Origin: Psammoneis japonica
Taxonomy: Eukaryota
Assembly: GCA_008632985.1 (NCBI GenBank)
Contig: QPGO01000163.1
Coordinates: 1-64,000, forward strand
Reading direction: 5' to 3'
Length of the DNA: 64,000 bases
The translations under genes and the position numbers were made by a program. How positions within the stretch are numbered: position 1 is the first letter of the stretch; each line of letters begins with the position of its first letter. The notes beneath the pieces were generated by a model, which was given only the letters and a program-made list of their open reading frames with translations, had not been told where the DNA came from and made no database searches. Below, piece by piece: positions 1 to 64,000 of the stretch.

Positions 1-128
1 TCCACTTCCACAGTGTAAATGGCATGCACAAGTGTTTCGCTCAAAACATCATTGTGAAAATGTGTGCCCACAAAAGTCATTTTTGCTGCAATGAACAAAC
101 CCCTCACCTGCTTCAATGACGTTCCGGT

Positions 129-2874
129 TTGCTGTTGGGGCCTGAGCACATCCATCCTTTTTGGCGCCAAATCGTTTTTCCCAGTCCAATTCGTCATCTC
201 CCTGGTGTCGTTCCGACAGCGGAAAACACGGCCGTGTCCACAAGAGAAGCCAAGAGATGTCGCGGGTTGGCTCTGGGGAAGAACAGCAAATTGTCGATAA
301 CCAAGACAACGCAGCACAAGACCAACAATCGCATCACGGCCGAACGCTCCTTGCTGGCCGCCGCAACCTTGGTCATTCTATGCACCGATACGATGTTTGT
401 CGATGGGGAAGACAAAGTGTTTGAAAACGTGGTCCCAAACTTGACCACTGGTGCAAAAACCTTTCTCAACCTTGTTGAAGGCTGTTGTGGAAACAAAGCA
501 CATCCGATGAGCATTCCTCACATGGGAATGGACGACACTGGGCTTGCTGCCACAAAAGGCCCCCAACCTGGAGACCCTTTAGAATGGTGCCTTGTCGCCA
601 CCAAAGACAACGCAGATGCAGGAAGTCACTCAAAGTACAAGAGAGGCAAAGATCCATCATTTGAGTGCCTCAGAGCGAAACTTGCCATCACAATGGTTGC
701 TTCTGGAGAGGCCACACCAGTCATGTTGACGTTCAAGAAGATGATGGAACGTCAACTCCCAAAAGGACACACAAAAGATGCGTGCAGCAATGAGGACAGT
801 GTGTGTTCAGTGGACGTGCATGGGCTGTGTCCAGCAGGTGATGCGAACATTGATGCTGATGTCGGCTTTGTCCTGTTCATGAGGGACGACATTGACAAAG
901 CTGAGCTCAAGCGCATGGTGATGCATCACAAGTTTGTCCATTTGCCTCACACACAGAGACAGTGTCACAAGTTGCAAGGCCGCACGGGTGCCTTAGACCA
1001 AGCACATGCTGAAGACGAGCGCAGCGTTCTTGTCATGGATGGTGACCGTGGACAAATTGATGCAAACACGGTTTGCATCAATTTTGACGAAAATTGATGA
1101 CAAAGAGAAGACAATCTCCGGCAAGACCAACCCTGCAAGGACCGGATCGGAAGCGTCTTGCAATCAAGCTGATGTCTTCAGCGCTGCAAAATCCATCCTG
1201 AAGAAACAAGCCACTGCCACAGAGTTGGACGTCCATGCTCACGCAAACAAGTTGGAGGCTGCAAGATCCCTGGAAAAGACTCCCCTTCAGCTTGGAAAGG
1301 GCAAGGATGCAATCGTCGACTTGCTTGCCAAGCTTCCGTCAATCCTGACTCAGTCGTTACAACGGAAGAAGATTCTGAAGGGATTCGTGGTCTCCGGTGT
1401 CATTGACCAGAAAACTCTGCATTGTCCTGATTTTGAATCCGTCATGTCTGCCATCAAACGGCAAGTCTCCCAAGAAGAACACAATCTTTGCCTCCGATCC
1501 TTCCCCACCTTGATGAAAGCATGGGATGACAACGGGGGTCACATCCCCAAAACAGTTTTTGATGAACTCGAGTTCCCCGAGGACCGTGATCCCGCTGGGA
1601 ACATGTGCCAGCATGATGCCGGCATTTCACAAGAACCCCTGCAGTGTGCCAAACTTCTTAACTCTGTTGTTCAAAGGGCAGCCCAGAAGGAACGACAGGA
1701 TCGCCTGCGGGCCAAGAAGCAGGCAAAACTTGTCCGTGAAATTGCAGCGCACAACAAAGCATGTGATGAAGCCATGGCAGCGGAACCCAAAACACTGGAC
1801 ATGATGAGCCGCAACGAGAGTCTTCAAGTTGTGGATGAGTCAGACGGACCAATTGTGGCACAGGCATCGATCGACATGTGCGCAAAACTTGCCGTTTCAC
1901 AGTTGCAGTCATTTGTGAATGCACGCTTCTTCCGATCAATGAAAGACAAGCCGTCAAAGTTTCACACAAAGAAGGGTGCATTGGCGGAGGCAAGGGATGA
2001 ATCTGAGAATGACAAAAACTCCGGCAGGCAGTTCGATTCCCCACCGACTTCACTCGTTCACAAGCTCATCTGCTCATGTTGCAAGGCTTGGCACCTTCCT
2101 GTCATTTGTGAAAAAAAGGAACTGCCCAGTGAGACCACAGCTCCTGCTCCTGTCCTTCCAGTTGATCCTGCTGACCATGAGGTCAGGCTTCCGCTGTGTG
2201 AGAATCCAATGTGGCAAGCAAGTGCGGCAAAGGTTGCAGACAATTTCATGTCTTTTGGTCCGGAGCAAATGCAACAAACTGCTCAGTTGGTTCTGATTCT
2301 GATGCAACAACTCGAGACACACAAACGTCAGCGACTCAAGAACTGTGACACTCGCCGCAACCCCTGGACACTCCAATGGACAGAACAGAATCTACCACTG
2401 ATGGCGGCCATGATGGTCAGCTGCGGCCATGTCCTCCCAAACATTGAATTTCGGAGTGGTGCTGCATCCTTGTCACTCCACCCAAAGGCACAGTCTGAGA
2501 AGTGCACTGGAGATCGTTGCATGAAGGAAGGTGTCTGCGGATTGTGTCACTTGTGCACACCCGTTAGGTTGGGAATTAGGTCGGGAAAGAGTTCAGGTGC
2601 CAATGCAAATTTTGGAGTGCGAGACGATGAGCATCTAAAGTGCTCTAAGCTCACAGAATCAAAGCACATCTTGAAACACCTGGAAGAGTCTAAAGTCAGT
2701 GGTGCTCTTTGGTCCAAGAAATTGGCGATGGCAGGTTGTCTGGCTGAGCTTGCCTGCGATCTCTGTCTTGGCGAAGACAATGTCTCTAACTCCCCTGGAT
2801 TCGAAAGTTTCGGATTGCTTCAGATTCACTTGAGCCAGGACCTGGAGACAAATGGTGTCCCTCTGCAGCTTTGA
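129..2874 (+). mobile_element. Degenerate transposase-like ORF pair (possibly DDE_1/pogo-like), frameshifted, TpA-stripped
   Basis: Overlapping ORFs 129-1097 and 1006-2874. Motifs 'ATPVMLTF', 'VLVMDGD' and 'ILKGFVVSGVID' loosely resemble DDE_1 transposases. The 622-aa ORF contains no Tyr. Confidence 0.35.
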
Positions 2875-4845
2875 CAGCTGCTGTCTCATGCGCATTGTCC
2901 TCCAGTGCGGAGCCATCTACACACGGGTCAAAAAGAACAACGAACTGTGTTGGTCTCAGTGCTGAAAGGGGATGCATGACACACAACTTCTCCATCAACA
3001 CTTGCCGTTTGCACCAAGTTCTAATCAAAGCAGTGGCACTCTCTGCCAGAGAGTTCATCCCATTGGCAGAGACTTCTGCACTTGGGCCGGTGCCGTCTTC
3101 ATCACTGCATGGCTTTTCACGCACTGCCGGCACCGTGCTCCCTGCTTCTAGCAGAGAAATGTCATTCCTGTGTCTTGGAACAGCAGATCGGTAAGTCATC
3201 ATTCAAATGGTGCACACACACAATCCACTGGGCCTGCAGTGTGCATGCGGTGCTTGCGCCTGCACTCCATCCCACATTTTGTCAAATGGCCATGCATCTC
3301 TAATCTAGAGACACTGAGTGCTCCAGGATCTGATTTCCCCACATGAGCAAAGAGTGCAAAGAGCATCAAAAGATGTCGATCATGTAGAACATGGGCCTGG
3401 AAATGCCGCTGCAAGCTTTAACGGTCAACGACAGTCACACTGGAAAATGACAGGCAAAATGAAAACATGAGAGGAAAAACGTACACAGTGACAATCCATT
3501 GGGGTTACATGACACAGCACACTCACTGGGGCACCCTTCAAAGGCAGAGCTGAGTTGCCTCACCAATTTTTGTGCCCCCAAGTGCCATCAGCGGTTCGTG
3601 GCATCCGTGCATTCAAGATGAGTCGATGAGCCCGCCAACACAAGCCTCAACCTTCACATTTTACCCATTGCAAAGCCTGGAGTCGTAGTTGCACCACAAA
3701 GATCTCCCAAAATAACGTGGACAATATAATGTCTTAGATGATGATGACAATGCGGTTGAAGGGTAGGTGGAAAGGGTCAAAAAGGACCAGATGCCTGCAC
3801 GCATGATCGAGATGCACCAAAAAAGGATCGTCAGGCAGGCCAGTTTCGTCAAAACGAGTGCAAAACTCAATCAATCACAACACACTCACAGGGTTACCTT
3901 CTTTGGACTGTGGCAAGGCTGTCTGACAAATGCCAACGTCGTGAGCATCCCCGAGACTCTATCGCATCGTTTTGTTTACACGGCATGCACTGTCAAGAAA
4001 TTGTCATCGCCCGAAAAACGACATGCTGTGATTACGAGCCGACCAAGACATCCAAAAACATGTCAAGCTCGTCACGAGTCCAAATGAATAGTACAAATAG
4101 ATGTGCCAAAGGATAAAGAGTGACGAGATGAAGCATGAGGCTCCCAAACGGATACGCTGTGGTGGCGCAAACGCCATGAGAAAGACACCAACATCACAGA
4201 CACAATAATCGACCGCACGAGACGATCAATCAACCTTGCACGCTGCAACAAAAAACAACAATGATCTTCAGTGAACAGGAAAACGACACAAATTGAGAAA
4301 ACACAAAGAGAACTTGCCGTTGCGACGTTGTCGACCATTCACATGTTACACGCACCCTGCAGCAATCGAGTCACGAGTCGAGGCACATTGCCGTTTGCAC
4401 CGTGTGTCAAAACCAAAGCCCCCCAGAAAACCAAACCAATGCATCAACCTCTTCATAACAACGGTGGAAAAAAGATCCCCCATGAAAGATGCATCAACCC
4501 AACGATGCATGCCATGGCGAGATGCATCAAAGTGAAACATGCCGTTTTTGATGCAAAATTGGGACCGGTTGAGTCCAATCGAATGATTCGACTCTCGTGC
4601 TTCACCGTGGTGAAATTTCAGTCACGGACCGGTTGAGTCCTCCGGCAGTGTTGCAATTGTGCTTTTGAGCTTGGGTTCGAATGATTCGAATCCAAAACCA
4701 TTGGTGAAACATTCCATTTCATCAAAATTGCAGTCCGCGGAAATTTGGAAAGAAGGGTCAGGGTCGACCTCTTCATGAGACGGGGTAAAGTCGTTGGATG
4801 CCATGGCCAACAGTCAGATGCCGATTCATGTAGAATGTGCAGGAA

Positions 4846-4902
4846 TCACAACAGCACACCCTCTCGTCAAATGCTTTTTGGGGAGAGGGTGTGCTGTTGT
4901 GA
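4846..4902. repeat. Perfect 20-bp inverted repeat (17-nt loop)
   Basis: TCACAACAGCACACCCTCTC (4846-4865) and GAGAGGGTGTGCTGTTGTGA (4883-4902). Confidence 0.9.
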
Positions 4903-5150
4903 AATGGGTGGAGTGTTGCGCATGTAGAAAAGGCACCAAAATGCAGGTGGGGGAGCTGTTGACTGGAAAAATCGTGGTTTTCGCGGCAAAGCCGCGTTTT
5001 TGCGCGAAAGCACAAAAACCCACGGGCCTTTTCGCGCGGCTTCGCCATGCAAAAGCACGAAAAGCACGCACGCCTCGTGCGGCTGCAGCAGAGCAATTTG
5101 TTGCACGAAATCGCACACGAGCAAAGCAGCGGCGGCCATGATGACACCAT

Positions 5151-6050
5151 CCGACATGCATGGCAAGAGAGCCCAAACAAGTGGGTTGCTGTTGTGCATT
5201 CAACATGTGTGCACTGCTGACATTGCCCTCGACATTACAACACCTTCAATTGTCATTTTCAGGGGGCTCCAAAAAACCGCCTTGTGGACCCGAGTCCGGG
5301 AGGAGTTCCATCTGGTGGCTTGCGCTTGGGCCGATCCGACATGTGTTGCAAGAGAGCCCAAACAAGCAGGTCGTTTTGTTGAATTCAAAATGTGTGCACT
5401 GCTGACATTGTCCTCGACATTGCCACACCTGCAATTGCTTTTTCCAGGGGGCTCCAAAAAACCGCCTCATGGACCCGAGTCCGGAGGAGTTCCTTCAGGT
5501 GGCTTGGGCCGATCCGACACAAATCTAAAGAGAGCCCACACAAGTGGGTCGTTTTGGTGAATTCAAAATGTGTGCACTGCTGATGTTGCCCTCGAAATTG
5601 CCACACCTGCAATTGTCATTTTCAGGGGGCTCCAAAAAACCGCCTTGTGGACCCGAGTCCGGAGGAGTTCCTTCAGGTGGCTTGGTCCGATCCGACACAT
5701 GTCGCAAGAGAGCCCAAACAAGCAGGTTGCTGTTGTGCATTCAATGTGTGTCTGCTGCTGACATTGCCCTCGACACTGCCATGCCTGCAATTGCTTTTTC
5801 CAGGGGGCTCCAAAAAAAGGCCTTGTGGACCCGAGTCCGGAGGAGTTCCTTCAGGTGGCTTGGGCCGATCCGACACACATCGTAAGAGAGCCCAAACAAG
5901 TGGGTCGCTTTGGTGAATTCAAAACATGTGTGCTGCTGACATTGCCCTCGACATTGCCATGCCTGCAAGTTGTTTTCAGGGTGCTCCAAAAAACCGCCTT
6001 GTGGACCCGAGTCTGGGAGGAGTTCCTTCTGGTGGCTTGGGCCGATCTTG
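5151..6050. repeat. Tandem repeat, ~178-bp unit, ~5 copies
   Basis: Recurring 'ccgaca...aagagagcccaaacaag...gggggctccaaaaaaccgcc...ggacccgagtccgg' starting near 5151, 5336, 5514, 5692 and 5870. Confidence 0.9.
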
Positions 6051-8390
6051 CAAAGGCGGATCCGGCTCGTTGTCATCCAAGATTTTTTTCAGCTCATTCT
6101 CGCACACACGAACTCGCCTGCCCAGGGCAAGGCAAGCAGGAAGCTTTTGGTCTTGCCCTTTCCTGCCTGGTTGTTTTTGAACCTCAGGGCTCACCCCCTC
6201 AAACTCTAACATCTTTGCCATGCATCTATCCTCCAGATGCCTTGCGCACGCAGACAGGTCGTTGTCGTCCACTTCTTTTGATTCCAGAGTTGTCTTGTCC
6301 TCCTCATGGGCCACGTGTTCAACAAGCTCCAATGCATGCTTGAGAAGAGACTTCTCGGTCATGCAAGCCACAGCCCTGGCTGCTGAATTGCATGTCAAAG
6401 TTCTTGCAGCTGCTGGAAGAAAGTTTGGTGTGGCAGCAGGTGTGGTGGCGGCGGCAGCACTGGTTGCGGCGGCGGCAGCACTTGGTGCGGTTGCGACTGG
6501 TGGAGCTTGCACAGGTGAGGGCACTTCTAGTCTTGGGCTCTTGTTGCTCTCCTCTGCGTTGCTGGTTTCTCTGGGGCGCTGCCTTGATGCTCTGGCTCCC
6601 GGCGGAGTTTTCAACAGTGACAGCTTGCTTCGTGATGCCTGGAGTTCTTGTTGTTGCTCCTGAATTTGGTGTTGTTGCTGGTGCAGGGTCATTTGCAATG
6701 AGGCAATGGTGCGACGATCAGACTCTTTTTCTTGCAACAGCTTTGCCACCATTTGCCTTAGTTCCAACAGAACACTTGGCTGTTGATTGACAACCGCTGT
6801 CACTTGGGCCTGTCCTCCACCTGGAGCAACTTGGGCCATTTCTGGATTGCGTTCTCGGAAGTCTTTCATGATCATGGTGGACCACTCATCAAGAACAGCC
6901 TCTGGAGAAATCCCTGGGAATCGGGCATTGGAAATGCTTGCACTTCTGGCAGCAGCACGAAGTTTCGTCACCACTGCATTGTGGTCCTTGCATTCTTGGG
7001 TCACTCGGACATGACACATTGTCAATGATGCGAGTCCCGTCCGAAGGATTTGGTGCAGCCCGCTCTGCTTGTCTTTAAATCCTTGTGCTGAAATGACAAA
7101 CGTTTTCATCAGCAATTCCTCCACCTGTGCGGTGACATGCATTCCTGGGCTCTCGAGTCGGGGGACCCGCATGTTGACATCGACGTTGTCACATCGACAA
7201 AGGGCCTCAGCAGCTCTGAGTCCCAGCACAAACAAAGTGCAGTCTGCACAGGAATCCAACGACGTGCCAGTGGTGTGCCCTGAATGACAACAAACATCTT
7301 TGATCCCAATCAAAGGGTGAGCCATGAGTTCCGTGATGGAGCCACGTCGTTCAGATTTGTGGCTGAAAACGTCTTTGCAACATTTTCGGAACAATCATTG
7401 GGCAGATTGTCACGAATGATCTCATCAGTGACAAGTTTTGTCACCTGACTGTCCTTGTGCTTGTGAAGATCTGGAAAGACAAAGTTGGCAATGGCCTGTT
7501 CATCTGCACCAGAACAAAACAGGCCACCCTCCACGGCCCAAAAGCTTGCCATGCAATGATGGAAATCCAGGAGGAATTCAAGCCGGTGCGGGACCATTGC
7601 CATGGCACACTTTCGGAGCAGCTTGAGCTCCACCCACCCAATGTCTGTCACTTAAAAGAAAGGGTGCCATTGCCAATCAATGCAGCTGTTGAACTTAATT
7701 TCACCACCTCGACCCACCGCAAAACATGGCATCACAAGCCAACATCGCTGCTGCAAGGCTCCTTCCCTGTCGCACAGCAGTGTGGCTTTGTCAAACAGCT
7801 TTTTGACAATGCTCAGGAGATCAATCTTCTGAAGCATGGTCCCAATGTCATCACCCGGGTGTAATTTGATTGCCCGGTCCTGACAGAGTGGCTGGGTGGC
7901 AGTGTTGCCAAATGTGTGTTCACCGCCTAGAGACGTGTGGAACCGAGTGCACTCTCTTTCAAAAGTGGGGCGCATTCTGCTCCACCACTCAGGCACATCT
8001 GATGGCCTCAAGCCTTGAAAGTCTGGGTGGTTTGGAAATTTTTCTCATAAGAACTTGATGACCTTGCCAATGCATTTTGACAGAGAAGATGCCATCACCA
8101 GCTTGACGGGCTCGTCCGAATTGTGACTCCTCGGGGGTTGAAGGTTGGCATCAAAGTTTGCTGGAATGGGAGTGGTGGAAATCCACAAACAGAATTGAAA
8201 CATCTCTGCTTCCAAATTCTTGCCATCAATTTCGACAAAACGCATTTGAGCTGTCGGCAGCCTGCCCGTCGAATTGCAAAATGCCTCATGCAGCCTTGTA
8301 GCCGCCCTGTTGGCTTGGGCCGTGCTGTCAGCATCCTCCCATGTTGCGGCCCAACTGACCAGGCAGAGAAGGTTGCTGGCTGGTCATGGT
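5976..8390 (-). mobile_element. Decayed tyrosine-recombinase (Crypton-like) ORF
   Basis: Collinear ORF pieces 8245-8045, 8011-7652, 7651-7310 and 7394-5976. Motifs 'GRGGE', 'SHKSERRG' and 'SGHTTGTSLDSC' follow the R...HxxR...H/W...Y order of tyrosine recombinases, with Cys (TGT) where Tyr is expected. Confidence 0.5.
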
Positions 8391-11192
8391 GTCCACGTCC
8401 ACTGTCAGCAATGATGTGATGACGGCAATGCAGCAATGGGACGTTCGACAACTGCCGATTGGTGTTGCCAACGAGGTGCGGCATGTTGTTGTGCGTCTTG
8501 TGCATTTTTGTCTTGTGCATTGTGCGTTGGGCGCTACGCGCGAAAACCGTAGAAACACCACCACGTAGATTCTGGTGCAGATTCCATTTTTGCAAGGTTC
8601 TCATACGAAAATGGGCACAGCACACAGGGAAAAACTGGTGGGTGCAGGTGGAAATGATGAGCCGAGCACTCATGTCATGTGTGGCAAACTTGGGCGTACA
8701 GCAGAAGAAATGCCCTTGGTCTGTGGTGACGTGGTGACGCAAGGCTGCGGTGAAGCTGTTGAAAAGCACCATCAAAGTTAACGTTTCCACAAACATGTGA
8801 CAAATTGATCAACAAAAAAAGCAATGTTCGACAACAAAAGACATGCTGAAAGTCGTTGGCAACTTTAAATCAAAATAAAACGGCAAAAATTACAGACACA
8901 AAAAGGTGACAACAAAATCAACTTGACCATTAAAATTGAAACCGGGTTGACCTAAAAACAATGTACTTTCATCAAATTAAATGTTCCGAAATTTCCAAAG
9001 GAAAGTGAACAACACCACATTGTGGCCTCTGATGTGCTGGTGGCATGCACCATGAGTTTCATCTGACAAGTGAGGTCACCCCACACACAGTTTAATGACC
9101 TGCCAGTTTGATGACCCCTGCCATGGTGATGGCCAAGAGAGTGCATGCATTTTCATTGAAGAAGGAGACCACAAAGCCATGACAATAAAAAGCAACAAAG
9201 GTTTCTCACACCTCATCAATTGCACAATGACAACATGGTGTGTGAGCAGTTGGTCACAAGGCAAAGCAAAATGTTAAAGTCCACCATCAAATGGCAAACT
9301 TCAGGTTCATGCAACATGGCAAAAAAAGCACTGGCACACTCTTCTGACCAAAATGCCCTGCCTCCTGTCTTCAACATGTCACAAGTCTGACAAATGTCTG
9401 TCCCTTCCAGTTGGCCTGGCTGTGCTCTTTTCAAGCTGTGCAATCTTGGCCAAATGTGGAGCAATTGGGTTTTGAACCCTCATCAGATCTGGCTCTCCCC
9501 TGCTTGCTGCCACACTCTTGAGTCTCCTTGCTTTGTTCTGCACCAATGCTGTGTTTTGCTGGTGGCATCTCAGGAGCTGCTGTTCTGATGCTGAGTCTGA
9601 AAACACTGTTTGCTTCCCTCTGAGTGCGGGCACACCCACCACCACTTTGGGTGTTTGCCACGATGCTTGAAAGATGATGTGACAGGAATTCTGCATGTTC
9701 CCCCAGGGTTCCAACAAGCCTGTCCTCCATTGCATGATTTTCTGTGTGGAGGTCTGACATGATGTCTTTCAGCTGTTTTGGCTGGGCTTCTGTTGCAACA
9801 TGTTTCTCAGAGTTTGAAAATGTCTTTGGCAACTGCTCCCTGGTTCTGGCTGCCGTGGCATCCTCCAAGAAGGCCACTTGGTTGCCCCCTCATTGTTTTC
9901 AGAGATCCTCCTTGTGCTCTTTTCTCCTGGCAGCATTTCATCTCTTTCCAGGAAAAAATCTTCAAAAACCTTGGCTGGTGGCAGGTGCTGAAAGGCATGT
10001 CATTGTTGCATTGGAGGCAGGCTCTCAGACATGCTCTGTGCATTCTCAGATGCCTTGAATTGGCCCCAATCAACTGGGAATGTTGAGAACTCTGGCATCA
10101 GCCAAAAAAAGACTGTGGTTTGGTGGCTGCACTCACTCTTGAGAGCAGTTGGCAGCTCAAGTTTGTTCTTTGAACATGTGTGGCATTTTTCTTGGCTCCT
10201 GTGTGCACAACAAGAAGCAGATCTTGTGACAGCAATCCCAATGGCATGATGCTGGGACAACACTCAGCATCCTGCCACATTTCTTGGATGTGAGTCAAGT
10301 CACTGGGAAACTGGGCTGGTCTCCATTGAAAAAACCCAGCCAAAATGTCATCAAACAAAAAAGCTCTTCATGTTGGGGGCAGCACCAATGCCAAACATTG
10401 TGCATCCATGAGTTGGTTCCACATGACTGCTCACCACAGTGCAGCTCCTGCTTGCAAAGCAACACTTGCTTTGTCACATTGTGCTTTGTGCCTCATGTTT
10501 GGGAAAGGTCAAAGTGCCACTTGAGGACTTGTGGTGGAATGTTCAAAAGGAATGTGTCAAAGGCTCTACATTTTGACATGTTGACAATTTTGTTTTGACA
10601 AAGAGGTGTGCTTCAGAAGCAGGGTTTGGCACATCAGTGCAGGGAAGCTCACACCAATGGGGGGGGGCAGCTGTTGTGCCTCTTCAATGTGGCGCCATTT
10701 TGGAATCTCTTGCCATTCTGCATGCATGCTCCATTTCCAATGCACTGCCAGCCTGGACAGAGCACATGCCGCATTCCAAGCTTTCTGACATCAGCTTGGA
10801 ATGTCAACGCTTTGCACCCCATTTCTCTGTTTCGTTGCAAGGATCCTCCCACAAATTGAGCACGGCAAAAGGAGCAGCAAATGGAGTGCAAAATAAATGG
10901 CCTCATTCTGATGCGCAAAACAATGCTGAGGAATGTGCAAATTACATTGCCAGAACGGAATGAGGGTGTGCGTGGGAATGAAGTGCGGAATTTGAAGAGG
11001 CTTTTTTCGTCTTGTCGTGTCATGCACTCCGTTTTGAGGCCTTTCTCGACGAACAGTGGCACTCACATTCAGAGCGATTCTTGGGTTCTCGGTTCCTGTG
11101 CTGTGTGCCGTGTGTGAGGAGGAGAACTTGTGTGAAATTGAACATCATTAGACTATTTAAAAGAATAGAAACATAATGTCCATCTCGTTCTT

Positions 11193-13801
11193 TCAACGTA
11201 TACTTTTGCGGCGACTCCTCCCTGATCTTTTATATGGAAGAAAGAATTTGGGGGCAGCAACACCGCATTGATTTCGTGAACTATGCCATTCGATGCAAGC
11301 TCAGTTCCCTCGACTTCGCTGTCTCCATTCACAGTGATATCAGCGTCATCAACAGTGAACGAAGATCTCTCCTGAGCAGACTGACCGTTGCATCCTCGGT
11401 GGGGATAAAGTTACTTTCGATAACATGGTAGGATAGAACTTCGGTAAGCGCCGTGGTGTTGCAGGAGATAATTAGTAACTTCTGGGGGGACCGCGGCGAA
11501 CGCTTATCATTGGGCGCTAGAAGAGTGAGTCCCTCAGCAGCAGGAGGGGCTGTGACCACTCTGTCAAATTGCCGGCCGTGATCCCCGCAGAAGAGTCGCA
11601 AAGTTGCCAGCCTCCGTGAGGACATCTGCAATGTTCTTGGTAACACAATCAGGTAGAAGAACTCCTGCAGAGATACTGTGAATAATTCCATTCGAAGCCA
11701 GAATATCGGAACCGTGACGGGAATTCCATTCACACTGACGGCATCACCGCTGCGCGTAAGGTTCAAGAAGAAATCGTCCTCTCAGACTCGACTGTGACCG
11801 GACCTGCAATGGAAGACGAGGGGATGGCCGCATCTGTAGAAAAGAAGAACGAAATTCATGTGAAAACAGCATTGAAAATCATACAGAATCTCCGTCGGTG
11901 AAAGCTGTGCAGACTCACCGCCATAAATATGCCCCAAAAGAACACAAACGAGGTGGTTCTGCCACGGTTCAGAAGTGAGGAGCTCTACGGTGCCATCTGG
12001 AAGAGTAGAAAACGCTCTATTGTCAGGACCGAACAACGTAAGGCTAAGTGCATCGTTGCCCAAATCTTCGGCAAGTCCCGCAGCGGATATTGCGGTGCAA
12101 GAGTGGTGTGGTCAGCAGAATTCACCACAATGTCCATTACAGTTGGTCCTTGAATGCTGGGGTTTGTCGGCGGCCTAGTGAGTGGAGGAGCTGGACGTCC
12201 TGTTGGAGCTTGCGTTGTTGGACGTGGAGTAGGATTGAGTGTTGGACGAGGCGTGGGATTTCTCGGGGGGGATGGAGGTGGACTCGGGGGGTGGCGGCTA
12301 GTGGTGAAGGGTGGACGTTGTTGGAGCTTGCGTTGTTGGACGTGGAGTAGGATGAGTGTTGGAGAGGCGTGGGATTTCTCGTGGGTAATACCGTTGGACT
12401 GCGAGTCGTTGGACCTTGAGTCGATGGTGGCCTTGCGGGATCCAGTGTCGGTGACGATGTCGTCGGAAGTCTTGGTGTGGGCAAAGGCGTAACATTTTCT
12501 GTACTTCTTGAAATGCTAACCGTAACCAAATTGTCAAAAATGTCGCTTCCGGCATTGGCGCCCGCCGCCTGAAGGTTGTCCACGTACGTCAACCTGCTAG
12601 CAGATGTTTCGAAGGGCTCCGTGCCATGGCTTCGATAGAAACATCGTCGCCGGTGCTACTGTCAATAGTATACGTAACAGCTTGGTTGTACGTGACTTGA
12701 AGCGAGGATTCCCCTCCATTTTCTTGATCACTGCAGTGTTGGTGACCTCCAGAGTCGTCTCAACGTTTTGTACGTTTGGTGCTTGTAGATTGCGAACCGA
12801 GTTGAAATAATCCTCGACAAAGGCTTTGGTTGCCGTGGCCCACAACTCGGTATCATTTTCGTCAAACTCGGTATCAATACCAACCAAATTCATGACCAAA
12901 CCGGTGGCCTGTTGGGTCTCGGTGACGGGTGCAACAGTAGGGCTCCCTCCACCACCTCCCCGGACGTCACTCCAACTACAGCTCCGACAATCGCTGCGAT
13001 GGCTGCAATTGCAACTCCGAGAATAATGAAACGCTTCCGGCGGCGCTTATCAACAAGTTCATCATTGTCATCATCTTCTTCGTCACGATCACGTGTCGTT
13101 TCGTTAGCATTTCGTCTTGCCCGTCATCATTAGCAGGAACCGCCTCTACTACTTGTGCCTGCCCGATTCCTGCTTCCAGACGAGCAAGTCGATCTCTAAT
13201 AGCAATCATGTCGTCATCTCTTGATTCTGATGGCGCCACATGTGCTTCAAGAGCGACTGGCAAGTCATTGTCATTCCGAGCAGGCTGTGGCTCGGTAGGA
13301 GGGGGCGGAGGAATTAAATCGTTCGAACGCACCGTTTCGAGTTCTGACAAGAGCGATACATTGTCATCAACGTTCCCGCCTCTCCTTACCTCTCGTCCTC
13401 CTTGGCTGACGGCAAAAGCTCCAAAGGGGACTGTGCCTGCTGTGTCACTGGTAACATCTGATGCAGAGTTTGGTGCAAACATGCCGGAATCTTCGGCAGC
13501 ATCATCTGTGACAAGCGGTTCTGGTACTTTTTGTTCTTCAATCGCCATGCTTTCTTCGTATGCTTCATGTTGACGGCGACGATTAGCAGTTCGTTGATGG
13601 TCTTCTTTTTTTCTTCTCATGGGTGCGAGATGACGCGGTAGATTCTGCCACGGGGACCGATTCCGCAAATTCTTCCAGCTCCTCTTGCTTCCATTTTTCG
13701 TTTTCGTCGTCCATCACATTATTGCCGCTCCCGGCGGTACTGCTCCGCACACCACGTCTGTCGCACATGTCGTCATCGTCATGGATGACTTGATTCATCA
13801 T
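11193..13801 (-). CDS. Single-pass membrane protein with Pro/Thr-rich stalk and two fasciclin (FAS1) domains; several frameshifts in the assembly
   Basis: TM 'RKRFIILGVAIAAIAAIVGAVVGV'. FAS1 motifs 'LTLFGPDNRAF', 'DILASNGIIHSI', 'LTLLAPND', 'VLSYHVI' and 'ELASNGIVHEINAVLLP'. GTGAGT intron donor near 11917. Confidence 0.75.
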
Positions 13802-14699
13802 TGTGGAGAATGGTTGTTTAGAGAGAGCTGCTGCGGACAGCGAACTCGGTTGGATGCGGAAATGGTGGCTTGAGAGCACCACAGGGCCCCAAACAGAGCA
13901 GATGCAGTCGCAGCTTGCAGGAGCGAAGATCCGTGCTTATTTTTTACGACTGAGACTGGCGGTTCGTTCCATCTTTTTACCTGTTGCGGCCCTCCTATCA
14001 TATGATAGAGAGACCACCGGCATCCGGTTGAAGCGCCACATTTCCACGTCATGCCACGTCACGTCACGTCACCTGTGATTTCCTGCCTCCAGGGGAGAGT
14101 GGACAACCATTTTTGCTGTTGTTGTGCAACTGGACTTCTTGGACAATCCACGCCCCACGCACACCCCGAACAGGCTGTCATTCCCTCCATCCATTCCTCC
14201 CAAAGCAACAGTGGCTGTTTTGCCATGTCCACCCCCCCCCCCAAAACGATGCCACCAACATTGCCGGTGAACCCCCAAAAGCAATGTGCAAAATGATGAT
14301 GTTCTTTTTTGTGCACACTGCACGCAATTTAAACAACGACCAGCACACCAGAGACAAGCATCCACCACCTTTCTCAAATTGACTCAAAGCTGAAAAACTG
14401 CAAAAACAAAGGTGGCGAAAGGAGGGAAAAAAGTGCAAACCAGACAAGCAAAGGCTGCCAAGACATGCGAGCAGAAGTCATTGCTGCAGCACAAAAACAA
14501 AACAATGCACAGCTTGTCACCACAAAAGAGCAATCAATGGGAAAGGCAGGACACAAAATGGACAGCTCCAGCAAAAGCAAACCAAGCTTGTTGCAAACAG
14601 GTGAGTTGAAACAACAACATTGTCCCTTGCCAGCCAAGTGATGCAGCCATGGCTGAAAAACTTTTTGCTCTTGTTGAGTGCCAGCAAACACTTGTTGAG

Positions 14700-14887
14700 A
14701 GTTGTTTGACATGAACAAACAAATTTGTCAAGCGTGTTCACACCTGTCCAAGACACCAGAGGAGGTCTTGGCAGACCAAAAATCAGAGAAAAAGCACAAG
14801 CATCTCAAGCCCTGTCTTGAGCAACACTGTCATTTTGCTCCCTTGGTTTTGTCATGCAATGGACTGTTTGGCAGAAAAGCCAAGAGA
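14700..14887 (+). mobile_element. C-terminal remnant of a non-LTR retrotransposon ORF (restriction-like endonuclease type)
   Basis: 'SEKKHKHLKPCLEQHCHFAPLVLSCNGLFGRKAK' resembles the EKKRKY..C...RHFTPLV.S.DG..G.EA tail of RLE-type elements, with apparent Y->H and R->H changes. Confidence 0.45.
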
Positions 14888-15127
14888 NNNNNNNNNNNNN
14901 NNNNNNNNNNNNNNNNNNNNNNNNNNNNNNNNNNNNNNNNNNNNNNNNNNNNNNNNNNNNNNNNNNNNNNNNNNNNNNNNNNNNNNNNNNNNNNNNNNNN
15001 NNNNNNNNNNNNNNNNNNNNNNNNNNNNNNNNNNNNNNNNNNNNNNNNNNNNNNNNNNNNNNNNNNNNNNNNNNNNNNNNNNNNNNNNNNNNNNNNNNNN
15101 NNNNNNNNNNNNNNNNNNNNNNNNNNN
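14888..15127. other. Assembly gap (N run)
   Basis: Run of n. Confidence 1.
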
Positions 15128-16299
15128 CCCATCATTGTCTTGGGAGATCTCCATCAATTTGTCCCAAATCAGCTCCAGGTGTCCTCAGTGGGAGGATGGT
15201 GTGGGTCTTTGGAGCATTTGGTCTTGGCACCAAAACCCAGGGTGCCACACCTGGTTTCTTTTTTTCAAGGAAATCAGACAAATGACGCAAGCATCTGTTG
15301 AATCAACAATTTTGATGTCAACATGATTGTTTGCAATCATTTTGGTTGTCACATGTTGTGTGGTCTTGCCATGATGACAAAAGATCAAAAACACTTTGAA
15401 ACATTCTGAGGTGGAAAACCCGGGTGCCACACCAATGTGCTTGTGACAGCTGCATCTCTTGCAGACCACAAGCTTTGCCGTTGGTTCCCTGTTGTGACCT
15501 CTGCCTTCAAAACTTGACACAGAATGACAGTTTGGCATCATGTCATGTCAAAAGAGTGTTGGCAATGCCAAACAAAACAGCTGCAAAAAGAAACCCGGGT
15601 GTGACACCCGGGTTTTTGCATGTGAAAATCCCAAATGATCTCTTCACAGACACCAAGGGACCACAACTCAGTTGGACTCCACTTGTCAAGACAGAATGTT
15701 GACAACCTGTCTCCAGGCATTTGCATGTGACAACCATTTTTTGCTCACATGACTGCACTGGCTGTGCACACACTGCAATGACCACTTTTTCCATGTGGTT
15801 TGCATGACAAAACAAAACCTGAAATCTGTTTTCAAAGTCCTGCCATGCCTCCACCTGCAGCTCCAGCAACAAGCTGACCCACACTCCCAGCTCACTTGCA
15901 GTGTGGCAGGAGCACATGACAACTGACCAGGGCTGGCATCACCCGAGGGTGATGCCATGCCAAAACAACTTGCAATGGCTCTCGTGTCTCTGCAATGCTT
16001 GACTTGAACATGGGTCTGACCATGGCTGGCCAATTGCAAAGACAGTGAGCAGAGTGAGTGAGAGATGCTCCTCAACTGAATCCAACAAATGTGCCCTGTT
16101 CTTTGCCAGGTGATCACATCTGACTGTGAACAAGCAGCCTTTGCCTCCACACTGCATTGTTGCAAGAGTGCCACAAATCCCACCATTGCTCCCAAATGTG
16201 GTTCCCAACAGTGGCACCCCAATCCAGCATTTTGCGCTCTTTCAGAAATGCTCTGACACGTGCCACCAGCCAAGAGACATCAAGTCTGTGTCACACTCC

Positions 16300-16800
16300 A
16301 CAGAGAGATGAGAGAACCAACAATTGTGCTTGAACAACTGACCCCACCCAATCATGTCCTCCTGAGAATGGAGGGCTGATGCCATGTCACAATGGAGTTC
16401 ATCCAGACACAACATTTCATCTCAAAGTTGCATCTCGATGGCCAGCAGCTTTTCTTGTGCAAGCCTTGCACAAATGTCCTGCGCCAATCCTTGTCATGTG
16501 GACAGTGGAGGACATGGTCTCTGCCCTCCACTGGATGTCAACAGTGCATGCAGCAGTCTGGCTGGGCAAGATTGCAGCAATGGACAATCTTGTTCATTGG
16601 CAAAAGGACTTTTGTGCTGGTTTGACTGTGCTGACTTTCCTGCAGATGTTCCTGGACATCAGCTTCTCATGTGCCTCCCAGCCAACAGATTTGCAAACTG
16701 CGCCAGACCAGCCACACTTTTCTTGCATGCAGCGAATGAGAGCCAAGCTGCTGGAGGCCTTGCAGCAGAGAAAGGACTTGTGCTTGGAAGAGACAGTTGA
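16300..16800 (-). mobile_element. Decayed non-LTR retrotransposon C-terminal zinc-knuckle region
   Basis: Minus-strand translation gives 'CCMHC*HPVEGRDHVLHCP' followed by 'IGWGQLF', typical of LINE C-termini; heavily decayed. Confidence 0.35.
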
Positions 16801-18011
16801 GTTTTGGACAACCAAATCGCCAGAATGACTGTCAACAATCTGTTGGAAAGATCAGAGCATTTCATGCATCAGGCCCCATTCAGCAGAAAGCATGTTTGTG
16901 ATGTGGTGTTGCTGAAATTGATCTCTCTCTCTCTCTCTGCACCAATTGCCTCTTTGTCAATGGGTGAAGGGGGGAGAGCTTGGAAGTTGGACACATTGCA
17001 AACCAAGGAAGAGTTGTTGCAATGAAGATCCATGCCGCCATGTGCAAAGGTTCTGTGACAACAGCCCACCAACCTGAAGAGAAAACAAAAACAGGAGAGA
17101 AGACTGCACATGCCTCAGCTGTCAATGCAAAGATGGGCTAAAAACAGAGCTGGTCCTGACAGCCAATCAATGGAGTGTGCCGTCAATCCACATGGCTTGC
17201 ATGCAGGGGTTCAAGAAAATGGCAACATGGTGCTGAGTGCAGCATCTTGTGCAAACTCTGTGCATGACACATCATTGGAGTCCTCATGACATGAGGTTTC
17301 CTGATCAATGGCCACAAGCAGTCAGAATGGAAATTTTGACCCAACAGTGCTGCTCGAGCGTCACTGCACATGGCAAAAATTGTGGGGCTCCCATTCCACG
17401 TCAAAAACTGTGCACAAAATTGACAGTGAAACGCATTTGTGGTTGTGCACCAGATTTCGAGGGGGCACAACAATGGCATCAACGCAACATCATAAAAAGC
17501 TGCCGTCTCAAAATTTGCCAACACAGTCGTCTACCTCGTTGTCTCAGGAAAGCAAATCACTTTCAACTGTCTTTTGCGCACCAGAATTGCGCGTCAGTGC
17601 TTGGGGCACAATTAGTTTTGATGAAATAAGTGGGTTTTGCACGATTTTATGTGCTGAAAAAGCGCTTTTTCATGGAAAAACGCGACTTACCGGTAGTCGG
17701 GTGCGTCTTTGATCTCAGCTTTCCAAATCACGCTAAGTTTTTACAAAACACCGTACATAACGTTCTGCAGTACAGCATGTCCTTATGACCGAAAATTGTT
17801 ATTAACACTGGTGACCGTTGGCCCGAAGTGCTAAGACATTTTCATATATTTACATACGTGCACATACATAATAAAATAACAGCGATTCGAGCTGGCTTTT
17901 AGCGACCGCCTTCGCTCACTTTTTTCTCAAACGAAGTTGAACAAAGCTGATGAATGCAGTGTACTCTACGAGTAGCCCCAGCCCTATCATAGCCCCCCTA
18001 CAACCATCCCG

Positions 18012-19077
18012 ATGAAGGCCAAGTCAGCCTTTCTACTATTCATTGTAATGGGCGTTGCCCCTTATGTTTACATCCGTGCGTGACTCTTCTCGATTGTTTT
18101 CCGCGTCCACATGTGCTGATCTTTCCTCTTATCGTTTCATCTCATTTTGCCACTCTATTTCAAATCAAAACCAAGGGGCACAACAGTGCCCGCCTGTGGA
18201 AGAAGGGGCATGCAGCGTTTGCGGTGCTGGTACGGGCTTATGTGTGCAAAAACCAGATGTCATCATTCGACATCCAGGACGGCCAGAGGTTTCTTGCGGT
18301 TTTATAGAGACGTTGGGATTAAGCGGAAGAATCCCAGCACAGTATTGTCCACAGTTTCCTGAAGTCATATTCGACGACTGCGGGTGTGGAACCCCGTCAG
18401 CTTCTAATAAAGCGACTGCTGTACCCGCTTACGCGCCAACTTTGTCACCTAGTAGTGAGCCAAGTGCTACTCCTACGAATGAGCCGAGTGGTACCCCTAA
18501 TTATCGACCAACAGATTCACCTACGATGGAACCGAGCGCTACACCCACTGTCGAGCCGAGTGACGTACCCACTAATGAGCCAAGTTTGTCACCCACCAAC
18601 GCACCAAGTGCTACTCCTTCTTATCGACCAACAGATTCACCTACGATGGAGCCGAGCGCTACACCCACTATCGTGCCGAGTGACGTACCCACTAATGAGC
18701 CAAGTTTGTCACCCACTAATGAACTGACTATTGCAGCTTCTGAAAATGACGGAGACTTTGGAGAGACTGCTTCGCCAACAGTTGCTCCATCCGTGGCACC
18801 ACAGTGTCCACCCGTTCCGGACGGCGCTTGTAATATTTGTGGTGCGGGCAAATGCGTGCAGAACAGAGAAGCAATGTTTCGATATTCGGAACACCCTCCT
18901 ATCGCTTGTGGTGATTTAGAACGGGTTGGTCTAGACGGAGTCATTCCACTGCAGTACTGTTCATTGTTTCACAACCTTGTTACTGTCGTCTGCGAGTGCG
19001 GTACACCGTCAGTGTCTGAACCTCCCGGAAGGAGAGGGTTAAGGAAAAGGAAAAGGCGATTGCGATTCACTCTCTAA
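18012..19077 (+). CDS. Secreted protein with two Cys-rich domains separated by a PT/EPS-rich linker
   Basis: Signal-like exon 1 MKAKSAFLLFIVMGVAPYVYI, then GTGCGT intron (~18076-18175). Repeated domain CPPVxxGACxxCG...CG..E..G..G.IP.QYC...C.C. C-terminal GLRKRK. Confidence 0.8.
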
Positions 19078-19319
19078 AGAGGATACGAATGCCGATGTAA
19101 ATATTGGTAGTCGTTGGAACTCTTACAGCACATTTTACAATAAGATGTTGTTGTAAGCAGTTGTTTTTGAAAAGCTGTAATAGAATTTTGAATAACTTCT
19201 TTTGGTTGTGTAAAGCCTACGCGAACACTGAGCAGTGCCTGACAAAGTTATTGATAATTTGTTCAAACTCACCAAAAGGACATGACCAGCCGTAGTTGTT
19301 ACAACTACCAAAGACTCTT

Positions 19320-19640
19320 GTATTGTTCATTATTTCCCAACCTTGTTACGTACTGGCGTCTGCGAGTGCGGAACACACCATCATTGTTTGAACATACAGG
19401 AAGGGAGGATTAACGAAAAGGCAATTATGATCGACTAACTAAAGGATACGAATGACCATGTGTATATTGGTAGCTATTGGAACGCTTGCAGAACAGTTTG
19501 CAGTATGGTGAAGCTTGTAAGCAGGAATTATGAATAGCTTCTTCTGGCTGCGCAACGAACACGCGAACACTGACAGTGCCTGACTAAGTTGTTGATAAGT
19601 TGCCCAAACTCACTTTCAAAAGAACACGAGCAGACGTAGC
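19320..19640 (+). pseudogene. Tandem partial duplicate of the 3' end and 3'UTR of the 18012-19077 gene
   Basis: 'aaccttgttac...gtctgcgagtgcgg...ggatacgaatg...acgcgaacactga' matches ~18955-19295. Confidence 0.75.
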
Positions 19641-20414
19641 ATTATCAACTATGAATGATTCTTTTTCCTCAATGACCGCTTCCTAATTACTTCATCCTTT
19701 ATCCCGTTATACAAAGCAAAAGTACCTTTGGTACACGGTAATGTTCTTTTCGGCTTGATCATCTCCAAAAGACGTCATCCTCCTGTCGTACACCGTTGAA
19801 ATAACCACCCATGCAAGGAGGAGGAATCGTCACCGGAGCACGTCCCTTGTCACTTGGTCTGCTTTTGTGGTGCTGATTGTGTGGAAGAAGCAACCGCAGA
19901 GGAAAAAGAAAGAGACAAGTCGACGGCGGAGCACTTTACTCTCAAGCGTCAAGCGTAGGGCCCTGCATAATCTGGCAAGAATTGCGGTGCGGCTCCATTA
20001 ATTGCCAGTTGTCATTGGTGACATCACGAATGAGAAAAATCAGGAAAGCAAAGATGAAGAACGACGGACTTGCTTATTTTGTTGACGCATCACATTGCCA
20101 AAATAAACTGCGTCGCCCTCGCCATCGTTCTTGCTCCATGTTTGTGGTGCAGTCGTGATTTCGACAAAAATAACTAATAAAATATTGACCGTTAAACCAA
20201 CGGATATCATTTGTCCGTTGAATTTCGAATTGCGAAATCAGATATCGCACGACCGACAGACCAATGGACAATTTTCTTATAAAATTAATTCAGGAACGAA
20301 TATATTTTACAAAAATAAGCGATCGGGAAGAGCGATGCGTATCTTCGCTCACTTTTTCTCAACATTGCAGGTCAACAGTGCTCATTCATCATCGTACGGG
20401 TAACAACCCTCATC

Positions 20415-21142
20415 ATGACCACCATGATGATGGCGAATTTTGCCTTTCTTCTTTTCATTGGAATAGACTTCGCCCCCAACGTTTACATCCGTGCGTGACC
20501 ATTCTCGACTGTTTCTGCGAGTGCCTTGTTTTTGTGTCATATGCGACTACTGCTATTTTCTAATTTATTTGCCATTTTCAACGGATTCGTTCTGAACGTT
20601 TTTTCTCTTTGTTTCACTCTACTTATTATCCATATAAAGAGGCGCGAGAGTGCCCAGAGGTGCCTGAAGGAGCGTGTAATGTTTGTGGCGCTGACACGGG
20701 CGAATGTGTCCAACAACCAGATGTCATGTTTCGATACCCCGGACAGCCGCAGGTTACTTGTGGCGAGATCGAGAAGGGAGGTCTTGATGGGTTAATTCCA
20801 GCCGCGTACTGTCCATTGGCTCGAAACTATATTTTAGACGTCTGCGAGTGCGGACCTTCATCGGCATTTGATTCGACTGCCGCACCAACTTGGGAGCCAA
20901 CCGCTGCACCAACATCTGAGCCAACGGCCTCACCCACAGATCGACCAACTTTTTTACCCACTAATGAGTCGAACGCTGCCATACCTTCTTCTGTGCCCTC
21001 TACCACTCCGTCTGCAATGGCGAGTTTGGCGCCAAGCGATGTGCTTTCAGCAGCACCTTCAGTATCAACGGCACCTTCCTCTGTGCCTTCAACTACTCCA
21101 TCTGCAATTCCCACTTCTGGATTACGGAAAAGGAAATTATAG
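20415..21142 (+). CDS. Paralog of the 18012 gene: one Cys-rich domain plus APT/PS-rich tail
   Basis: Same exon-1 end and donor 'gtttacatcc|gtgcgtgac', CPEVPEGACNVCG...CEC domain, C-terminal GLRKRKL. Confidence 0.8.
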
Positions 21143-21524
21143 ACCATCGACAGGGTGAGAATGATCGAGAATGTAAATATTTGTAGTCGTCGGACTACAT
21201 ACAACACAGTTTAAATGATAGTATACTTTTAAAAAGCAATTTTCGAATTGGTCTCGAGGACTGGAATGCTCTTAAAGTAATGTATACGGTACTGTCCAAG
21301 ATCTTCTCTGTACAGTAGAGGGGATGGTAGGACCTAAGGTGACGATACGAATTAGATATCTTACGCATACAACAGAAAGCCAGACAAAAAAGAACAGAAA
21401 TAGTATAATGAAGATAAAAATGCTAATACACGCAATTAAAACGTTATGATATATGAAACACAAAGTGGTCATTCAAGCTAATACAGAAAGAGAGCACTTG
21501 TTCCAAAAGTACATATACCACTTC

Positions 21525-23508
21525 TTATAATCGAAGTCGCTTGATTTCCTGTTCATCCGTTCTTCGAGTTCTCAAGCCGTAGCCTTCTGGCGCCACTGCT
21601 CGTCCAAACTCAATGGACCAGTCCTCAATCGCTTGCTCCAGTGATCGGCCCATGCCATAACTCATAGACATGGACATAGAAAAGTCAAATGACATGGAAT
21701 AGTCAAGCGACATGGAGAAGTCTGGTGTTGGGGGTGTTGGCCCTGGAGGTGTAGGTGTAGGGCCCGGTGGTGTTGGACCCGGGGGTGTAGGTGTAGGGCC
21801 CGGCGGTGTTGGACCCGGAGGCGTAGGTGTAGGACCCGGCGGTGTTGGACCGGGCGGTGTTGGGCCCGGCGGTGTAGGACCGGGTGGTGTTGGGCCCGGA
21901 GGTGTTGGACCCGGCGGTGTTGGGCCCGGAGGTGTTGGGCCCGGCGGTGTTGGACCCGGAGGTGTCGGTGGCGTAGGACTTGGTGGTGTCGGTGTCGGTG
22001 GTGTAGGACTCGGTGGTGTCGGTGTCGGTGGCGTTGGACTTGGTGGATCCGGTCCAGGGCCTGCAGGTGGCGGAGTTGGAGTAGGCGGACCAGCCGGAGG
22101 CGGTGTAGGAGTAGGCGGACCAGCAGGTGGCGGTGTTGCCGAAGGAGGCCCTGTTGGCGACGGAGGTCCAGCTGGCGGCGGTGTTGACGAAGGAGGCCCG
22201 GTTGCCGAAGGCGGCCCTGTTGGCGACGGAGGTCCAGCTGGCGGCGGTGTTGACGACGGAGGCCCGGTTGCCGAAGGCGGCCCTGTTGGCGACGGAGGTC
22301 CTGCTGGCGGCGGTGTTGCGGAAGGAGGCTCGGTTGCGGAAGGAGGCCCTGTCGGTGACGGAGGTCCTGCTGGCGGTGGTGTTGCCGAAGGAGGCTCCGT
22401 TGCCGAAGGAGGCCCTGTCGGTGACGGAGGTCCTGCTGGCGGCGGTGTTGCCGAAGGAGGCTCCGTTGCGGAAGGAGGCCCTGTCGGTGACGGAGGTCCC
22501 GCTGGCGGTGGTGTGGGTGGCTGAGTAACGGGAGTATCTTGGGTTGGTACAAAGGTAATCATTGGCGTCGGTTGCCCAGGAGACGGCGGTCCAGTCGTTG
22601 GAGGGCCAGTTGTTGGCGGTCCAGTCGTTGGAGGTCCAGTCGTTGGCGGTCCAGTCGTTGGAGGTCCAGTCGTTGGAGGTCCAGTCGTTGGAGGACCAGT
22701 CGTTGGAGGTCCAGTCGTTGGCGGACCGGTTGTAGGCGGGCCGGTCGTTGGCTGCGCTGTTGGAGATGGGACAGCGGTCGGTGTTTCTGAAACTGCAGGA
22801 CACAAGTCGGCTCTCGCAGGCCCAAGCTCGGACTGTCAAGACCAGTAGAACAAATAATAGTGAGCTACATCCAATATCTGCGTTCCAACAGTTAGATTGC
22901 AAAACATATCTACTCACAAACACTGTCCATCCAGCGCTCTCTCCAACATCTAAGATCGGCGAAACAGTGCAATTATTTGTGTACGTCATGAGCCAGAAGT
23001 TGAGTACCGTTATCCCTTCCGCATTCACTCCGGTAATAATGAGCTGCAGACCGCGGGGAAGATTGGAAGCATCCGTCATGTTGGAAACTGCCGCTATACT
23101 CGTGTACTCAAACGTGTCTCCGTCAGAAAAATCTCCTCTTCGCACCTCTTGATTAAGAATTACAAGAGACTGCCCAAGCTCCAAAATATCCACTCGACTC
23201 ACACTCACAGGGACTCTGTCATCGGTTGGGTTGTCTCCAAACGGCTCGATGATGCATGATGTTGAGTTAATGCCAGTTCCGACGCCGGTATCGATATCCA
23301 CAGGGGGGCAAGTCAAGGAAAAATCGAATTCAAACTCAAACACGCTTGGAGAACAAGCGCAGATATCCACTCCAACTTCCTGTGCATTACCATGGGACAA
23401 CGCGAGTACAATTAAAAGAAGAAGCTCCTTCCACAGCGAACGAGAGTTGAAATGTCTCTTTGTTTGTGTTCGTGAGGATTTGGTCGCGTGCTTATTTGCC
23501 ATGCCCAT
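21525..23508 (-). CDS. Secreted Pro/Thr/Gly-rich (extensin/mucin-like) protein with N-terminal Cys domain and SMSMS tail
   Basis: Hydrophobic leader LLLLIVLALSHGNA and CACSPSVFEFEFDFSLTCPP domain. Intron 22917-22833 (GTGAGT..CAG) joins in frame to (PPTTG)n, (PPPAGPPSPTGPPSAT)n and (PTPPG)n. Tail DFSMSMSMSYG. Start codon uncertain. Confidence 0.85.
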
Positions 23509-24920
23509 TCTTTTCGATTCAATCAGCTGTGAATCACGTGCCACCCTTTCCAACGCCATTTGGGATGCATACGATAAACAAAAAGACTGCAACAATATCT
23601 GCGTGTGGTGTTGGCAACAAGAAACGGTATCAATAGAATGGGCCCAACACACGCGATGGTTGAACACAAAAATTGTTGTGCTTCACTGTCGCGGTACCAC
23701 ACGATGAGATACGCGGTTGCAAGTGAGCTGCGTGCACCCGGGACGGGAAAATTTTGTGAGTGGAAAGATACCTATTTCGTAAGTGAACGGAAATTTCTCT
23801 ATAGTTAACAGATACAATAAAACATCAACGGAGAAGATATAGTCCGTTGAATTACTTTACTGTTGCAAAATAGACGATCTGAATTGTATCGATTTTTATA
23901 TGTCTCGACAAAAACGGCGAAATGTTACCTACATGAATTAAGGCTCTATACGAAGTCCCGCGTCAGCACACCCATACTTTGCCACCCTGGTATCCACCGC
24001 CAACAATTTTGGCCATCATAGAAATTTGTCGACCTATATATATTATCGAATGTAATTCCTTAGTGAATGTATTAAATTCTATGTTGAGGCAGAAATTTCA
24101 AATTTGTCTTTCACCACAAATCCTATAGTACACATTATGACTTCCTAAAAACCTGTAGACACCCATTGAAAATTCACAAAAACTTAATATCTTATCCATC
24201 GATGACGTGCACAAAATCTACATTCAGAGAGTTATAAATAAATTCAGTTGTGTATCCACTATAAGTTTGATAATAGTCATGATTATACCGTCTCAAACAC
24301 AAAATTCATCTAAATTTCTGATACTGAAAATGCGCGGGGAGATGAGTGAGCAGGCATGACCTCACACTCGCTCACTTTTTCTGATGCTTCGCCTAAAACG
24401 GAATTGTTGTTGCCGTTCACGTCATGTGAATCGAAAAATGACGGTTACGAGAAGTTATGAGAAGTGGATCGAGAGAATGACGGTTGTGAGAGATGTTGAT
24501 GTACAACATATGACGAGCACCTCCATGCTCTCTCTCTCTCTGCTAGAGGTACGTAGGGCAAATCGAAAGCTTGCACACCGAATGGAAATGGAGGTCTTGT
24601 TACACATGGAAGGAAGAAGGAACGGCATACTTGCTGCAAGGCTTTGGTTCCAGGTTTCTCTCTAGAGAGAGTGACCGCTCGACCTTCAAGAGCTGCTGAC
24701 TAGAATGGCTTGGATTATTAGTGGACAAAAGATGATATGCGGAGGATGGCTACAAGCTTCAATTCTAAGCTCTCTCCTGCACCCAGACTACCGCGCCTAC
24801 GAACGTCTATCCGTGCTGTCAACAAACCAGACTACTGCTCGTTCGAAAGTCCATCCGTGCTTTCAACATCCTGGTTATGGATGTAGTCCATTTTCCATTT
24901 TAAAGCTGCCAAGGCAACCT

Positions 24921-24923
<3 letters not shown>

Positions 24924-24957
<34 letters not shown>
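24924..24957. repeat. (GA)n microsatellite
   Basis: Direct inspection. Confidence 0.95.
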
Positions 24958-24958
<1 letters not shown>

Positions 24959-25976
24959 CTCTGCAGCAGCATCCCGAACTAGTCTTGTCCGTGACAATAA
25001 TCAGCCCTCCTGTGCGGCTGCGAATGTCCGTCTGCGCGTTCGACAACAAGGATGCGATCTTGTGGCTAGGTAAGTATAGATGATTTGGACAACAAAGTCT
25101 ATGCTTTGACTTGTCGTTGGCGTACAGCAGTCCATGCGGCATACCTTTTTTCCAAATGCAAGCCACAAAGGCACTTTCCGTGAGGCCGTTCGACAAAAAA
25201 TGAAGCATGCTTTTTCATGATTGGGAGTAGTGACGAGTAAGCGTCCACTGCTCTTGTTCGTTTCAAACGTTTGGTGCGACTCTTGTCGAGCGCTAGGTAG
25301 TAGTCGTGCCAATCTCCATCCACCCTGCATTTTTGATTGGCGTCTTGACAGACAATCCATGGGGTACCTTTTTCCAAATGCGCAAGCCCAACAGACAACA
25401 ACAAAAAAGGCTATTTCAGTATTGGGAAAATGACTGATTTTGCGCCATCGGTTGGTGATTTCGCCCGTGGTGTCTGATGATTATGACAAACGACTCTTGT
25501 CAATGGCGCTTACACAAGAAAACACGATTCTTTCGGGTGGCGCAAGAAAACGAATGTACAATTCGAAACGTTGGCCTAAAGTGTCAATAAGCTCCCGAGA
25601 TTTAGACAGAAAAAGAATGGCTTGAGCAATGGAGGAGAAGCAGAAACAAACAAAATTATCCAGTCGGTATCGAACACATGTGCTGAGCTCGTTTCGTTTC
25701 AAACGCTTGGTGCCACTCATGGATAGCGCTATACGGCACAGTCCTGCCAATCGCTGTCGCAGCCAAAAGCCTCTACTTTTTTTATTTGCAAGTTTTCGAT
25801 TTTCAACTCCATACTATGCGACAACGATCCAACAACAAGGAGTTGTAAATGCCATTCATGGTGTGTGCATGAACTACACCACAATCCAAACAATATATGA
25901 ATCAACCCAATTTTTTGCTACTAAACATCCACACTACACACAATCATTCATTTTTCCCAAAACGACTAATTCACAT

Positions 25977-27991
25977 TCACTCCTTTTCCTTTTTCGCCTC
26001 GACCAATGCCGCTTGGACAAGACCCAAAAAGGGTGGACTGGGTGATAATGGACGTGATTGAAACTCGGGATGGTACTGCACACCGACATAGTACGGATGA
26101 TGCGGCAATTCCGCCACCTCCATGCGTTGTCCGGTTTCGTCTCGTCCACAAAACAACAATCCGGCCGAATGAATTTTTTCGACATAATCGGGATTGACTT
26201 CGTAACGATGACGATGGCGTTCTTCAATTTCCTTTTGACGAGAATACAATTCAAACATTTTACAATGTTCTTCCAAAATCGTCTTGCGCAATCCCAAACG
26301 CATGGTTCCACCCAATTCCGTGGTGGAAATTTCCGGCATATTGACGACAACGGGATGGGGAGTCGATTCATCAAATTCCGTCGAATTGGCTCCCGAGAGA
26401 TCTAAAACAAACCGGGCATACTCGACCACCATGGCTTGAAAGCCAAGACACACACCCAAAAAGGGTTTCTCATTCAAACGACAATGACGAGCCGCCAAGA
26501 CTTTACCCAAAAAGCCACTATAGTAGAATAATAATGTGAATTAGAATAAAAAGTGTGAGTTTCTTTTCAAAACACAACAACAAACCACTATACAGTAGTA
26601 TACGCACCGATTCCCAAATCCACCGGGAACAATGATACCATTGGCACTCTTGACCTTGTTCCATGCTTCTTCATAGTCTTGTTCTGTTTCATTTTCTAAT
26701 TTGGTCGCCTCGACCCAAACCAATTCCAAATGACACTGACAAGCAATGGCGGCGTGCTGTAATAAAAAGAATAGAGATGAGTGAGTGAGTTTGTGTAATA
26801 ACAATTGCAACAACAATACCAATTCAGTATCATACCTTTAATGCTTTGATTACAGACAGATACGAATCTTGCAATCCCGTATACTTGCCAATCAAACAAA
26901 TTTCGACTTGGTCCTCAAACATTTCCATACCGTGTGCCATTTCCTTCCACGGTCCAAATTCCGGAATAGAATGGGGTAATTCGAGCAAGTCTTGTAAAAT
27001 ACCCGCCAATCCCTGTTGTTCTAATAGTAGAGGCACATGATAGACGTTTGCGACATCGTGAACACTGAGTACATTGGTGGCGGGAACATGACAAAAACTG
27101 GAAATTTTCGTCTTGGTTTCCTCCAATAATTCTTGAGTCGATCGACAAAAAATGAGAGAGGGTGACAATCCCAAACTGCGCAATTGCTTGACCCCATGCT
27201 GGGTCGGTTTGGTCTTTTGTTCTTCTGTTATAATTGGCACCAACGAAACAAATCCCAATAAAAAATTGGATTTTCCAACGCGAAATTGAAATTGTCGAAG
27301 GGCTTCCAAAAAGACAGCCGATTCAATATCACCCACTGTCCCGCCCACTTCAATCAAACACACATCTGCAACATTTCCAGGTGCATCCACGGGTATCTGC
27401 GCAACGCGTTCCAAATGTTGACAGATATAGTCGGTAATGTGGGGCACAACTTGAACCGTCTTGCCGAGATAATCACCACGTCTTTCTTTTAGGATTACAT
27501 CTCGATACACTTTACCGGTGGTTAAATTGTGATTTTCCGTCAAGGAGATATCTAAAAAACGCTCGTAATTGCCCAAATCCAAATCCGTTTCACCACCGTC
27601 CTTCAACACAAAACACTGGAGTGAATAGAAATAGTGTGTGAGAGTATGAGTGAGTGAGTATCAATATACGAGTCGTACGTATGAAATCAAGCACATGCAA
27701 CAGATACCATCACATCCTACTGTAGCACCGTACAAACCATATACACACAATCATACACAATACCACCACAACACACACACACACACACTACACTATTCAA
27801 CAAACAACAATAATCACGCACTTCACCGTGTTCAAAGGGACTCATGGTACCGGCATCGACATTCAAATAGGGGTCGATTTTAATGGCTGTGACGGATAAT
27901 CCACAACTCTTGAGCAAACGTCCCATGCTGGAAATCGTGACACCCTTTCCCAAACCGGAACGACACCACCCGTTACGACAATGTATTTCAT
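25977..27991 (-). CDS. pyrG: CTP synthase (4 exons: 27991-27822, 27615-26836, 26756-26608, 26517-25977)
   Basis: [93 protein letters not shown] introns restore frame. One base is missing in exon 1 near 27959, probably a consensus error. Confidence 0.95.
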
Positions 27992-28540
27992 GATTTGAAG
28001 ATATGATGGGATGAGAATAAGAGTAATAAGAGAGAGAAAGAAGATTAGTTGTATTGTGTAACAACAAACAACAACCGAAAATGAGAAGCAACGATGGAGC
28101 GGTTGGCTGTTGCCAACATCTCATTGCGCGACTATGCGCCATACATGCTGTAGAATTGTACTATTTCCAAAATTCCAAAAAAATGGCGCGCGTCGGAAAT
28201 CAAGAATCTCTGTCATTGAGGAAGATCATTTTCATTCAAATAATTGACATTATAAACAACAATATAAAGAAAAAGCTTCAAGAATGAAGGAATGCATTGC
28301 GCTATTTTTGAAACAAAAAGAACCCCAAAGAGGTGCGTGCACACGAACACACCATCCTTGTGCCATTTTGGCTCCTGGCTGGGAACAAAAAAAAAAGTCA
28401 TTGTGGAACATTTTCAAGACACATCCTTGTTGCTTTGTCTCTTGGGTGACAAGAACATTGCAGCATGTGTGAAATGTTTGGACATTTTGTTCTTGTCCTC
28501 TCTGCACCACATCATTTTTGAAAAAACAAACACAACAAAA

Positions 28541-28946
28541 GATGCGCTCCAGCTCTGGGTGGGACCTCGCACTGCTGAGCTGTGTGACATCAATGGTTTT
28601 TTTATTACACCGCATGTTGCACACATGGAAAGGTGCGAGACTTTTGTGAAATTTTGAATCATTTTGTGGTGCACTTGTTGAGTGATCTCCGTGCCCAACA
28701 ACTTTTCACATTTTTTGTTGCAGCGCGATTCACTCTACAGCGTGTTTTAAGAATTGCGCAGGGCAGGCACATTTGCAAAAACGTCAAGTGGCAAGAGGCA
28801 CAATTGCACCACAAACTTGGTTGTTTGTTTGATGTTGAAGATGAGCACATCCATTGATCAAATTCTTGCACTCTGCGGAGCTCGCACGCAGAATTCTGCG
28901 GGCCCAATGTCTCACGGAGTCCCACCTGCTGGGGCTGGAGCGTGTC
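28541..28946 (+). mobile_element. ~400-bp MITE, family A (subfamily 2)
   Basis: Termini gatgcgctccagctctgggtgggac...gtcccacc..ggctggagcgtgtc; internal match to 56007-56384 in reverse; flanks aaaa/aaac. Confidence 0.75.
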
Positions 28947-29809
28947 AAACTCAGATTGCACCCATGCAACGCATGCATGCAACATCATTCAATGTCACAG
29001 AAACAAAATGACATTTTGCACCTGGTTGCTTTTTGGTGTTTCAGACACTGCACAGCACCGTTGCACACAGCAGCAGGAGCCGCCGCCAGCAGGTGTTGTT
29101 TTTGCAGTGTGTTCTTGGTGGGGACAACCGCACACGACACACATAGGATTTCCATCAGAAAGTGCAATGTGCCCCCCATGAGCAGAGCACAGCAGCCATG
29201 TTCTTCATCTGAGTGCGGGCATGTGTCAATCATTGTGCACACCAAGGCTTGTGCGCTTTTGTGTTTTGTCTCGATGAGAATCGGTGCTGCTGCTGTGTTT
29301 GCTGGGGCTGCTGAGTGAGCTTCCCAGATGTGGAGTGTGGCATTTGACACCCTTGCACAAGGACTCACACATTGTTCTGTGGCTTTTTTGGCGAGCCATG
29401 TTGCTTTGTGCAACAAAATCTCCAAGGTTGCAGTTGTTGTGACAGCAACAAAAAACAACACCAACAAAACTGTTGGGGTGCCAGTTTTGGAGATGAGCGG
29501 CAGTTGAAGAAAGCATGCAAGCCCGCTTGCCATCTGCCCTCTTGGGCTGCCTCACGACATTGCCTTTTCCATTCTGCAGAACAACCCAAGAGGTCCCATT
29601 TGCACAGCAGTTTCTTTGTGCCATTTTTGGCTTGAGGGTGCTGCTGGTGCTTTTGCAGCAGATCAAATTTGGCCAAATTGCACTGGTGTTTTGCATGATT
29701 TTTTTCTGTGTTTTACCATGCAAAAAAAAAAATGGTGTTTTCACGCTCACAAAAAACCCATTTTGCCACCATCCTTCAACACAAAACACTGACCAAAAAA
29801 AGTTAGAGT

Positions 29810-30380
29810 GTGTGTGAGTGAGTGTCAATGCAAGTCATGGCATGAAATCAAGGACATGCAACAGACACCACCAAATCACACAGCAGCAGCCAGCGCCACA
29901 GAACTCATGCAAACACACCCAGCACACAAAAAATTGCACAATTCCACAACCACAAATGCACCTCACCATGTTCCAAAGTGCTCATGGTGCCAGCATCAAC
30001 ACTCAAACAGGGATTGATTTTGATGGCGGTCATGGACAATCCACAACTCTTGAGCAAACATCCCATGCTTGAAATTGTGGCACCCTTTCCCAAGCCAGAA
30101 ACAATGCCACCTTTGACGACAGTGCATTTCATGATGCAGACATGATGGGGGTTGATGAACAGAGTTGGGGTTGCAGTTGTGACAGCCAACAATGACAGCA
30201 ACAATGAATGAGAGGCAACACGAGAGCAGCTGGCTGCTGCAGCCAACTGTGCACCACTCAATCTGCAGAAATGCGGCATTGAAGAAGAGTGCATTTGTTC
30301 AAAAATTCAACATGGAGAAAAACATTTGCAATGACAAGCTTCAAACATGAAGGATTGGATTGCTCTTTTGGAAACGAGCT
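29810..30380 (-). pseudogene. Hypermutated DNA-level copy of CTP synthase upstream region, exon 1 and part of intron 1
   Basis: [57 protein letters not shown]; intron and upstream sequence also align to ~27650-28310. Confidence 0.9.
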
Positions 30381-30677
30381 TCTCAGACTCTTGTGGTGTG
30401 GCCACACACATGTTTGTTGTGCAAGCCATGATGTGTTGTGTGTCAACCAACAAGGCAAATGGCCAACTTTGTGCAAAATTGTTGAGTGATGCTCCATGTT
30501 TTTGCAAAAGTCTTTTTGGCCACCATGAGAACAAAAAATGATGTTTTCAAAAAATGTCAGAGCAGACAACGAGCTTGTGTTGTCACGTGAGAATTTTTTG
30601 CTGGCTGCCGTGTGCCATGTGGAATTTCATGTGCTGCACACAGCTGTGCTGACAGCAACACATGAGCAGCAAAGAGT

Positions 30678-30906
30678 NNNNNNNNNNNNNNNNNNNNNNN
30701 NNNNNNNNNNNNNNNNNNNNNNNNNNNNNNNNNNNNNNNNNNNNNNNNNNNNNNNNNNNNNNNNNNNNNNNNNNNNNNNNNNNNNNNNNNNNNNNNNNNN
30801 NNNNNNNNNNNNNNNNNNNNNNNNNNNNNNNNNNNNNNNNNNNNNNNNNNNNNNNNNNNNNNNNNNNNNNNNNNNNNNNNNNNNNNNNNNNNNNNNNNNN
30901 NNNNNN
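30678..30906. other. Assembly gap (N run)
   Basis: Run of n. Confidence 1.
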
Positions 30907-32956
30907 ATGCTTTGGAAATCAAAGCATCCAAGCATTGGACAAGAAGGCAAGAAGCACTCAGTCATTCAAACTTCAGGGATGAGAAAGGGTCAGCTTGCTC
31001 AGTTGAAAAAGCCAACAAAAGTGCAAAACAACGTGGTGCACACCAGCTGCAATCATGAATGATTGGAGTGCTCATTGGAAAAGAAAAAAAAGCACAAAAT
31101 TGGTGCAGAGACACCACAACATGATTGTTCTCCCTTGGGCTGCCATCCAGCATGCAGCACTTTGCACAAAAACTTCCCATGATTTTCATTTTGCACCTTT
31201 CTTGTGAAGCAGCCAAAAGGAGAAGATGCATGGACAGCATTGCTGAGCTGTGTTGGCTTGCAATGCAAGTTCATTGTTGACAACTTTGAGATTTTACCAT
31301 GCTTCAACACAAAAAGACCTCTGCATCTGACAACATCGTGGATGAAACAGTTTCTGATGGCATGCTTTGCTGTTGCACATGTGGTCTGCAAAAAGCGACA
31401 TTCTTGCTGGATTTCTGTTGCCCCAGATGATGTCTCATCTCAACAAAGAATCATCAGGCTCACGCAGATGATCACCTCCACCATGGTGCAGGCCAGTGCA
31501 ACCCTGCAGCTGCAGAGACAAAATGGCCAAGAGCTGCCATCATCACATGGACGGTGTGATGTGGTTGTTGATTGTTGGCGGGTTTCAATCATGGAAACTC
31601 AGCACCAAGCTCTGTGTGGATTCTGCACAAGAAGCATGATTGGCTCTGCTGCTTTCCTTCTCAATTCCACCAACACTGCACAGTTTTTGGATGCAACAGT
31701 TGTGTGGTGTGGGTTGATGGGTGGTGGAGAACAAGCATTTGGCCCTGCACTTTGAGAGTGCACCCCAGTCTCTCAACCGTGGCAGGAGCTGGCAGCAAGG
31801 GCAACAACAGGTTCAAACGACTTTGTCAATGCACTCATTTGCAGCCAACAAGAATGTTGTGATTGGCAACAACAGAATTGTGTCCCTGCATGCTTGCTTG
31901 CTCACGTGTGGGGTCTCCAGAGTCAGCACGGCTGCACGCAGGCTCAGCTGCAGAGGGCTTGCCGGGCATGCTTCTCGATTGCATTTTGTGCTGCTGCTGC
32001 TGCACCACATTGCTGTTTCTAATGCATTGCATTGCTGCTGCATCATGTTGATCACATTGCTGCTGCATTGTGTTGCCACTGAATTGCGCCCCTTTTGCCA
32101 ACAAGAACAAAAACTCGAGCTGAGAGAAAGAGCTCTCTCTGCTCAACAAGACTTTCTCCTCTGCAGTGTTGCCAACAGCCTCAGTTGACATCACATCCCA
32201 TGTGCAAACAAGAAAAGAAATGCAAAAAAATGGCATCATGCAACGTGTTGTGCTGAGCTGTCTCAACAATGTGCTTGAGCTGAGAAAAAACTCGCTGCTT
32301 GGCAGAAGCGCTGGAAAGTTCTTGCACGAGGGCCGCTGGACGCACAGCCTCAGACATGGCCAAATGCATCTCATGGTGAACACACCACCATTCCCAAACC
32401 CTCCTTGCAACCTCTGCATCATCCTCTTTCCAAGCCAGCAGGTCCATGTGTCCTTCAAGGTGGCTTGGATCTCTTGCTCCTCTCCAGCTTCTCAAAGCTT
32501 TTTCAATGCAAGCACGGTGTCACACTTGTCCAATCCTTCAAGAGTGGTCCAACAGTCATCATTTTTTCATCAATCTTCTCCTTGTACACCTTCAGATGGC
32601 ACGGTGCAAAAGGAACGGCAACAGCTGTTCAGATGTCGACGTCCCTGTGCTTTTGATGTGTCATTGTATGTCAATTGGATTGTCGTGCGTCTTGCCGTCG
32701 TCCAGCACCAGGGACACCTGCTCTAGAATTGTACGGTACGCAGTGTTGCCAAAAAAAGGTGCGCAATTTGAGGTTTGGGAGTGCGCAATGGGCCAAGGCC
32801 TAGAGCTAGCTGCGTGGATGTTTCGTAGTCCCCTGAAATTTTCAAAACGATCCATCTAGACCAATGAAACAGCGGGATGAATGATCTCCATCTTAAAAAA
32901 CAATATCAGGTCATTCGACTATTTTGCTACAACGATTGTGCGAAGCGTCGTCAACC

Positions 32957-34698
32957 ATGACGTTCCAAAAAGGCCACACGTGCAAGATCACTGGACTCCA
33001 ACAACGAGAGGACCTCAATGGAGCATTGGTAACGTTGGTTAGATGGAGCAAAAAGCATGCTCGGTGGGAGGCGCGATGCAGCCAAGGAGAGTACATTCGA
33101 ATTCGCCCACAAAACTTGACAACGATCAGTCGTAAGCAAGGAACCGGAAAAGAGGATGCCGAACCGAAACCTTCTCGGTACGTGTTGGAACCGTGCCTGG
33201 GCATTGTCCTCAAGGACATGGTGCGGGGAGGAGGCATGGCAGTGCCACGTGAAGTACAACCCATGGTTGGAAGTGGCCAAATTACGAGTATGACCTTTGA
33301 CTCGTTTGCTGAAATAGCTTCAGAAGTGTACACGGATCCTCCACCGGGCAACATCGGTGAAACGAAGAGTTCCATGGTAATGGCCATGCTTCTTGACTTT
33401 ATCGGAAAAGATGGCGACTCCGGTTTAGTTTTACAAAAGCTTAAGACGGCAGTCGCTAATGTCTTTGCCCCTCAAAACCTGGGAGGCATCGTCCTTCCGA
33501 CACCTTCACCACTATCAACGCTTCTGAAAACGGAGACGACCGCTGACCTAGGCAAACTAATGTACAATCTCAGGATGGGTACAATCGCTTTTATTGAGAA
33601 GCATCAAGGCATGCTCGCGAACGTCGTCTCGAATATGAAAGGTTGCAAGATGAAGAGCAACCGACACGAGGCTGCCACAGTAATGAAGATGATCTTGTGC
33701 GGCAAGGACGACAACAAGTCCATCAAGTGCGCAAATCTGGAAGAGGAGCTCAAGTACGCCGCATCATATGGAGAGGTAACGGTGATTGGCAAGAGCAAGC
33801 TCAAGAAAGTGGAGGTTAACGAATTCCTTCATCGAGCGTACGTGGAATGGCTCCTCCGTGACGTACTCCCTACCATGACAAGGGAGGATGCAAGAAAGGG
33901 TAGTCTCGGTGAGTGGCATCGCATAGCAAGCTGGGAGAAGCAGCTCACGGCATCCATAAACGCTACCCCAGCGCGAATCATTCTAGACGTTTCCGACGAC
34001 TTTGATATTGCTCCATGGATCGACGAAGGATTGCTTTCCTTGGATCTGTCTGTCTTGTCGGATGCACCCGGGGTCGACACGGATCGTCGTATTCTACGCT
34101 TGGCCTTTTTCGCCGAATTAGCGTGGCAATATTCGCTCGATTCTGGAGCTTGGGATAAAAAACGCCAGGCAGCGGCTGTTGCGACTGTTCATCCTCGCGA
34201 AACGAAGCCGCCTCTACGTCCGTCGCTGCAGTCTTGGCTGACGTCGACGAAGCCAATGATGAATTCCAGCTCGTTAAGGCAGACCAAAGAGCTTTCAAAA
34301 AGAAGAGCAAGGTGATTATTGTTGACCTCAAAGAGAGGGAGCACTCGCAAGGCTTATGCAATGGCATGGAGGGTCGCGTCCTTGGTGGGGTTGATGATGA
34401 TTCCAAACCCGACTACTACAGGGTATCCTTTACAAACCTCGCCGATCCTCAAACGCTCCACGTCCGCAACCTTCAACGTGTGGCAAAAGTCTCTCGCGAA
34501 CTCCACAATTGCCATGTATGCGGCGCTTCTACAGAATTATTGTGCAGTCGGTGCAGCGCCACGTGGTACTGCGGTGAAGAATGCCAAAAGGCCGACCGCC
34601 CACTACACAAGGCAGCTTGCAAAGCCATGGCTGCCAAGAATCCGTTTGATGTCATCAGCGACAAGATGGAAAAGACAAGCATGCAAGATGCCGAGTAG
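32957..34698 (+). CDS. MYND-type zinc finger protein (frameshift near 34240)
   Basis: C-terminal CHVC...CSRC..TWYCGEECQKADRPLHKAAC. Two 'GL...DLNG/CNG...NL' beta-barrel-like segments. ORFs 32924-34315 and 34234-34698 overlap. Confidence 0.75.
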
Positions 34699-34849
34699 AC
34701 AGCAACACCAAGATACAGTAGTTACGCACCGAACAGATAGTAGTAACAGTTTATGTATGCCCCCCTGCTCCTGAACAAAGACAAGTGTTTAGCAGCAAGA
34801 AATGAGCACATGCGTCCGCGAAACAAAAGCAACAATGATTGAGAATGAC

Positions 34850-34990
34850 ACACACCCTTCGCCAAGCATTTTGTCTGGAATGGGTCCAATCATTTCGCCT
34901 CAACCGATCGTGCTCATGTTCACTGGTCAGTGCGGGCAATCCGAGGAACAGTTCTGCCGCCACGCATCCCAATCCCACATGTCTACAGGG
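34850..34990 (-). pseudogene. Protein kinase fragment (YAK1/DYRK-like subdomain IX-X)
   Basis: 'PVDMW..GCVAAELFLGLP...EHD.L...EMIGPIPDKML' with frameshifts. Confidence 0.55.
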
Positions 34991-35520
34991 CTGTGCTCCA
35001 GCTGAACCATTTGGCAGAATTCGTCTAACGTTCAGGACGTGGCGAAATGCTGGTCGGACTTCCTGTCAAAATTTAAAACTCGCATTTTCGCAGATGGACA
35101 CCGCCGTTTGACACGTCTCATGCCAGTGTTGCAGAAGAAAGCAATGGCGTCTTATGCCGGTCGCATCACCGCGCCGTGCTTTTCCCCTTTTGTGTGTGCT
35201 TGTTTCGCCCTTAACTGTACTTTGTCGGCACGCGGGATTGTTGACGCTTTCCGGGGCTTTCGATGAGGCGGGAAATCTTTGGACCATTGCCACCGTGGTG
35301 TTTGTGCACGACGTGGCAAACGTCGCCATCGATTACATCGTGACAGCTGTGGCTCAGACGCTCTAGTCGTTCTTCGTAAAGACACTGACAACAGTGATGG
35401 GGAAGCTCTGTTTTGATATCGAGAAATTCTCTCTCTATCTTCAATCTATCTCTCCCTCTGTATTCTGACTGTGGTCGACGCACACTCCCAACCATTGGAA
35501 GGGCTTCATCCAGGAAACAA

Positions 35521-37993
35521 CTATTCCTCTTGCCAATACGAGACCATCGTCATAGCGAACTTCAGCTTCTCTTCCAGTTCCTCCTTAGAGTCATACATTG
35601 GGAGGTCGATCCGATTGAAGTTGGTACTTGAGAAGGAAGAAACACATCCAACACAAAAGTTAGGCAAAGATGCCACTCCCAACACAGTGACGTGGACACT
35701 ACAACACTTACTACGCGAGAGGGTAAGAACCGGCATCAAGAGGAACTCCATGCATTGTAAACTTTCGAATGCTTCCATCGACCGCCTGCAACACACCAAA
35801 GCCTCGTGATGGCACACAACCTGTTCCTGTGACAAACTGAAGGAGGCGGGCCTTCATTTCATGGTCGAAATCCGTCACAACCTCCCAGAACCAACGGCAA
35901 ACTGGATGGTTGGGATTCCCTTCATACTCACCGGAGTACCGTGTATGCGTCTTCCAATCCTCCACGTCAATCTCAGGAAAACCGCACATGAGAAGCTCAA
36001 GTTGTTGAAAGTCAAAGATGGTCAAGAGCGGTTCGGGAACAACATCGTAGAAGCCCAACAGCAATTCAGTAAGTTGAGGCTTGACAACATCCAACAACTT
36101 GTATTTCAGGCAGGCCTCCAGGTATTCAGGAAAGTTGTTATTGTCCAACTCGATTTCTGAACCACCGGGAATTAATTCAATCTCCTTCTTAGTATCCAAA
36201 ACTTGAGTCGTGGTCGTGAAAGTCATACACATCATGGACAGATCCTCGCCGTCCTCCACCAAATCTTTGAGCACCATAAGATCCTTGTAATGTTCCTCAT
36301 CGACAGATTCGAGATCTGCAAAGGTCACGGGCCAGCCGAGCATGTGCTTATAAATGTATTGCATCAGTCGACCAGAACACAGGAGACGGTCATCAACGAG
36401 AATTTTGCCCATGACTCGACCCAAGAACCGATAGTACAACAAGTGATCCGTGCAAGAGAATTCTATCAGAGAAGATGACGGTCGTTAAGAGGAAGATGTT
36501 AAGATGTGTAGGGAAAAGAAGTCACAAAGTTATCCCACAGATCGTACTCACCGGAGGCAGGATTAAGTCGCATCGAGTACCGGTACCTTGCGCTTGCATG
36601 GTCGTACGACTCCATCCAGAGACCCATATCAGGGTCGAAGATCGCCTCTGTCACGAATCAAAACCATTCTTGAGCCACCTCTAGGGCATGACACAGAAAG
36701 TTTGATTCGCCGATGAACTCAAATCTCCACGGTTTGAGCAAATCCTTATGATTCATATTCAACACGGCTTGTACAGCTTTGATAGACATTATATAACCAT
36801 AGAACCTTTTCCTCAAAGGGTTTCGATTGAGCGCACAATATCTCTCTGCACGATACCATGGGACGGCCGTCCACATGATTGAATAGAATAGAGTCCACGG
36901 ATTTTTCATTGGCAGGGACGAGGCTGATGAGGTTATTTGGTGCCTGAATTCCCAGATCATCGCCCTGCTTTTGTTCAAGCTGGCACACGTAAGCTGATTT
37001 TTTTATGTCAAAGCGCGGCACACATTGTTCATCGCTGCGGCACCACTGGAACTTTAAATCAGAGGCCTTCAAGCATCGCACCCACCCACTCGCGTCCAAC
37101 CCTTGTTGGCATGCGGTAACAGAACCTTCCGTGGAGTTTTTGGAACACAGCACTTTTGGAACTCTGAACAGAACGCGCCCTCTGCTAGTGCCACACGTGT
37201 TCCTTGGGCTCGTTAGTAACCAGCGAACCCCCATAATCAGCACCACAAACTGCGAGCCTGGTTTTACTCCTGGAGGAACTTCCACCATGAAGATCTGGTA
37301 TTCAATTCCGTCCCTTGGGAGGGTGGCTTCGACCGTCTGACACTGAAATCGACTATCCTTTGCAAGGATCGGGGGCTTTTGGCTCCACACCGACCCTGGC
37401 ACTGCAAAGCTAATCAGCTGTCCTGGACTTGCATTCCTGGGGCAATGGAGCAACCCGCGTTGTCCATTCAACACCACCGCAAAAGGAGAGCCCGGCTCAA
37501 CTCCGTCTGGCACCACAACCTGACAGCGCCTCAATCGGTCTTGTTTCATTTTGTCATCAAGAACAAGAATACTGTCGCCCCGTTTGGGGATTGGAATGGA
37601 TATCGCTTGCCCCCCACGACCTTCGGGAGAGCATTTAACACGAACGAGTCGATCTCCAAAGAACGTCTGAAACTCTTCGCCAGGAATCACATGAGGAGGA
37701 ATATACACTTGAACATTGTGCTCCGTGTTGTCGTCAATGTCAGCCGGAACACCTCGTTGGCTCATCTCCTCTGGGAGGAAAATTTCTATGGGTTGGCCTG
37801 GATGCCCCCCTTTGTAGCATTGACACCCACAGACACTTCGCCCCGAAGGCGAATAGACGTCGAAATTGAATGGTTTGCCGGGTCTTGCATCATGAGGAAG
37901 GAATCCTCGAACCACATGAAAGTGTTTGGGTTTTCCGGAACGAGGGATGGCCCACGCTTTCTCTTCTTTGTTGCGAAACCAGTTGAATTTCAT
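35521..37993 (-). CDS. HECT-domain (NEDD4-type HECT) protein, apparently disrupted and lacking the catalytic Cys
   Basis: YRFLGRVMGK, DWKTHTRY, WFWEVV, ARLLQFVTG, FNRIDLP. N-terminal V.VPxGVxPG repeats. Frameshift ~36770 and in-frame TGA at 36658. Introns ~36550-36453 and ~35711-35627. Start uncertain (ORF open to 38230). Confidence 0.75.
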
Positions 37994-40224
37994 TGTGGTG
38001 TATCTCACGTCAGAAACATGGTGATACATAAAACTTGTGATTACAACGGCGGTCGGGCAAGCATCGCGATTCGCGATTTTCGATCGCGGATGCGACAGGT
38101 AATGGCGGCGCGGGATCATCGTCGTGTCACGTCCGTGTCGCGGATGCCGGTGCCGGGCGGCGGCGCATGATGTTGAGCTCGAATTTTGCCTGGAAGCGCC
38201 TTGAGTCGAGTCGTCTTTCTGTGCATTCACGCAGCTTTTTGCACCAGTTGGCTGGTGCAGTGATGTTGTTTGCCAGCCCCAGCGAGCTCTTTCTTGGCAT
38301 TCTTCATGACTGACCCATACAGACCCATCTCAGAGACCTCCGAGCCTGGATGCCTGGCCTTGAGAAAGACCCAGTGGGGTGCTGGGCCAGCAGACACAGA
38401 TGAGCACAACAAAAGGCGAAAAAGATGCCACTGAGAGGGTGCAGGGACAAGCGGCACAAGTGACACGGAACAAAATGACCAGCCATCATGAAGACCTGTC
38501 TGTTGGAGCTTGCACACCAAAGCATGCATGCAGACACTGGGCACAAGTGTGTTGTGGCACCGGAAACAAACTGCTGCGCCTGACCTTGAGCTCAAACCAA
38601 AAAAGAAGAAGCTGCCAACAAGAGGGCAGAGGAACAAGTGGTGCAAGTGACAAGGAACAAGATGACCAGCTGCCTCACACCAGGCACTCAGATGCACACA
38701 CTGTGCACTTGGCACGCAAGTGCGTTGATGCACCAGAGACCTTCAAACCAGGTTGCAAGGAGAGGAAAAAGACACCATTGAGAGGGTCAAAAGGAATTGG
38801 AAGGACAAACAACAAAGGACAAGGCCCCCAAGTGCAAGCCATGTTGGGCTCTCTCTGTCTCTCTCCATCTCTCTCTCTCAATGTTGTGGCAATGCCACTT
38901 TTGTGCAGAGAGAGCAGCCAGTGCAGTCGCGGTGCCACAGCAACATCAGGCTTGTTTTTTGACCGCCCTGCTGGATTTTTTTGGCAAGTCACTTGGCCTT
39001 GCTGGTTTGTTTTGCCACGATCAAGAGCACAAGAGGACTGCACCCCCTTGCAGAGCTGACAAGAGGTGAACAAGACCCCCAAACCATGTTGTGTCGGTTG
39101 GATGTCCCAATCAGACTCCCAAGGACAAACTGACAAATGTGGGAAAAAGTGCAACCTCAACACTGACAAAAGCTGCAATCAGGGCTGCTTCTTCTCACAG
39201 ATGTCCTTGTGGACCTTGCAGAACTGTGAAAGACCAGCAGTTTGGGGCAGATGTGGGGCAGCAAACTTGGTGTGCATGTGGCAGGGCTGGAGTTGGGGCA
39301 TGCTGCATGTGTGCAAGATGCGTGGAGCAGCATGAAAGCCTGGGTTGGGAGGCTGAACAAATGTGTCCATCAACAAGAATCCTTGGACAGATCAGAGAAC
39401 AATTGCCAAACTCAACTTGAAATTGTTGTGTTGTGCCCAGCAACAAGGAAGTCCTGTGTGTGCTTCCACTGGTGCAATGCAGGGCGACAATGTTCTTGGG
39501 CACTCAATGGATTGGACAATGAGCAAGACTGTTGTGCGGCAGGAATCTCTGCTGTGGCCACCAGTGATGCCACTTTCCCACATCTGCAGGTTGTCTGCAG
39601 TGATGCTGATCCTGCAGAAGCATGCATTGGAAAATGTGGCTCCCAGCGCAAGATGTTCGATGGGGGCTGCTGAAGTTCCATGTGATCAAGTCACAGCACA
39701 ACTGGCCATTGCACAAGTGACACACATTGTGTGAAGGGACTGCACAGGATCTGCGCAGTGCTGAGTGTTGCTGGTTCCATGTGAGGACTCAAGCTCTGCA
39801 TCATGTCTCACTGTCATGCATGCCGGCACATGTGCTTCACATGAAAACAGTTTTGCAATTTTGCACAACACCAGAGATCTCTGCTCAAGCACTTGGACCC
39901 CATTCCTGCACAGGTCAGTTCATCTGACAGAGATTAAAGCTCTAAAGAGCAGATGAGTTTTCGTGCACAGAGACCGTCACAGGAGACCAGAGATGCTCGT
40001 CAAGACATGTCGGCCCTGTTGCACCATCATTGGCTCAAGAGCAAAACTGTGCAGCGCGACAATGCACAGAGCCAAGAGCACACATGCCAGGTGTGTCCTT
40101 GTGGTCCTGGCACTGGAGCACCACTTGTGTTTTGTGGTGTCAGTCTCTGCTGCATGTTCAGCCCAGTGTCAAACTGGTTTGAACAAAGCTTTGCTTTTCT
40201 CCCTCAAATTGACATTGCAGCAAC

Positions 40225-40770
40225 CATTCTCATTTGCACTCCACAACTCTTGGCTCTGTGTCTCTTCTTCATGTTTCAGGTGGTTTGCAGCAAAGGTCCA
40301 AATTGCCGTGCTGAGGGTCCATCTTTTAGAATGCATTGACTGGTGTTGCAACGGTTGTGAAAACAGCAGCAGCTCACATTGCCTTGGCGCTTGCTCTGAA
40401 GACATTGTTCTTGCTCTGCAAGAGCACTCTTTTTGCCTGGCACAACCAAGGAACATCAGCAATGCTGCAATGAATGCAGCTGAAGAATGATGCTTTGCAT
40501 TTTCATCTGAAACAAAGAGTCTCCTGGTGTTGGCAACAGAAGACCCAACTGTTGCATGTGCAGAGGAGGAGTGCATTCCCAGCAATCACAAGGAAACATT
40601 CCACTGCACTTCAGTGTCTGATGCTTGTCAGATGCCAAACTGCTGGCACATTCCCATTGCAGCTGGAGACTGCTGTGATGGCATGAAGCATCTGTGCAGT
40701 GGTTTGTTTGATGGCACAAATGTTCACATCTTGAGGCATTTGAGGAGCGAGGAATTTGCACAGGATGCAT
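40225..40770 (+). pseudogene. Hypermutated 5' copy of the 48086 oxygenase/F-box/SUMO-like gene (or of a close paralog)
   Basis: Aligns to ~48000-48545; nearly all TA and CG are converted to TG/CA. Confidence 0.92.
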
Positions 40771-40974
40771 GCCTGGGATGTCCTTGAATGGGGGAGCTCT
40801 GGTCATTCCAATGAAGTGTCAGCTAAAAATGACAATGTTTTTTGGACAAACAATGAAAACAACATCAACAACCCATGGATGATGGGCGATGACAACAAGG
40901 GCACTTTGGCTTGCCCCAGGATGAAATGAACAGCCCAGCTGCTGAGGAAAAACATGTTAAAACAAGCAAGACAC

Positions 40975-41645
40975 CCTCCAGACCAGCCACTGAAATGATG
41001 ATGACAAGCATTTGCCAACATGTTGCTCCAGCTGTTGCAGCCAATCCCTGGAAAGAGGCGGAAAAGACAGAGGCTGCTTCACCTGCCTCCAACCAGGATC
41101 ATGTTTGTGAAGCCAAAGCATCCCTGGGAGTGGTCAGTCCAGTGGCTGCAGTCACGCCCTCACCAAAGGTCAGACACTCTGCAAAAAAAAAAGGTCTTTC
41201 TGAATTTGAGGCCGCCGAGTGGGGGGTGAGTGCCCAGTGCACACATGATGAGCAACAGCATGACAAGCAACAGCAGCAAGCCTGGGTTGATGACGATGCA
41301 TTGGTTGATCATGAAGAGGCCTGCCACATCCTCCAGACCAGCCACTGAAATGACCATGATGGACATTTGCCCCCATGTTGGTCCAGCCATTGCAGCCAAT
41401 CCTTCAAATGATGCAGAAAAGATTGAGGCCACTTCACCTGCCCCCAGCCAGGATCGTTCTTGTGAAGCTGACCAAGGCAGCAAGAAGCATTGGACAGATC
41501 ATGATGGCAAGTTTTTGAGGAGTGAGATTGTCACAGTGGCCTCCACGGGAGTGGTCAGCACAGTGGCTGTGGCCACGCCCTCACCAGAGGTCAGATGTTC
41601 TGCAGAAAAAAGGCTTTCTGAATTTGAGGCCGCCAGGTGGGGGAT
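40975..41645 (+). repeat. Diverged internal duplication (~250-300 bp x2) in a decayed ORF
   Basis: 'cctccagaccagccactgaaatga...gcagccaatcc...ggtctttctgaatttgaggccgcc' at ~40976 and ~41330. Confidence 0.75.
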
Positions 41646-43303
41646 TTGTGCTTGGCACAGCCACACCCTCTAGAATTTGTGGTGGAGGGCAACCTCATCT
41701 TTGTCAAAGTGCTTTGGCCCAAAAGCAGTGCCATTTGAGTGAGACCAAGAAGAAACAGGTGGTGGGTGACGACTGTGACACAGACAAAGACAACTGTTTG
41801 GTTTGGGTGCTGGTCACTTCAAACGGGTGCTTTGACAGCACTCCTCTGGAGGCACTTGCCAATTTGCAGCCCAAGGTCAAGCACCTGTTTTTGGAAATGC
41901 AAATGAGCTCAGTGGATGAGGCCTGTGACATTGAGTGGTCATTTGAGCTGTTTTTCAAGCACAGGGCAAAGGCAAGGCACCTGAAGATCATCATGGGCAA
42001 TCAAAGAGGGGGGTGGGATTGTTGCGCGACTTGCCTTGGTGATGGAGTTTGAAAACATGAGAGTTGAATTTGACAGAGGTGTGTTCAGGCTGGCTGAAAA
42101 AGAAGAGGGTGATTCATGTCAAGATGGTGTGAAGAGTGCCGGCAAGTGCAAGCAACAACAGCATCTAACTCCACTCCAAACTTGCCCTTTTTGTGGGTCA
42201 GCTCACACAACACGCATTGAAAAGTGGAGATTGGTGGCCAAGCAAACATGTGATCCAGCAGTGCTGCTCGTGGCCCAAGACATCAAGGTGGTCAATGGAG
42301 CCATGCTCAAGTTGGTTTTGGGAACGGCCAAAAAAACAAGCACAGCTGCCTTTGTGGACCAGTGTTGAAAAGTGCCAATCCCCTGGTGAGGGAGTCTGTT
42401 GAAATGCAGCAACGGACACATCCTCTACAGCACCTGTGTGCAGGGTTACCGAACTGCAAGACTGGTCCGAGTCAGATGGCTTTCGACAGCTTTGGGCAGG
42501 TGGTGCTAATCTGGACAAACACAACAAGAAGGAACCGGCCACAAGTTCAAGCTGGTTTACTCTTGGGGTTCATTCCTGGGCATGTTATGTGAAAAGACTA
42601 GAGTGTAGTTTCTCGATTTGTGCTGTAAAAACTGCATCTTATTCGGCATTTCTCCTTTTTTTATGAAATGATCAAGTCGCTCCACTTCTTGCCTAACGAT
42701 TGGATAATTGCAAACACCATCGCCATCCATAGAATGACGTAACCAGCATCGAGATGATGTGCGAAACAACTGCACATGAACACAAAGCAAAAGAAATGTT
42801 TAAAAGACATGAAGCGCTGAATGGCATTTCATCGAAAATTCGAAAAACTTGATGGCACTGTCGGCAGACTGTCGGGCTCTTCTCTTGTGAACAACGACGC
42901 GAGGGATGGACGAAAGAATCGCAGTCGAGTCAACAAGAGTATGAACTCGAATAGCGCCTATGTCGTCAAATGCTTGCTACTAGAGTGTGTGCATCAGGTT
43001 CCGTCAAAAATAGTATTTTCCCATGATTATAACATGTAAACTGTCTAAGAACTACATGCAACTCATGCGATAAATTTTTCAGGTTCTTGTTTTCTGGTGT
43101 CGGGCACTTCTCAATATCGCCGAGACGCCGCCTTGCACTTCCTAAAAAAAATGATCCCCATGTATACTGTGCATCCGTGTAGTATTTTTTCTCGTTTTGC
43201 TTGGTTTTCGTTCATAAGTTTTCCTCATGTCGTTGAGACATCCTTTCTGCTGTCGCAAGCCCTTGTAGCCCGCAAAAACACTCGTTTGATTCCGCTTGAT
43301 GTT

Positions 43304-44197
43304 TTACTTTTTATTTCGAAGGCGCCGTTTCACCGTCTCTTTTACCTTGGTAGAGTCCATAACGAAGTAGCCATGAACCTCCTCCTCGTCGTCCTCCTTG
43401 TCCTCCTTGTCAAGAAGGCGCAAATTTTTTGCAATAACGGCCTTGAAAGCTTGTTCACTCTTTTCTGCCTTTCTCTTTCTTTTCCCTTCAGGGATGGCCT
43501 GGTATTCATCCCTGAACGAATCGACCACTTGACGGAACATAATGTTCCCGAAATGGTGATTGGTGAGCCCACCTCGGCCGGGGAGAACATCAGTGTCCTG
43601 AACATCTTCAGCCTGAATATACTCCCGAGACTTGTCGTCCTTGGGAGAAGGACCAACGGCTGAGGCTGCTGCTACGGATGAATCATTGCGACCTTGTGCC
43701 ATTTGCAGCGAGTCGTCGTCAACCTTGGAGGGACTAGCAGCTGCTGCTGCATTACGACCCAGATTGAGACGTCGAGCGATTTCTTGTTCGATTTCTTGTC
43801 GATATTTTTGCAGCTCATCCAAGCTACATGCGTCAAGGTCAACCGAAATTGCCCGTGACTGACGGTCTTGAGGGTTCGCACCACCATTTGCGACGGACGC
43901 TAGAGGCGCTGGAGCTTTCTTTGGAACGCTGTCAAGCATTTCTTTTTGTGCCGCCTGGTCTTGAGTGGGCACTGTAGCTTGACCAGCAGCGCCAGCGTTA
44001 TTCGTTGCGGCGGTGCGGATGGCATTTTTCACGGAAACGTTATTCATCGAAGCTTCATGTTCTCGATGCATTCCAACTTTCTTGGGTTCGTAAAACAAGC
44101 CATTGACAAAGTCTGCATACTCTTGATTAATTGCGAGGCAGGCTTTACAGCTCTCTCGCGGCCTCTCATGTATACTGCAACCATAAAGCGCGGACAT
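43304..44197 (-). CDS. DUF6824-like domain protein
   Basis: 'DVLPGRGGLTNHHFGNIMFRQVVDSFRDEYQ' motif; intact ORF with normal composition. Confidence 0.75.
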   Translation of the reverse strand: MSALYGCSIHERPRESCKACLAINQEYADFVNGLFYEPKKVGMHREHEASMNNVSVKNAIRTAATNNAGAAGQATVPTQDQAAQKEMLDSVPKKAPAPLASVANGGANPQDRQSRAISVDLDACSLDELQKYRQEIEQEIARRLNLGRNAAAAASPSKVDDDSLQMAQGRNDSSVAAASAVGPSPKDDKSREYIQAEDVQDTDVLPGRGGLTNHHFGNIMFRQVVDSFRDEYQAIPEGKRKRKAEKSEQAFKAVIAKNLRLLDKEDKEDDEEEVHGYFVMDSTKVKETVKRRLRNKK

Positions 44198-45439
44198 GGC
44201 GGAAGCGATGTGATGTTTTGGAGTTTGAGATTGCAAATTCTGTCAGGTCCAATCCCACTTCACATAATAGAGTCTACGGTATCTCGAGTAGTAGCTGACT
44301 CGTGAATAATCTGCGTATCGTACGTAGAATCAGTACCAAACACGTCGAAATTCCCGCCATTTTCTGAAAAGGACATAGACAGATTCCCTCAACTGACTTT
44401 TTTTGAAAGGTGGAAGTATTATGTTCTTGTAAAAAGGATCCAATCAAGCTTCTGAGGGAATCTCACCTTCGACCACGGGTGTCCCCACCTCACGAATGAG
44501 CCGTGTTCCGTCATGCCGCGCGCAAAACGCACAAGGCACGGGCGGCAGCCAATCCGTTGTTTTTTTTTTTTTCTCTGTTGAGCATTGCGTTTAAATGAGG
44601 TTGTTTGCAGTTGTTTGTTTCAAACACAAGAATTGTTCAACTGCCCACAAAAATGAGAACATCAGACAACACGTGATTGAAGCACGACAATGACTGTCAT
44701 TGCGCTGGTGTCTCTCAAAATTGGCCCAGTGGTGGCGCAAGGGGCGAAAGCAGCACACGAGTCAGTCTGGGCTGCATCACGACAATGAAACCAATGAGCA
44801 TCCCTGGTGGTGAGATAACACTTGACAACTTGCCACTTGTCATGAACATCATTGTTGTTGCTTGTGCTTTTGTCATGTCATTTTCTGTCACGACCCATTA
44901 AAAACGTGAAAAAGCTGCTGGAAAAGACGTGCGAAAAAAGCCAAGGCCCCCCTTGACATGCCGCACATGGGACACCAACAAAAATGACTGAATTTGGTCA
45001 TGAAAATTGTTGCAGCATTGTTTGTGCTAAGTTGAAGATTTTGCTCATCTGTGCAACCAAGCAACAATGGAGACGTTTGAGACACTTTCTTTCAAAGCCA
45101 TGACTGGAAACATCTGAGCACATGTTTTTCGGATGTTTTGCTCATCAAGGGGGGGTCACATGCTGTTTTTAGCTTAGTTTGCTTTGGCCAATCAACAGCT
45201 TGTCATTTGCATTGTTTTTCCTGAATTTCACCACACTTTGCCATGGCAAAAACATCAAGCCACAAGTCGGTGATTGCAGTGTGGTGTGTCTGCCAACTCT
45301 TGTTTTTGTTTTGCATTCGTTGTGTGCCAAAGGCCACATGCACACATGTCAAACATTTGTGGATGGACCAGTGCATTTTAGAGACAAATGTTCAGATTGC
45401 TGTCATCATTGTGCTTTGATCATGGTGCCTGATGTTCTC

Positions 45440-45975
45440 ACATGAGAAATCAAGCACATCACATGAGCACAACAGATGCTGCTACATCCCACTGCAGCAC
45501 CGCGCAACACAGCACACACAACATTGTGCAATCACACATCACAGAACACACTGCAACATTGCAAATTGTGCACTTCACCCTGTTCAAAGGGACTCATGAC
45601 ACCGGCATCTACGTTCAGGCAGGGATCAATTTTGATGGCTGTGACAGACAATCCACAACTCTTGAGCAAATGTCCCACGCTGGAAATTGTGACACCCTTT
45701 CCCAAACCAGACACAACAACACCCGTCATGACAATGCATTTCATGATTTTGAAAATGGAAGAGATGACAATGACAAAAAGAAGAGCAGCTGCAATGTGAC
45801 AACAACAACAACGACAGATCTCATTTCCCAGAATTTTAAAAATTGGCGCACGGCGGAAATGATGAATTTCGGAAATTTTAGATGATCATTGTCATTCAAA
45901 TGCATGTCATGCATGAAAACATTGACACTGTAAAAAGCCACAAACATGAAGGATTGGATTGCTTGTTTGAAAATC
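45440..45975 (-). pseudogene. Second hypermutated copy of the CTP synthase 5' end (upstream region, exon 1, part of intron 1)
   Basis: [57 protein letters not shown]. Confidence 0.9.
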
Positions 45976-46432
45976 ACGCACAAAATTGGTGTGCAGTGGA
46001 CACCACAACCTTGCTCGCTCGGATTCATTGCCAGCTGGTGCAAAAGCATGTTGCACCTTGAGGCATTCTTTCTTTTTTCAGCACACCAAAGCCACAACAA
46101 GGCAGACAGTGCAGATGAGCATGTTGCTGGCTGAGCTTCTGCATTCTTGTCAAGAAGCTCTGTGTTTGGATGGCACCACTGCCCCCACACACAGCACATG
46201 ATGATGGCGCAATGCACACATCAGAGCACAAGTTTTCTTGTTGAGAGATCAAGATGCTGCCTCTGTCTCACAGTGTTTTTTGACTTTTTTGTGTGAGTGA
46301 CAAATCAGTGCCACACAACAGATGGCCAGTGTTGTGCACACCATGTGCTGGCGACAACTTTTAAACTGTGATGACAGATGACACCATCATGGTTGTTGCT
46401 GCAGTGTCTGGCCCCCCTTCCCATGAGAAAAC

Positions 46433-47046
46433 ATGCCAACCCCATTGTGCATTGAAAACAAATCAGCAATCAAGATCATCAATCATTCGATTCTGACCGA
46501 GCGCTCCCGTCACATTGAGACCCAGTTTTTTGAGATCCAAGAATGGAAGGAAGCGGGCAAGATTGTCGCAAGACATGTTCCTGGCATTGTCAACCCCAGC
46601 AATGACCTTGCCAAAGCTCTTAGCTGGGTGCCACATGCTCACCACGCTCAATGCATGATGGGACACTGCTGTTGATGTTTTTTCCGTGGTGGCCCCCCTG
46701 CTGTGCATTGCCCTCCCGCATGATTGCGTGCTGGGCATGGACACCAATTTTGTGTCCTGTGTCTGGTCTCTCTGTTTTTTTACATCATCCCTTTCCTTTG
46801 GTTTGATCTGCACCACTCTCTAAGTTGAGATGTTGCAGATCAGGGGAGGGTGTCAGCCTGCCCATCTGCGCATCGCACGATGGACAGACTGAATGTGGAT
46901 GATGGCTGGACGATTTTAGATGGACGAGCAGATCTCTCTGAGATCTGCCTCTCACTTTCTTCTGCCAGTGCTCGTGTTGTCACAGTCCTGGTGCTTGGGG
47001 AGTCTTTCATGCCTCTGTCATCTCTTGCCTTCGGTGTTCTGTCACA
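46433..47046 (+). mobile_element. Ty1/copia 3' remnant: RNase H end, polypurine tract, putative 3' LTR
   Basis: PTPLCIENKSAI..TERSRHIE..FFEIQEW...NPSNDLAKAL; PPT AGGGGAGGG (46842-46850) followed by TG at 46851; LTR end uncertain. Confidence 0.75.
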
Positions 47047-47188
47047 GAGAGCTTGGATTTATGAGCACGGCGGCAGGAGGTTTCAGCACAGCGTGCGTGC
47101 GTGCGCGCGCATGATTAGCCTCTCCGCTTGTCAGCCGTCCGAACCAGCCTTAGACGGTTGGGCGGTGCGCGCAGGGGCCGAGTTGGGC

Positions 47189-47416
47189 GGGGGAAGTCTC
47201 CAGTCAGCTGCTGGCTGAAGAATCTTGTGTAGAATTTGTACTGAAAGAGTCTGTCAATCTGTGCGTTAGGGATTTTTGGTGAACGCTGGACAGACTCGTC
47301 GTCTTTCGCGTAGGCGGGCAGGCTAAAAATTCTGGTGGCCAAACCCCCAAACGCACTGACGAGCAGACTTTTTTCAGCCAGCGCTGGCTGGCCAGCGCTG
47401 GCTGGAGATTTCCCCC
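47189..47416. mobile_element. ~220-bp MITE, family B
   Basis: Imperfect TIRs GGGGGAAGTCTCCAG / CTGGAGATTTCCCCC; inverted copy at 58093-58299. Confidence 0.75.
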
Positions 47417-47421
47417 ATAGT

Positions 47422-47940
47422 CTCTAGCTACCGGAGGTATGTAAATAGTAGCGAAGTTATTTTTGCTATTGAAAAATCTCGACACCAAAAATACTTATCG
47501 AAAATCGGCTTTCGTCAGTCACTAAAACACACCCAGTTGCAGCGACTGACGAAAGCCTTTTTTCGATATCTTCAGTTGTAAGAGCTGTAGAGCAAGAGCA
47601 AAGTATAGAAACAAGGTGTCCCATAAGTAGTTTATATAGTATACAATCCTGTATGAGATTTCGGAACTCCGGATTAAATGTCAAATTTATGATACGACTA
47701 ATGTTTGTATATAAATACAAAAATCAATTAGAAAAAGGCGAATATAACCGTTATTTTTCCTTAAATAAATACCAAATTTTCAACGACAAACATTCGCTTT
47801 CCGCTCACTCCGACCGATACAACATGCGTTTGACCTTGTTCAGCTCGTCGAGAGCTTTCCACCGATATATGGGTCTTGGGGTCTGCGAGGCGATCCTGAA
47901 AAAAAGTTCGCTACTATTCACATACCTCCGGTAGCTAGAG
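47422..47940. mobile_element. 519-bp AT-rich MITE with 34-bp TIRs
   Basis: CTCTAGCTACCGGAGGTATGTAAATAGTAGCGAA versus the reverse complement of the right end, 1 mismatch; TSD ambiguous. Confidence 0.85.
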
Positions 47941-48085
47941 TAGCGTGTTCTCTCAAAAGCTTCACAAATTGTCACGCAACACGCAACCGTTTCACCGTTC
48001 TCGTCATTTGAACTCCCACACCTGGCTCTGTGCCTCTTCTTTACATTTCATCTAGCTAGAGTTTGCAGCAAAGGTCCAAATTACC

Positions 48086-49684
48086 ATGCTGAGGGTCCAT
48101 CCGTTAGAAAGCATTGGCTGGTTTCGCGAGGGTCGCACCAACAGAAGAGGTTCACATTACCGTAGTGCTTGCTCCGAAGATATTGTTCTTGCTCTGCAAG
48201 AGCATTCTTTTTGCCTGGTGCAACCGAGGAACGTTAGTAATGCTGCGATGGATGTAGCTGAAGAACGAAGATTTGCGTTTTCATCTGAAACAAAGAGTCT
48301 CCTGATATCGGCAACAAGAGACCCAACTGCATGTGCAGAGGAGGGATACGTTCCCAGCAATCACAAGGAAATGTTCCACTTCACTTCAAAATCTGACTCT
48401 TGTCAGGTGCCGAACTACTGGCATATTCCCACTGCGGCTGGAGACTGCTATGACAGCATGAAGCGTCTATGTAGCGGTTTGTTTGATGGCATAAATGTTC
48501 ACGTCTTGAGGCATTTGAGGAGCAAGGAATTTGCACAGGATGCATTCCCAAACGACGATGAGTACCTCGCATGGATAAATGCACACAACGACTCGGACAA
48601 GCATCTCTTGACAAGCTTTCTGTACCACGAGTCCAATCCAGATCACCTCCATGCTGCTGCTCACGTTGACAGAGGCTTGATATCCGTGTGTGCCAATCCA
48701 AATGATCTGCAAGTTCGAGTCCGCGGCGAGTGGATTGATCTTGGTCCTCAGCCACCGGGTGTCTATGCTGTGTTATGCGGGTACACCCTCGAACGTGTTA
48801 CTGGAGGTGTATTCCGTGCCGTGAGTCACCGGGTTCAAAACCGAGGCGAACGACGCTCCCGCGTTTTCAAGGTCCGACTGGATCCCTCTCTTTTGGTACG
48901 ACCTGCCTCCGTGGTGGCGTTCGTGTCGCCTGCTCACAGAGCACACTTACCGCAAGACAACATTGGTGTACAGGGTGCGGTTCGCGTTGGTGAGCTCATG
49001 GAGCAATTCGATCGTTACTACACGAGCGTCAATGCACCCTCCAACAACAGAAATTTGCCACTGTTGAGCAACGGGCCAGGAACCCTTTCTGCAGGGCTTC
49101 CATCACCAGATGAGTCCGCAGGGATCCTTTCCACCCTTCCGATTGACCTCTTGCTTAGGGTTCTCGATTGGCTTCGTGATCTTGGTGATTTGGCTCGCCT
49201 GAGTCAGACATGTCAGTCCCTAAAACGCATTGCCGGGATGGAGGCTCTTTGCATCCCCGCAGCAGAGTCCTCTCATGTTGATTGGGGAGCTGCTCTCGAT
49301 CAGATTGATCTTGGCGTGCCTTCTCTCTCTAGACTACAGGATGACAATGCTGAATCAATGTCGCCTAGAGCTCTTTTAGCGTCCGTGTCAAATCGTTGGC
49401 TACCAATTCTTGGTGCTGAAATGACAGATAAGGAAGCAAGGGACAGCAGATTTCTTCAAATTCGATTTCGAGATATGACGGGAGAAGAGACTTTCTTCCG
49501 CATTCGATACAACACCAGAATGAATAGATTGATGATGAAGTATGCCCAGAGGAAAGGTGTGAGTGTTGGGTCCCTCCGTTTCCTTTGGGAAGGTGAGCGA
49601 ATTGAAGAAGACTGGACTTGCGCCAGTATGGAACTTCTCATGAACGATCAGGTTGATGCAGTGTTGGAACGGAGGGGAGATTAA
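48086..49684 (+). CDS. 2OG-Fe(II) oxygenase-like + F-box-like + C-terminal SUMO/Rad60-like domain protein (532 aa)
   Basis: HVDRGLISV...HRVQN...RRSRVF (HxD..H..RxS). LSTLPIDLLLRVLDWL..DLARLSQTCQSL. GEETFFRIRYNTRMNRLMMKYAQRKGVSVGSLRFLWEGERI...DQVDAVLERRGD. Confidence 0.8.
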   Translation: MLRVHPLESIGWFREGRTNRRGSHYRSACSEDIVLALQEHSFCLVQPRNVSNAAMDVAEERRFAFSSETKSLLISATRDPTACAEEGYVPSNHKEMFHFTSKSDSCQVPNYWHIPTAAGDCYDSMKRLCSGLFDGINVHVLRHLRSKEFAQDAFPNDDEYLAWINAHNDSDKHLLTSFLYHESNPDHLHAAAHVDRGLISVCANPNDLQVRVRGEWIDLGPQPPGVYAVLCGYTLERVTGGVFRAVSHRVQNRGERRSRVFKVRLDPSLLVRPASVVAFVSPAHRAHLPQDNIGVQGAVRVGELMEQFDRYYTSVNAPSNNRNLPLLSNGPGTLSAGLPSPDESAGILSTLPIDLLLRVLDWLRDLGDLARLSQTCQSLKRIAGMEALCIPAAESSHVDWGAALDQIDLGVPSLSRLQDDNAESMSPRALLASVSNRWLPILGAEMTDKEARDSRFLQIRFRDMTGEETFFRIRYNTRMNRLMMKYAQRKGVSVGSLRFLWEGERIEEDWTCASMELLMNDQVDAVLERRGD

Positions 49685-50446
49685 AACGTTATTTGAAGCA
49701 CGCACCGTTTAGAAAAAATACTGTAGTGCTACGTACAATACGTTGTCACCCATTATTCGTGTAAAGTGAATGCACAGCAAACATAAATTGTAGCAGCGTG
49801 GACCAAGTCGTGCATTGGTTCACCTCAATGAGCGTTTTGGTTGGCAGAGTAGTCAAGCCGATAAGTAGTAGTCAAAGCCGACAAGTGTAATGTAGGTTCT
49901 CTCAAAGAATGATAAATGCTCTCTAGAGAGATGTGCAACAAAGCTCCTTTGAGCAAGCTTGCTTCTTGTCGTTTATCTCCATGCCTGCGGAAGCCCATGA
50001 ATGGCTGCAACATCGTTGCGCCTTTTACCACCCGGTGCACACACTTACCGTTGCATGGTGTCAACACTTTTGCTTGTATCCAACATTGTATCATGTACCG
50101 TGGTGTGTATGATCAGCAACTCTTGGTGATACAAATGATTTATTCATGGCGTTGAAGCAGATACATGATGTTTGAGGTGTAGTTCACGCTCCAACGCGTT
50201 TCACATCTCACCGTTTGGATCAGTATTTGGAAGTCTACCTCTCTATGCATGTTATTAGAAGAAGAGTAGAGTGCTCTACTTCTAAGCTTGTATCATTTCA
50301 ATTTTAGCACAAGTGCGCAAGAGAATACTATTGCTCATGTCAACACTACTACTCCTCTTCTTAACTTTGTTCGTTTCTCATTCCACGCGTTTCGGCTTGG
50401 CTCTTGTGGCATATTATCACACTACTACAACAACAACAATCACAAC

Positions 50447-52343
50447 TCAATTGACTCCGGCCGCCACAACCAATTCTTCATCATCATCTTCGTCATTCAC
50501 AATACAATGCGCCCCCGCCGATACGGGATTGGCAATGCCGCCTTGGTGACGGCCAATCCCGCCCACGTGGCATCGCGAAGTGCCACAGTGGGTTGGGACG
50601 CGTGCGATTAAACAACCATTGGCTTCTTGACGCAATTCCTCCAATTCAGCCATGGCCGTTTGCAATCCAATTTTGGTACGAACCACACCGACATGATCCC
50701 ACATGACCTTGCGAACTTCCGACAATAAGGCGTAGCACGGCGATTACAACAGCAGCTGTAGTGTTAGCAGTAGCGCCGTTCTTGCTGTTCGTAGTCTTGT
50801 GCTGTTGCTGTTCTTCCATCACGCTTTCAACACTACTATTCTTCTCACGCATCGTCTCGTAGTGTTGCAAACCACGTTCCGAAGATCCAACATGATGAGC
50901 GACGGCAGAACCAAACACAAGTCCCTCCAACAAGGAGGTGGATGCCAAGCGATTGCCACCGTGCAATCCCGTTCGTGCCGCTTCTCCCGCAGCATACAAG
51001 CCTTGCAATGACGTGGAGCCATTTAGATTGGTTTCAATTCCACCACAGGTATAATGTGCTGCTGGAATGACGGGAATCCAATCCCGTGCCATGTCCAAAC
51101 CACGTTGGGACAAGTGAGCATGAATGGATGGAAAGCGATCATATAACCACTGAGCATCACGATGGGAAATATCCAAATAGACTTTTTCTCCCGTCACTTG
51201 TGATTCTTCAAAGACACCTCGTGCCACAACATCACGGGGTGCCAATTCCCCATCAACATGGAATTCACGTGCAAAGGCTTTGCCGGATGCATTGCGTAAA
51301 ATGGCACCCTCACCCCTGAGTGCTTCTGTCAATAAAAAGCGTGCTTCTCCTTTTAAATTGAGAGAAGTGGGATGAAATTGGACATATTCCAAATCACTCG
51401 TAGAAACGGAAATTCGTTCGGCAAGACCGACACTGCTGCCGAGTGCATTGAAACCGGATGGATTGGTGGAATGTTGATAAATACCCGCCAATCCACCATT
51501 TGCCAAAACGGTGCCACGATGCGTATACATGTTTTCGACAAGACCCGTTTCTGTATTCAAGGTCGAAACGCCCATGCACTTGTTTTCGGAAGAAACAAGC
51601 ACATCGGTGACCAAGGTATGGGGTACCAGTTCAATCAGGGGATGACGTGCCGCAGCTTCCGTCAAATGCTGTGTAATCACCTTGCCCGTATGATCCTTGT
51701 AATGAATAATACGTGGAGCCGCATGAGATGCTTCTGCGTAGTAGTAATAAAAGGGAGTATACGAGTGAGAAGAAACATGCGCATGCAAAAAATATAGCAT
51801 GGGTATGTCAACCATTAACATATACACAACAACAATAACAGTATAATACGCACCTAAACAACACTTGAGACTGTTATCGTTTGGATTACGATCAAACGGG
51901 ACATTGGCAAAACTTTTGTTTTTTGAATTCAACAAGAGTTCCTCCACGATAGTGGGTCCTTCGGTTGCCACTTTATGGACAGCCTCCATACGACACAATC
52001 CGGCACCGGCACGGACAATGTCCTCCATTAATAGTTGAGGTGAATCACCCTCTGCAGGATTCTTGTAAATGATTCCACCCTGGGCCCAATACGAATTGCA
52101 ATCATGCGCCACATTGCCGGCAAAGAGTAATTTGACGGGTATCTGATAATAGTGAGCCGCCACCATGGCTGCGGCACAACCGGCAACACCGGAACCCGTG
52201 ACAATGAGTGAATCATGATTAGAAGTAGTTTGAAAGAATCGTTTGTGGTTGGAATCAAAACTACCAACAACACGGTTGTTGTATCTCGTAAAACACGAGA
52301 GCCTGCCCGTAGAGGACAGTCTCCTAGCTTGCCTCACCAACAT
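50447..52343 (-). CDS. nadB: L-aspartate oxidase
   Basis: GSGVAG, NSYWAQGGI, EASH, YVQFHPT, LLTEALRGEGA, ELAPRDVVAR, AAHYTCGG, GLHGGNRLASTSLLEGLVFG. One intron ~51852-51734. Small frameshifts in the 3' part. Confidence 0.92.
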
Positions 52344-52989
52344 TATGGTTTGATGATGATGAGGTTATTGTGTGTTGTGTTAGAGTGTTACAACAAGAGT
52401 AATGGTTGTTGTTATGAACGAAACGTCTCTCTCTCTCTCCTTCCGGAAGAAGAAGAAAAGTATAAAACGTGGTTGTTTGTTTGCACAGTGTATGCGCTGA
52501 CACACACTTGCCACCACGAATGCCGATCGTATCCAAGATATCTTCTACATACACCATCAACGGATCAATTTGATTGGTTGGAATAAATCGTGTGATGGGG
52601 AGAATGGGTTATGAGGTGCGATGTTGTGTTGAATGATGTCGGCGAGTGTGTAGAATTCGTACTGTAGAACTACGTACAGCAACGACACCCCGTGGGTGTA
52701 CCGGGCCAATACATCCAAAAAAATCTACCCTCAGTTCTACCATGTAGAGAGTAGTACTCATCCTACGGGGAAGAAGACCAACCCGTAGCCATCAGTAGAG
52801 AAGCTACGTGCTAGTAATCAACCTACGCAAACCCCACGCGAGGAGTTGAAGCCGAAAAAAAACTCCAAGACGAAGCGAGCGACGCTCAAAAAACACCGCG
52901 CCGTCACCTTGACCATGGCCTTTGAACGCCCGTAGTTCTACTCGGTACCCATTACAGCAAAGGTATGAATGCCAACATTGACTAATGAG

Positions 52990-53700
52990 ACTATGAAAAA
53001 AATGATGCTTGCTTTGGATTTTTTGCTTACCCTTGCCTTTTGGGTGTTTGATGACTTTTGCTGCAAGAGAGGAAACACGCGGCGCCACCGCGTCGGTAAC
53101 AGTAGCGTTGATATTTCTACTCGGTGATTTGAGGACAAAGGTGAGAATGCCAATACTTGCTAAACTTAGCTTTAAAAATCGTATGGTTGTGTTTGCACTC
53201 ATTACAAAGCCCGTATTTTGGGCGTTTGATGCTTTTTTCTGAGGCACAGCTTTTCTCTCACTTTTTCTATTGTTTTGTGGTCGCTCATAGGTCTACCCGG
53301 CACCCATTGCAGCGACGGCATGAACACCGCTACGGATAAATATGACTATGGAAAAAAATGATGCTTGCAGTGGATTTGTTGCTGCTCCTCACCTCTTGGG
53401 TGTTTCGCGACTTTTGCTCCCAGAGAGGACACTGACAGGACTGCCGCGTCTGACACAGTAGCATTCATAATCAAGCTCGGCTTCGGACTGCAAAGGTAAG
53501 AACAACAAAATTTGCTAATAATAATGTCGAATATGTGATGGAAATGTTTGTTTGTTGTACACATCTCATGTTTTGTGCGTTTGATGATTGTCAAGTGTGG
53601 CGCAGTTTTTTCCTCACAGTTTCTCCTGTCTCGCCGTCGCTGACAGGCCCACTCGGCACCCATTGCAGCATAGGTGCCAAGGTGAATACGGACCAAATAG
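52990..53700. repeat. Diverged tandem duplication (~355 bp x2)
   Basis: 'actatg(g)aaaaaaatgatgcttgc..tggattt...ggcacccattgcagc' at ~52990 and ~53346. Confidence 0.7.
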
Positions 53701-54738
53701 TTATAAAAAAATGTATCTCAAGCCAAGGATGCGGAACAATCTATTTAAAGATCAACGGCAGCAACCCTTGGTCGTGCCTTCCGCGCTAGGGAGCAGCTTG
53801 TTTTCTTCTCAAGCTGGTGGAAGTGCAATGAGGTGCTGATTGTTCCTTAGGCTAATGCAATTGTTTAGTACTATTTAAATATAAAATTCACAACAGTAAT
53901 CTCAAATAGGTGCTTTAGAGCTTGTCAAAGTTGAAAGCAGTGCAAGTCGTTCGTCTGCTTTCCCACAGGGAGTGTGAAGCTTTCTACTGCACTCAGGACG
54001 CCTGTGAGTGCTGCTTGCCATGCCACCATAGATGCAGTTGGCATTGGTGCAGTTGCCGGGGTTGCATACGGCAACGCTCATGGTTGAGATGCCGCATTGA
54101 GACGAGTAGAACTTTCGAGTATTTTTTTTGTTCCTCCCGTCGCACTCGACATCACCAAGGACAGACTGTTTAGATCGCGCGAAAGGGGCGCGCAGGGTAG
54201 AATTTTTGGCTCCGAAAATTCTACTGTGCCTTCTACCTGAGTGGAATAAACAGTGGATGTACGGTAGATCTTTTTAGAAGATGCCAACACCGTATTGACA
54301 TTTTTACATACGAGAATTCCACTTTCCAGTAGAAAAATACTACTTGGGTAGAATTTTGGGTGTAACGGCACTGTGCAGTGCCATGTGCGTGCTGATGACT
54401 GACACGACCCAATGAGCTTGCGTCATCAAGAATTATGCGAGGTCCGCAGAGCTCGACACATTGTTTCAAACACATGCAGTCTTGTGCAAACCTTCCTTCT
54501 TTTTTTTTTTGGAATTGTGCAAAGAAACAAACAAATGAAATTGGAACATCATGGCACCACACAAGGAAATTGACACTTTTTTTTTTCTTTGAAAAAAGAA
54601 AGAGGAGCCATGTGAGACAGCGCACCTTTTTTCAAAAAAAAAGCCAGGCTGTGTGGCACCAATCTGTGTGAATTTTTTGTGCATGTGGGGTGCTCTGTAA
54701 AATTTGCAGTGATTGATTTGCATTCACTCCAACACTCC

Positions 54739-54739
<1 letters not shown>

Positions 54740-54806
<67 letters not shown>

Positions 54807-54831
54807 CACACACACACCACACACACACACA

Positions 54832-54868
<37 letters not shown>
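54740..54868. repeat. Interrupted (CA)n microsatellite
   Basis: Direct inspection. Confidence 0.95.
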
Positions 54869-54870
<2 letters not shown>

Positions 54871-55384
54871 CGTGATCTCGATGACCTCAAATCAAAGCTT
54901 CAAGACTCTTCGGCTGACAGTGATTCTGCTGACAAAGACCAAGAAGAACCCCAACAAATGATTGATCACCCACATGATCTGGACACTTTGTGTGAATTTT
55001 CATGAGTGATTGTGTGAGAACCAAAATTTCGTCAACTTTTTGTGAGGAGAAATGTGTCAAGTGATTGTTGACAAACGACCTCACAACGAAAGAATGTTGT
55101 GCTTGTGGAAGAGACGTCCGTTCGGCAACGGCTGTTTTGCAAATGCAACAGCTGATTGTGCACTGCCAGCTGTCTGCTCAACCCATTTGCACCAAGCCAC
55201 GTAGAAAAATCACGCAGTGGAAATCCGGAAAATGCCGCAATCATGCGCAAAATGTGCCAGGACAGATGCTGTGGAATTGATGTCATTGTGTTCCTGCAGA
55301 TGTTTTTTTTTGATGCTTTGTGTGCTGATGTCATTGCCAGTTTGCTGGCGTCATTGCCAGTCGTGCTCAAATCATCGCCAACCG

Positions 55385-55502
55385 TGCTCAAATGTGCTCA
55401 AAAGTGCTCAAATGCTGCTCAAAATGCTCAAATGTGCTCAAATGCTGCTCAAATGCTCAAATGCTGCTCAAACAATGCTGCTTGTGCTCAAATGCTGCTC
55501 AA
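55385..55502. repeat. Short tandem TGCTCAAA-type repeats (also at 56528-56603)
   Basis: Direct inspection; the two arrays flank the MITE pair. Confidence 0.8.
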
Positions 55503-55567
55503 GCAATGAGGGCTCTCCTTGACATGACGACGCCGAATGAAGAAGAAGCAAGGCCAAGCGCATCTCA

Positions 55568-55963
55568 GACACGTTCCAGCTCTGGGTGGGACCTCGCACT
55601 GCTGAACTGTGACACAATTGTTTTTTGTCATCCGTCGCATGTTTCGCGCACACATTTCTGCGTGCTCCATTGTAAAAAATTGTTCCACACTGCCTGTTTT
55701 GCGAAGCCAAAGGCTTTCTGTTGTCCACACTCATGTCAACAAAAATGTGCTGGGTGCATTCTTCAATGTCTGAAGAACACACCCGGGCATGCTGCAAAGA
55801 ATGTGCTTCAAGTGTGGAGGAGGAGACACGTTCGCAAAATTGCCTCTTTTTCTGTTGGTGATCATTCGTGCATTCATTGCTTGACAATTTTACCGCAGAG
55901 CTCGCACGCAGAATTCTGCGGGCCCAATGTCACAAAAAGTCCCACCTGGGACTGGAACCCGTC
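55568..55963 (+). mobile_element. 396-bp MITE, family A (subfamily 1), TpA-converted
   Basis: GACACGTTCCAG...CTGGAACCCGTC with exact 4-bp TSD CTCA/CTCA. Confidence 0.9.
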
Positions 55964-56006
55964 CTCACTGAGCAGTGTGATGCAGCCTGTCTCATCTTTG
56001 CTTTGA

Positions 56007-56384
56007 GATGGGCTCCAGTCCTGGGCGGGACTTTTTGTGACATTGGGCCCGCAGAATTCTGCGTGCGAGCTCTGCAGTGTGAGAATTTAATTTGTCTTCA
56101 ACATCAAATGTGCGACCAAGTTTGTGGTGCAATTTTGCCCATCGCATGTTGAGGTTTTCGCAAATGTGCCTGCCCTGCACCATTCATGAGACATTTGAGA
56201 ATGGCGCAGAAGAAAAAAATGTCAAAAGTTGTTGGACGGATCGCTCAACAAGTGTGCCACAAAATGATGCAAAATTGTGCCGAAGTCACGTAGAAATGTG
56301 CGTGCGCGACATGCGGCGCAATCCAAAAAACTGTCGATGTCACAGTTCAGTGGTGCGAGGTCCCACCTGGAGCTGGAACTCATC
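56007..56384 (-). mobile_element. MITE family A (subfamily 2), inverted
   Basis: GATGGGCTCCAG...CTGGAACTCATC, flanks TTGA/TTAA. Confidence 0.8.
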
Positions 56385-58092
56385 TTAAATCAACCTGGCT
56401 GGCTGGAGCAGCTCTCAGTGGCAGCAGCAGTGGTGCCAGCACAACAACTCGGTTTTCATGCCGGTGTGTGCACTCTACTTGGCTCACGCAAGTTGATCAC
56501 TTTTTGGATCGTGTGCTTGAACACACGTGCTCAAATGTGCTCAAATTGCTCACGCGTGCTCAAACTTGCTCAAAAGTGCTCAAATGTGCTCAAAAGTGCT
56601 CAAAAGAATCGCCAAAATTGTTGGCGATCGAAATGAGCAGGGTTGGTGATTGAAATGAGTTTGGTTGACGAATGTCTGTTGTGCGTGCATGCACACACAT
56701 GTGATTTTCCTGTCAATTGATGATGAGCTGACAGCTGCGCGCGCCATGCATGTGACAAATTGCAGCGTCTGTCCTGGCACGTTTTGCACACAATCACGGC
56801 ATCTTCCAGTGGATGGCAATTCTGTGCTGCAGAAAGCTGCAATGCCTGGCATGACAAAAGGAGAATTGGGTTGAGTGATCATCACCCTGTTTCGCACCAG
56901 AGCCTGCGTGATTCTGCACATGGCGTCATGATCACTTCAGAGCTCAGTTTGGTTTTACCGCGGGATTCCCCAAAATTCCCCAGGATTGCCACCTTTTGCC
57001 ATGATTTTCCACGGGAAGCATGATTTCCCGAGGAATCGCCACGAATGCCGTCTCGTCATGTGTGTGCTTGAGCCACGAATGTGGGTTGATTTGTTGGTGA
57101 TTCCCCGTGCTTCCCCTCTCATGCATTTCTGCGCCTTCCACGTGCCGGGACGCATGCGGAGCCACACACCGACCGACCGCAACAAAAAAATGGGCAACAC
57201 GCCATGGCGCTTTCGTCTCCCATTTATGACGGCTTTTGTCAAACAATGATGACGCCAGTTGATCCAATGAACAACACTGATTGATTGTGATCTGCAGAAT
57301 GAAGATGAGATGAAGCAGAACAGATTGTGTGCAGAACAGCAGTGCAATTGATCGTTGGTCGTCAGTTGTTCTTTTGTCGTGCAATCACAAATGCAAGCCA
57401 TGAGGCGCACAGCAAAGGCCAAGGCAAAAGCAGAGTCATGTGCAGCCAACGATGTCAATGTGGCGGATTGAACAGTCACCCTCATTCTTCCAATTCACAC
57501 GTCTTGTGTGCAGAATGAAGGGGATCGTGCAGATCACTCTTTTGTCATGCATTCAGAAAGGCAAGCCACAAGGCGCCCAGTGTGAAGGATGAGGCAAAAG
57601 CAGAACCGCACATGATTGACAAAAAATGGCGGATTGATTGACAATGTTTGTTCTCCCTTTGGCCTGTCTCATGTGCAGAATGCAGTGCGTCATTGTTTTT
57701 TCCTTCTTGTGTCGTGTGGTCACAAATGCAAACCACAACGGCTCTAGAGCAAAGGCCGAGGCAAAGACAGAGCCGCACGTGAGCAATGTTGATGTGCGCG
57801 ATTTAATGGTGAAGTTCTTTCTTCCCTTGCTCTGCCACAAGGGGGCGCTTTGTGTCAATTTGTCGATGAATCCGTCATGGTCGTCGCCCGGCTGGATGAA
57901 AATAAGAAAAAGGCACACCGGCCTAACCCAAATCAAACGGGAGTTGCCGCAATGCACTCGTTTTTTGTTCCCCTCCCCGAGCCCTTTTTGGTCGTTCCTT
58001 CCCGCTAAATTGCCCTCATTTCCCGGGAATTTCCCAAAAGGGTAAGGTAATTCCCCCTCACCCTTGCCATTTTGGGGAATCAGCACTCATTT

Positions 58093-58299
58093 GGGGGAAG
58101 ACTCCAGCCAGCAGCTGGGTGAAAAAAGTCTTCTCGTCAGTGCGTTTGGGGGTTTTGCAAGTGCAATTTTTACGTGCGCAAAAAGAAGACGAGTCTGTCC
58201 AGCGTTCATCAAAACCCCCTAACGCACAGATTGACAGACTCTTTCAGGACAATTTCTACACAAAATTCTTCAGCCACCAGCTGGCTGGAGACTTCCCCC
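58093..58299. mobile_element. MITE family B, inverted relative to 47189-47416
   Basis: TIRs GGGGGAAGACTCCAGCCAGC / GCTGGCTGGAGACTTCCCCC; internal match to the 47 kb copy. Confidence 0.75.
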
Positions 58300-58363
58300 A
58301 TAAAATCATTCATGGTCAGTCCCACGCTCTGCCGACATTACCTTTTGGCTAACCCTCTTGCGA

Positions 58364-60877
58364 ATGAGCGGACAACCAATTATCCTTGGCAAACGAAAAA
58401 GGAATAAAGAGGAGGATCCAGCTGAAATGATGCAGCAGGTCTCAATCGAAAATGGTGAAGAAAGTGCACCGGAATCGATGGAGCTCGTAGTGGACACTGC
58501 CGTGAGCGTCATAGATGACTCGACCACAGTCATCGCCTCCGAAGTTGTGCAGGAATGGTTAAAGGACGTGAAAGACCCAGCCGCAAAGAGTGCTGTGGAA
58601 GACAAGCAGCAGCAAATAATTGAAGGTTTGACGTCACTAGCGAATGAAAAAGAATGGTTGTCAAACAACCGCGACCTCAGGATTCTCGACATCAAGTCCG
58701 CAGTTTTTCTTGCTACGCTGCAGCTGCCACAAAACGTAGCCCAAGACTTAACCTTTCGCTTTGTGGATGCTATCCAAGAAAGCAAAAAAACCGAGTGGGG
58801 AAAACGCGTGGCGACTCTGGACTACAAAATTGAAGAGATGGCGCTTTCGCACACTCATGACGTCAAACAGTTTTTGAAACAAGCCGTGATAGTGTCTAAA
58901 TGGTATGAAGAGAACAACCAGTTACAGGACGCCCCGTATTTTTGCTTGATTCAATCAAGTGGAATGGGCAAGACCAAGATCATGTACCATGCCTGCAAGG
59001 AATTAGAGAAGAAGCAAAGGTGGCGGTGCTCCCTGGTACTCCCGAGTCAGATCCAGACGGGAAGTTTATCGCCTTCAAATGCACAAAACGTCTTCAAAAA
59101 GCGAATAAGCCTCGAAGGAGTTCTTACAAAAAACACACCCGTTAGCACAATAGTTGGTCAAGGCTTTGCGAAACTGGATGAACTGGTGGCTGCAACTGTT
59201 GGAAAGGAGGAAATCACGGAAACTCCCCAAAACGACTATGTCTTTCTTTGCTTTGACGAAGCACAGGCTTATTTGGATTCGTTTGAGGAAACAAACGAAT
59301 CAGATGAAAAGTTGAAAACAGAGCACCCGTCACTACTTTTCAGGATTATTCGTTTGTGGCTGCGAAAGAAGCGATCTGATGGCGTAAGAATTGTTGCTTG
59401 TTTTGCCGGGACAACTGCAAATTTGAATAGTATTCGCTTCGAGTTTGATGATGACAAAAGATTGGTGAATACAGCTCCTTCACGTGATTGGAAGGCTAAG
59501 GATGCTAGCTTCTACAAAAAAGGATCTGAGGTCTTTCCGGTGTTCACAGTGACGACCACTATGGGGTGTATCACCAAGACGAAAGAAGGAAGCGAATACA
59601 AAAAGGCAATTCGTTACGGGCGCCCTCTGTTTGCAGTTTTGGATGCCAACAATGAACTTGAAGCGAAGCTGCAGAATATTATTGGTCGTATGCTCTTAAG
59701 TAAGTTGGATTGGGAGAACAGCTTGCCCGCATGTCTCAGTGTTCTTGCTACTAGGGTGCAAATGGGCCAAACGACCTTTTCAATCGCTTCCGATCTCGTT
59801 GCCAACGGATATGCAAATCTTACCTCGGTCTCATCGGGTTCTGCCAGAATGTGCTTTATGACCGATCCCGTGTGCGCCCGTCTTGCTATGCGCTTGATGG
59901 ATCCAGAGTTCGCATGCGGGCTATTCAATGGGAAGAAACCACAGTGGTGGGTTGGGAAGATGGCTAAATTATTCTCTCGGGGTATCTGTAGTCCCGAGAA
60001 GGGTGATTTTGGTGAAGTGATGGTTGCCTTTTACTTGTTGCTCTGTGGGGATGAGTTACGTCGACCCATGCGAGAAGAAACGTTCTCTGTTTCATTGGAC
60101 GATTGGCTTGGTACTTTGCAGTGCGGAGGGCACCCCAAAAATCCCGTTGTGCCTTCTTCAAATGCCAGGGTGACGGTCAACTTCATTCAAGTCTGTCGCA
60201 ACTACCTTCGTTCTTACGGAGTCAGTTGGGAGGGTTTGAAGGACCAAGGCTTCTTGAAGTATGTATACGAATCCGCTACCGCTTTTTATGTTTTTGGAGG
60301 CTGCCCTTTAATTGATATGGCAGGTGCCATCCGAATTTACAATTCAATCACGAGTGAGATATCCTTTGCACCGCTTTTCATTTCCATCAAATCACATCAC
60401 TATTTTTCACCGAAACGAGCGAAACAAGAATGCGAAAAGATGTTGGACAGGGCTACCGAGAGTGGCTGTACGCAGGCGTTGTGTCTCCTCATTGTATTTG
60501 GGTCGCCAACGTCGTCTACCGATGAGGTCTATGCTTTTAACGGGTGTTTGGCCGAAAAAGTCACTGGAAATAAACCTGTGGCTTGTATTATTCGCATCCC
60601 GGACGATGATTCTTTTGGGGTAACCGATGCTTTTGTCAAGCTTACATCTGGCGGAGCAGCGGTTGGTGAGGTTATGGCGTCGCATCCTTATATTCGTGCG
60701 AACATTGGAGTGCCAATGGTGCTTGAACCCCAATTCGCTCTCCGACGAGGGGAGAAAGATGAAGAAGCAAAGGACATTTTGACGACTCTTTCCAATGAAC
60801 TCAGAAATGAAGCCAGACCTACCGTAACACCAGTGGGAAATCCGCGAGTAAGTAGTTTGGACGGTCAGCTGCAATGA
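58364..60877 (+). CDS. Intronless P-loop NTPase with possible C-terminal restriction-endonuclease-like domain (Crinkler/CR-NTPase-like)
   Basis: Walker A 'IQSSGMGKTK', Walker B 'FLCFDEAQ', 'KGDFGEVMV', and 'PLIDMA...LFISIKS'; 837 aa open frame with normal TpA content. Confidence 0.65.
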   Translation: MSGQPIILGKRKRNKEEDPAEMMQQVSIENGEESAPESMELVVDTAVSVIDDSTTVIASEVVQEWLKDVKDPAAKSAVEDKQQQIIEGLTSLANEKEWLSNNRDLRILDIKSAVFLATLQLPQNVAQDLTFRFVDAIQESKKTEWGKRVATLDYKIEEMALSHTHDVKQFLKQAVIVSKWYEENNQLQDAPYFCLIQSSGMGKTKIMYHACKELEKKQRWRCSLVLPSQIQTGSLSPSNAQNVFKKRISLEGVLTKNTPVSTIVGQGFAKLDELVAATVGKEEITETPQNDYVFLCFDEAQAYLDSFEETNESDEKLKTEHPSLLFRIIRLWLRKKRSDGVRIVACFAGTTANLNSIRFEFDDDKRLVNTAPSRDWKAKDASFYKKGSEVFPVFTVTTTMGCITKTKEGSEYKKAIRYGRPLFAVLDANNELEAKLQNIIGRMLLSKLDWENSLPACLSVLATRVQMGQTTFSIASDLVANGYANLTSVSSGSARMCFMTDPVCARLAMRLMDPEFACGLFNGKKPQWWVGKMAKLFSRGICSPEKGDFGEVMVAFYLLLCGDELRRPMREETFSVSLDDWLGTLQCGGHPKNPVVPSSNARVTVNFIQVCRNYLRSYGVSWEGLKDQGFLKYVYESATAFYVFGGCPLIDMAGAIRIYNSITSEISFAPLFISIKSHHYFSPKRAKQECEKMLDRATESGCTQALCLLIVFGSPTSSTDEVYAFNGCLAEKVTGNKPVACIIRIPDDDSFGVTDAFVKLTSGGAAVGEVMASHPYIRANIGVPMVLEPQFALRRGEKDEEAKDILTTLSNELRNEARPTVTPVGNPRVSSLDGQLQ

Positions 60878-61339
60878 GCATGCAAGCAGCACAGCGGGGT
60901 GTTCTTCAAGACACCTGGATTTACGTAGATGCTGCAGCACATTGCTTAAGTTAATTAGGACAAAAGATTTCACAGAAATGAGAAAAAAAGAAGTCCCTTG
61001 TAGTCCTCAACTTCTTGGCAGGTCAGAATTTGTTGTAATGAAAACTGCAGCAGAGCAAAAAAAAGCGTTTTGCTGTGAGCTTCAAATGTTTGGAATCCTG
61101 TCAATGTGCCGCAATCCCTCTGTCGGGACCACTTGATTTATCAACTTAATTGTAGATGAGCTGTCAATGAGAAAGGGATTTGGCCCTGGCGGGGAACACC
61201 CAAAATTGCTCCAGCACAGATTGCAGGCAGAGAACATTCTTCGACCCAGCAAAAACTGCAAGAAACATGGTCTCTGTTTGCAGCTGTGAACCTCTGTGTT
61301 GCAATGTTGCAAAGGTCAGAAGAGCTGGCTGCACCAGCA

Positions 61340-61470
61340 AGTGCATGTGAACATCCCATGGTGGCAGCAGAGCATCTCTTGTGTGGGTCATTGGCATGGG
61401 CAGCATCAGTGCAGCCAACCAACAGGAAACGATGCTTGGCCTCTAACCATTCAAAATCATGTGGCGCCTC
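61340..61470 (-). mobile_element. Ty1/copia RNase H N-terminal fragment
   Basis: 'LLVGCTDAAHANDPHKRCSAATMG' resembles LVGY.DAAHAND..KRRSTTG. Confidence 0.6.
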
Positions 61471-62149
61471 TTGCCATTGGCGTGAAAGTCTCAGGAGTTG
61501 ACAGCCCACATTGCAAGTGATTTTCAGTGTGCTTGGCAAGTTGCAGCTGCCATGGTGGGATGGAAAAAATTAACGTCAGCCAACTGACAGTTTTTGGGTT
61601 GATGACATGTGCAACCAAATGAGCTGCAACCACATCACTGCCCACAGTGCCAAACACTGCTCAATTCAGCAAATTGGCATCTGTTCTGTGCCAACTGGCC
61701 TGCACTGATTTAAGTCTCTCCAGACATTGAATCTTTTCCCGATGTCCATTGCACTGCCCATGCCAGTGCCACATGTTTTTCTTGTGCTTTGAGTTCTTCT
61801 CTTCCCAATGGAGACAACGCTGCTTTCTCACCAACACAGCATTTTGGGGCCTGTGCCTCAGCAGATTTGTCCACCAAAGCAACACTTTCCACCCAGCAAT
61901 GAGAATCTGCAGCTGCAACACATTTGTTGATGACTCTGCTGAAAAATGGAGCCAAGACAGACATGCTGGGGCACAGCAGTTTAAAATCCTCACACGAATT
62001 TTCGTGTGTTTTTTTGTTGAAAAGGAGAGGGCAGTTCACTGCTGTCAAGAGCCAGACATGCACCACAGCTCAAGTTGACCATGGGAGGAATGGCTGCGCA
62101 CCAACGGGTGTGCCTTCGATTCCCTTGGAGGTGATTTCAACTCATGTTG

Positions 62150-64000
62150 TCAGGTGACAAACAAAATCCAAGCCGATGTCATTGGGATTTCTGAAACTTG
62201 TTTGGACATGTCCCAACCTCAGATTGCTCAGACATGTCAATCAGTGGTCCAAAACACATTGCACTGCAGTCGTGTTGCCTTCTCAGCATCGTCACCAGTG
62301 TTCACAACTCCCTGCAAACCAGGAGGCACAGTCATCACATCCTGAAACTCCATTGCTTCCCGGTTTCACACAAAGAGTGAGGACTCACCAGGCAGATGGT
62401 CAACTCAGATGTTCAACGGGAAACAGGGAAAACAGGTGATGTTCATTTCTTGCTGTTGTGTGTGCCGGAACAATTCTTCCACCGCGGGAAAAACTGCCGC
62501 TTGTGCCCAACAAGTCAATTTGCTCCAACAGCAAGGTCGCGCACAACCTGAGCCAAGGCGGGCCTTTTGTTCTGATCTTTCCCACATCCTGGAAGCTTTT
62601 CTGGACCATCCTCACTGTGAAGTTGTTCTCTTTGGAGATTTTAGTGCAGATTTTTGTCTCATGACACTGACCCATTGGCTTGCATGGCCGCACGTTTCAA
62701 CCTGTCTGATGTTGTGTTCCAACAGATGCAAGAAATGGATTTTGCAGCTTGTCTCTGAGGATCTTGTCATCTTGACCACGTGTTGGCGACTCCAGGGGAA
62801 CTTAATTTGGTGTTGCAATGTGGTTGCAAACCGTTTGGATGCCGCGTCTCTTCCGATCACCTCGCGTGTTTTGTGGATTTCGATGCGGAAAAGCTTTTTG
62901 GCAACTTGCAGCTAGACACTCCAAAACCCACTCAGCAAACTCTCCAAACGAATTCTCCACAACAAGTTGCAACACATTTGGATGCCATTGGTCCCGTGTT
63001 AGAGAGTGGGAATGTTCTTCAGTGTAGCATGTTGCTTCTTGAGGCCACAACCCCCGATCATCTTTTGGCGCGTTCCAGCTCTAGGTGGGACCTCGCACTG
63101 CTGAACTGTGACACAATTATTTTTTATCATCCGTCGCATGTTTCGCACGTACATTTCTACGTGTTCCATTGTAAAAAATTGTTCCACACTGCCTGTTTTG
63201 CGAAGCCAAAGGCTTTCTGTTATCTAAATTTATGACAATAAAAATGCGCTGGGTGTGTTCTTTAATGTCTGAAGAACACACCCGGGCATGCTGTAAAGAA
63301 TGTACTTCAAGTGTGGAGGAGGAGATACGTTCGCAAAATTGCCTCTTTTTCTGTTGGCGATAATTCATGTATTCATTGCTTGACAATTTTACTGCAGAGC
63401 TCGCACGTAGAATTCTACGGGCCCAATGTCACAAAAAGTCCCACCCAGGACTGGAACCCGTCTTTTAGCGGAACGCTTGGATCGTGACATGACAAAGTTT
63501 TGTGTCTCTGCTGCCAAACAATGCCGACAGCATCATGAAGCTGCTTGGTCCCTCAAGTTGGCTGATCTGCGGAAGAAAGTCTTTGTTCTGTCTCGACTGC
63601 TGTCCATGTGCAAAAACCGAGTGCACACTTCATGGCACCGATTGTTCGAGAATGATGCAGAGTGCGAGAGTCTTTCACGCTGCTGTCTGCTCAAGCAGAT
63701 TGTCAATCGGCTCTCTGTCAAGCTCAGTTGGAATGCAAACAAATGGCTTGTGAGAGCCTGATGCACAGGGAAAAAGAAAGAGACAAATGCATCGCAGCAC
63801 CAGATTTGGAGAACACACCGGAAGCCGCCAAAGAGTCCAAGATCCTGCGGAATCTCAGGTGCGCTGAAGAAATGACCTGAGTGTTCTGCAAAACAAATGC
63901 CTTTGCAGACAAAGACAACTCCAGCGCAAGCAACATCCAGGTCCCTGCTGATCCTTCTGAAAATCCTAAAACCTGTGACTCCTGGGTGACAGTTGACTGC
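62150..64000 (+). mobile_element. Decayed LINE-type retrotransposon, APE-like endonuclease region, interrupted by a MITE
   Basis: 'ADVIGISETC', 'KPGGT', 'PGRWS', 'VVLFGDFSA', 'LDHVL', 'SSDHLACFVDFD'; the frame 'DHLL|AERLDRD' resumes across the MITE. Confidence 0.7.
63067..63462 (+). mobile_element. 396-bp MITE, family A (subfamily 1), largely unconverted (young)
   Basis: GGCGCGTTCCAG...CTGGAACCCGTC, TSD TTTT/TTTT; collinear with 55568-55963. Confidence 0.9.

Follow-up and report, generated by a model that had tools for sequence, protein, structure and literature searches.

Regional hypermutation of TpA to TpG or CpA has been reported only once in the literature searched, in one chlorarachniophyte (a 2026 preprint). 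In two regions of the Bigelowiella natans genome, 230 of 231 mutations were A>G or T>C and all fell at TpA, at approximately 1000 times the background rate; these are integrated viral regions, the process is active in only some lines, and 124 clusters of genomic windows are depleted in TpA and enriched in CpA plus TpG (bioRxiv 10.64898/2026.01.13.699255, accessible text). The preprint proposes an ADAT2-like deaminase as a candidate, and the accessible portion of its main text gives no flanking rule and makes no mention of diatoms. Fungal RIP changes C to T, mainly at CpA, hence making TpA, and mutates both copies of a duplication (PMC2621366, accessible text).

In the window analyzed here (a 64,000-nucleotide stretch of contig QPGO01000163.1 of the diatom Psammoneis japonica), TA has been stripped by DNA-level hypermutation that converts TpA to TpG or CpA (A:T to G:C transitions) and has run nearly to completion. 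The hypermutation is confined to sharply bounded silent domains, while genes and AT-rich intergenic DNA are spared. Proteins encoded here have their best named homologues in diatoms, with no match near 100%.

TpA loss is confined to silent domains

The comparison set nine stripped domains, with 93 TAs in 28,000 bp, against eight unstripped stretches, with 1316 TAs in 33,000 bp. The rho value of TA was 0.05 in stripped and 0.57 in unstripped DNA, whereas TG (1.82 versus 1.23) and CA (1.71 versus 1.21) were higher in stripped DNA. CG was also lower (0.40 versus 0.93), and GC was higher (1.23 versus 1.01), which is expected as a by-product of GTA becoming GCA and TAC becoming TGC. No other dinucleotide shifted by more than 0.12; leaving aside CG, whose loss is a separate process, TA alone is depleted, and AA, CA and GA are not (AA/TT rho 1.26/1.25 stripped versus 1.18/1.17 unstripped). 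The domain at 1-3420 holds 0 to 5 TAs per 250 bp compared to 5 to 26 in unstripped sequence, domain borders are sharp at this 250-bp resolution, and one border coincides with the ends of an inserted MITE. Since the intergenic DNA of gene islands stays TA-rich (up to 26 TAs per 250 bp), selection is not the cause of TA loss.

CpG decay (CG to TG or CA) runs alongside TA loss in the same domains, more slowly, and AT-flanked CG sites were lost most (TCGA most, GCGC least). Both dinucleotides are stripped, by rho and per-domain counts, from 9001-11000 (CG rho 0.10), and likewise from 14001-17500 (CG rho 0.21, with an N run at 14888-15127), 28751-32500 and 38251-42500. TA loss is nevertheless strong where few CGs are gone, in 1-8500 and 54451-58000: the TA-stripped domain at 4251-8500, which includes a 178-bp tandem array at 5149-6042, has mostly kept its CG (rho 0.62), and the one at 54451-58000 has kept CG at a rho of 0.67. 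Repeats in stripped DNA consist of MITEs, tandem arrays and gene-fragment copies. A Pfam search of the 146 ORFs in stripped DNA that reach 90 aa (6 + 140) gave no match to a TE or viral family and two to the host CTP synthase exon. With regard to foreign origin, the targets include MITEs and show no viral or TE Pfam match, although heavy mutation may mask their origin.

The direction of change is given by duplicated sequences. Exon 1 of a functional CTP synthase gene and its upstream sequence (27581-28032, reverse strand, 29 TAs), recognized from alignments and a Pfam match on the downstream exon, is the unstripped parent of two stripped copies. The first, a pseudo-copy of exon 1 with upstream sequence, lies at 29754-30170 within 28751-32500 (CTP_synth_N Pfam match at 29908-30306, reverse strand, E = 7e-19), and the second lies at 45569-45747 within 44501-47000 (CTP_synth_N at 45535-45885, reverse strand, E = 1.3e-22). 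The functional ORF reads KIDPYLNVD where the stripped copies read INPCLSVD and KIDPCLNVD; TA is therefore the ancestral state, as the conserved Tyr of DPYLN in the functional exon is Cys in both stripped copies. Outcomes at the same site also differ, with GGTACC having become GGTGCC in one copy and GACACC in the other, which indicates that the two copies were stripped independently. A third stripped copy, at 40230-40773 within 38251-42500, has 1 TA and 4 CGs, and its parent, the 5' part of a gene at 48004-48548, has 19 and 18. Like old pseudogenes, the stripped copies also bear indels and further substitutions.

The speed of the process is seen in a pair of MITEs with 92% identity that differ almost only at TA. 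The unstripped member (63071-63460, forward strand, recognized from its sequence and the positions of its 19 TAs) is a DNA-type element that has terminal inverted repeats and is flanked by a target-site duplication of 10 bp (63061-63070, TCTTTTGGCG; 63461-63470, TCTTTTAGCG), and it sits inside stripped DNA, between the stripped domain at 61251-63070 and its resumption at 63461-64000 (2 TAs in 540 bp). Its stripped counterpart (55572-55963) lies in the 54451-58000 domain together with a related inverted copy (approximately 56006-56400). Between the two elements, 17 of 19 TAs have changed (16 through A>G or T>C) compared with 3 of 16 CGs and 11 of 319 other bases. The changes fall on both strands (A>G 7, T>C 9), and just 3 of 82 A's outside TA have become G.

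Flanking context of lost and surviving TpA sites

The original prediction held that TAY and RTA are hit while YTAR is largely spared. Surviving TAs are indeed mostly YTAR (48 of the 93 in stripped DNA versus 208 of the 1316 in unstripped DNA), as opposed to RTAR (22 versus 383), YTAY (19 versus 342) and RTAY (4 versus 383). Residual TAs are thus far from evenly spread over NTAN contexts (chi-square 82.7, p = 8.1e-18), against a baseline spectrum taken from gene islands, although stripped DNA may have started from another composition. In 1006-3420, 17 TAs are found where about 96 would be expected at unstripped density, and 12 of these are YTAR (CTAA 6, TTAA 2, TTAG 2, CTAG 2), three YTAY, two RTAR and none RTAY (binomial p = 6.8e-7 for the YTAR share against 208/1316). 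All eight survivors quoted with the prediction occur where it had placed them, within 2561-3310, and TTAG is, as it had said, the lone TA left in the 40 kb alignment.

The sparing of YTAR holds for only part of the stripped DNA. Three domains together (2501-3420, 44501-47000 and 61251-63070) keep 31 YTAR sites against 33 expected, but the other eight domains counted keep 29 against 144; YTAR survival is accordingly 94% and 20% in the two sets, compared to 8% and 6.5% for the mixed classes (YTAY and RTAR). Both states are present in the domain at 1-3420, where 1-2500 is near saturation (YTAR 1 observed versus 9.4 expected in 1006-2500; the per-domain tally wrongly enters 1-1005 as zero, and 7 TAs lie there) and 2501-3420 is an intermediate block that in the main keeps YTAR only (YTAR 11 versus 5.8 expected, RTAY 0 versus 10.8, mixed 3 versus 20.4). 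TAs in every context reappear from approximately 3480. The domains at 44501-47000 (YTAR 12 versus 15.8, RTAY 0 versus 29.4, mixed 5 versus 55.5) and 61251-63070 (YTAR 8 versus 11.5, RTAY 0 versus 21.4, mixed 1 versus 40.4) are at the same intermediate stage, and 4251-8500 is depleted in all classes (YTAR 8 versus 27, RTAY 0 versus 50, mixed 11 versus 94).

Products were read from four alignments of stripped and unstripped paralogues, which are free of the NTAN-baseline problem and rest on approximately 70 sites in four pairs. TA had become TG or CA at 55 of 73 sites; three sites were unchanged, eight fell at gaps and seven held other dinucleotides, with the outcomes other than TG or CA found mostly in the two older pairs (73-84% identical). 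YTAY gave TG 11 times and CA 4 times, while RTAR gave CA 12 times and TG twice (Fisher p = 0.0025). Counting TG and CA outcomes only, 23 of 29 sites in these two asymmetric classes therefore carry the product foreseen by the original prediction, TAY to TGY and RTA to RCA (binomial p = 0.0023), and product k-mers agree, since TGY/RCA is up by approximately 12 per kb and TGR/YCA by just 4-6 per kb. The MITE also contains the CTAGG to CTGGG conversion cited as an exception, and the view that this is a preference rather than an absolute rule is upheld by three independent counts (survivors, alignment products and product k-mer excess).

Either strand of each TpA can be the target, and the event is approximately 3-4 times faster when a pyrimidine lies 3' of the A, which on the other strand amounts to a purine 5' of the T. 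RTAY is favorable on both strands and hence vanishes first; YTAY and RTAR are lost second, mainly giving YTGY and RCAR, and YTAR persists longest. The rule is finer than pyrimidine versus purine, being graded T > C > G > A 3' of the A (fitted strand-resolved rates for T-A-N of 2.47, 1.83, 0.94 and 0.45, respectively), and the next base out counts too, as a T two bases 5' of TA (equivalently, an A two bases 3') is protective (p = 4.5e-6). An additive two-strand model recovers all 16 NTAN counts. Strand coordination was sought in the skew of TGY versus RCA per 500 bp and none was found (variance 2.69 stripped versus 2.07 unstripped), the two outliers in this skew being simple repeats. A kinetic model with a single exposure fits poorly; possible reasons are two activities, further effects of context, or new TAs that set a floor.

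Candidate chemistries and rival explanations

The change of A to G at T-A-Y is the same as T to C at R-T-A on the opposite strand, so that sequence alone cannot establish adenine deamination. With respect to the predicted enzyme with a 5'-T-A-Y preference, the flanking preference exists, whereas a TadA-like adenine deaminase is not demonstrable from sequence. Every known tRNA substrate of TadA and ADAT enzymes presents U33-A34. E. coli TadA acts on U-A-C-G, whereas position 35 is G, A or C in the substrates of eukaryotic ADAT2/3, which are not known to include any with U there. The invariant 5' T fits the U33-A34 context, and the preprint independently proposes an ADAT2-like deaminase, which together make adenine deamination the leading but unproven reading of the chemistry. 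A TadA/ADAT2-type deaminase would convert adenine to inosine in a 5'-T-A context, would be recruited to silenced chromatin and work on both strands there, and would find its targets by chromatin domain rather than by sequence homology, in what may be the same process as that of the B. natans mutation-accumulation lines, here in a diatom. Taken jointly, regional TpA hypermutation with a context rule, a process of the B. natans type and chromatin-targeted adenine deamination by such an enzyme make up an account that we hold tentatively, as falling somewhat short of probable. The 3' order found here (T at least equal to C, then G, then A) is unlike that of natural TadA/ADAT substrates, a point against adenine deamination. 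An animal ADAT2, the only one known to have been tested on DNA, deaminates A and C there, with GAA rather than TA preferred for adenine (PMC10354150, accessible text).

The same hypermutation could instead reflect thymine chemistry, in which a TET/JBP-type dioxygenase would oxidize T in 5'-R-T-A to 5hmU or 5fU in silenced DNA and mispairing with G at replication would turn RTA into RCA. We regard this as unlikely, although it is formally equivalent to the adenine frame for every count made. In dinoflagellates 5hmU is enriched at TpA and TpC, which counts in its favor. Dinoflagellate 5hmU is also made enzymatically and is linked to transposon silencing (PMC11572971, accessible text), but when it was mapped at base resolution in Breviolum no sequence motif emerged (PMC11071213, accessible text). 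Among the matches listed, in their accessible text, no literature was found that brings diatoms and thymine modification together, and as 5hmU pairs mostly with A, near-complete conversion would require a very mutagenic intermediate.

It is also possible, though quite improbable, that no dedicated base-modifying enzyme is involved and that silenced domains are repeatedly excised and resynthesized by an error-prone Pol eta-type polymerase inserting G opposite T after a T/A primer end (WA to WG, the somatic hypermutation signature). The Pol eta WA hotspot resembles TA to TG with an obligatory 5' T, and CpG decay in the same domains would yield T:G lesions that trigger repair. However, WA also includes AA, and neither AA nor TT is depleted in stripped DNA (rho values above); in addition, just 3 of the 82 non-TA A's of the MITE pair changed to G, and TA loss is strong in the domains that have lost few CGs.

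Very unlikely, in our view, is RIP-like targeting, whereby duplicated sequence would be recognized by homology and both copies mutated without editing by chromatin domain. Stripped DNA does hold MITEs, tandem arrays and gene-fragment copies, but the parents of the stripped copies have retained TA (29 sites in the CTP synthase exon, 19 in 48004-48548), the MITE at 63071-63460 is unstripped at a very high copy number (5918 matching contigs), and a multi-copy gene family of 857 aa has copies on other contigs, yet its copy in the window is unstripped. Moreover, whole domains are stripped, including sequence without a repeat in the window, and the base change is the opposite one, TA being lost rather than made. 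A glycosylase that excises adenine at TpA is a highly improbable source. REV1 inserts C at abasic sites, and REV1-type insertion after excision would yield the same A to G transition, possibly with a flanking preference; abasic-site bypass nevertheless normally leaves a mixed spectrum, and 16 of the 17 TA changes in the MITE pair are transitions.

An artefact, through mis-assembly or through systematic miscalls at modified bases, is extremely unlikely, as is an origin in foreign DNA that was always without TA. The signature is the same as that of new mutations in the Illumina-sequenced B. natans lines of the preprint, in its accessible text. By comparison of paralogues within the window, TA came first and the copies changed independently, and the pseudogene-like decay of the stripped copies likewise speaks against an artefact. 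Contigs from one sequencing run (X1) match 61599-63098 and 63434-64000 with one differing letter each, and short Logan contigs with approximately 65x word depth give the same stripped sequence, although no platform is recorded for the assembly or for runs X1 and X2, and X1 may be the very data from which the assembly was built. ADARs leave A>G clusters on one strand and favor a 5' U or A and a 3' G. ADAR-like A-to-I hyper-editing of RNA from repeats, with the edits carried into DNA by reverse transcription, has a close to negligible probability, for although ADARs do change A to G with a 5' U preference (bioRxiv 10.64898/2026.01.13.699255, accessible text), here 3' G is disfavored, AA is unedited, both strands of one element are affected with no excess strand skew, and the targets include a DNA-type MITE and a gene fragment with its upstream DNA.

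Significance and comparison with known systems

The presence of this signature at saturation in a diatom suggests that the process is ancient or recurrent among major marine algae, in which case TpA hypermutation would be a main force on the repeat and pseudogene landscape of these algae. A broader proposal, which we consider doubtful, is that TpA editing is an old chromatin-guided DNA-editing defense common to diatoms and chlorarachniophytes, two distant groups of SAR algae. The DNA adenine deaminase behind it would derive from the tRNA-A34 enzyme and would read the palindromic TpA on both strands with an extended preference for R-TA-Y (better AA-TA-TT, worse TT-TA-AA), erasing any silenced DNA, including duplicated host genes, and shaping genome composition. 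If true, such a SAR-wide deaminase would be a natural double-strand A-to-G editor, and genome engineering would have a use for a natural enzyme of this kind, able to make A:T to G:C changes in DNA that is double-stranded. The three-part rule (RTAY first, predictable products from YTAY and RTAR, YTAR last) provides a biochemical fingerprint for an enzyme search, which can be applied in vitro to candidate deaminases or thymine-modifying enzymes and to the B. natans mutation list. The finding is of practical use for annotation as well: with TAA and TAG stops and every Tyr codon gone, stripped DNA contains long false ORFs rich in Cys and His.

Compared with other systems, the process resembles fungal RIP in its heavy, dinucleotide-specific transition mutagenesis of non-genic repeats that destroys coding capacity, but differs from RIP, as described in the accessible source, in that TpA is destroyed (rho 0.05, with CA and TG up) and the parents at 27581-28032 and 48004-48548 are intact. 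Like 5-methylcytosine CpG decay, it turns a palindromic pyrimidine-purine dinucleotide into TG or CA on either strand in silent DNA; unlike CpG decay, it involves another base and chemistry, is faster (17 of 19 versus 3 of 16 sites in the MITE pair) and is strong even in domains that largely keep CG. Host-driven editing that inactivates selfish sequences would be shared with AID/APOBEC and ADAR, which differ in acting by C to U or at the RNA level, in a strand-coordinated manner and with other neighbor preferences. As with TadA, ADAT2/3 and TadA-derived adenine base editors, the A is preceded by U or T, with loss here limited to TA, and a pyrimidine 3' of the target A also occurs in the bacterial TadA substrate UACG. 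The natural enzymes, however, act on tRNA loops, whereas the targets here are double-stranded chromatin domains on both strands; and while C is a favorable 3' neighbor, T is at least as good, so that C is not the best 3' base, unlike in the TadA U-A-C-G substrate.

The closest counterpart is B. natans, as far as the accessible text of the preprint describes it. Both systems show near-exclusive A>G or T>C change at TpA, confinement to regions, and windows poor in TpA and rich in CpA and TpG. In contrast to the chlorarachniophyte, the host here is a diatom, TA rho is 0.05, whereas it is 0.45 in the NCLDV region of B. natans and the cut-off for clusters there is 0.43, MITEs, tandem repeats and fragments of host genes are targeted, with no viral or TE protein domain among the ORFs searched, and CpG decay co-occurs. 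The B. natans rate of approximately 1000 times background was measured, while the rate here is relative only (17 of 19 TAs versus 11 of 319 other bases in the MITE pair). Overall, we judge this to be the same kind of process as the B. natans hypermutation, with a new rule of flanking specificity.

Domain structure and gene content

The window is eukaryotic DNA in which two kinds of sequence alternate. Over its whole length, the ratio of observed to expected dinucleotides (rho) was 0.35 for TA, 0.69 for CG, 1.51 for TG and 1.45 for CA, and the TA deficit is not diffuse: 250-bp blocks with 0-3 TAs directly adjoin blocks with 5-26. Nine runs of low-TA bins (28,000 bp, 93 TAs) formed the stripped set, i.e., sharp-edged domains nearly without TA, and eight runs (33,000 bp, 1316 TAs) formed the unstripped set. 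Compared to unstripped DNA, stripped DNA had far less TA (rho 0.05 versus 0.57) and less CG (0.40 versus 0.93), and more TG (1.82 versus 1.23), CA (1.71 versus 1.21) and GC (1.23 versus 1.01), the last being an expected by-product of GTA becoming GCA and TAC becoming TGC; all other dinucleotides differed by 0.12 or less. The recognisable genes identified with Pfam (CTP synthase, L-aspartate oxidase, a 2OG-oxygenase/F-box/SUMO-like protein and a DUF6824 protein) sit in unstripped DNA. The intergenic DNA of the gene islands is also TA-rich; therefore, the contrast is not simply the result of coding selection. Two runs of N, at 14888-15127 (240 bases) and 30678-30906 (229 bases), lie within stripped domains, consistent with repeat-rich DNA being hard to assemble.

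Stripping also affects how the sequence would be annotated. TAA and TAG occur at 1.67 and 0.87 per kb in stripped DNA compared to 9.52 and 8.39 in unstripped DNA, and the erasure of TAA, TAG and TAY codons leaves long stop-free frames that lack Tyr and are rich in Cys and His, which are annotation traps. The 625-aa frame at 997-2874 (+) matches no Pfam family, and 7998 scored candidates (343-1094 residues) included no homologue of it; the most sensible reading is a false ORF arising where TAA and TAG are depleted. Stripped DNA contains 146 ORFs of 90 aa or more; none matched a transposon or viral Pfam family, and the only true Pfam matches were two CTP synthase pseudo-exons.

Several unstripped genes help to describe the islands. 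A single open frame at 48056-49684 (+) combines a 2OG-Fe(II) oxygenase (PF03171), an F-box and a C-terminal SUMO/ubiquitin-like domain according to Pfam; its 5' part has a stripped duplicate at 40230-40773. TET/JBP is absent from the Pfam matches, so no link to editing is claimed. An intron-less gene of 857 aa (58304-60877, +) is unstripped though multi-copy, with diverged copies in the same genome (contigs of public sequencing run X1). Its family is large, Nitzschia inconspicua having dozens of paralogues, some annotated as type III restriction enzyme/helicase or carrying AAA domains, and none of the 91 homologues of the protein was a Tyr-less (stripped) relative, the lowest Tyr content being 1.6%. 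Two paralogous genes (18049-19077 and 20564-21142, both +) contain Cys-rich modules (…CPxVxEGACxVCGA…) and PT repeats (Pfam PT), and their products are probably secreted or cell-wall proteins. A very GC-rich (62%) tandem array of 15/18-bp units (21525-23682, minus strand) encodes Pro/Thr/Gly-rich repeats. The window does not come from B. natans: the best named homologues of two window proteins came from diatoms (Nitzschia, Cylindrotheca, Seminavis, Asterionellopsis, Pseudo-nitzschia) at 38-66% identity, with no near-identical protein on record. Looking up the CTP synthase fragment in the Protein Atlas yielded no informative taxon.

Stripped copies and their unstripped relatives

Several stripped segments have unstripped paralogues inside the window. 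The functional CTP synthase 5' exon (27817-28032; 29 TAs including upstream DNA) has one stripped copy 2 kb away at 29957-30135, extending to 29754-30170 with approximately 200 bp of parental upstream DNA, and another 18 kb away at 45569-45747, the wider copy being placed at 45570-45785. The functional exon encodes a conserved ...KIDPYLNVD..., both copies have Cys at that Tyr, and both still match Pfam CTP_synth_N (E = 7e-19 and 1.3e-22); TA is therefore the original state, from which TG and CA arose. The same ancestral sites gave different products in the two copies (GGTACC became GGTGCC in one and GACACC in the other); thus, they were stripped independently. Options for the copying route of these exon fragments are local duplication and capture by an element.

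A second comparison, which provides the cleanest measurement, involves a MITE, a short DNA-type repeat of 390 bp here, whose stripped copy (55572-55963) is 92% identical to an unstripped copy (63071-63460). The two copies differ at 17 of the 19 TAs (A>G or T>C in 16 cases); the corresponding figures are 3/16 for CG and 11/319 for all remaining bases. The pair thus documents a strong hypermutation of DNA that is specific to TA and reached both strands of a single element. An inverted MITE pair at 55.5-56.4 kb lies between two arrays of a 10-bp unit (GTGCTCAAAT; 55351-55502 and 56527-56604), and an X1 contig connects 55226 with 56827, omitting 1600 bp, which suggests an allele or other copy without the whole MITE pair. 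A search of metagenome contigs with a 16-base MITE motif returned 93 loci, all attributable to chance, as no BLAST match extended beyond 19-22 bases.

Stripped DNA harbours MITEs, a 178-bp tandem array and fragment copies of nearby genes, the parents of which remain untouched. The MITE is present in very high copy number (5918 contigs match), as seen when contigs of public runs X1 and X2 were aligned to 55001-64000, where they differ at 1098 places. Its unstripped copy at 63071-63460 is surrounded by stripped DNA and has a 10-bp target-site duplication at its ends. The untouched parents and the unstripped high-copy MITE speak for targeting by chromatin domain and residence time, and not by homology as in fungal repeat-induced point mutation (RIP). 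Either this MITE inserted into DNA that was already stripped, or it is protected. The duplication copies (63061-63070 and 63461-63470) differ at one base, TTTTGG versus TTTTAG, in the slow TTAG context; flank editing could have continued after insertion, or the difference could be a chance G>A, and a single site settles nothing.

CG depletion was strong in six stripped domains (rho 0.10-0.43) and weak in the others (0.45-0.67). Loss of CpG was greatest at TCGA and least at GCGC, with a mild gradient by 5' base in CG-depleted domains (T 0.93, C 0.65, A 0.62, G 0.31). A single dual A/C deaminase, for which a TCG preference would be the sign, was rejected because so mild a gradient resembles usual AT-flanked CpG loss. 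The CpG loss has the appearance of normal decay at methylated CpGs within repeats and is treated as a separate, slower companion process; transposons are reported to be methylated in diatoms (PMC9998398).

With regard to authenticity, X1 contigs (word depth ~65) agree with 61599-63098 and with 63434-64000 apart from a single letter in each. This agreement gives limited support, as X1 may be the assembly's own data and has no platform on record. The stronger case against an artefact is internal: pseudogenes that are old and carry indels, outcomes that arose independently in different copies, and context-dependent products.

Flanking context and extent of stripping

According to the original prediction, YTAR sites (Y, pyrimidine; R, purine) are largely spared, with TAY becoming TGY and RTA becoming RCA. 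All eight of the survivor examples it quoted were located in the sequence. The interval 1006-3420 retains 17 TAs versus ~96 expected, of which 12 are YTAR and none RTAY (binomial p = 6.8e-7), and the preceding 1-1005 has 7 TAs. Across all stripped DNA, the survivors comprised 48 YTAR, 22 RTAR, 19 YTAY and 4 RTAY, compared to 208, 383, 342 and 383 in unstripped DNA, so that tetramer contexts are uneven and survivors YTAR-rich, as anticipated (chi-square p = 8.1e-18). Normalised survival descended from 4.7 at TTAA through 3.0 (CTAA/TTAG), 1.8 (CTAG), 1.45 (GTAA/TTAC), 0.74 (CTAC/GTAG), 0.6 (ATAA/TTAT) and 0.42 (ATAG/CTAT) to about 0.15 each for GTAC, ATAT and ATAC/GTAT. The next base out also matters: T two bases 5' of TA, and symmetrically A two bases 3', was enriched (53% of survivors versus 29%; p = 4.5e-6), so the best-protected sites resemble TTTAAA or TCTAAA.

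The products follow the same rule. Four stripped/unstripped alignments provided 73 TA sites, at which YTAY gave TG 11 times and CA 4 times (1 TA kept), RTAR gave TG 2 and CA 12 (1 kept), RTAY gave TG 8 and CA 12 (none kept), and YTAR gave TG 3 and CA 3 (1 kept); the remaining 15 sites were alignment gaps (8) or other dinucleotides (7). In the asymmetric classes, YTAY and RTAR, 23 of the 29 TG/CA outcomes were those predicted (p = 0.0023; Fisher p = 0.0025), and the product ratio places the fast:slow rate ratio near 4. Independently of alignments, TGY/RCA is raised by ~12 per kb and TGR/YCA by 4-6 per kb in stripped DNA; the TGY/RCA excess is also present in domains with little CG loss, where CpG decay is therefore no explanation. 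A two-strand model in which the base 3' of A determines the rate (fitted rates: T 2.47, C 1.83, G 0.94, A 0.45) reproduces all 16 NTAN survivor counts. These results show a DNA-level, TpA-specific, two-strand and domain-limited conversion with a flanking hierarchy.

The progress of stripping varies between domains. Pooling 2501-3420, 44501-47000 and 61251-63070 gave 31 YTAR observed versus 33 expected, 0 RTAY versus 62 and 9 mixed sites (YTAY and RTAR) versus 116, while the other eight counted domains together gave 29 versus 144, 2 versus 269 and 33 versus 507, with 1-1005 left out of these counts. The sparing of YTAR thus holds in the interval where it was first noticed but not as a general statement. 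A single exposure parameter does not fit both sets of domains, and the misfit may stem from a floor of newly arisen TAs, a finer context dependence than 93 survivors can fit, or a second, slower activity.

Candidate chemistry and comparison with Bigelowiella natans

The flanking preference in the original prediction was confirmed and sharpened; its attribution to an enzyme with a T-A-Y preference stood only in part, because A->G at T-A-Y is the same event as T->C at R-T-A. No strand-coordinated tracts were found in stripped DNA, and without such coordination the symmetry is unbroken. The chemistry is what we infer from these patterns. Our tentative first choice, at somewhat less than an even chance, is that adenine would be deaminated at TpA. 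The obligatory 5' T is likened to the U33-A34 context of tRNA substrates. Together with that 5' T, the reported ability of ADAT2 to edit DNA (PMC10354150) and work on B. natans pointing in the same direction place deamination first; however, ADAT2 as tested there preferred GAA, compared to the 3' order T >= C > G > A here, and this mismatch counts against it. In the main rival, a TET/JBP-type enzyme would oxidise thymine at R-T-A; this describes the same event from the other strand, and we consider it unlikely. Error-prone repair synthesis is more doubtful still, and adenine excision followed by C insertion is the least probable of these routes. Intact AA contradicts the WA pattern of Pol eta. 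Specific counts likewise contradict each of three further readings: RNA editing of the ADAR type, a homology trigger as in RIP, and an artefact.

Our literature searches returned no report of such hypermutation in diatoms. A 2026 preprint on B. natans describes two integrated viral regions that mutate at ~6e-7 per site per generation, 1000x background, in mutation-accumulation lines, where 230 of 231 mutations were A>G or T>C, those 230 all at TpA, and were confined to some lines. It further reports 124 clusters of 1-kb windows that are poor in TpA and rich in CpA and TpG, and puts forward an ADAT2-like adenine deaminase as the enzyme. Its main text uses none of the words context, flank, trinucleotide and diatom, and a flanking logo may exist in figure 2B or Table S2. 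Compared to B. natans, stripping in the window is at a far more advanced stage and has different targets, and the specificity rule is measured here. The process is of the same just-described kind, now in a second major lineage; the kind of process was already known, and these findings extend a very recent discovery to diatoms and add a testable enzyme fingerprint.

Follow-up and report, generated by a model that had tools for sequence, protein, structure and literature searches.

The window, which is the whole stretch of 64,000 nucleotides from the diatom Psammoneis japonica analysed here, contains two closely similar MITE copies. One has been stripped of nearly all TA dinucleotides, whereas the other has kept them within a TA-stripped and apparently LINE-like element. 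The question raised by this locus is which process removed the TA steps, and whether it acted before or after the copies had inserted. The two copies, A and B, are as follows, with O/E denoting the observed/expected dinucleotide ratio.

55568-55963, + strand: MITE copy A, TA-stripped, with 2 TA, a TA O/E of 0.08 and 17 CG
55564-55567 and 55964-55967: target-site duplication of A, CTCA/CTCA, perfect
63067-63462, + strand: MITE copy B, TA-retaining, with 19 TA, a TA O/E of 0.62 and 18 CG
63063-63066 and 63463-63466: target-site duplication of B, TTTT/TTTT, perfect

Alignment of A against B is gap-free, with 363/396 identical positions, 33 differences and no indels. The pair of 396-bp copies given in a preliminary description is thus confirmed with its coordinates, and the four string pairs quoted there all read as quoted in both copies. 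Single transitions with TA in B and CA or TG in A account for 16 of the 33 differences, while the opposite direction is found at none (binomial p = 3e-5). Taking B as the TA-bearing partner, TA has become CA at 9 sites of A and TG at 7. The remaining differences comprise 4 in two CA-versus-TG double sites, 7 of CG type, 3 other transitions and 3 transversions, leaving just 6 positions that involve neither TA nor CG. Altogether, 17/19 TA dinucleotides of B are altered in A, against 46/376 of the other dinucleotides (Fisher p = 5e-13). One of the 19 TA of B, at 63361-63362, is not ancestral: it stems from a transversion seen in only about 1% of the read depth of the family.

The pair itself is real, but the family is larger in the window than the two copies first described, with four members instead of two.

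56007-56384, - strand: family member C, with the termini of A and a different interior; stripped, 2 TA
56003-56006 (TTGA) and 56385-56388 (TTAA): target-site duplication of C, TTAA/TCAA in element orientation
28541-28946, + strand: family member D, of a C-like subfamily and 75% identical to C; stripped, 4 TA
Flanks of D (target-site duplication): AAAA and AAAC

C is placed tail to tail with A at a distance of 43 bp. Inverted terminal matches over the first 30 bases number 20 in A, 21 in B, 19 in C and 17 in D, with mismatches that are mostly transitions, and 19-20 over the first 25 bases in A and B. A 4-bp duplication lies beside each copy and is perfect for A and B. The longest ATG-initiated frame reaches 55-83 aa, leaving no transposase coding capacity, and metagenome pattern scans for an autonomous partner with the same termini gave 0 matches. 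Contigs were assembled from exact 31-letter words of sequencing run X2, and 5886 contigs were placed on the window at 80% likeness or more. Over X2 contigs, word depth sums to 30,626-85,603 in bins of the MITE as against about 66-204 in those of the host of B, a measure of depth and not of copy number. Family abundance from read depth is likewise about 10^3 copy-equivalents, not equal to a count of copies. Both A and B belong to an apparently abundant non-autonomous element of 396 bp that has terminal inverted repeats (TIRs) and a 4-bp target-site duplication. The family resembles MITEs in its length of 378-406 bp, its TIRs, its 4-bp duplications, the absence of a long ORF and its very high read depth. 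It differs from piggyBac, which duplicates TTAA, in having CTCA, TTTT, TTAA/TTGA and AAAA/AAAC.

The surroundings of the two copies are the following.

61000-63066, + strand: TA-stripped host left of B; TA O/E 0.10, CG 0.36, CA 224 versus TG 215
63467-64000, + strand: the same host element right of B; TA O/E 0.06, continuing past the window end
54501-58000: TA-stripped block with A and C; TA O/E 0.03-0.13 per 500-bp bin, CG 0.2-0.87
58304-60877, + strand: 857-aa ORF between two stripped blocks; TA O/E 0.50, normal

Excision of 396+4 bp, that is B and its duplication, rejoins the host reading frame over 200 aa. A Pfam search with the degraded ORFs of the host gave no match. A phmmer search with the ORF at 62346-62915 retrieved 249 proteins at E <= 1e-3, and this ORF corresponds to the N-terminal Exo_endo_phos endonuclease of proteins of 1.8-2.1 kaa. 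Among 12 scanned homologues, Exo_endo_phos lies above the curated cut-off in 6 and below it in 4 more, and the long homologues have sub-threshold matches only to RVT_1 (E 9e-4, 1/6), RVT_3 and zf-RVT. The Exo_endo_phos homology and these weak RVT_1, RVT_3 and zf-RVT matches suggest a LINE-like host, with an APE-type endonuclease recognised through its homologues.

Within this relic of TA O/E 0.06-0.10, B forms a TA island. As had been described, it keeps TA inside the stripped element, with 19 TA in 396 bp against 16 in the 2605 bp of its flanks (61000-63066 and 63463-64000; p = 7e-9). Its TA O/E matches that of genic bins (0.4-0.9). A is as stripped as its neighbourhood, where TA O/E is 0.02 on the left and 0.07-0.10 on the right. 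The block around A and C also contains an (AC)n run, a GTGCTCAAA minisatellite and a 167-bp repeat; TG exceeds CA over 54901-58000 (360 versus 294, p = 0.011), for which we offer no explanation. The normal TA content of the ORF at 58304-60877 marks sharp edges of the stripped blocks. This ORF is multi-copy yet unstripped between two stripped blocks, so repetition alone does not predict targeting.

The whole window was scored in 500-bp bins (n=125). TA O/E is bimodal, being below 0.2 in 54/125 bins and at least 0.35 in 63, and saturated depletion (TA O/E 0.0-0.1) covers 54/125 bins, or 43%. The stripped blocks contain the LINE-like relic, MITEs and tandem repeats; TA content is normal in genic ORFs. 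Of 9 stripped blocks, 8 show no significant difference between CA and TG counts. We pooled four pairs, each combining a sequence that keeps TA with one that is stripped, namely B/A, 27581/29754, 27818/45570 and the gene 48004-48548 versus 40230-40773. In these pairs A>G occurs at 56/134 TpA sites and at 38/694 sites of other contexts (Fisher p = 2e-25), and C>T at 41/125 CpG sites and at 9/258 CpA sites, the latter being the rarest transition class. Single TA steps run in one direction in all four pairs (16:0, 16:0, 7:0 and 16:0). In the gene pair, the member that keeps TA is intact, encodes 542 aa with 2OG-FeII_Oxy, F-box and ubiquitin-like domains, and has Tyr codons TAC/TAT that read TGC/TGT in the stripped copy. 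The process is a TpA-specific, strand-symmetric transition of TpA to CpA or TpG with sharp boundaries. The CA/TG balance of the stripped blocks, together with the occurrence of the change in a DNA transposon, a tandem array and a gene fragment, indicates that the process acts on DNA. CG depletion is nested within it: all 26 CG-poor bins are TA-poor too, a further 28 TA-poor bins keep a CG O/E of at least 0.35, and CG-poor bins are absent among the 71 whose TA O/E is at least 0.2. Stripped blocks have lost TAA and TAG stops, so that spurious ORFs run on for long stretches in them, 55329-56006 being an example, and gene prediction can be misled.

The two halves of the target-site duplication of C, TTGA and TTAA, differ by one TA/TG difference, so this change arose after insertion. 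Across the 5 units of a tandem array, both CA and TG occur in 7 columns, and no single tree fits their splits. CA-versus-TG double sites number 8 between C and D and 14 between the array units, and contigs of two other runs, X3 and X4, keep TA where C reads CA and D reads TG. Conversion following insertion, as proposed in the preliminary description, is borne out by the duplication of C, and its independence in each copy by the 7 incompatible array columns and the X3/X4 contigs. These observations support conversion of resident DNA after insertion, copy by copy. The letters of one further site, CCAGG in B (63445-63449) and CTGGG in A (55946-55950), are correct as reported, but they do not prove the ancestral CTAGG read from them. 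Alone they have no power to separate a TA from a CG ancestor, since CG decays to CA or TG likewise. The matching site in the 5' TIR of B is CTAGG, and CG stands at none of the 8 instances of this site although CG is otherwise well kept, so that a TA ancestor is favoured only indirectly.

The proposal that the MITE pair serves as an internal clock is not supported. A has lost 16-18 of 18-20 ancestral TA (about 90%) and B 0-2 (at most 10%), although private non-TA changes are similar, at least 2 in A and at least 3 in B. This inequality suggests that conversion depends on locus or episode and not on elapsed time. At 17 of its 19 TA sites B keeps a TA that A does not have, although the host around it is stripped, which is consistent with non-constitutive, locus-specific or episodic activity. 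The TA retention of B may alternatively reflect a very recent insertion.

The contrast between A and B might have been inherited, with A already TA-poor at insertion as a copy of a stripped master and the two copies belonging to two lineages. The per-copy comparison rests on four copies (A, B, C and D), the only individually readable ones of the family, and letters private to A or B (55894, 63227 and 63362) are common to about 2-8 copy-equivalents of depth, indicating that sub-lineages exist. We nevertheless regard inheritance as unlikely, as the flanks of A are no less stripped than A itself, converted and unconverted copies occur in both subfamilies (A versus B; C and D versus the X3/X4 contigs), the duplication of C displays conversion after insertion, and a source element carrying so many mutations would be expected to transpose poorly. 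The direction might also be reversed, a RIP-like process having turned CpA/TpG into TpA in B from an original state seen in A; any single difference of TA versus CA or TG is symmetric and blind to direction. To this reading we give almost no credence, because C>T at CpA is so rare, TA sits in the intact conserved gene of the gene/copy pair, and a TA O/E of 0.0-0.1 in 54/125 bins is no unmutated baseline beside genic bins at 0.4-0.9. ADAR-type hyperediting of RNA, fixed by reverse transcription, would yield a LINE born stripped and a MITE never exposed. In its favour, B sits in a retroelement relic, and a preference of ADAR for U 5' of the edited A is stated in a preprint (bioRxiv 10.64898/2026.01.13.699255). 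Such an origin is still highly implausible: editing of the sense strand predicts TG only, whereas CA and TG are balanced in the host; MITEs A, C and D, unit-specific array sites and duplication bases are all converted; and strand-symmetric conversion is seen here in single-locus DNA that was not retrotransposed.

A technical origin deserves the same scrutiny. If modified bases in repeats were miscalled at TA and the consensus chose a strand arbitrarily, random CA/TG outcomes and regional blocks would be expected, and the platform of the assembly and of runs X1, X2 and X4 is not on record. However, X2 contig 10 (depth 64.7) covers 61599-63098 and contig 12 (62.6) covers 63434-64000, with one difference each, so the stripped host is repeated and both junctions of B are bridged at a single-copy depth of about 63-65. 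X1, X2 and X4 come from one sample, perhaps the source of the assembly, and this check is accordingly not fully independent. Single-contig differences in single-copy stripped DNA number 6, all at CG or TA sites as in real polymorphism (5 of CG type and 1 of TA type, the latter at 62914, where the window and an X2 contig differ as TA/TG). Moreover, a 396-bp TA-keeping island inside a stripped block is hard to obtain by regional error, the N gaps of the scaffold appear typical of short-read scaffolding, and in Bigelowiella natans Illumina sequencing yielded this signature as well (bioRxiv 10.64898/2026.01.13.699255). We consider an artefact very unlikely, and the earlier argument against a regional one is upheld by the X2 contigs, which reproduce both the stripped sequence and the B junctions.

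We propose that an in-place conversion of TpA to CpA or TpG, acting on diatom repeat blocks by locus or episode, produced the contrast between A and B, an explanation that we hold to be probable. The process would target the resident chromosomal DNA of repeat blocks, with a chemistry read as A-to-G on either strand in about equal choice, and would run to saturation and halt at sharp boundaries. A would have been converted in place along with the 3.5-kb block around it. For B, the LINE-like host would have been converted first and the MITE inserted later, to be hit at most 2 times. The process would fire per locus or per episode and keep no steady clock, and slower CpG decay would follow within the same blocks. 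By analogy with what is proposed for B. natans, adenine deamination to inosine in DNA would be the likeliest mechanism, and the targeting of loci may serve genome defence. We see about an even chance for the broader claim that a diatom possesses a TpA-specific A-to-G hypermutation system on DNA, probably based on adenine deamination and fired by locus or episode, which erases nearly all TA of transposon blocks well ahead of CpG decay and is the same kind of defence as that recently observed by experiment in the chlorarachniophyte B. natans.

Finding the B. natans signature at saturation in a diatom, where it marks transposons, MITEs, tandem repeats and a gene fragment, points to a genome defence of wider occurrence among eukaryotes, opposite to fungal RIP in that TA is removed and not created. 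If true, the system is ancient in stramenopile-alveolate-rhizarian (SAR) lineages or has arisen convergently, and the MITE family, with its roughly 1000 copy-equivalents, is a natural series of dated insertions recording when and where it fires. To composition the MITE pair adds the direction of change, its timing relative to insertion and the apparent switching between loci or episodes. Diatoms are culturable and transformable, so the enzyme and the targeting signal are open to direct search.

Our literature search retrieved no report of TpA-specific hypermutation in diatoms; the one description so far of selfish DNA hypermutated at TpA comes from a preprint of 2026 on a rhizarian alga (bioRxiv 10.64898/2026.01.13.699255). 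There, 230/231 mutations in Illumina-sequenced mutation-accumulation lines of B. natans, in two regions of viral origin, are A>G or T>C, and every one of these is at TpA; TpA-poor, CpA+TpG-rich clusters of its genome are enriched for RT and DDE domains, and Mettrop et al. propose adenine-to-inosine deamination in DNA (bioRxiv 10.64898/2026.01.13.699255). The diatom window likewise has transitions at TpA on both strands in sharply bounded foreign or selfish DNA, and long-term TpA-poor, CpA+TpG-rich clusters that include RT- or endonuclease-bearing sequences. Activity in B. natans is described there as non-constitutive, and our window is consistent with episodic activity. The systems differ in lineage, a chlorarachniophyte (rhizarian) there and a diatom (stramenopile) here, and in target, giant-virus and virophage inserts there as against transposon relics, a MITE family, tandem repeats and a gene fragment here. 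The NCLDV region of B. natans has a Rho of 0.45, a moderate depletion, whereas depletion here is near saturation in 43% of bins. De novo events were recorded in its mutation-accumulation lines, whereas the diatom process is known from sequence comparison alone. In the diatom, depletion is also coupled to nested CpG decay.

Fungal RIP changes C to T mainly at CpA and enriches TpA. It shares with the present process a dinucleotide-specific, saturable inactivation of repeats and selfish DNA that leaves block-wise compositional scars. Here, by contrast, TpA is lost through A>G changes, and one multi-copy ORF has escaped. With C>T at CpA at 9/258 and repeats depleted of TpA, the signature of fungal RIP is absent. 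ADAR and APOBEC act on RNA or single-stranded cDNA and leave strand-biased scars in retro-copies. Both resemble the present case in deaminase-type transition clusters against selfish elements, and ADAR also in preferring U or T 5' of the edited base, but here resident DNA, a DNA transposon among it, carries the scars, and they are strand-symmetric. CpG decay as known from 5-methylcytosine deamination in methylated transposons has its counterpart in the CG>TG/CA changes of the same blocks (41/125), yet these form a separate, slower layer, as TA loss extends to bins that keep CG.

Alignment of the two 396-bp MITE copies A and B was gap-free and revealed 363 identical and 33 differing positions, in agreement with the places given to them in the preliminary description, whose quoted strings from both copies all match the sequence. 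The family has four members in the window, rather than two:

55568-55963 (+), MITE copy A
63067-63462 (+), MITE copy B
56007-56384 (-), family member C
28541-28946 (+), family member D, of the same subfamily as C
61000-63066 and 63467-64000, TA-stripped (TA-depleted) putative LINE-like relic, host of B

Copy A contains 2 TA and 17 CG dinucleotides, and copy B contains 19 TA and 18 CG. The differences between them fall into five classes.

Differences between copies A and B
TA in B, CA or TG in A (single transitions): 16; reverse, 0
CA-versus-TG double sites: 4 positions in two sites, 55757-55758 and 55947-55948
CG-type: 7, of which 3 keep CG in A and 4 keep it in B
Other transitions: 3
Transversions: 3

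The 16:0 split of the TA steps has a binomial p of 3e-5. Of the 19 TA dinucleotides of B, 17 are changed in A, whereas other dinucleotides are changed in 46 of 376 cases (p = 5e-13). The TA-biased difference between the copies is real and highly non-random, and the two MITEs serve well as an internal control for a striking process with one precedent.

The four copies share termini of about 110 bp on the left and 75 bp on the right, with a different interior in C and D, and their terminal inverted repeats have 17-21 matches in the first 30 bases. Perfect 4-bp target-site duplications surround A (CTCA) and B (TTTT), and the longest ATG-initiated frame in any copy is 83 aa. Summed contig depth in X2, a public sequencing run whose contigs were compared to the window, is 30,626-85,603 in the MITE bins versus about 66-204 in the host, although depth does not equal copy number. 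Therefore, based on termini, duplications, short frames and read depth, MITE is a fair name. In X2, 5886 contigs align at 80% likeness or more, and together with the depth this suggests a family size of the order of 10^3 copy-equivalents. Metagenome scans with IUPAC patterns of the conserved MITE termini gave 0 matches. Diverged pieces of the family matching 63132-63365 were found in X3, a marine-sediment metagenome run of another study, together with a 151-bp exact match to an 857-aa ORF (60002-60152), as a small share of words, so that this organism, or one closely related to it, is present in that marine-sediment habitat.

Copy C lies in the opposite orientation to A, tail to tail and 43 bp apart. 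The pair is flanked symmetrically, at 55227-55472 and 56526-56807, by minisatellites of the GTGCTCAAA type and by an inverted-repeat pair of 45 nt (82% complementary), so that A and C may belong to a larger structure of about 1.6 kb. In the stripped block around them TG exceeds CA (360 vs 294, p = 0.011).

With B and one copy of its duplication removed (400 bp), the host frame runs uninterrupted for 200 aa; this is of only moderate weight, since stop codons are scarce in TA-free DNA. Pfam searches of the degraded host ORFs gave no relevant family, even at E up to 10. The ORF at 62346-62915 matched 249 proteins by phmmer at E <= 1e-3; among 12 matches scanned, Exo_endo_phos was above the curated cut-off in 6 and below it in 4 more. 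In the long matches (1.8-2.1 kaa) this domain is N-terminal, with RVT_1, RVT_3 and zf-RVT sub-threshold. Judged from these protein matches, the host of B is likely a LINE-like retroelement, the RT part of which would fall past the window end.

The TA content of the window is bimodal. Among 125 N-free 500-bp bins, 54 fall below a TA observed/expected ratio (O/E) of 0.2, many of them to 0.00-0.05, and 63 reach at least 0.35. The stripped bins show a CA+TG O/E of 1.5-2.2, and TA is anticorrelated with CA+TG (Spearman rho = -0.81). Copy B keeps its TA within the stripped host, as first described, with an O/E of 0.62 against 0.10 and 0.06 in the flanks (19 TA in 396 bp vs 16 TA in 2605 bp, p = 7e-9). 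Copy A is stripped like its surroundings (0.08 vs 0.02 and 0.07-0.10). Genic ORFs lie in TA-normal bins; among them are those for an L-aspartate oxidase (best matches diatom proteins, at 50-66% identity), a CTP synthase, a DUF6824 protein and a 2OG-Fe(II) oxygenase/F-box/ubiquitin-like protein. The diatom matches and the DUF6824 protein speak against an origin of the window from Bigelowiella natans, a reading that is rejected. The loss of TAA and TAG leaves long stop-free frames in the stripped blocks, for example the 225-aa frame at 55329-56006 (+) that spans copy A, which gene finders would probably report as false ORFs. Each of the 26 CG-poor bins is also TA-poor, 28 more TA-poor bins retain a CG O/E of at least 0.35, and none of the 71 bins with a TA O/E of at least 0.2 is CG-poor. 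CpG loss is thus nested in TA loss, and therefore TA stripping came earlier or was much faster, which suggests fast stripping followed by slow CpG decay.

The same asymmetry was found in three further TA-normal/stripped repeat pairs of the window (27581/29754, 27818/45570 and 48004-48548/40230-40773), with single TA steps of 16:0, 7:0 and 16:0. The last pair is a clean polarity control. The segment 48004-48548, with 19 TA and 18 CG, covers the 5' part of an intact gene of 542 aa whose product carries 2OG-Fe(II) oxygenase, F-box and ubiquitin-like domains; its stripped copy at 40230-40773, 83% identical, contains 1 TA and 4 CG and differs by 16 TA>CA/TG and 16 CG>CA/TG steps. Tyrosine codons TAC/TAT of the gene are TGC/TGT in the copy, and this fixes the direction as TA to CA/TG. 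Transition classes were then pooled over these three pairs and B/A.

Transitions pooled over the four TA-keeping/stripped pairs
A>G at TpA: 56/134 sites
A>G in other contexts: 38/694 sites (p = 2e-25)
C>T at CpG: 41/125 sites
C>T at CpA: 9/258 sites

A RIP-like process, running in the reverse direction, is ruled out by these classes, A>G at TpA being frequent and C>T at CpA rare. GC-biased gene conversion as the cause is likewise rejected, because A>G outside TpA (38/694) is not raised over C>T outside CpG (30/554). RNA editing fixed by retrotransposition would act on one strand of a transcribed element. In 8 of the 9 stripped blocks, among them the retroelement host (224 vs 215), CA and TG counts show no significant difference, and the conversions in A comprise 9 to CA and 7 to TG. 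This balance, together with a converted DNA transposon and converted tandem-array units, rules out such editing and places the process on chromosomal DNA. No significant strand-coordinated clustering of conversions was found in runs tests (7 vs 8.9, 7 vs 8.5, 4 vs 3.9 and 7 vs 9.0 expected), and no neighbour-base preference is evident around converted TA.

The preliminary description held that conversion follows insertion and proceeds independently in each copy, and both points are borne out. The two sides of the target-site duplication of C are TTGA and TTAA, and a TA/TG difference therefore arose after insertion. In a 178-bp tandem array of 5 units at 5149-6047, where TA is almost gone and CG well kept, 7 columns contain both CA and TG, and the unit groupings that they imply are mutually incompatible. 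Two adjacent stretches of the array hold 14 CA-vs-TG double sites, about the number that we infer if a normal density of TA was resolved independently and at random to CA or TG. Between C and D there are 8 such double sites, one of which is still TA in an X3 contig, and a contig of the run X4 retains TA where C reads CA or TG. Therefore both subfamilies include converted and unconverted copies, with CA/TG choices made copy by copy, and no fixed division into TA-rich and TA-poor subfamilies sharing their changes was found among the window copies and the X3 and X4 contigs.

A site reading CCAGG in one copy and CTGGG in the other had been taken to imply ancestral CTAGG. The strings are correct, but the pair alone is no proof, because an ancestral CG could decay to the same CA/TG pair. 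The mirror site in the 5' inverted repeat of B is CTAGG, and CG is read at this site in none of its 8 occurrences, one per terminus in the four copies, while the copies keep most CG elsewhere; an ancestral TA is thus favoured indirectly. If the ancestor was TA, B took at least one hit. C and D do not polarise the double site 55757-55758, their subfamily aligning too poorly with that of A and B in the interior.

The suggested use of the pair as a clock was overstated, as was this site, while the order of events, the independence and the artefact control were right. One TA of B stems from a transversion in the B lineage, at position 63362; C makes up 99% of the family depth there. Excluding it, there were 18-20 ancestral TA sites, of which 16-18 were lost in A and 0-2 in B. 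Only 6 differences between the copies are neither TA nor CG, and where an outgroup copy or family depth permits polarisation, at least 2 private non-TA changes fall in A and at least 3 in B. We infer that TA conversion in A exceeded background by about two orders of magnitude or more. A uniform clock does not fit such unequal TA loss despite similar background change, which is consistent with a switch tied to locus or episode. In the simplest history, the host would have been stripped first and B inserted later, with the process essentially off at its locus since. It is also possible that B was inserted very recently from a rare sub-lineage. Among the contig joints listed, none is an empty site of B, which bears neither way on insertion polymorphism.

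Between two stripped blocks lies the 857-aa ORF at 58304-60877 (+), of normal TA content (O/E 0.50) and with no Pfam family. Several paralogues are suggested by its depth in X2 (280-720) and by contigs that diverge from it (127 other letters in 831), and as this multi-copy ORF is unstripped, repetition alone does not trigger stripping. The run X1 has depth in 12 of 30 bins, ten at 58140-61079 over the ORF and two faint ones over copy B. Atlas look-alikes of the ORF are hypothetical proteins, most often of oomycetes and fungi (score 0.94), and include a Crinkler-domain cluster (score 0.88).

A regional artefact, against which the preliminary description had argued, is made unlikely by two X2 contigs that repeat the stripped host and cross both B junctions, each with one difference from the window: contig 10 (61599-63098, depth 64.7) and contig 12 (63434-64000, depth 62.6). 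X1, X2 and X4 are from one sample and may be the assembly source, making this check not fully independent. Among the differences listed, six single-contig X2 differences fall in single-copy stripped DNA (56438, 56893, 56918, 56925, 62914 and 63796), of which five are CG to CA/TG and one, at 62914, is TA to TG. These are as expected for real segregating mutations and may be allelic variants from the same two processes, TA conversion and CpG decay.

Full-text literature searches found no report of a TpA-hypermutation signature in diatoms, and a single paper with this signature: Mettrop et al. (bioRxiv 10.64898/2026.01.13.699255), who observed it in B. natans mutation-accumulation lines. There, 230 of 231 mutations in two viral-origin regions were A>G or T>C, all 230 on TpA, at a rate of about 6e-7 and in some lines only. 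In addition, the B. natans genome contains clusters poor in TpA and rich in CpA+TpG, in which RT, endonuclease-RT and DDE domains are enriched, and an ADAT2-like DNA adenine deaminase is proposed (bioRxiv 10.64898/2026.01.13.699255). By analogy, the mechanism in P. japonica would be adenine deamination in DNA. The two systems share the signature, strand symmetry and bounded targeting of selfish DNA, and may share non-constitutive behaviour, whereas the present case differs in its diatom lineage, the kinds of target, the degree of saturation and the nested CpG decay.
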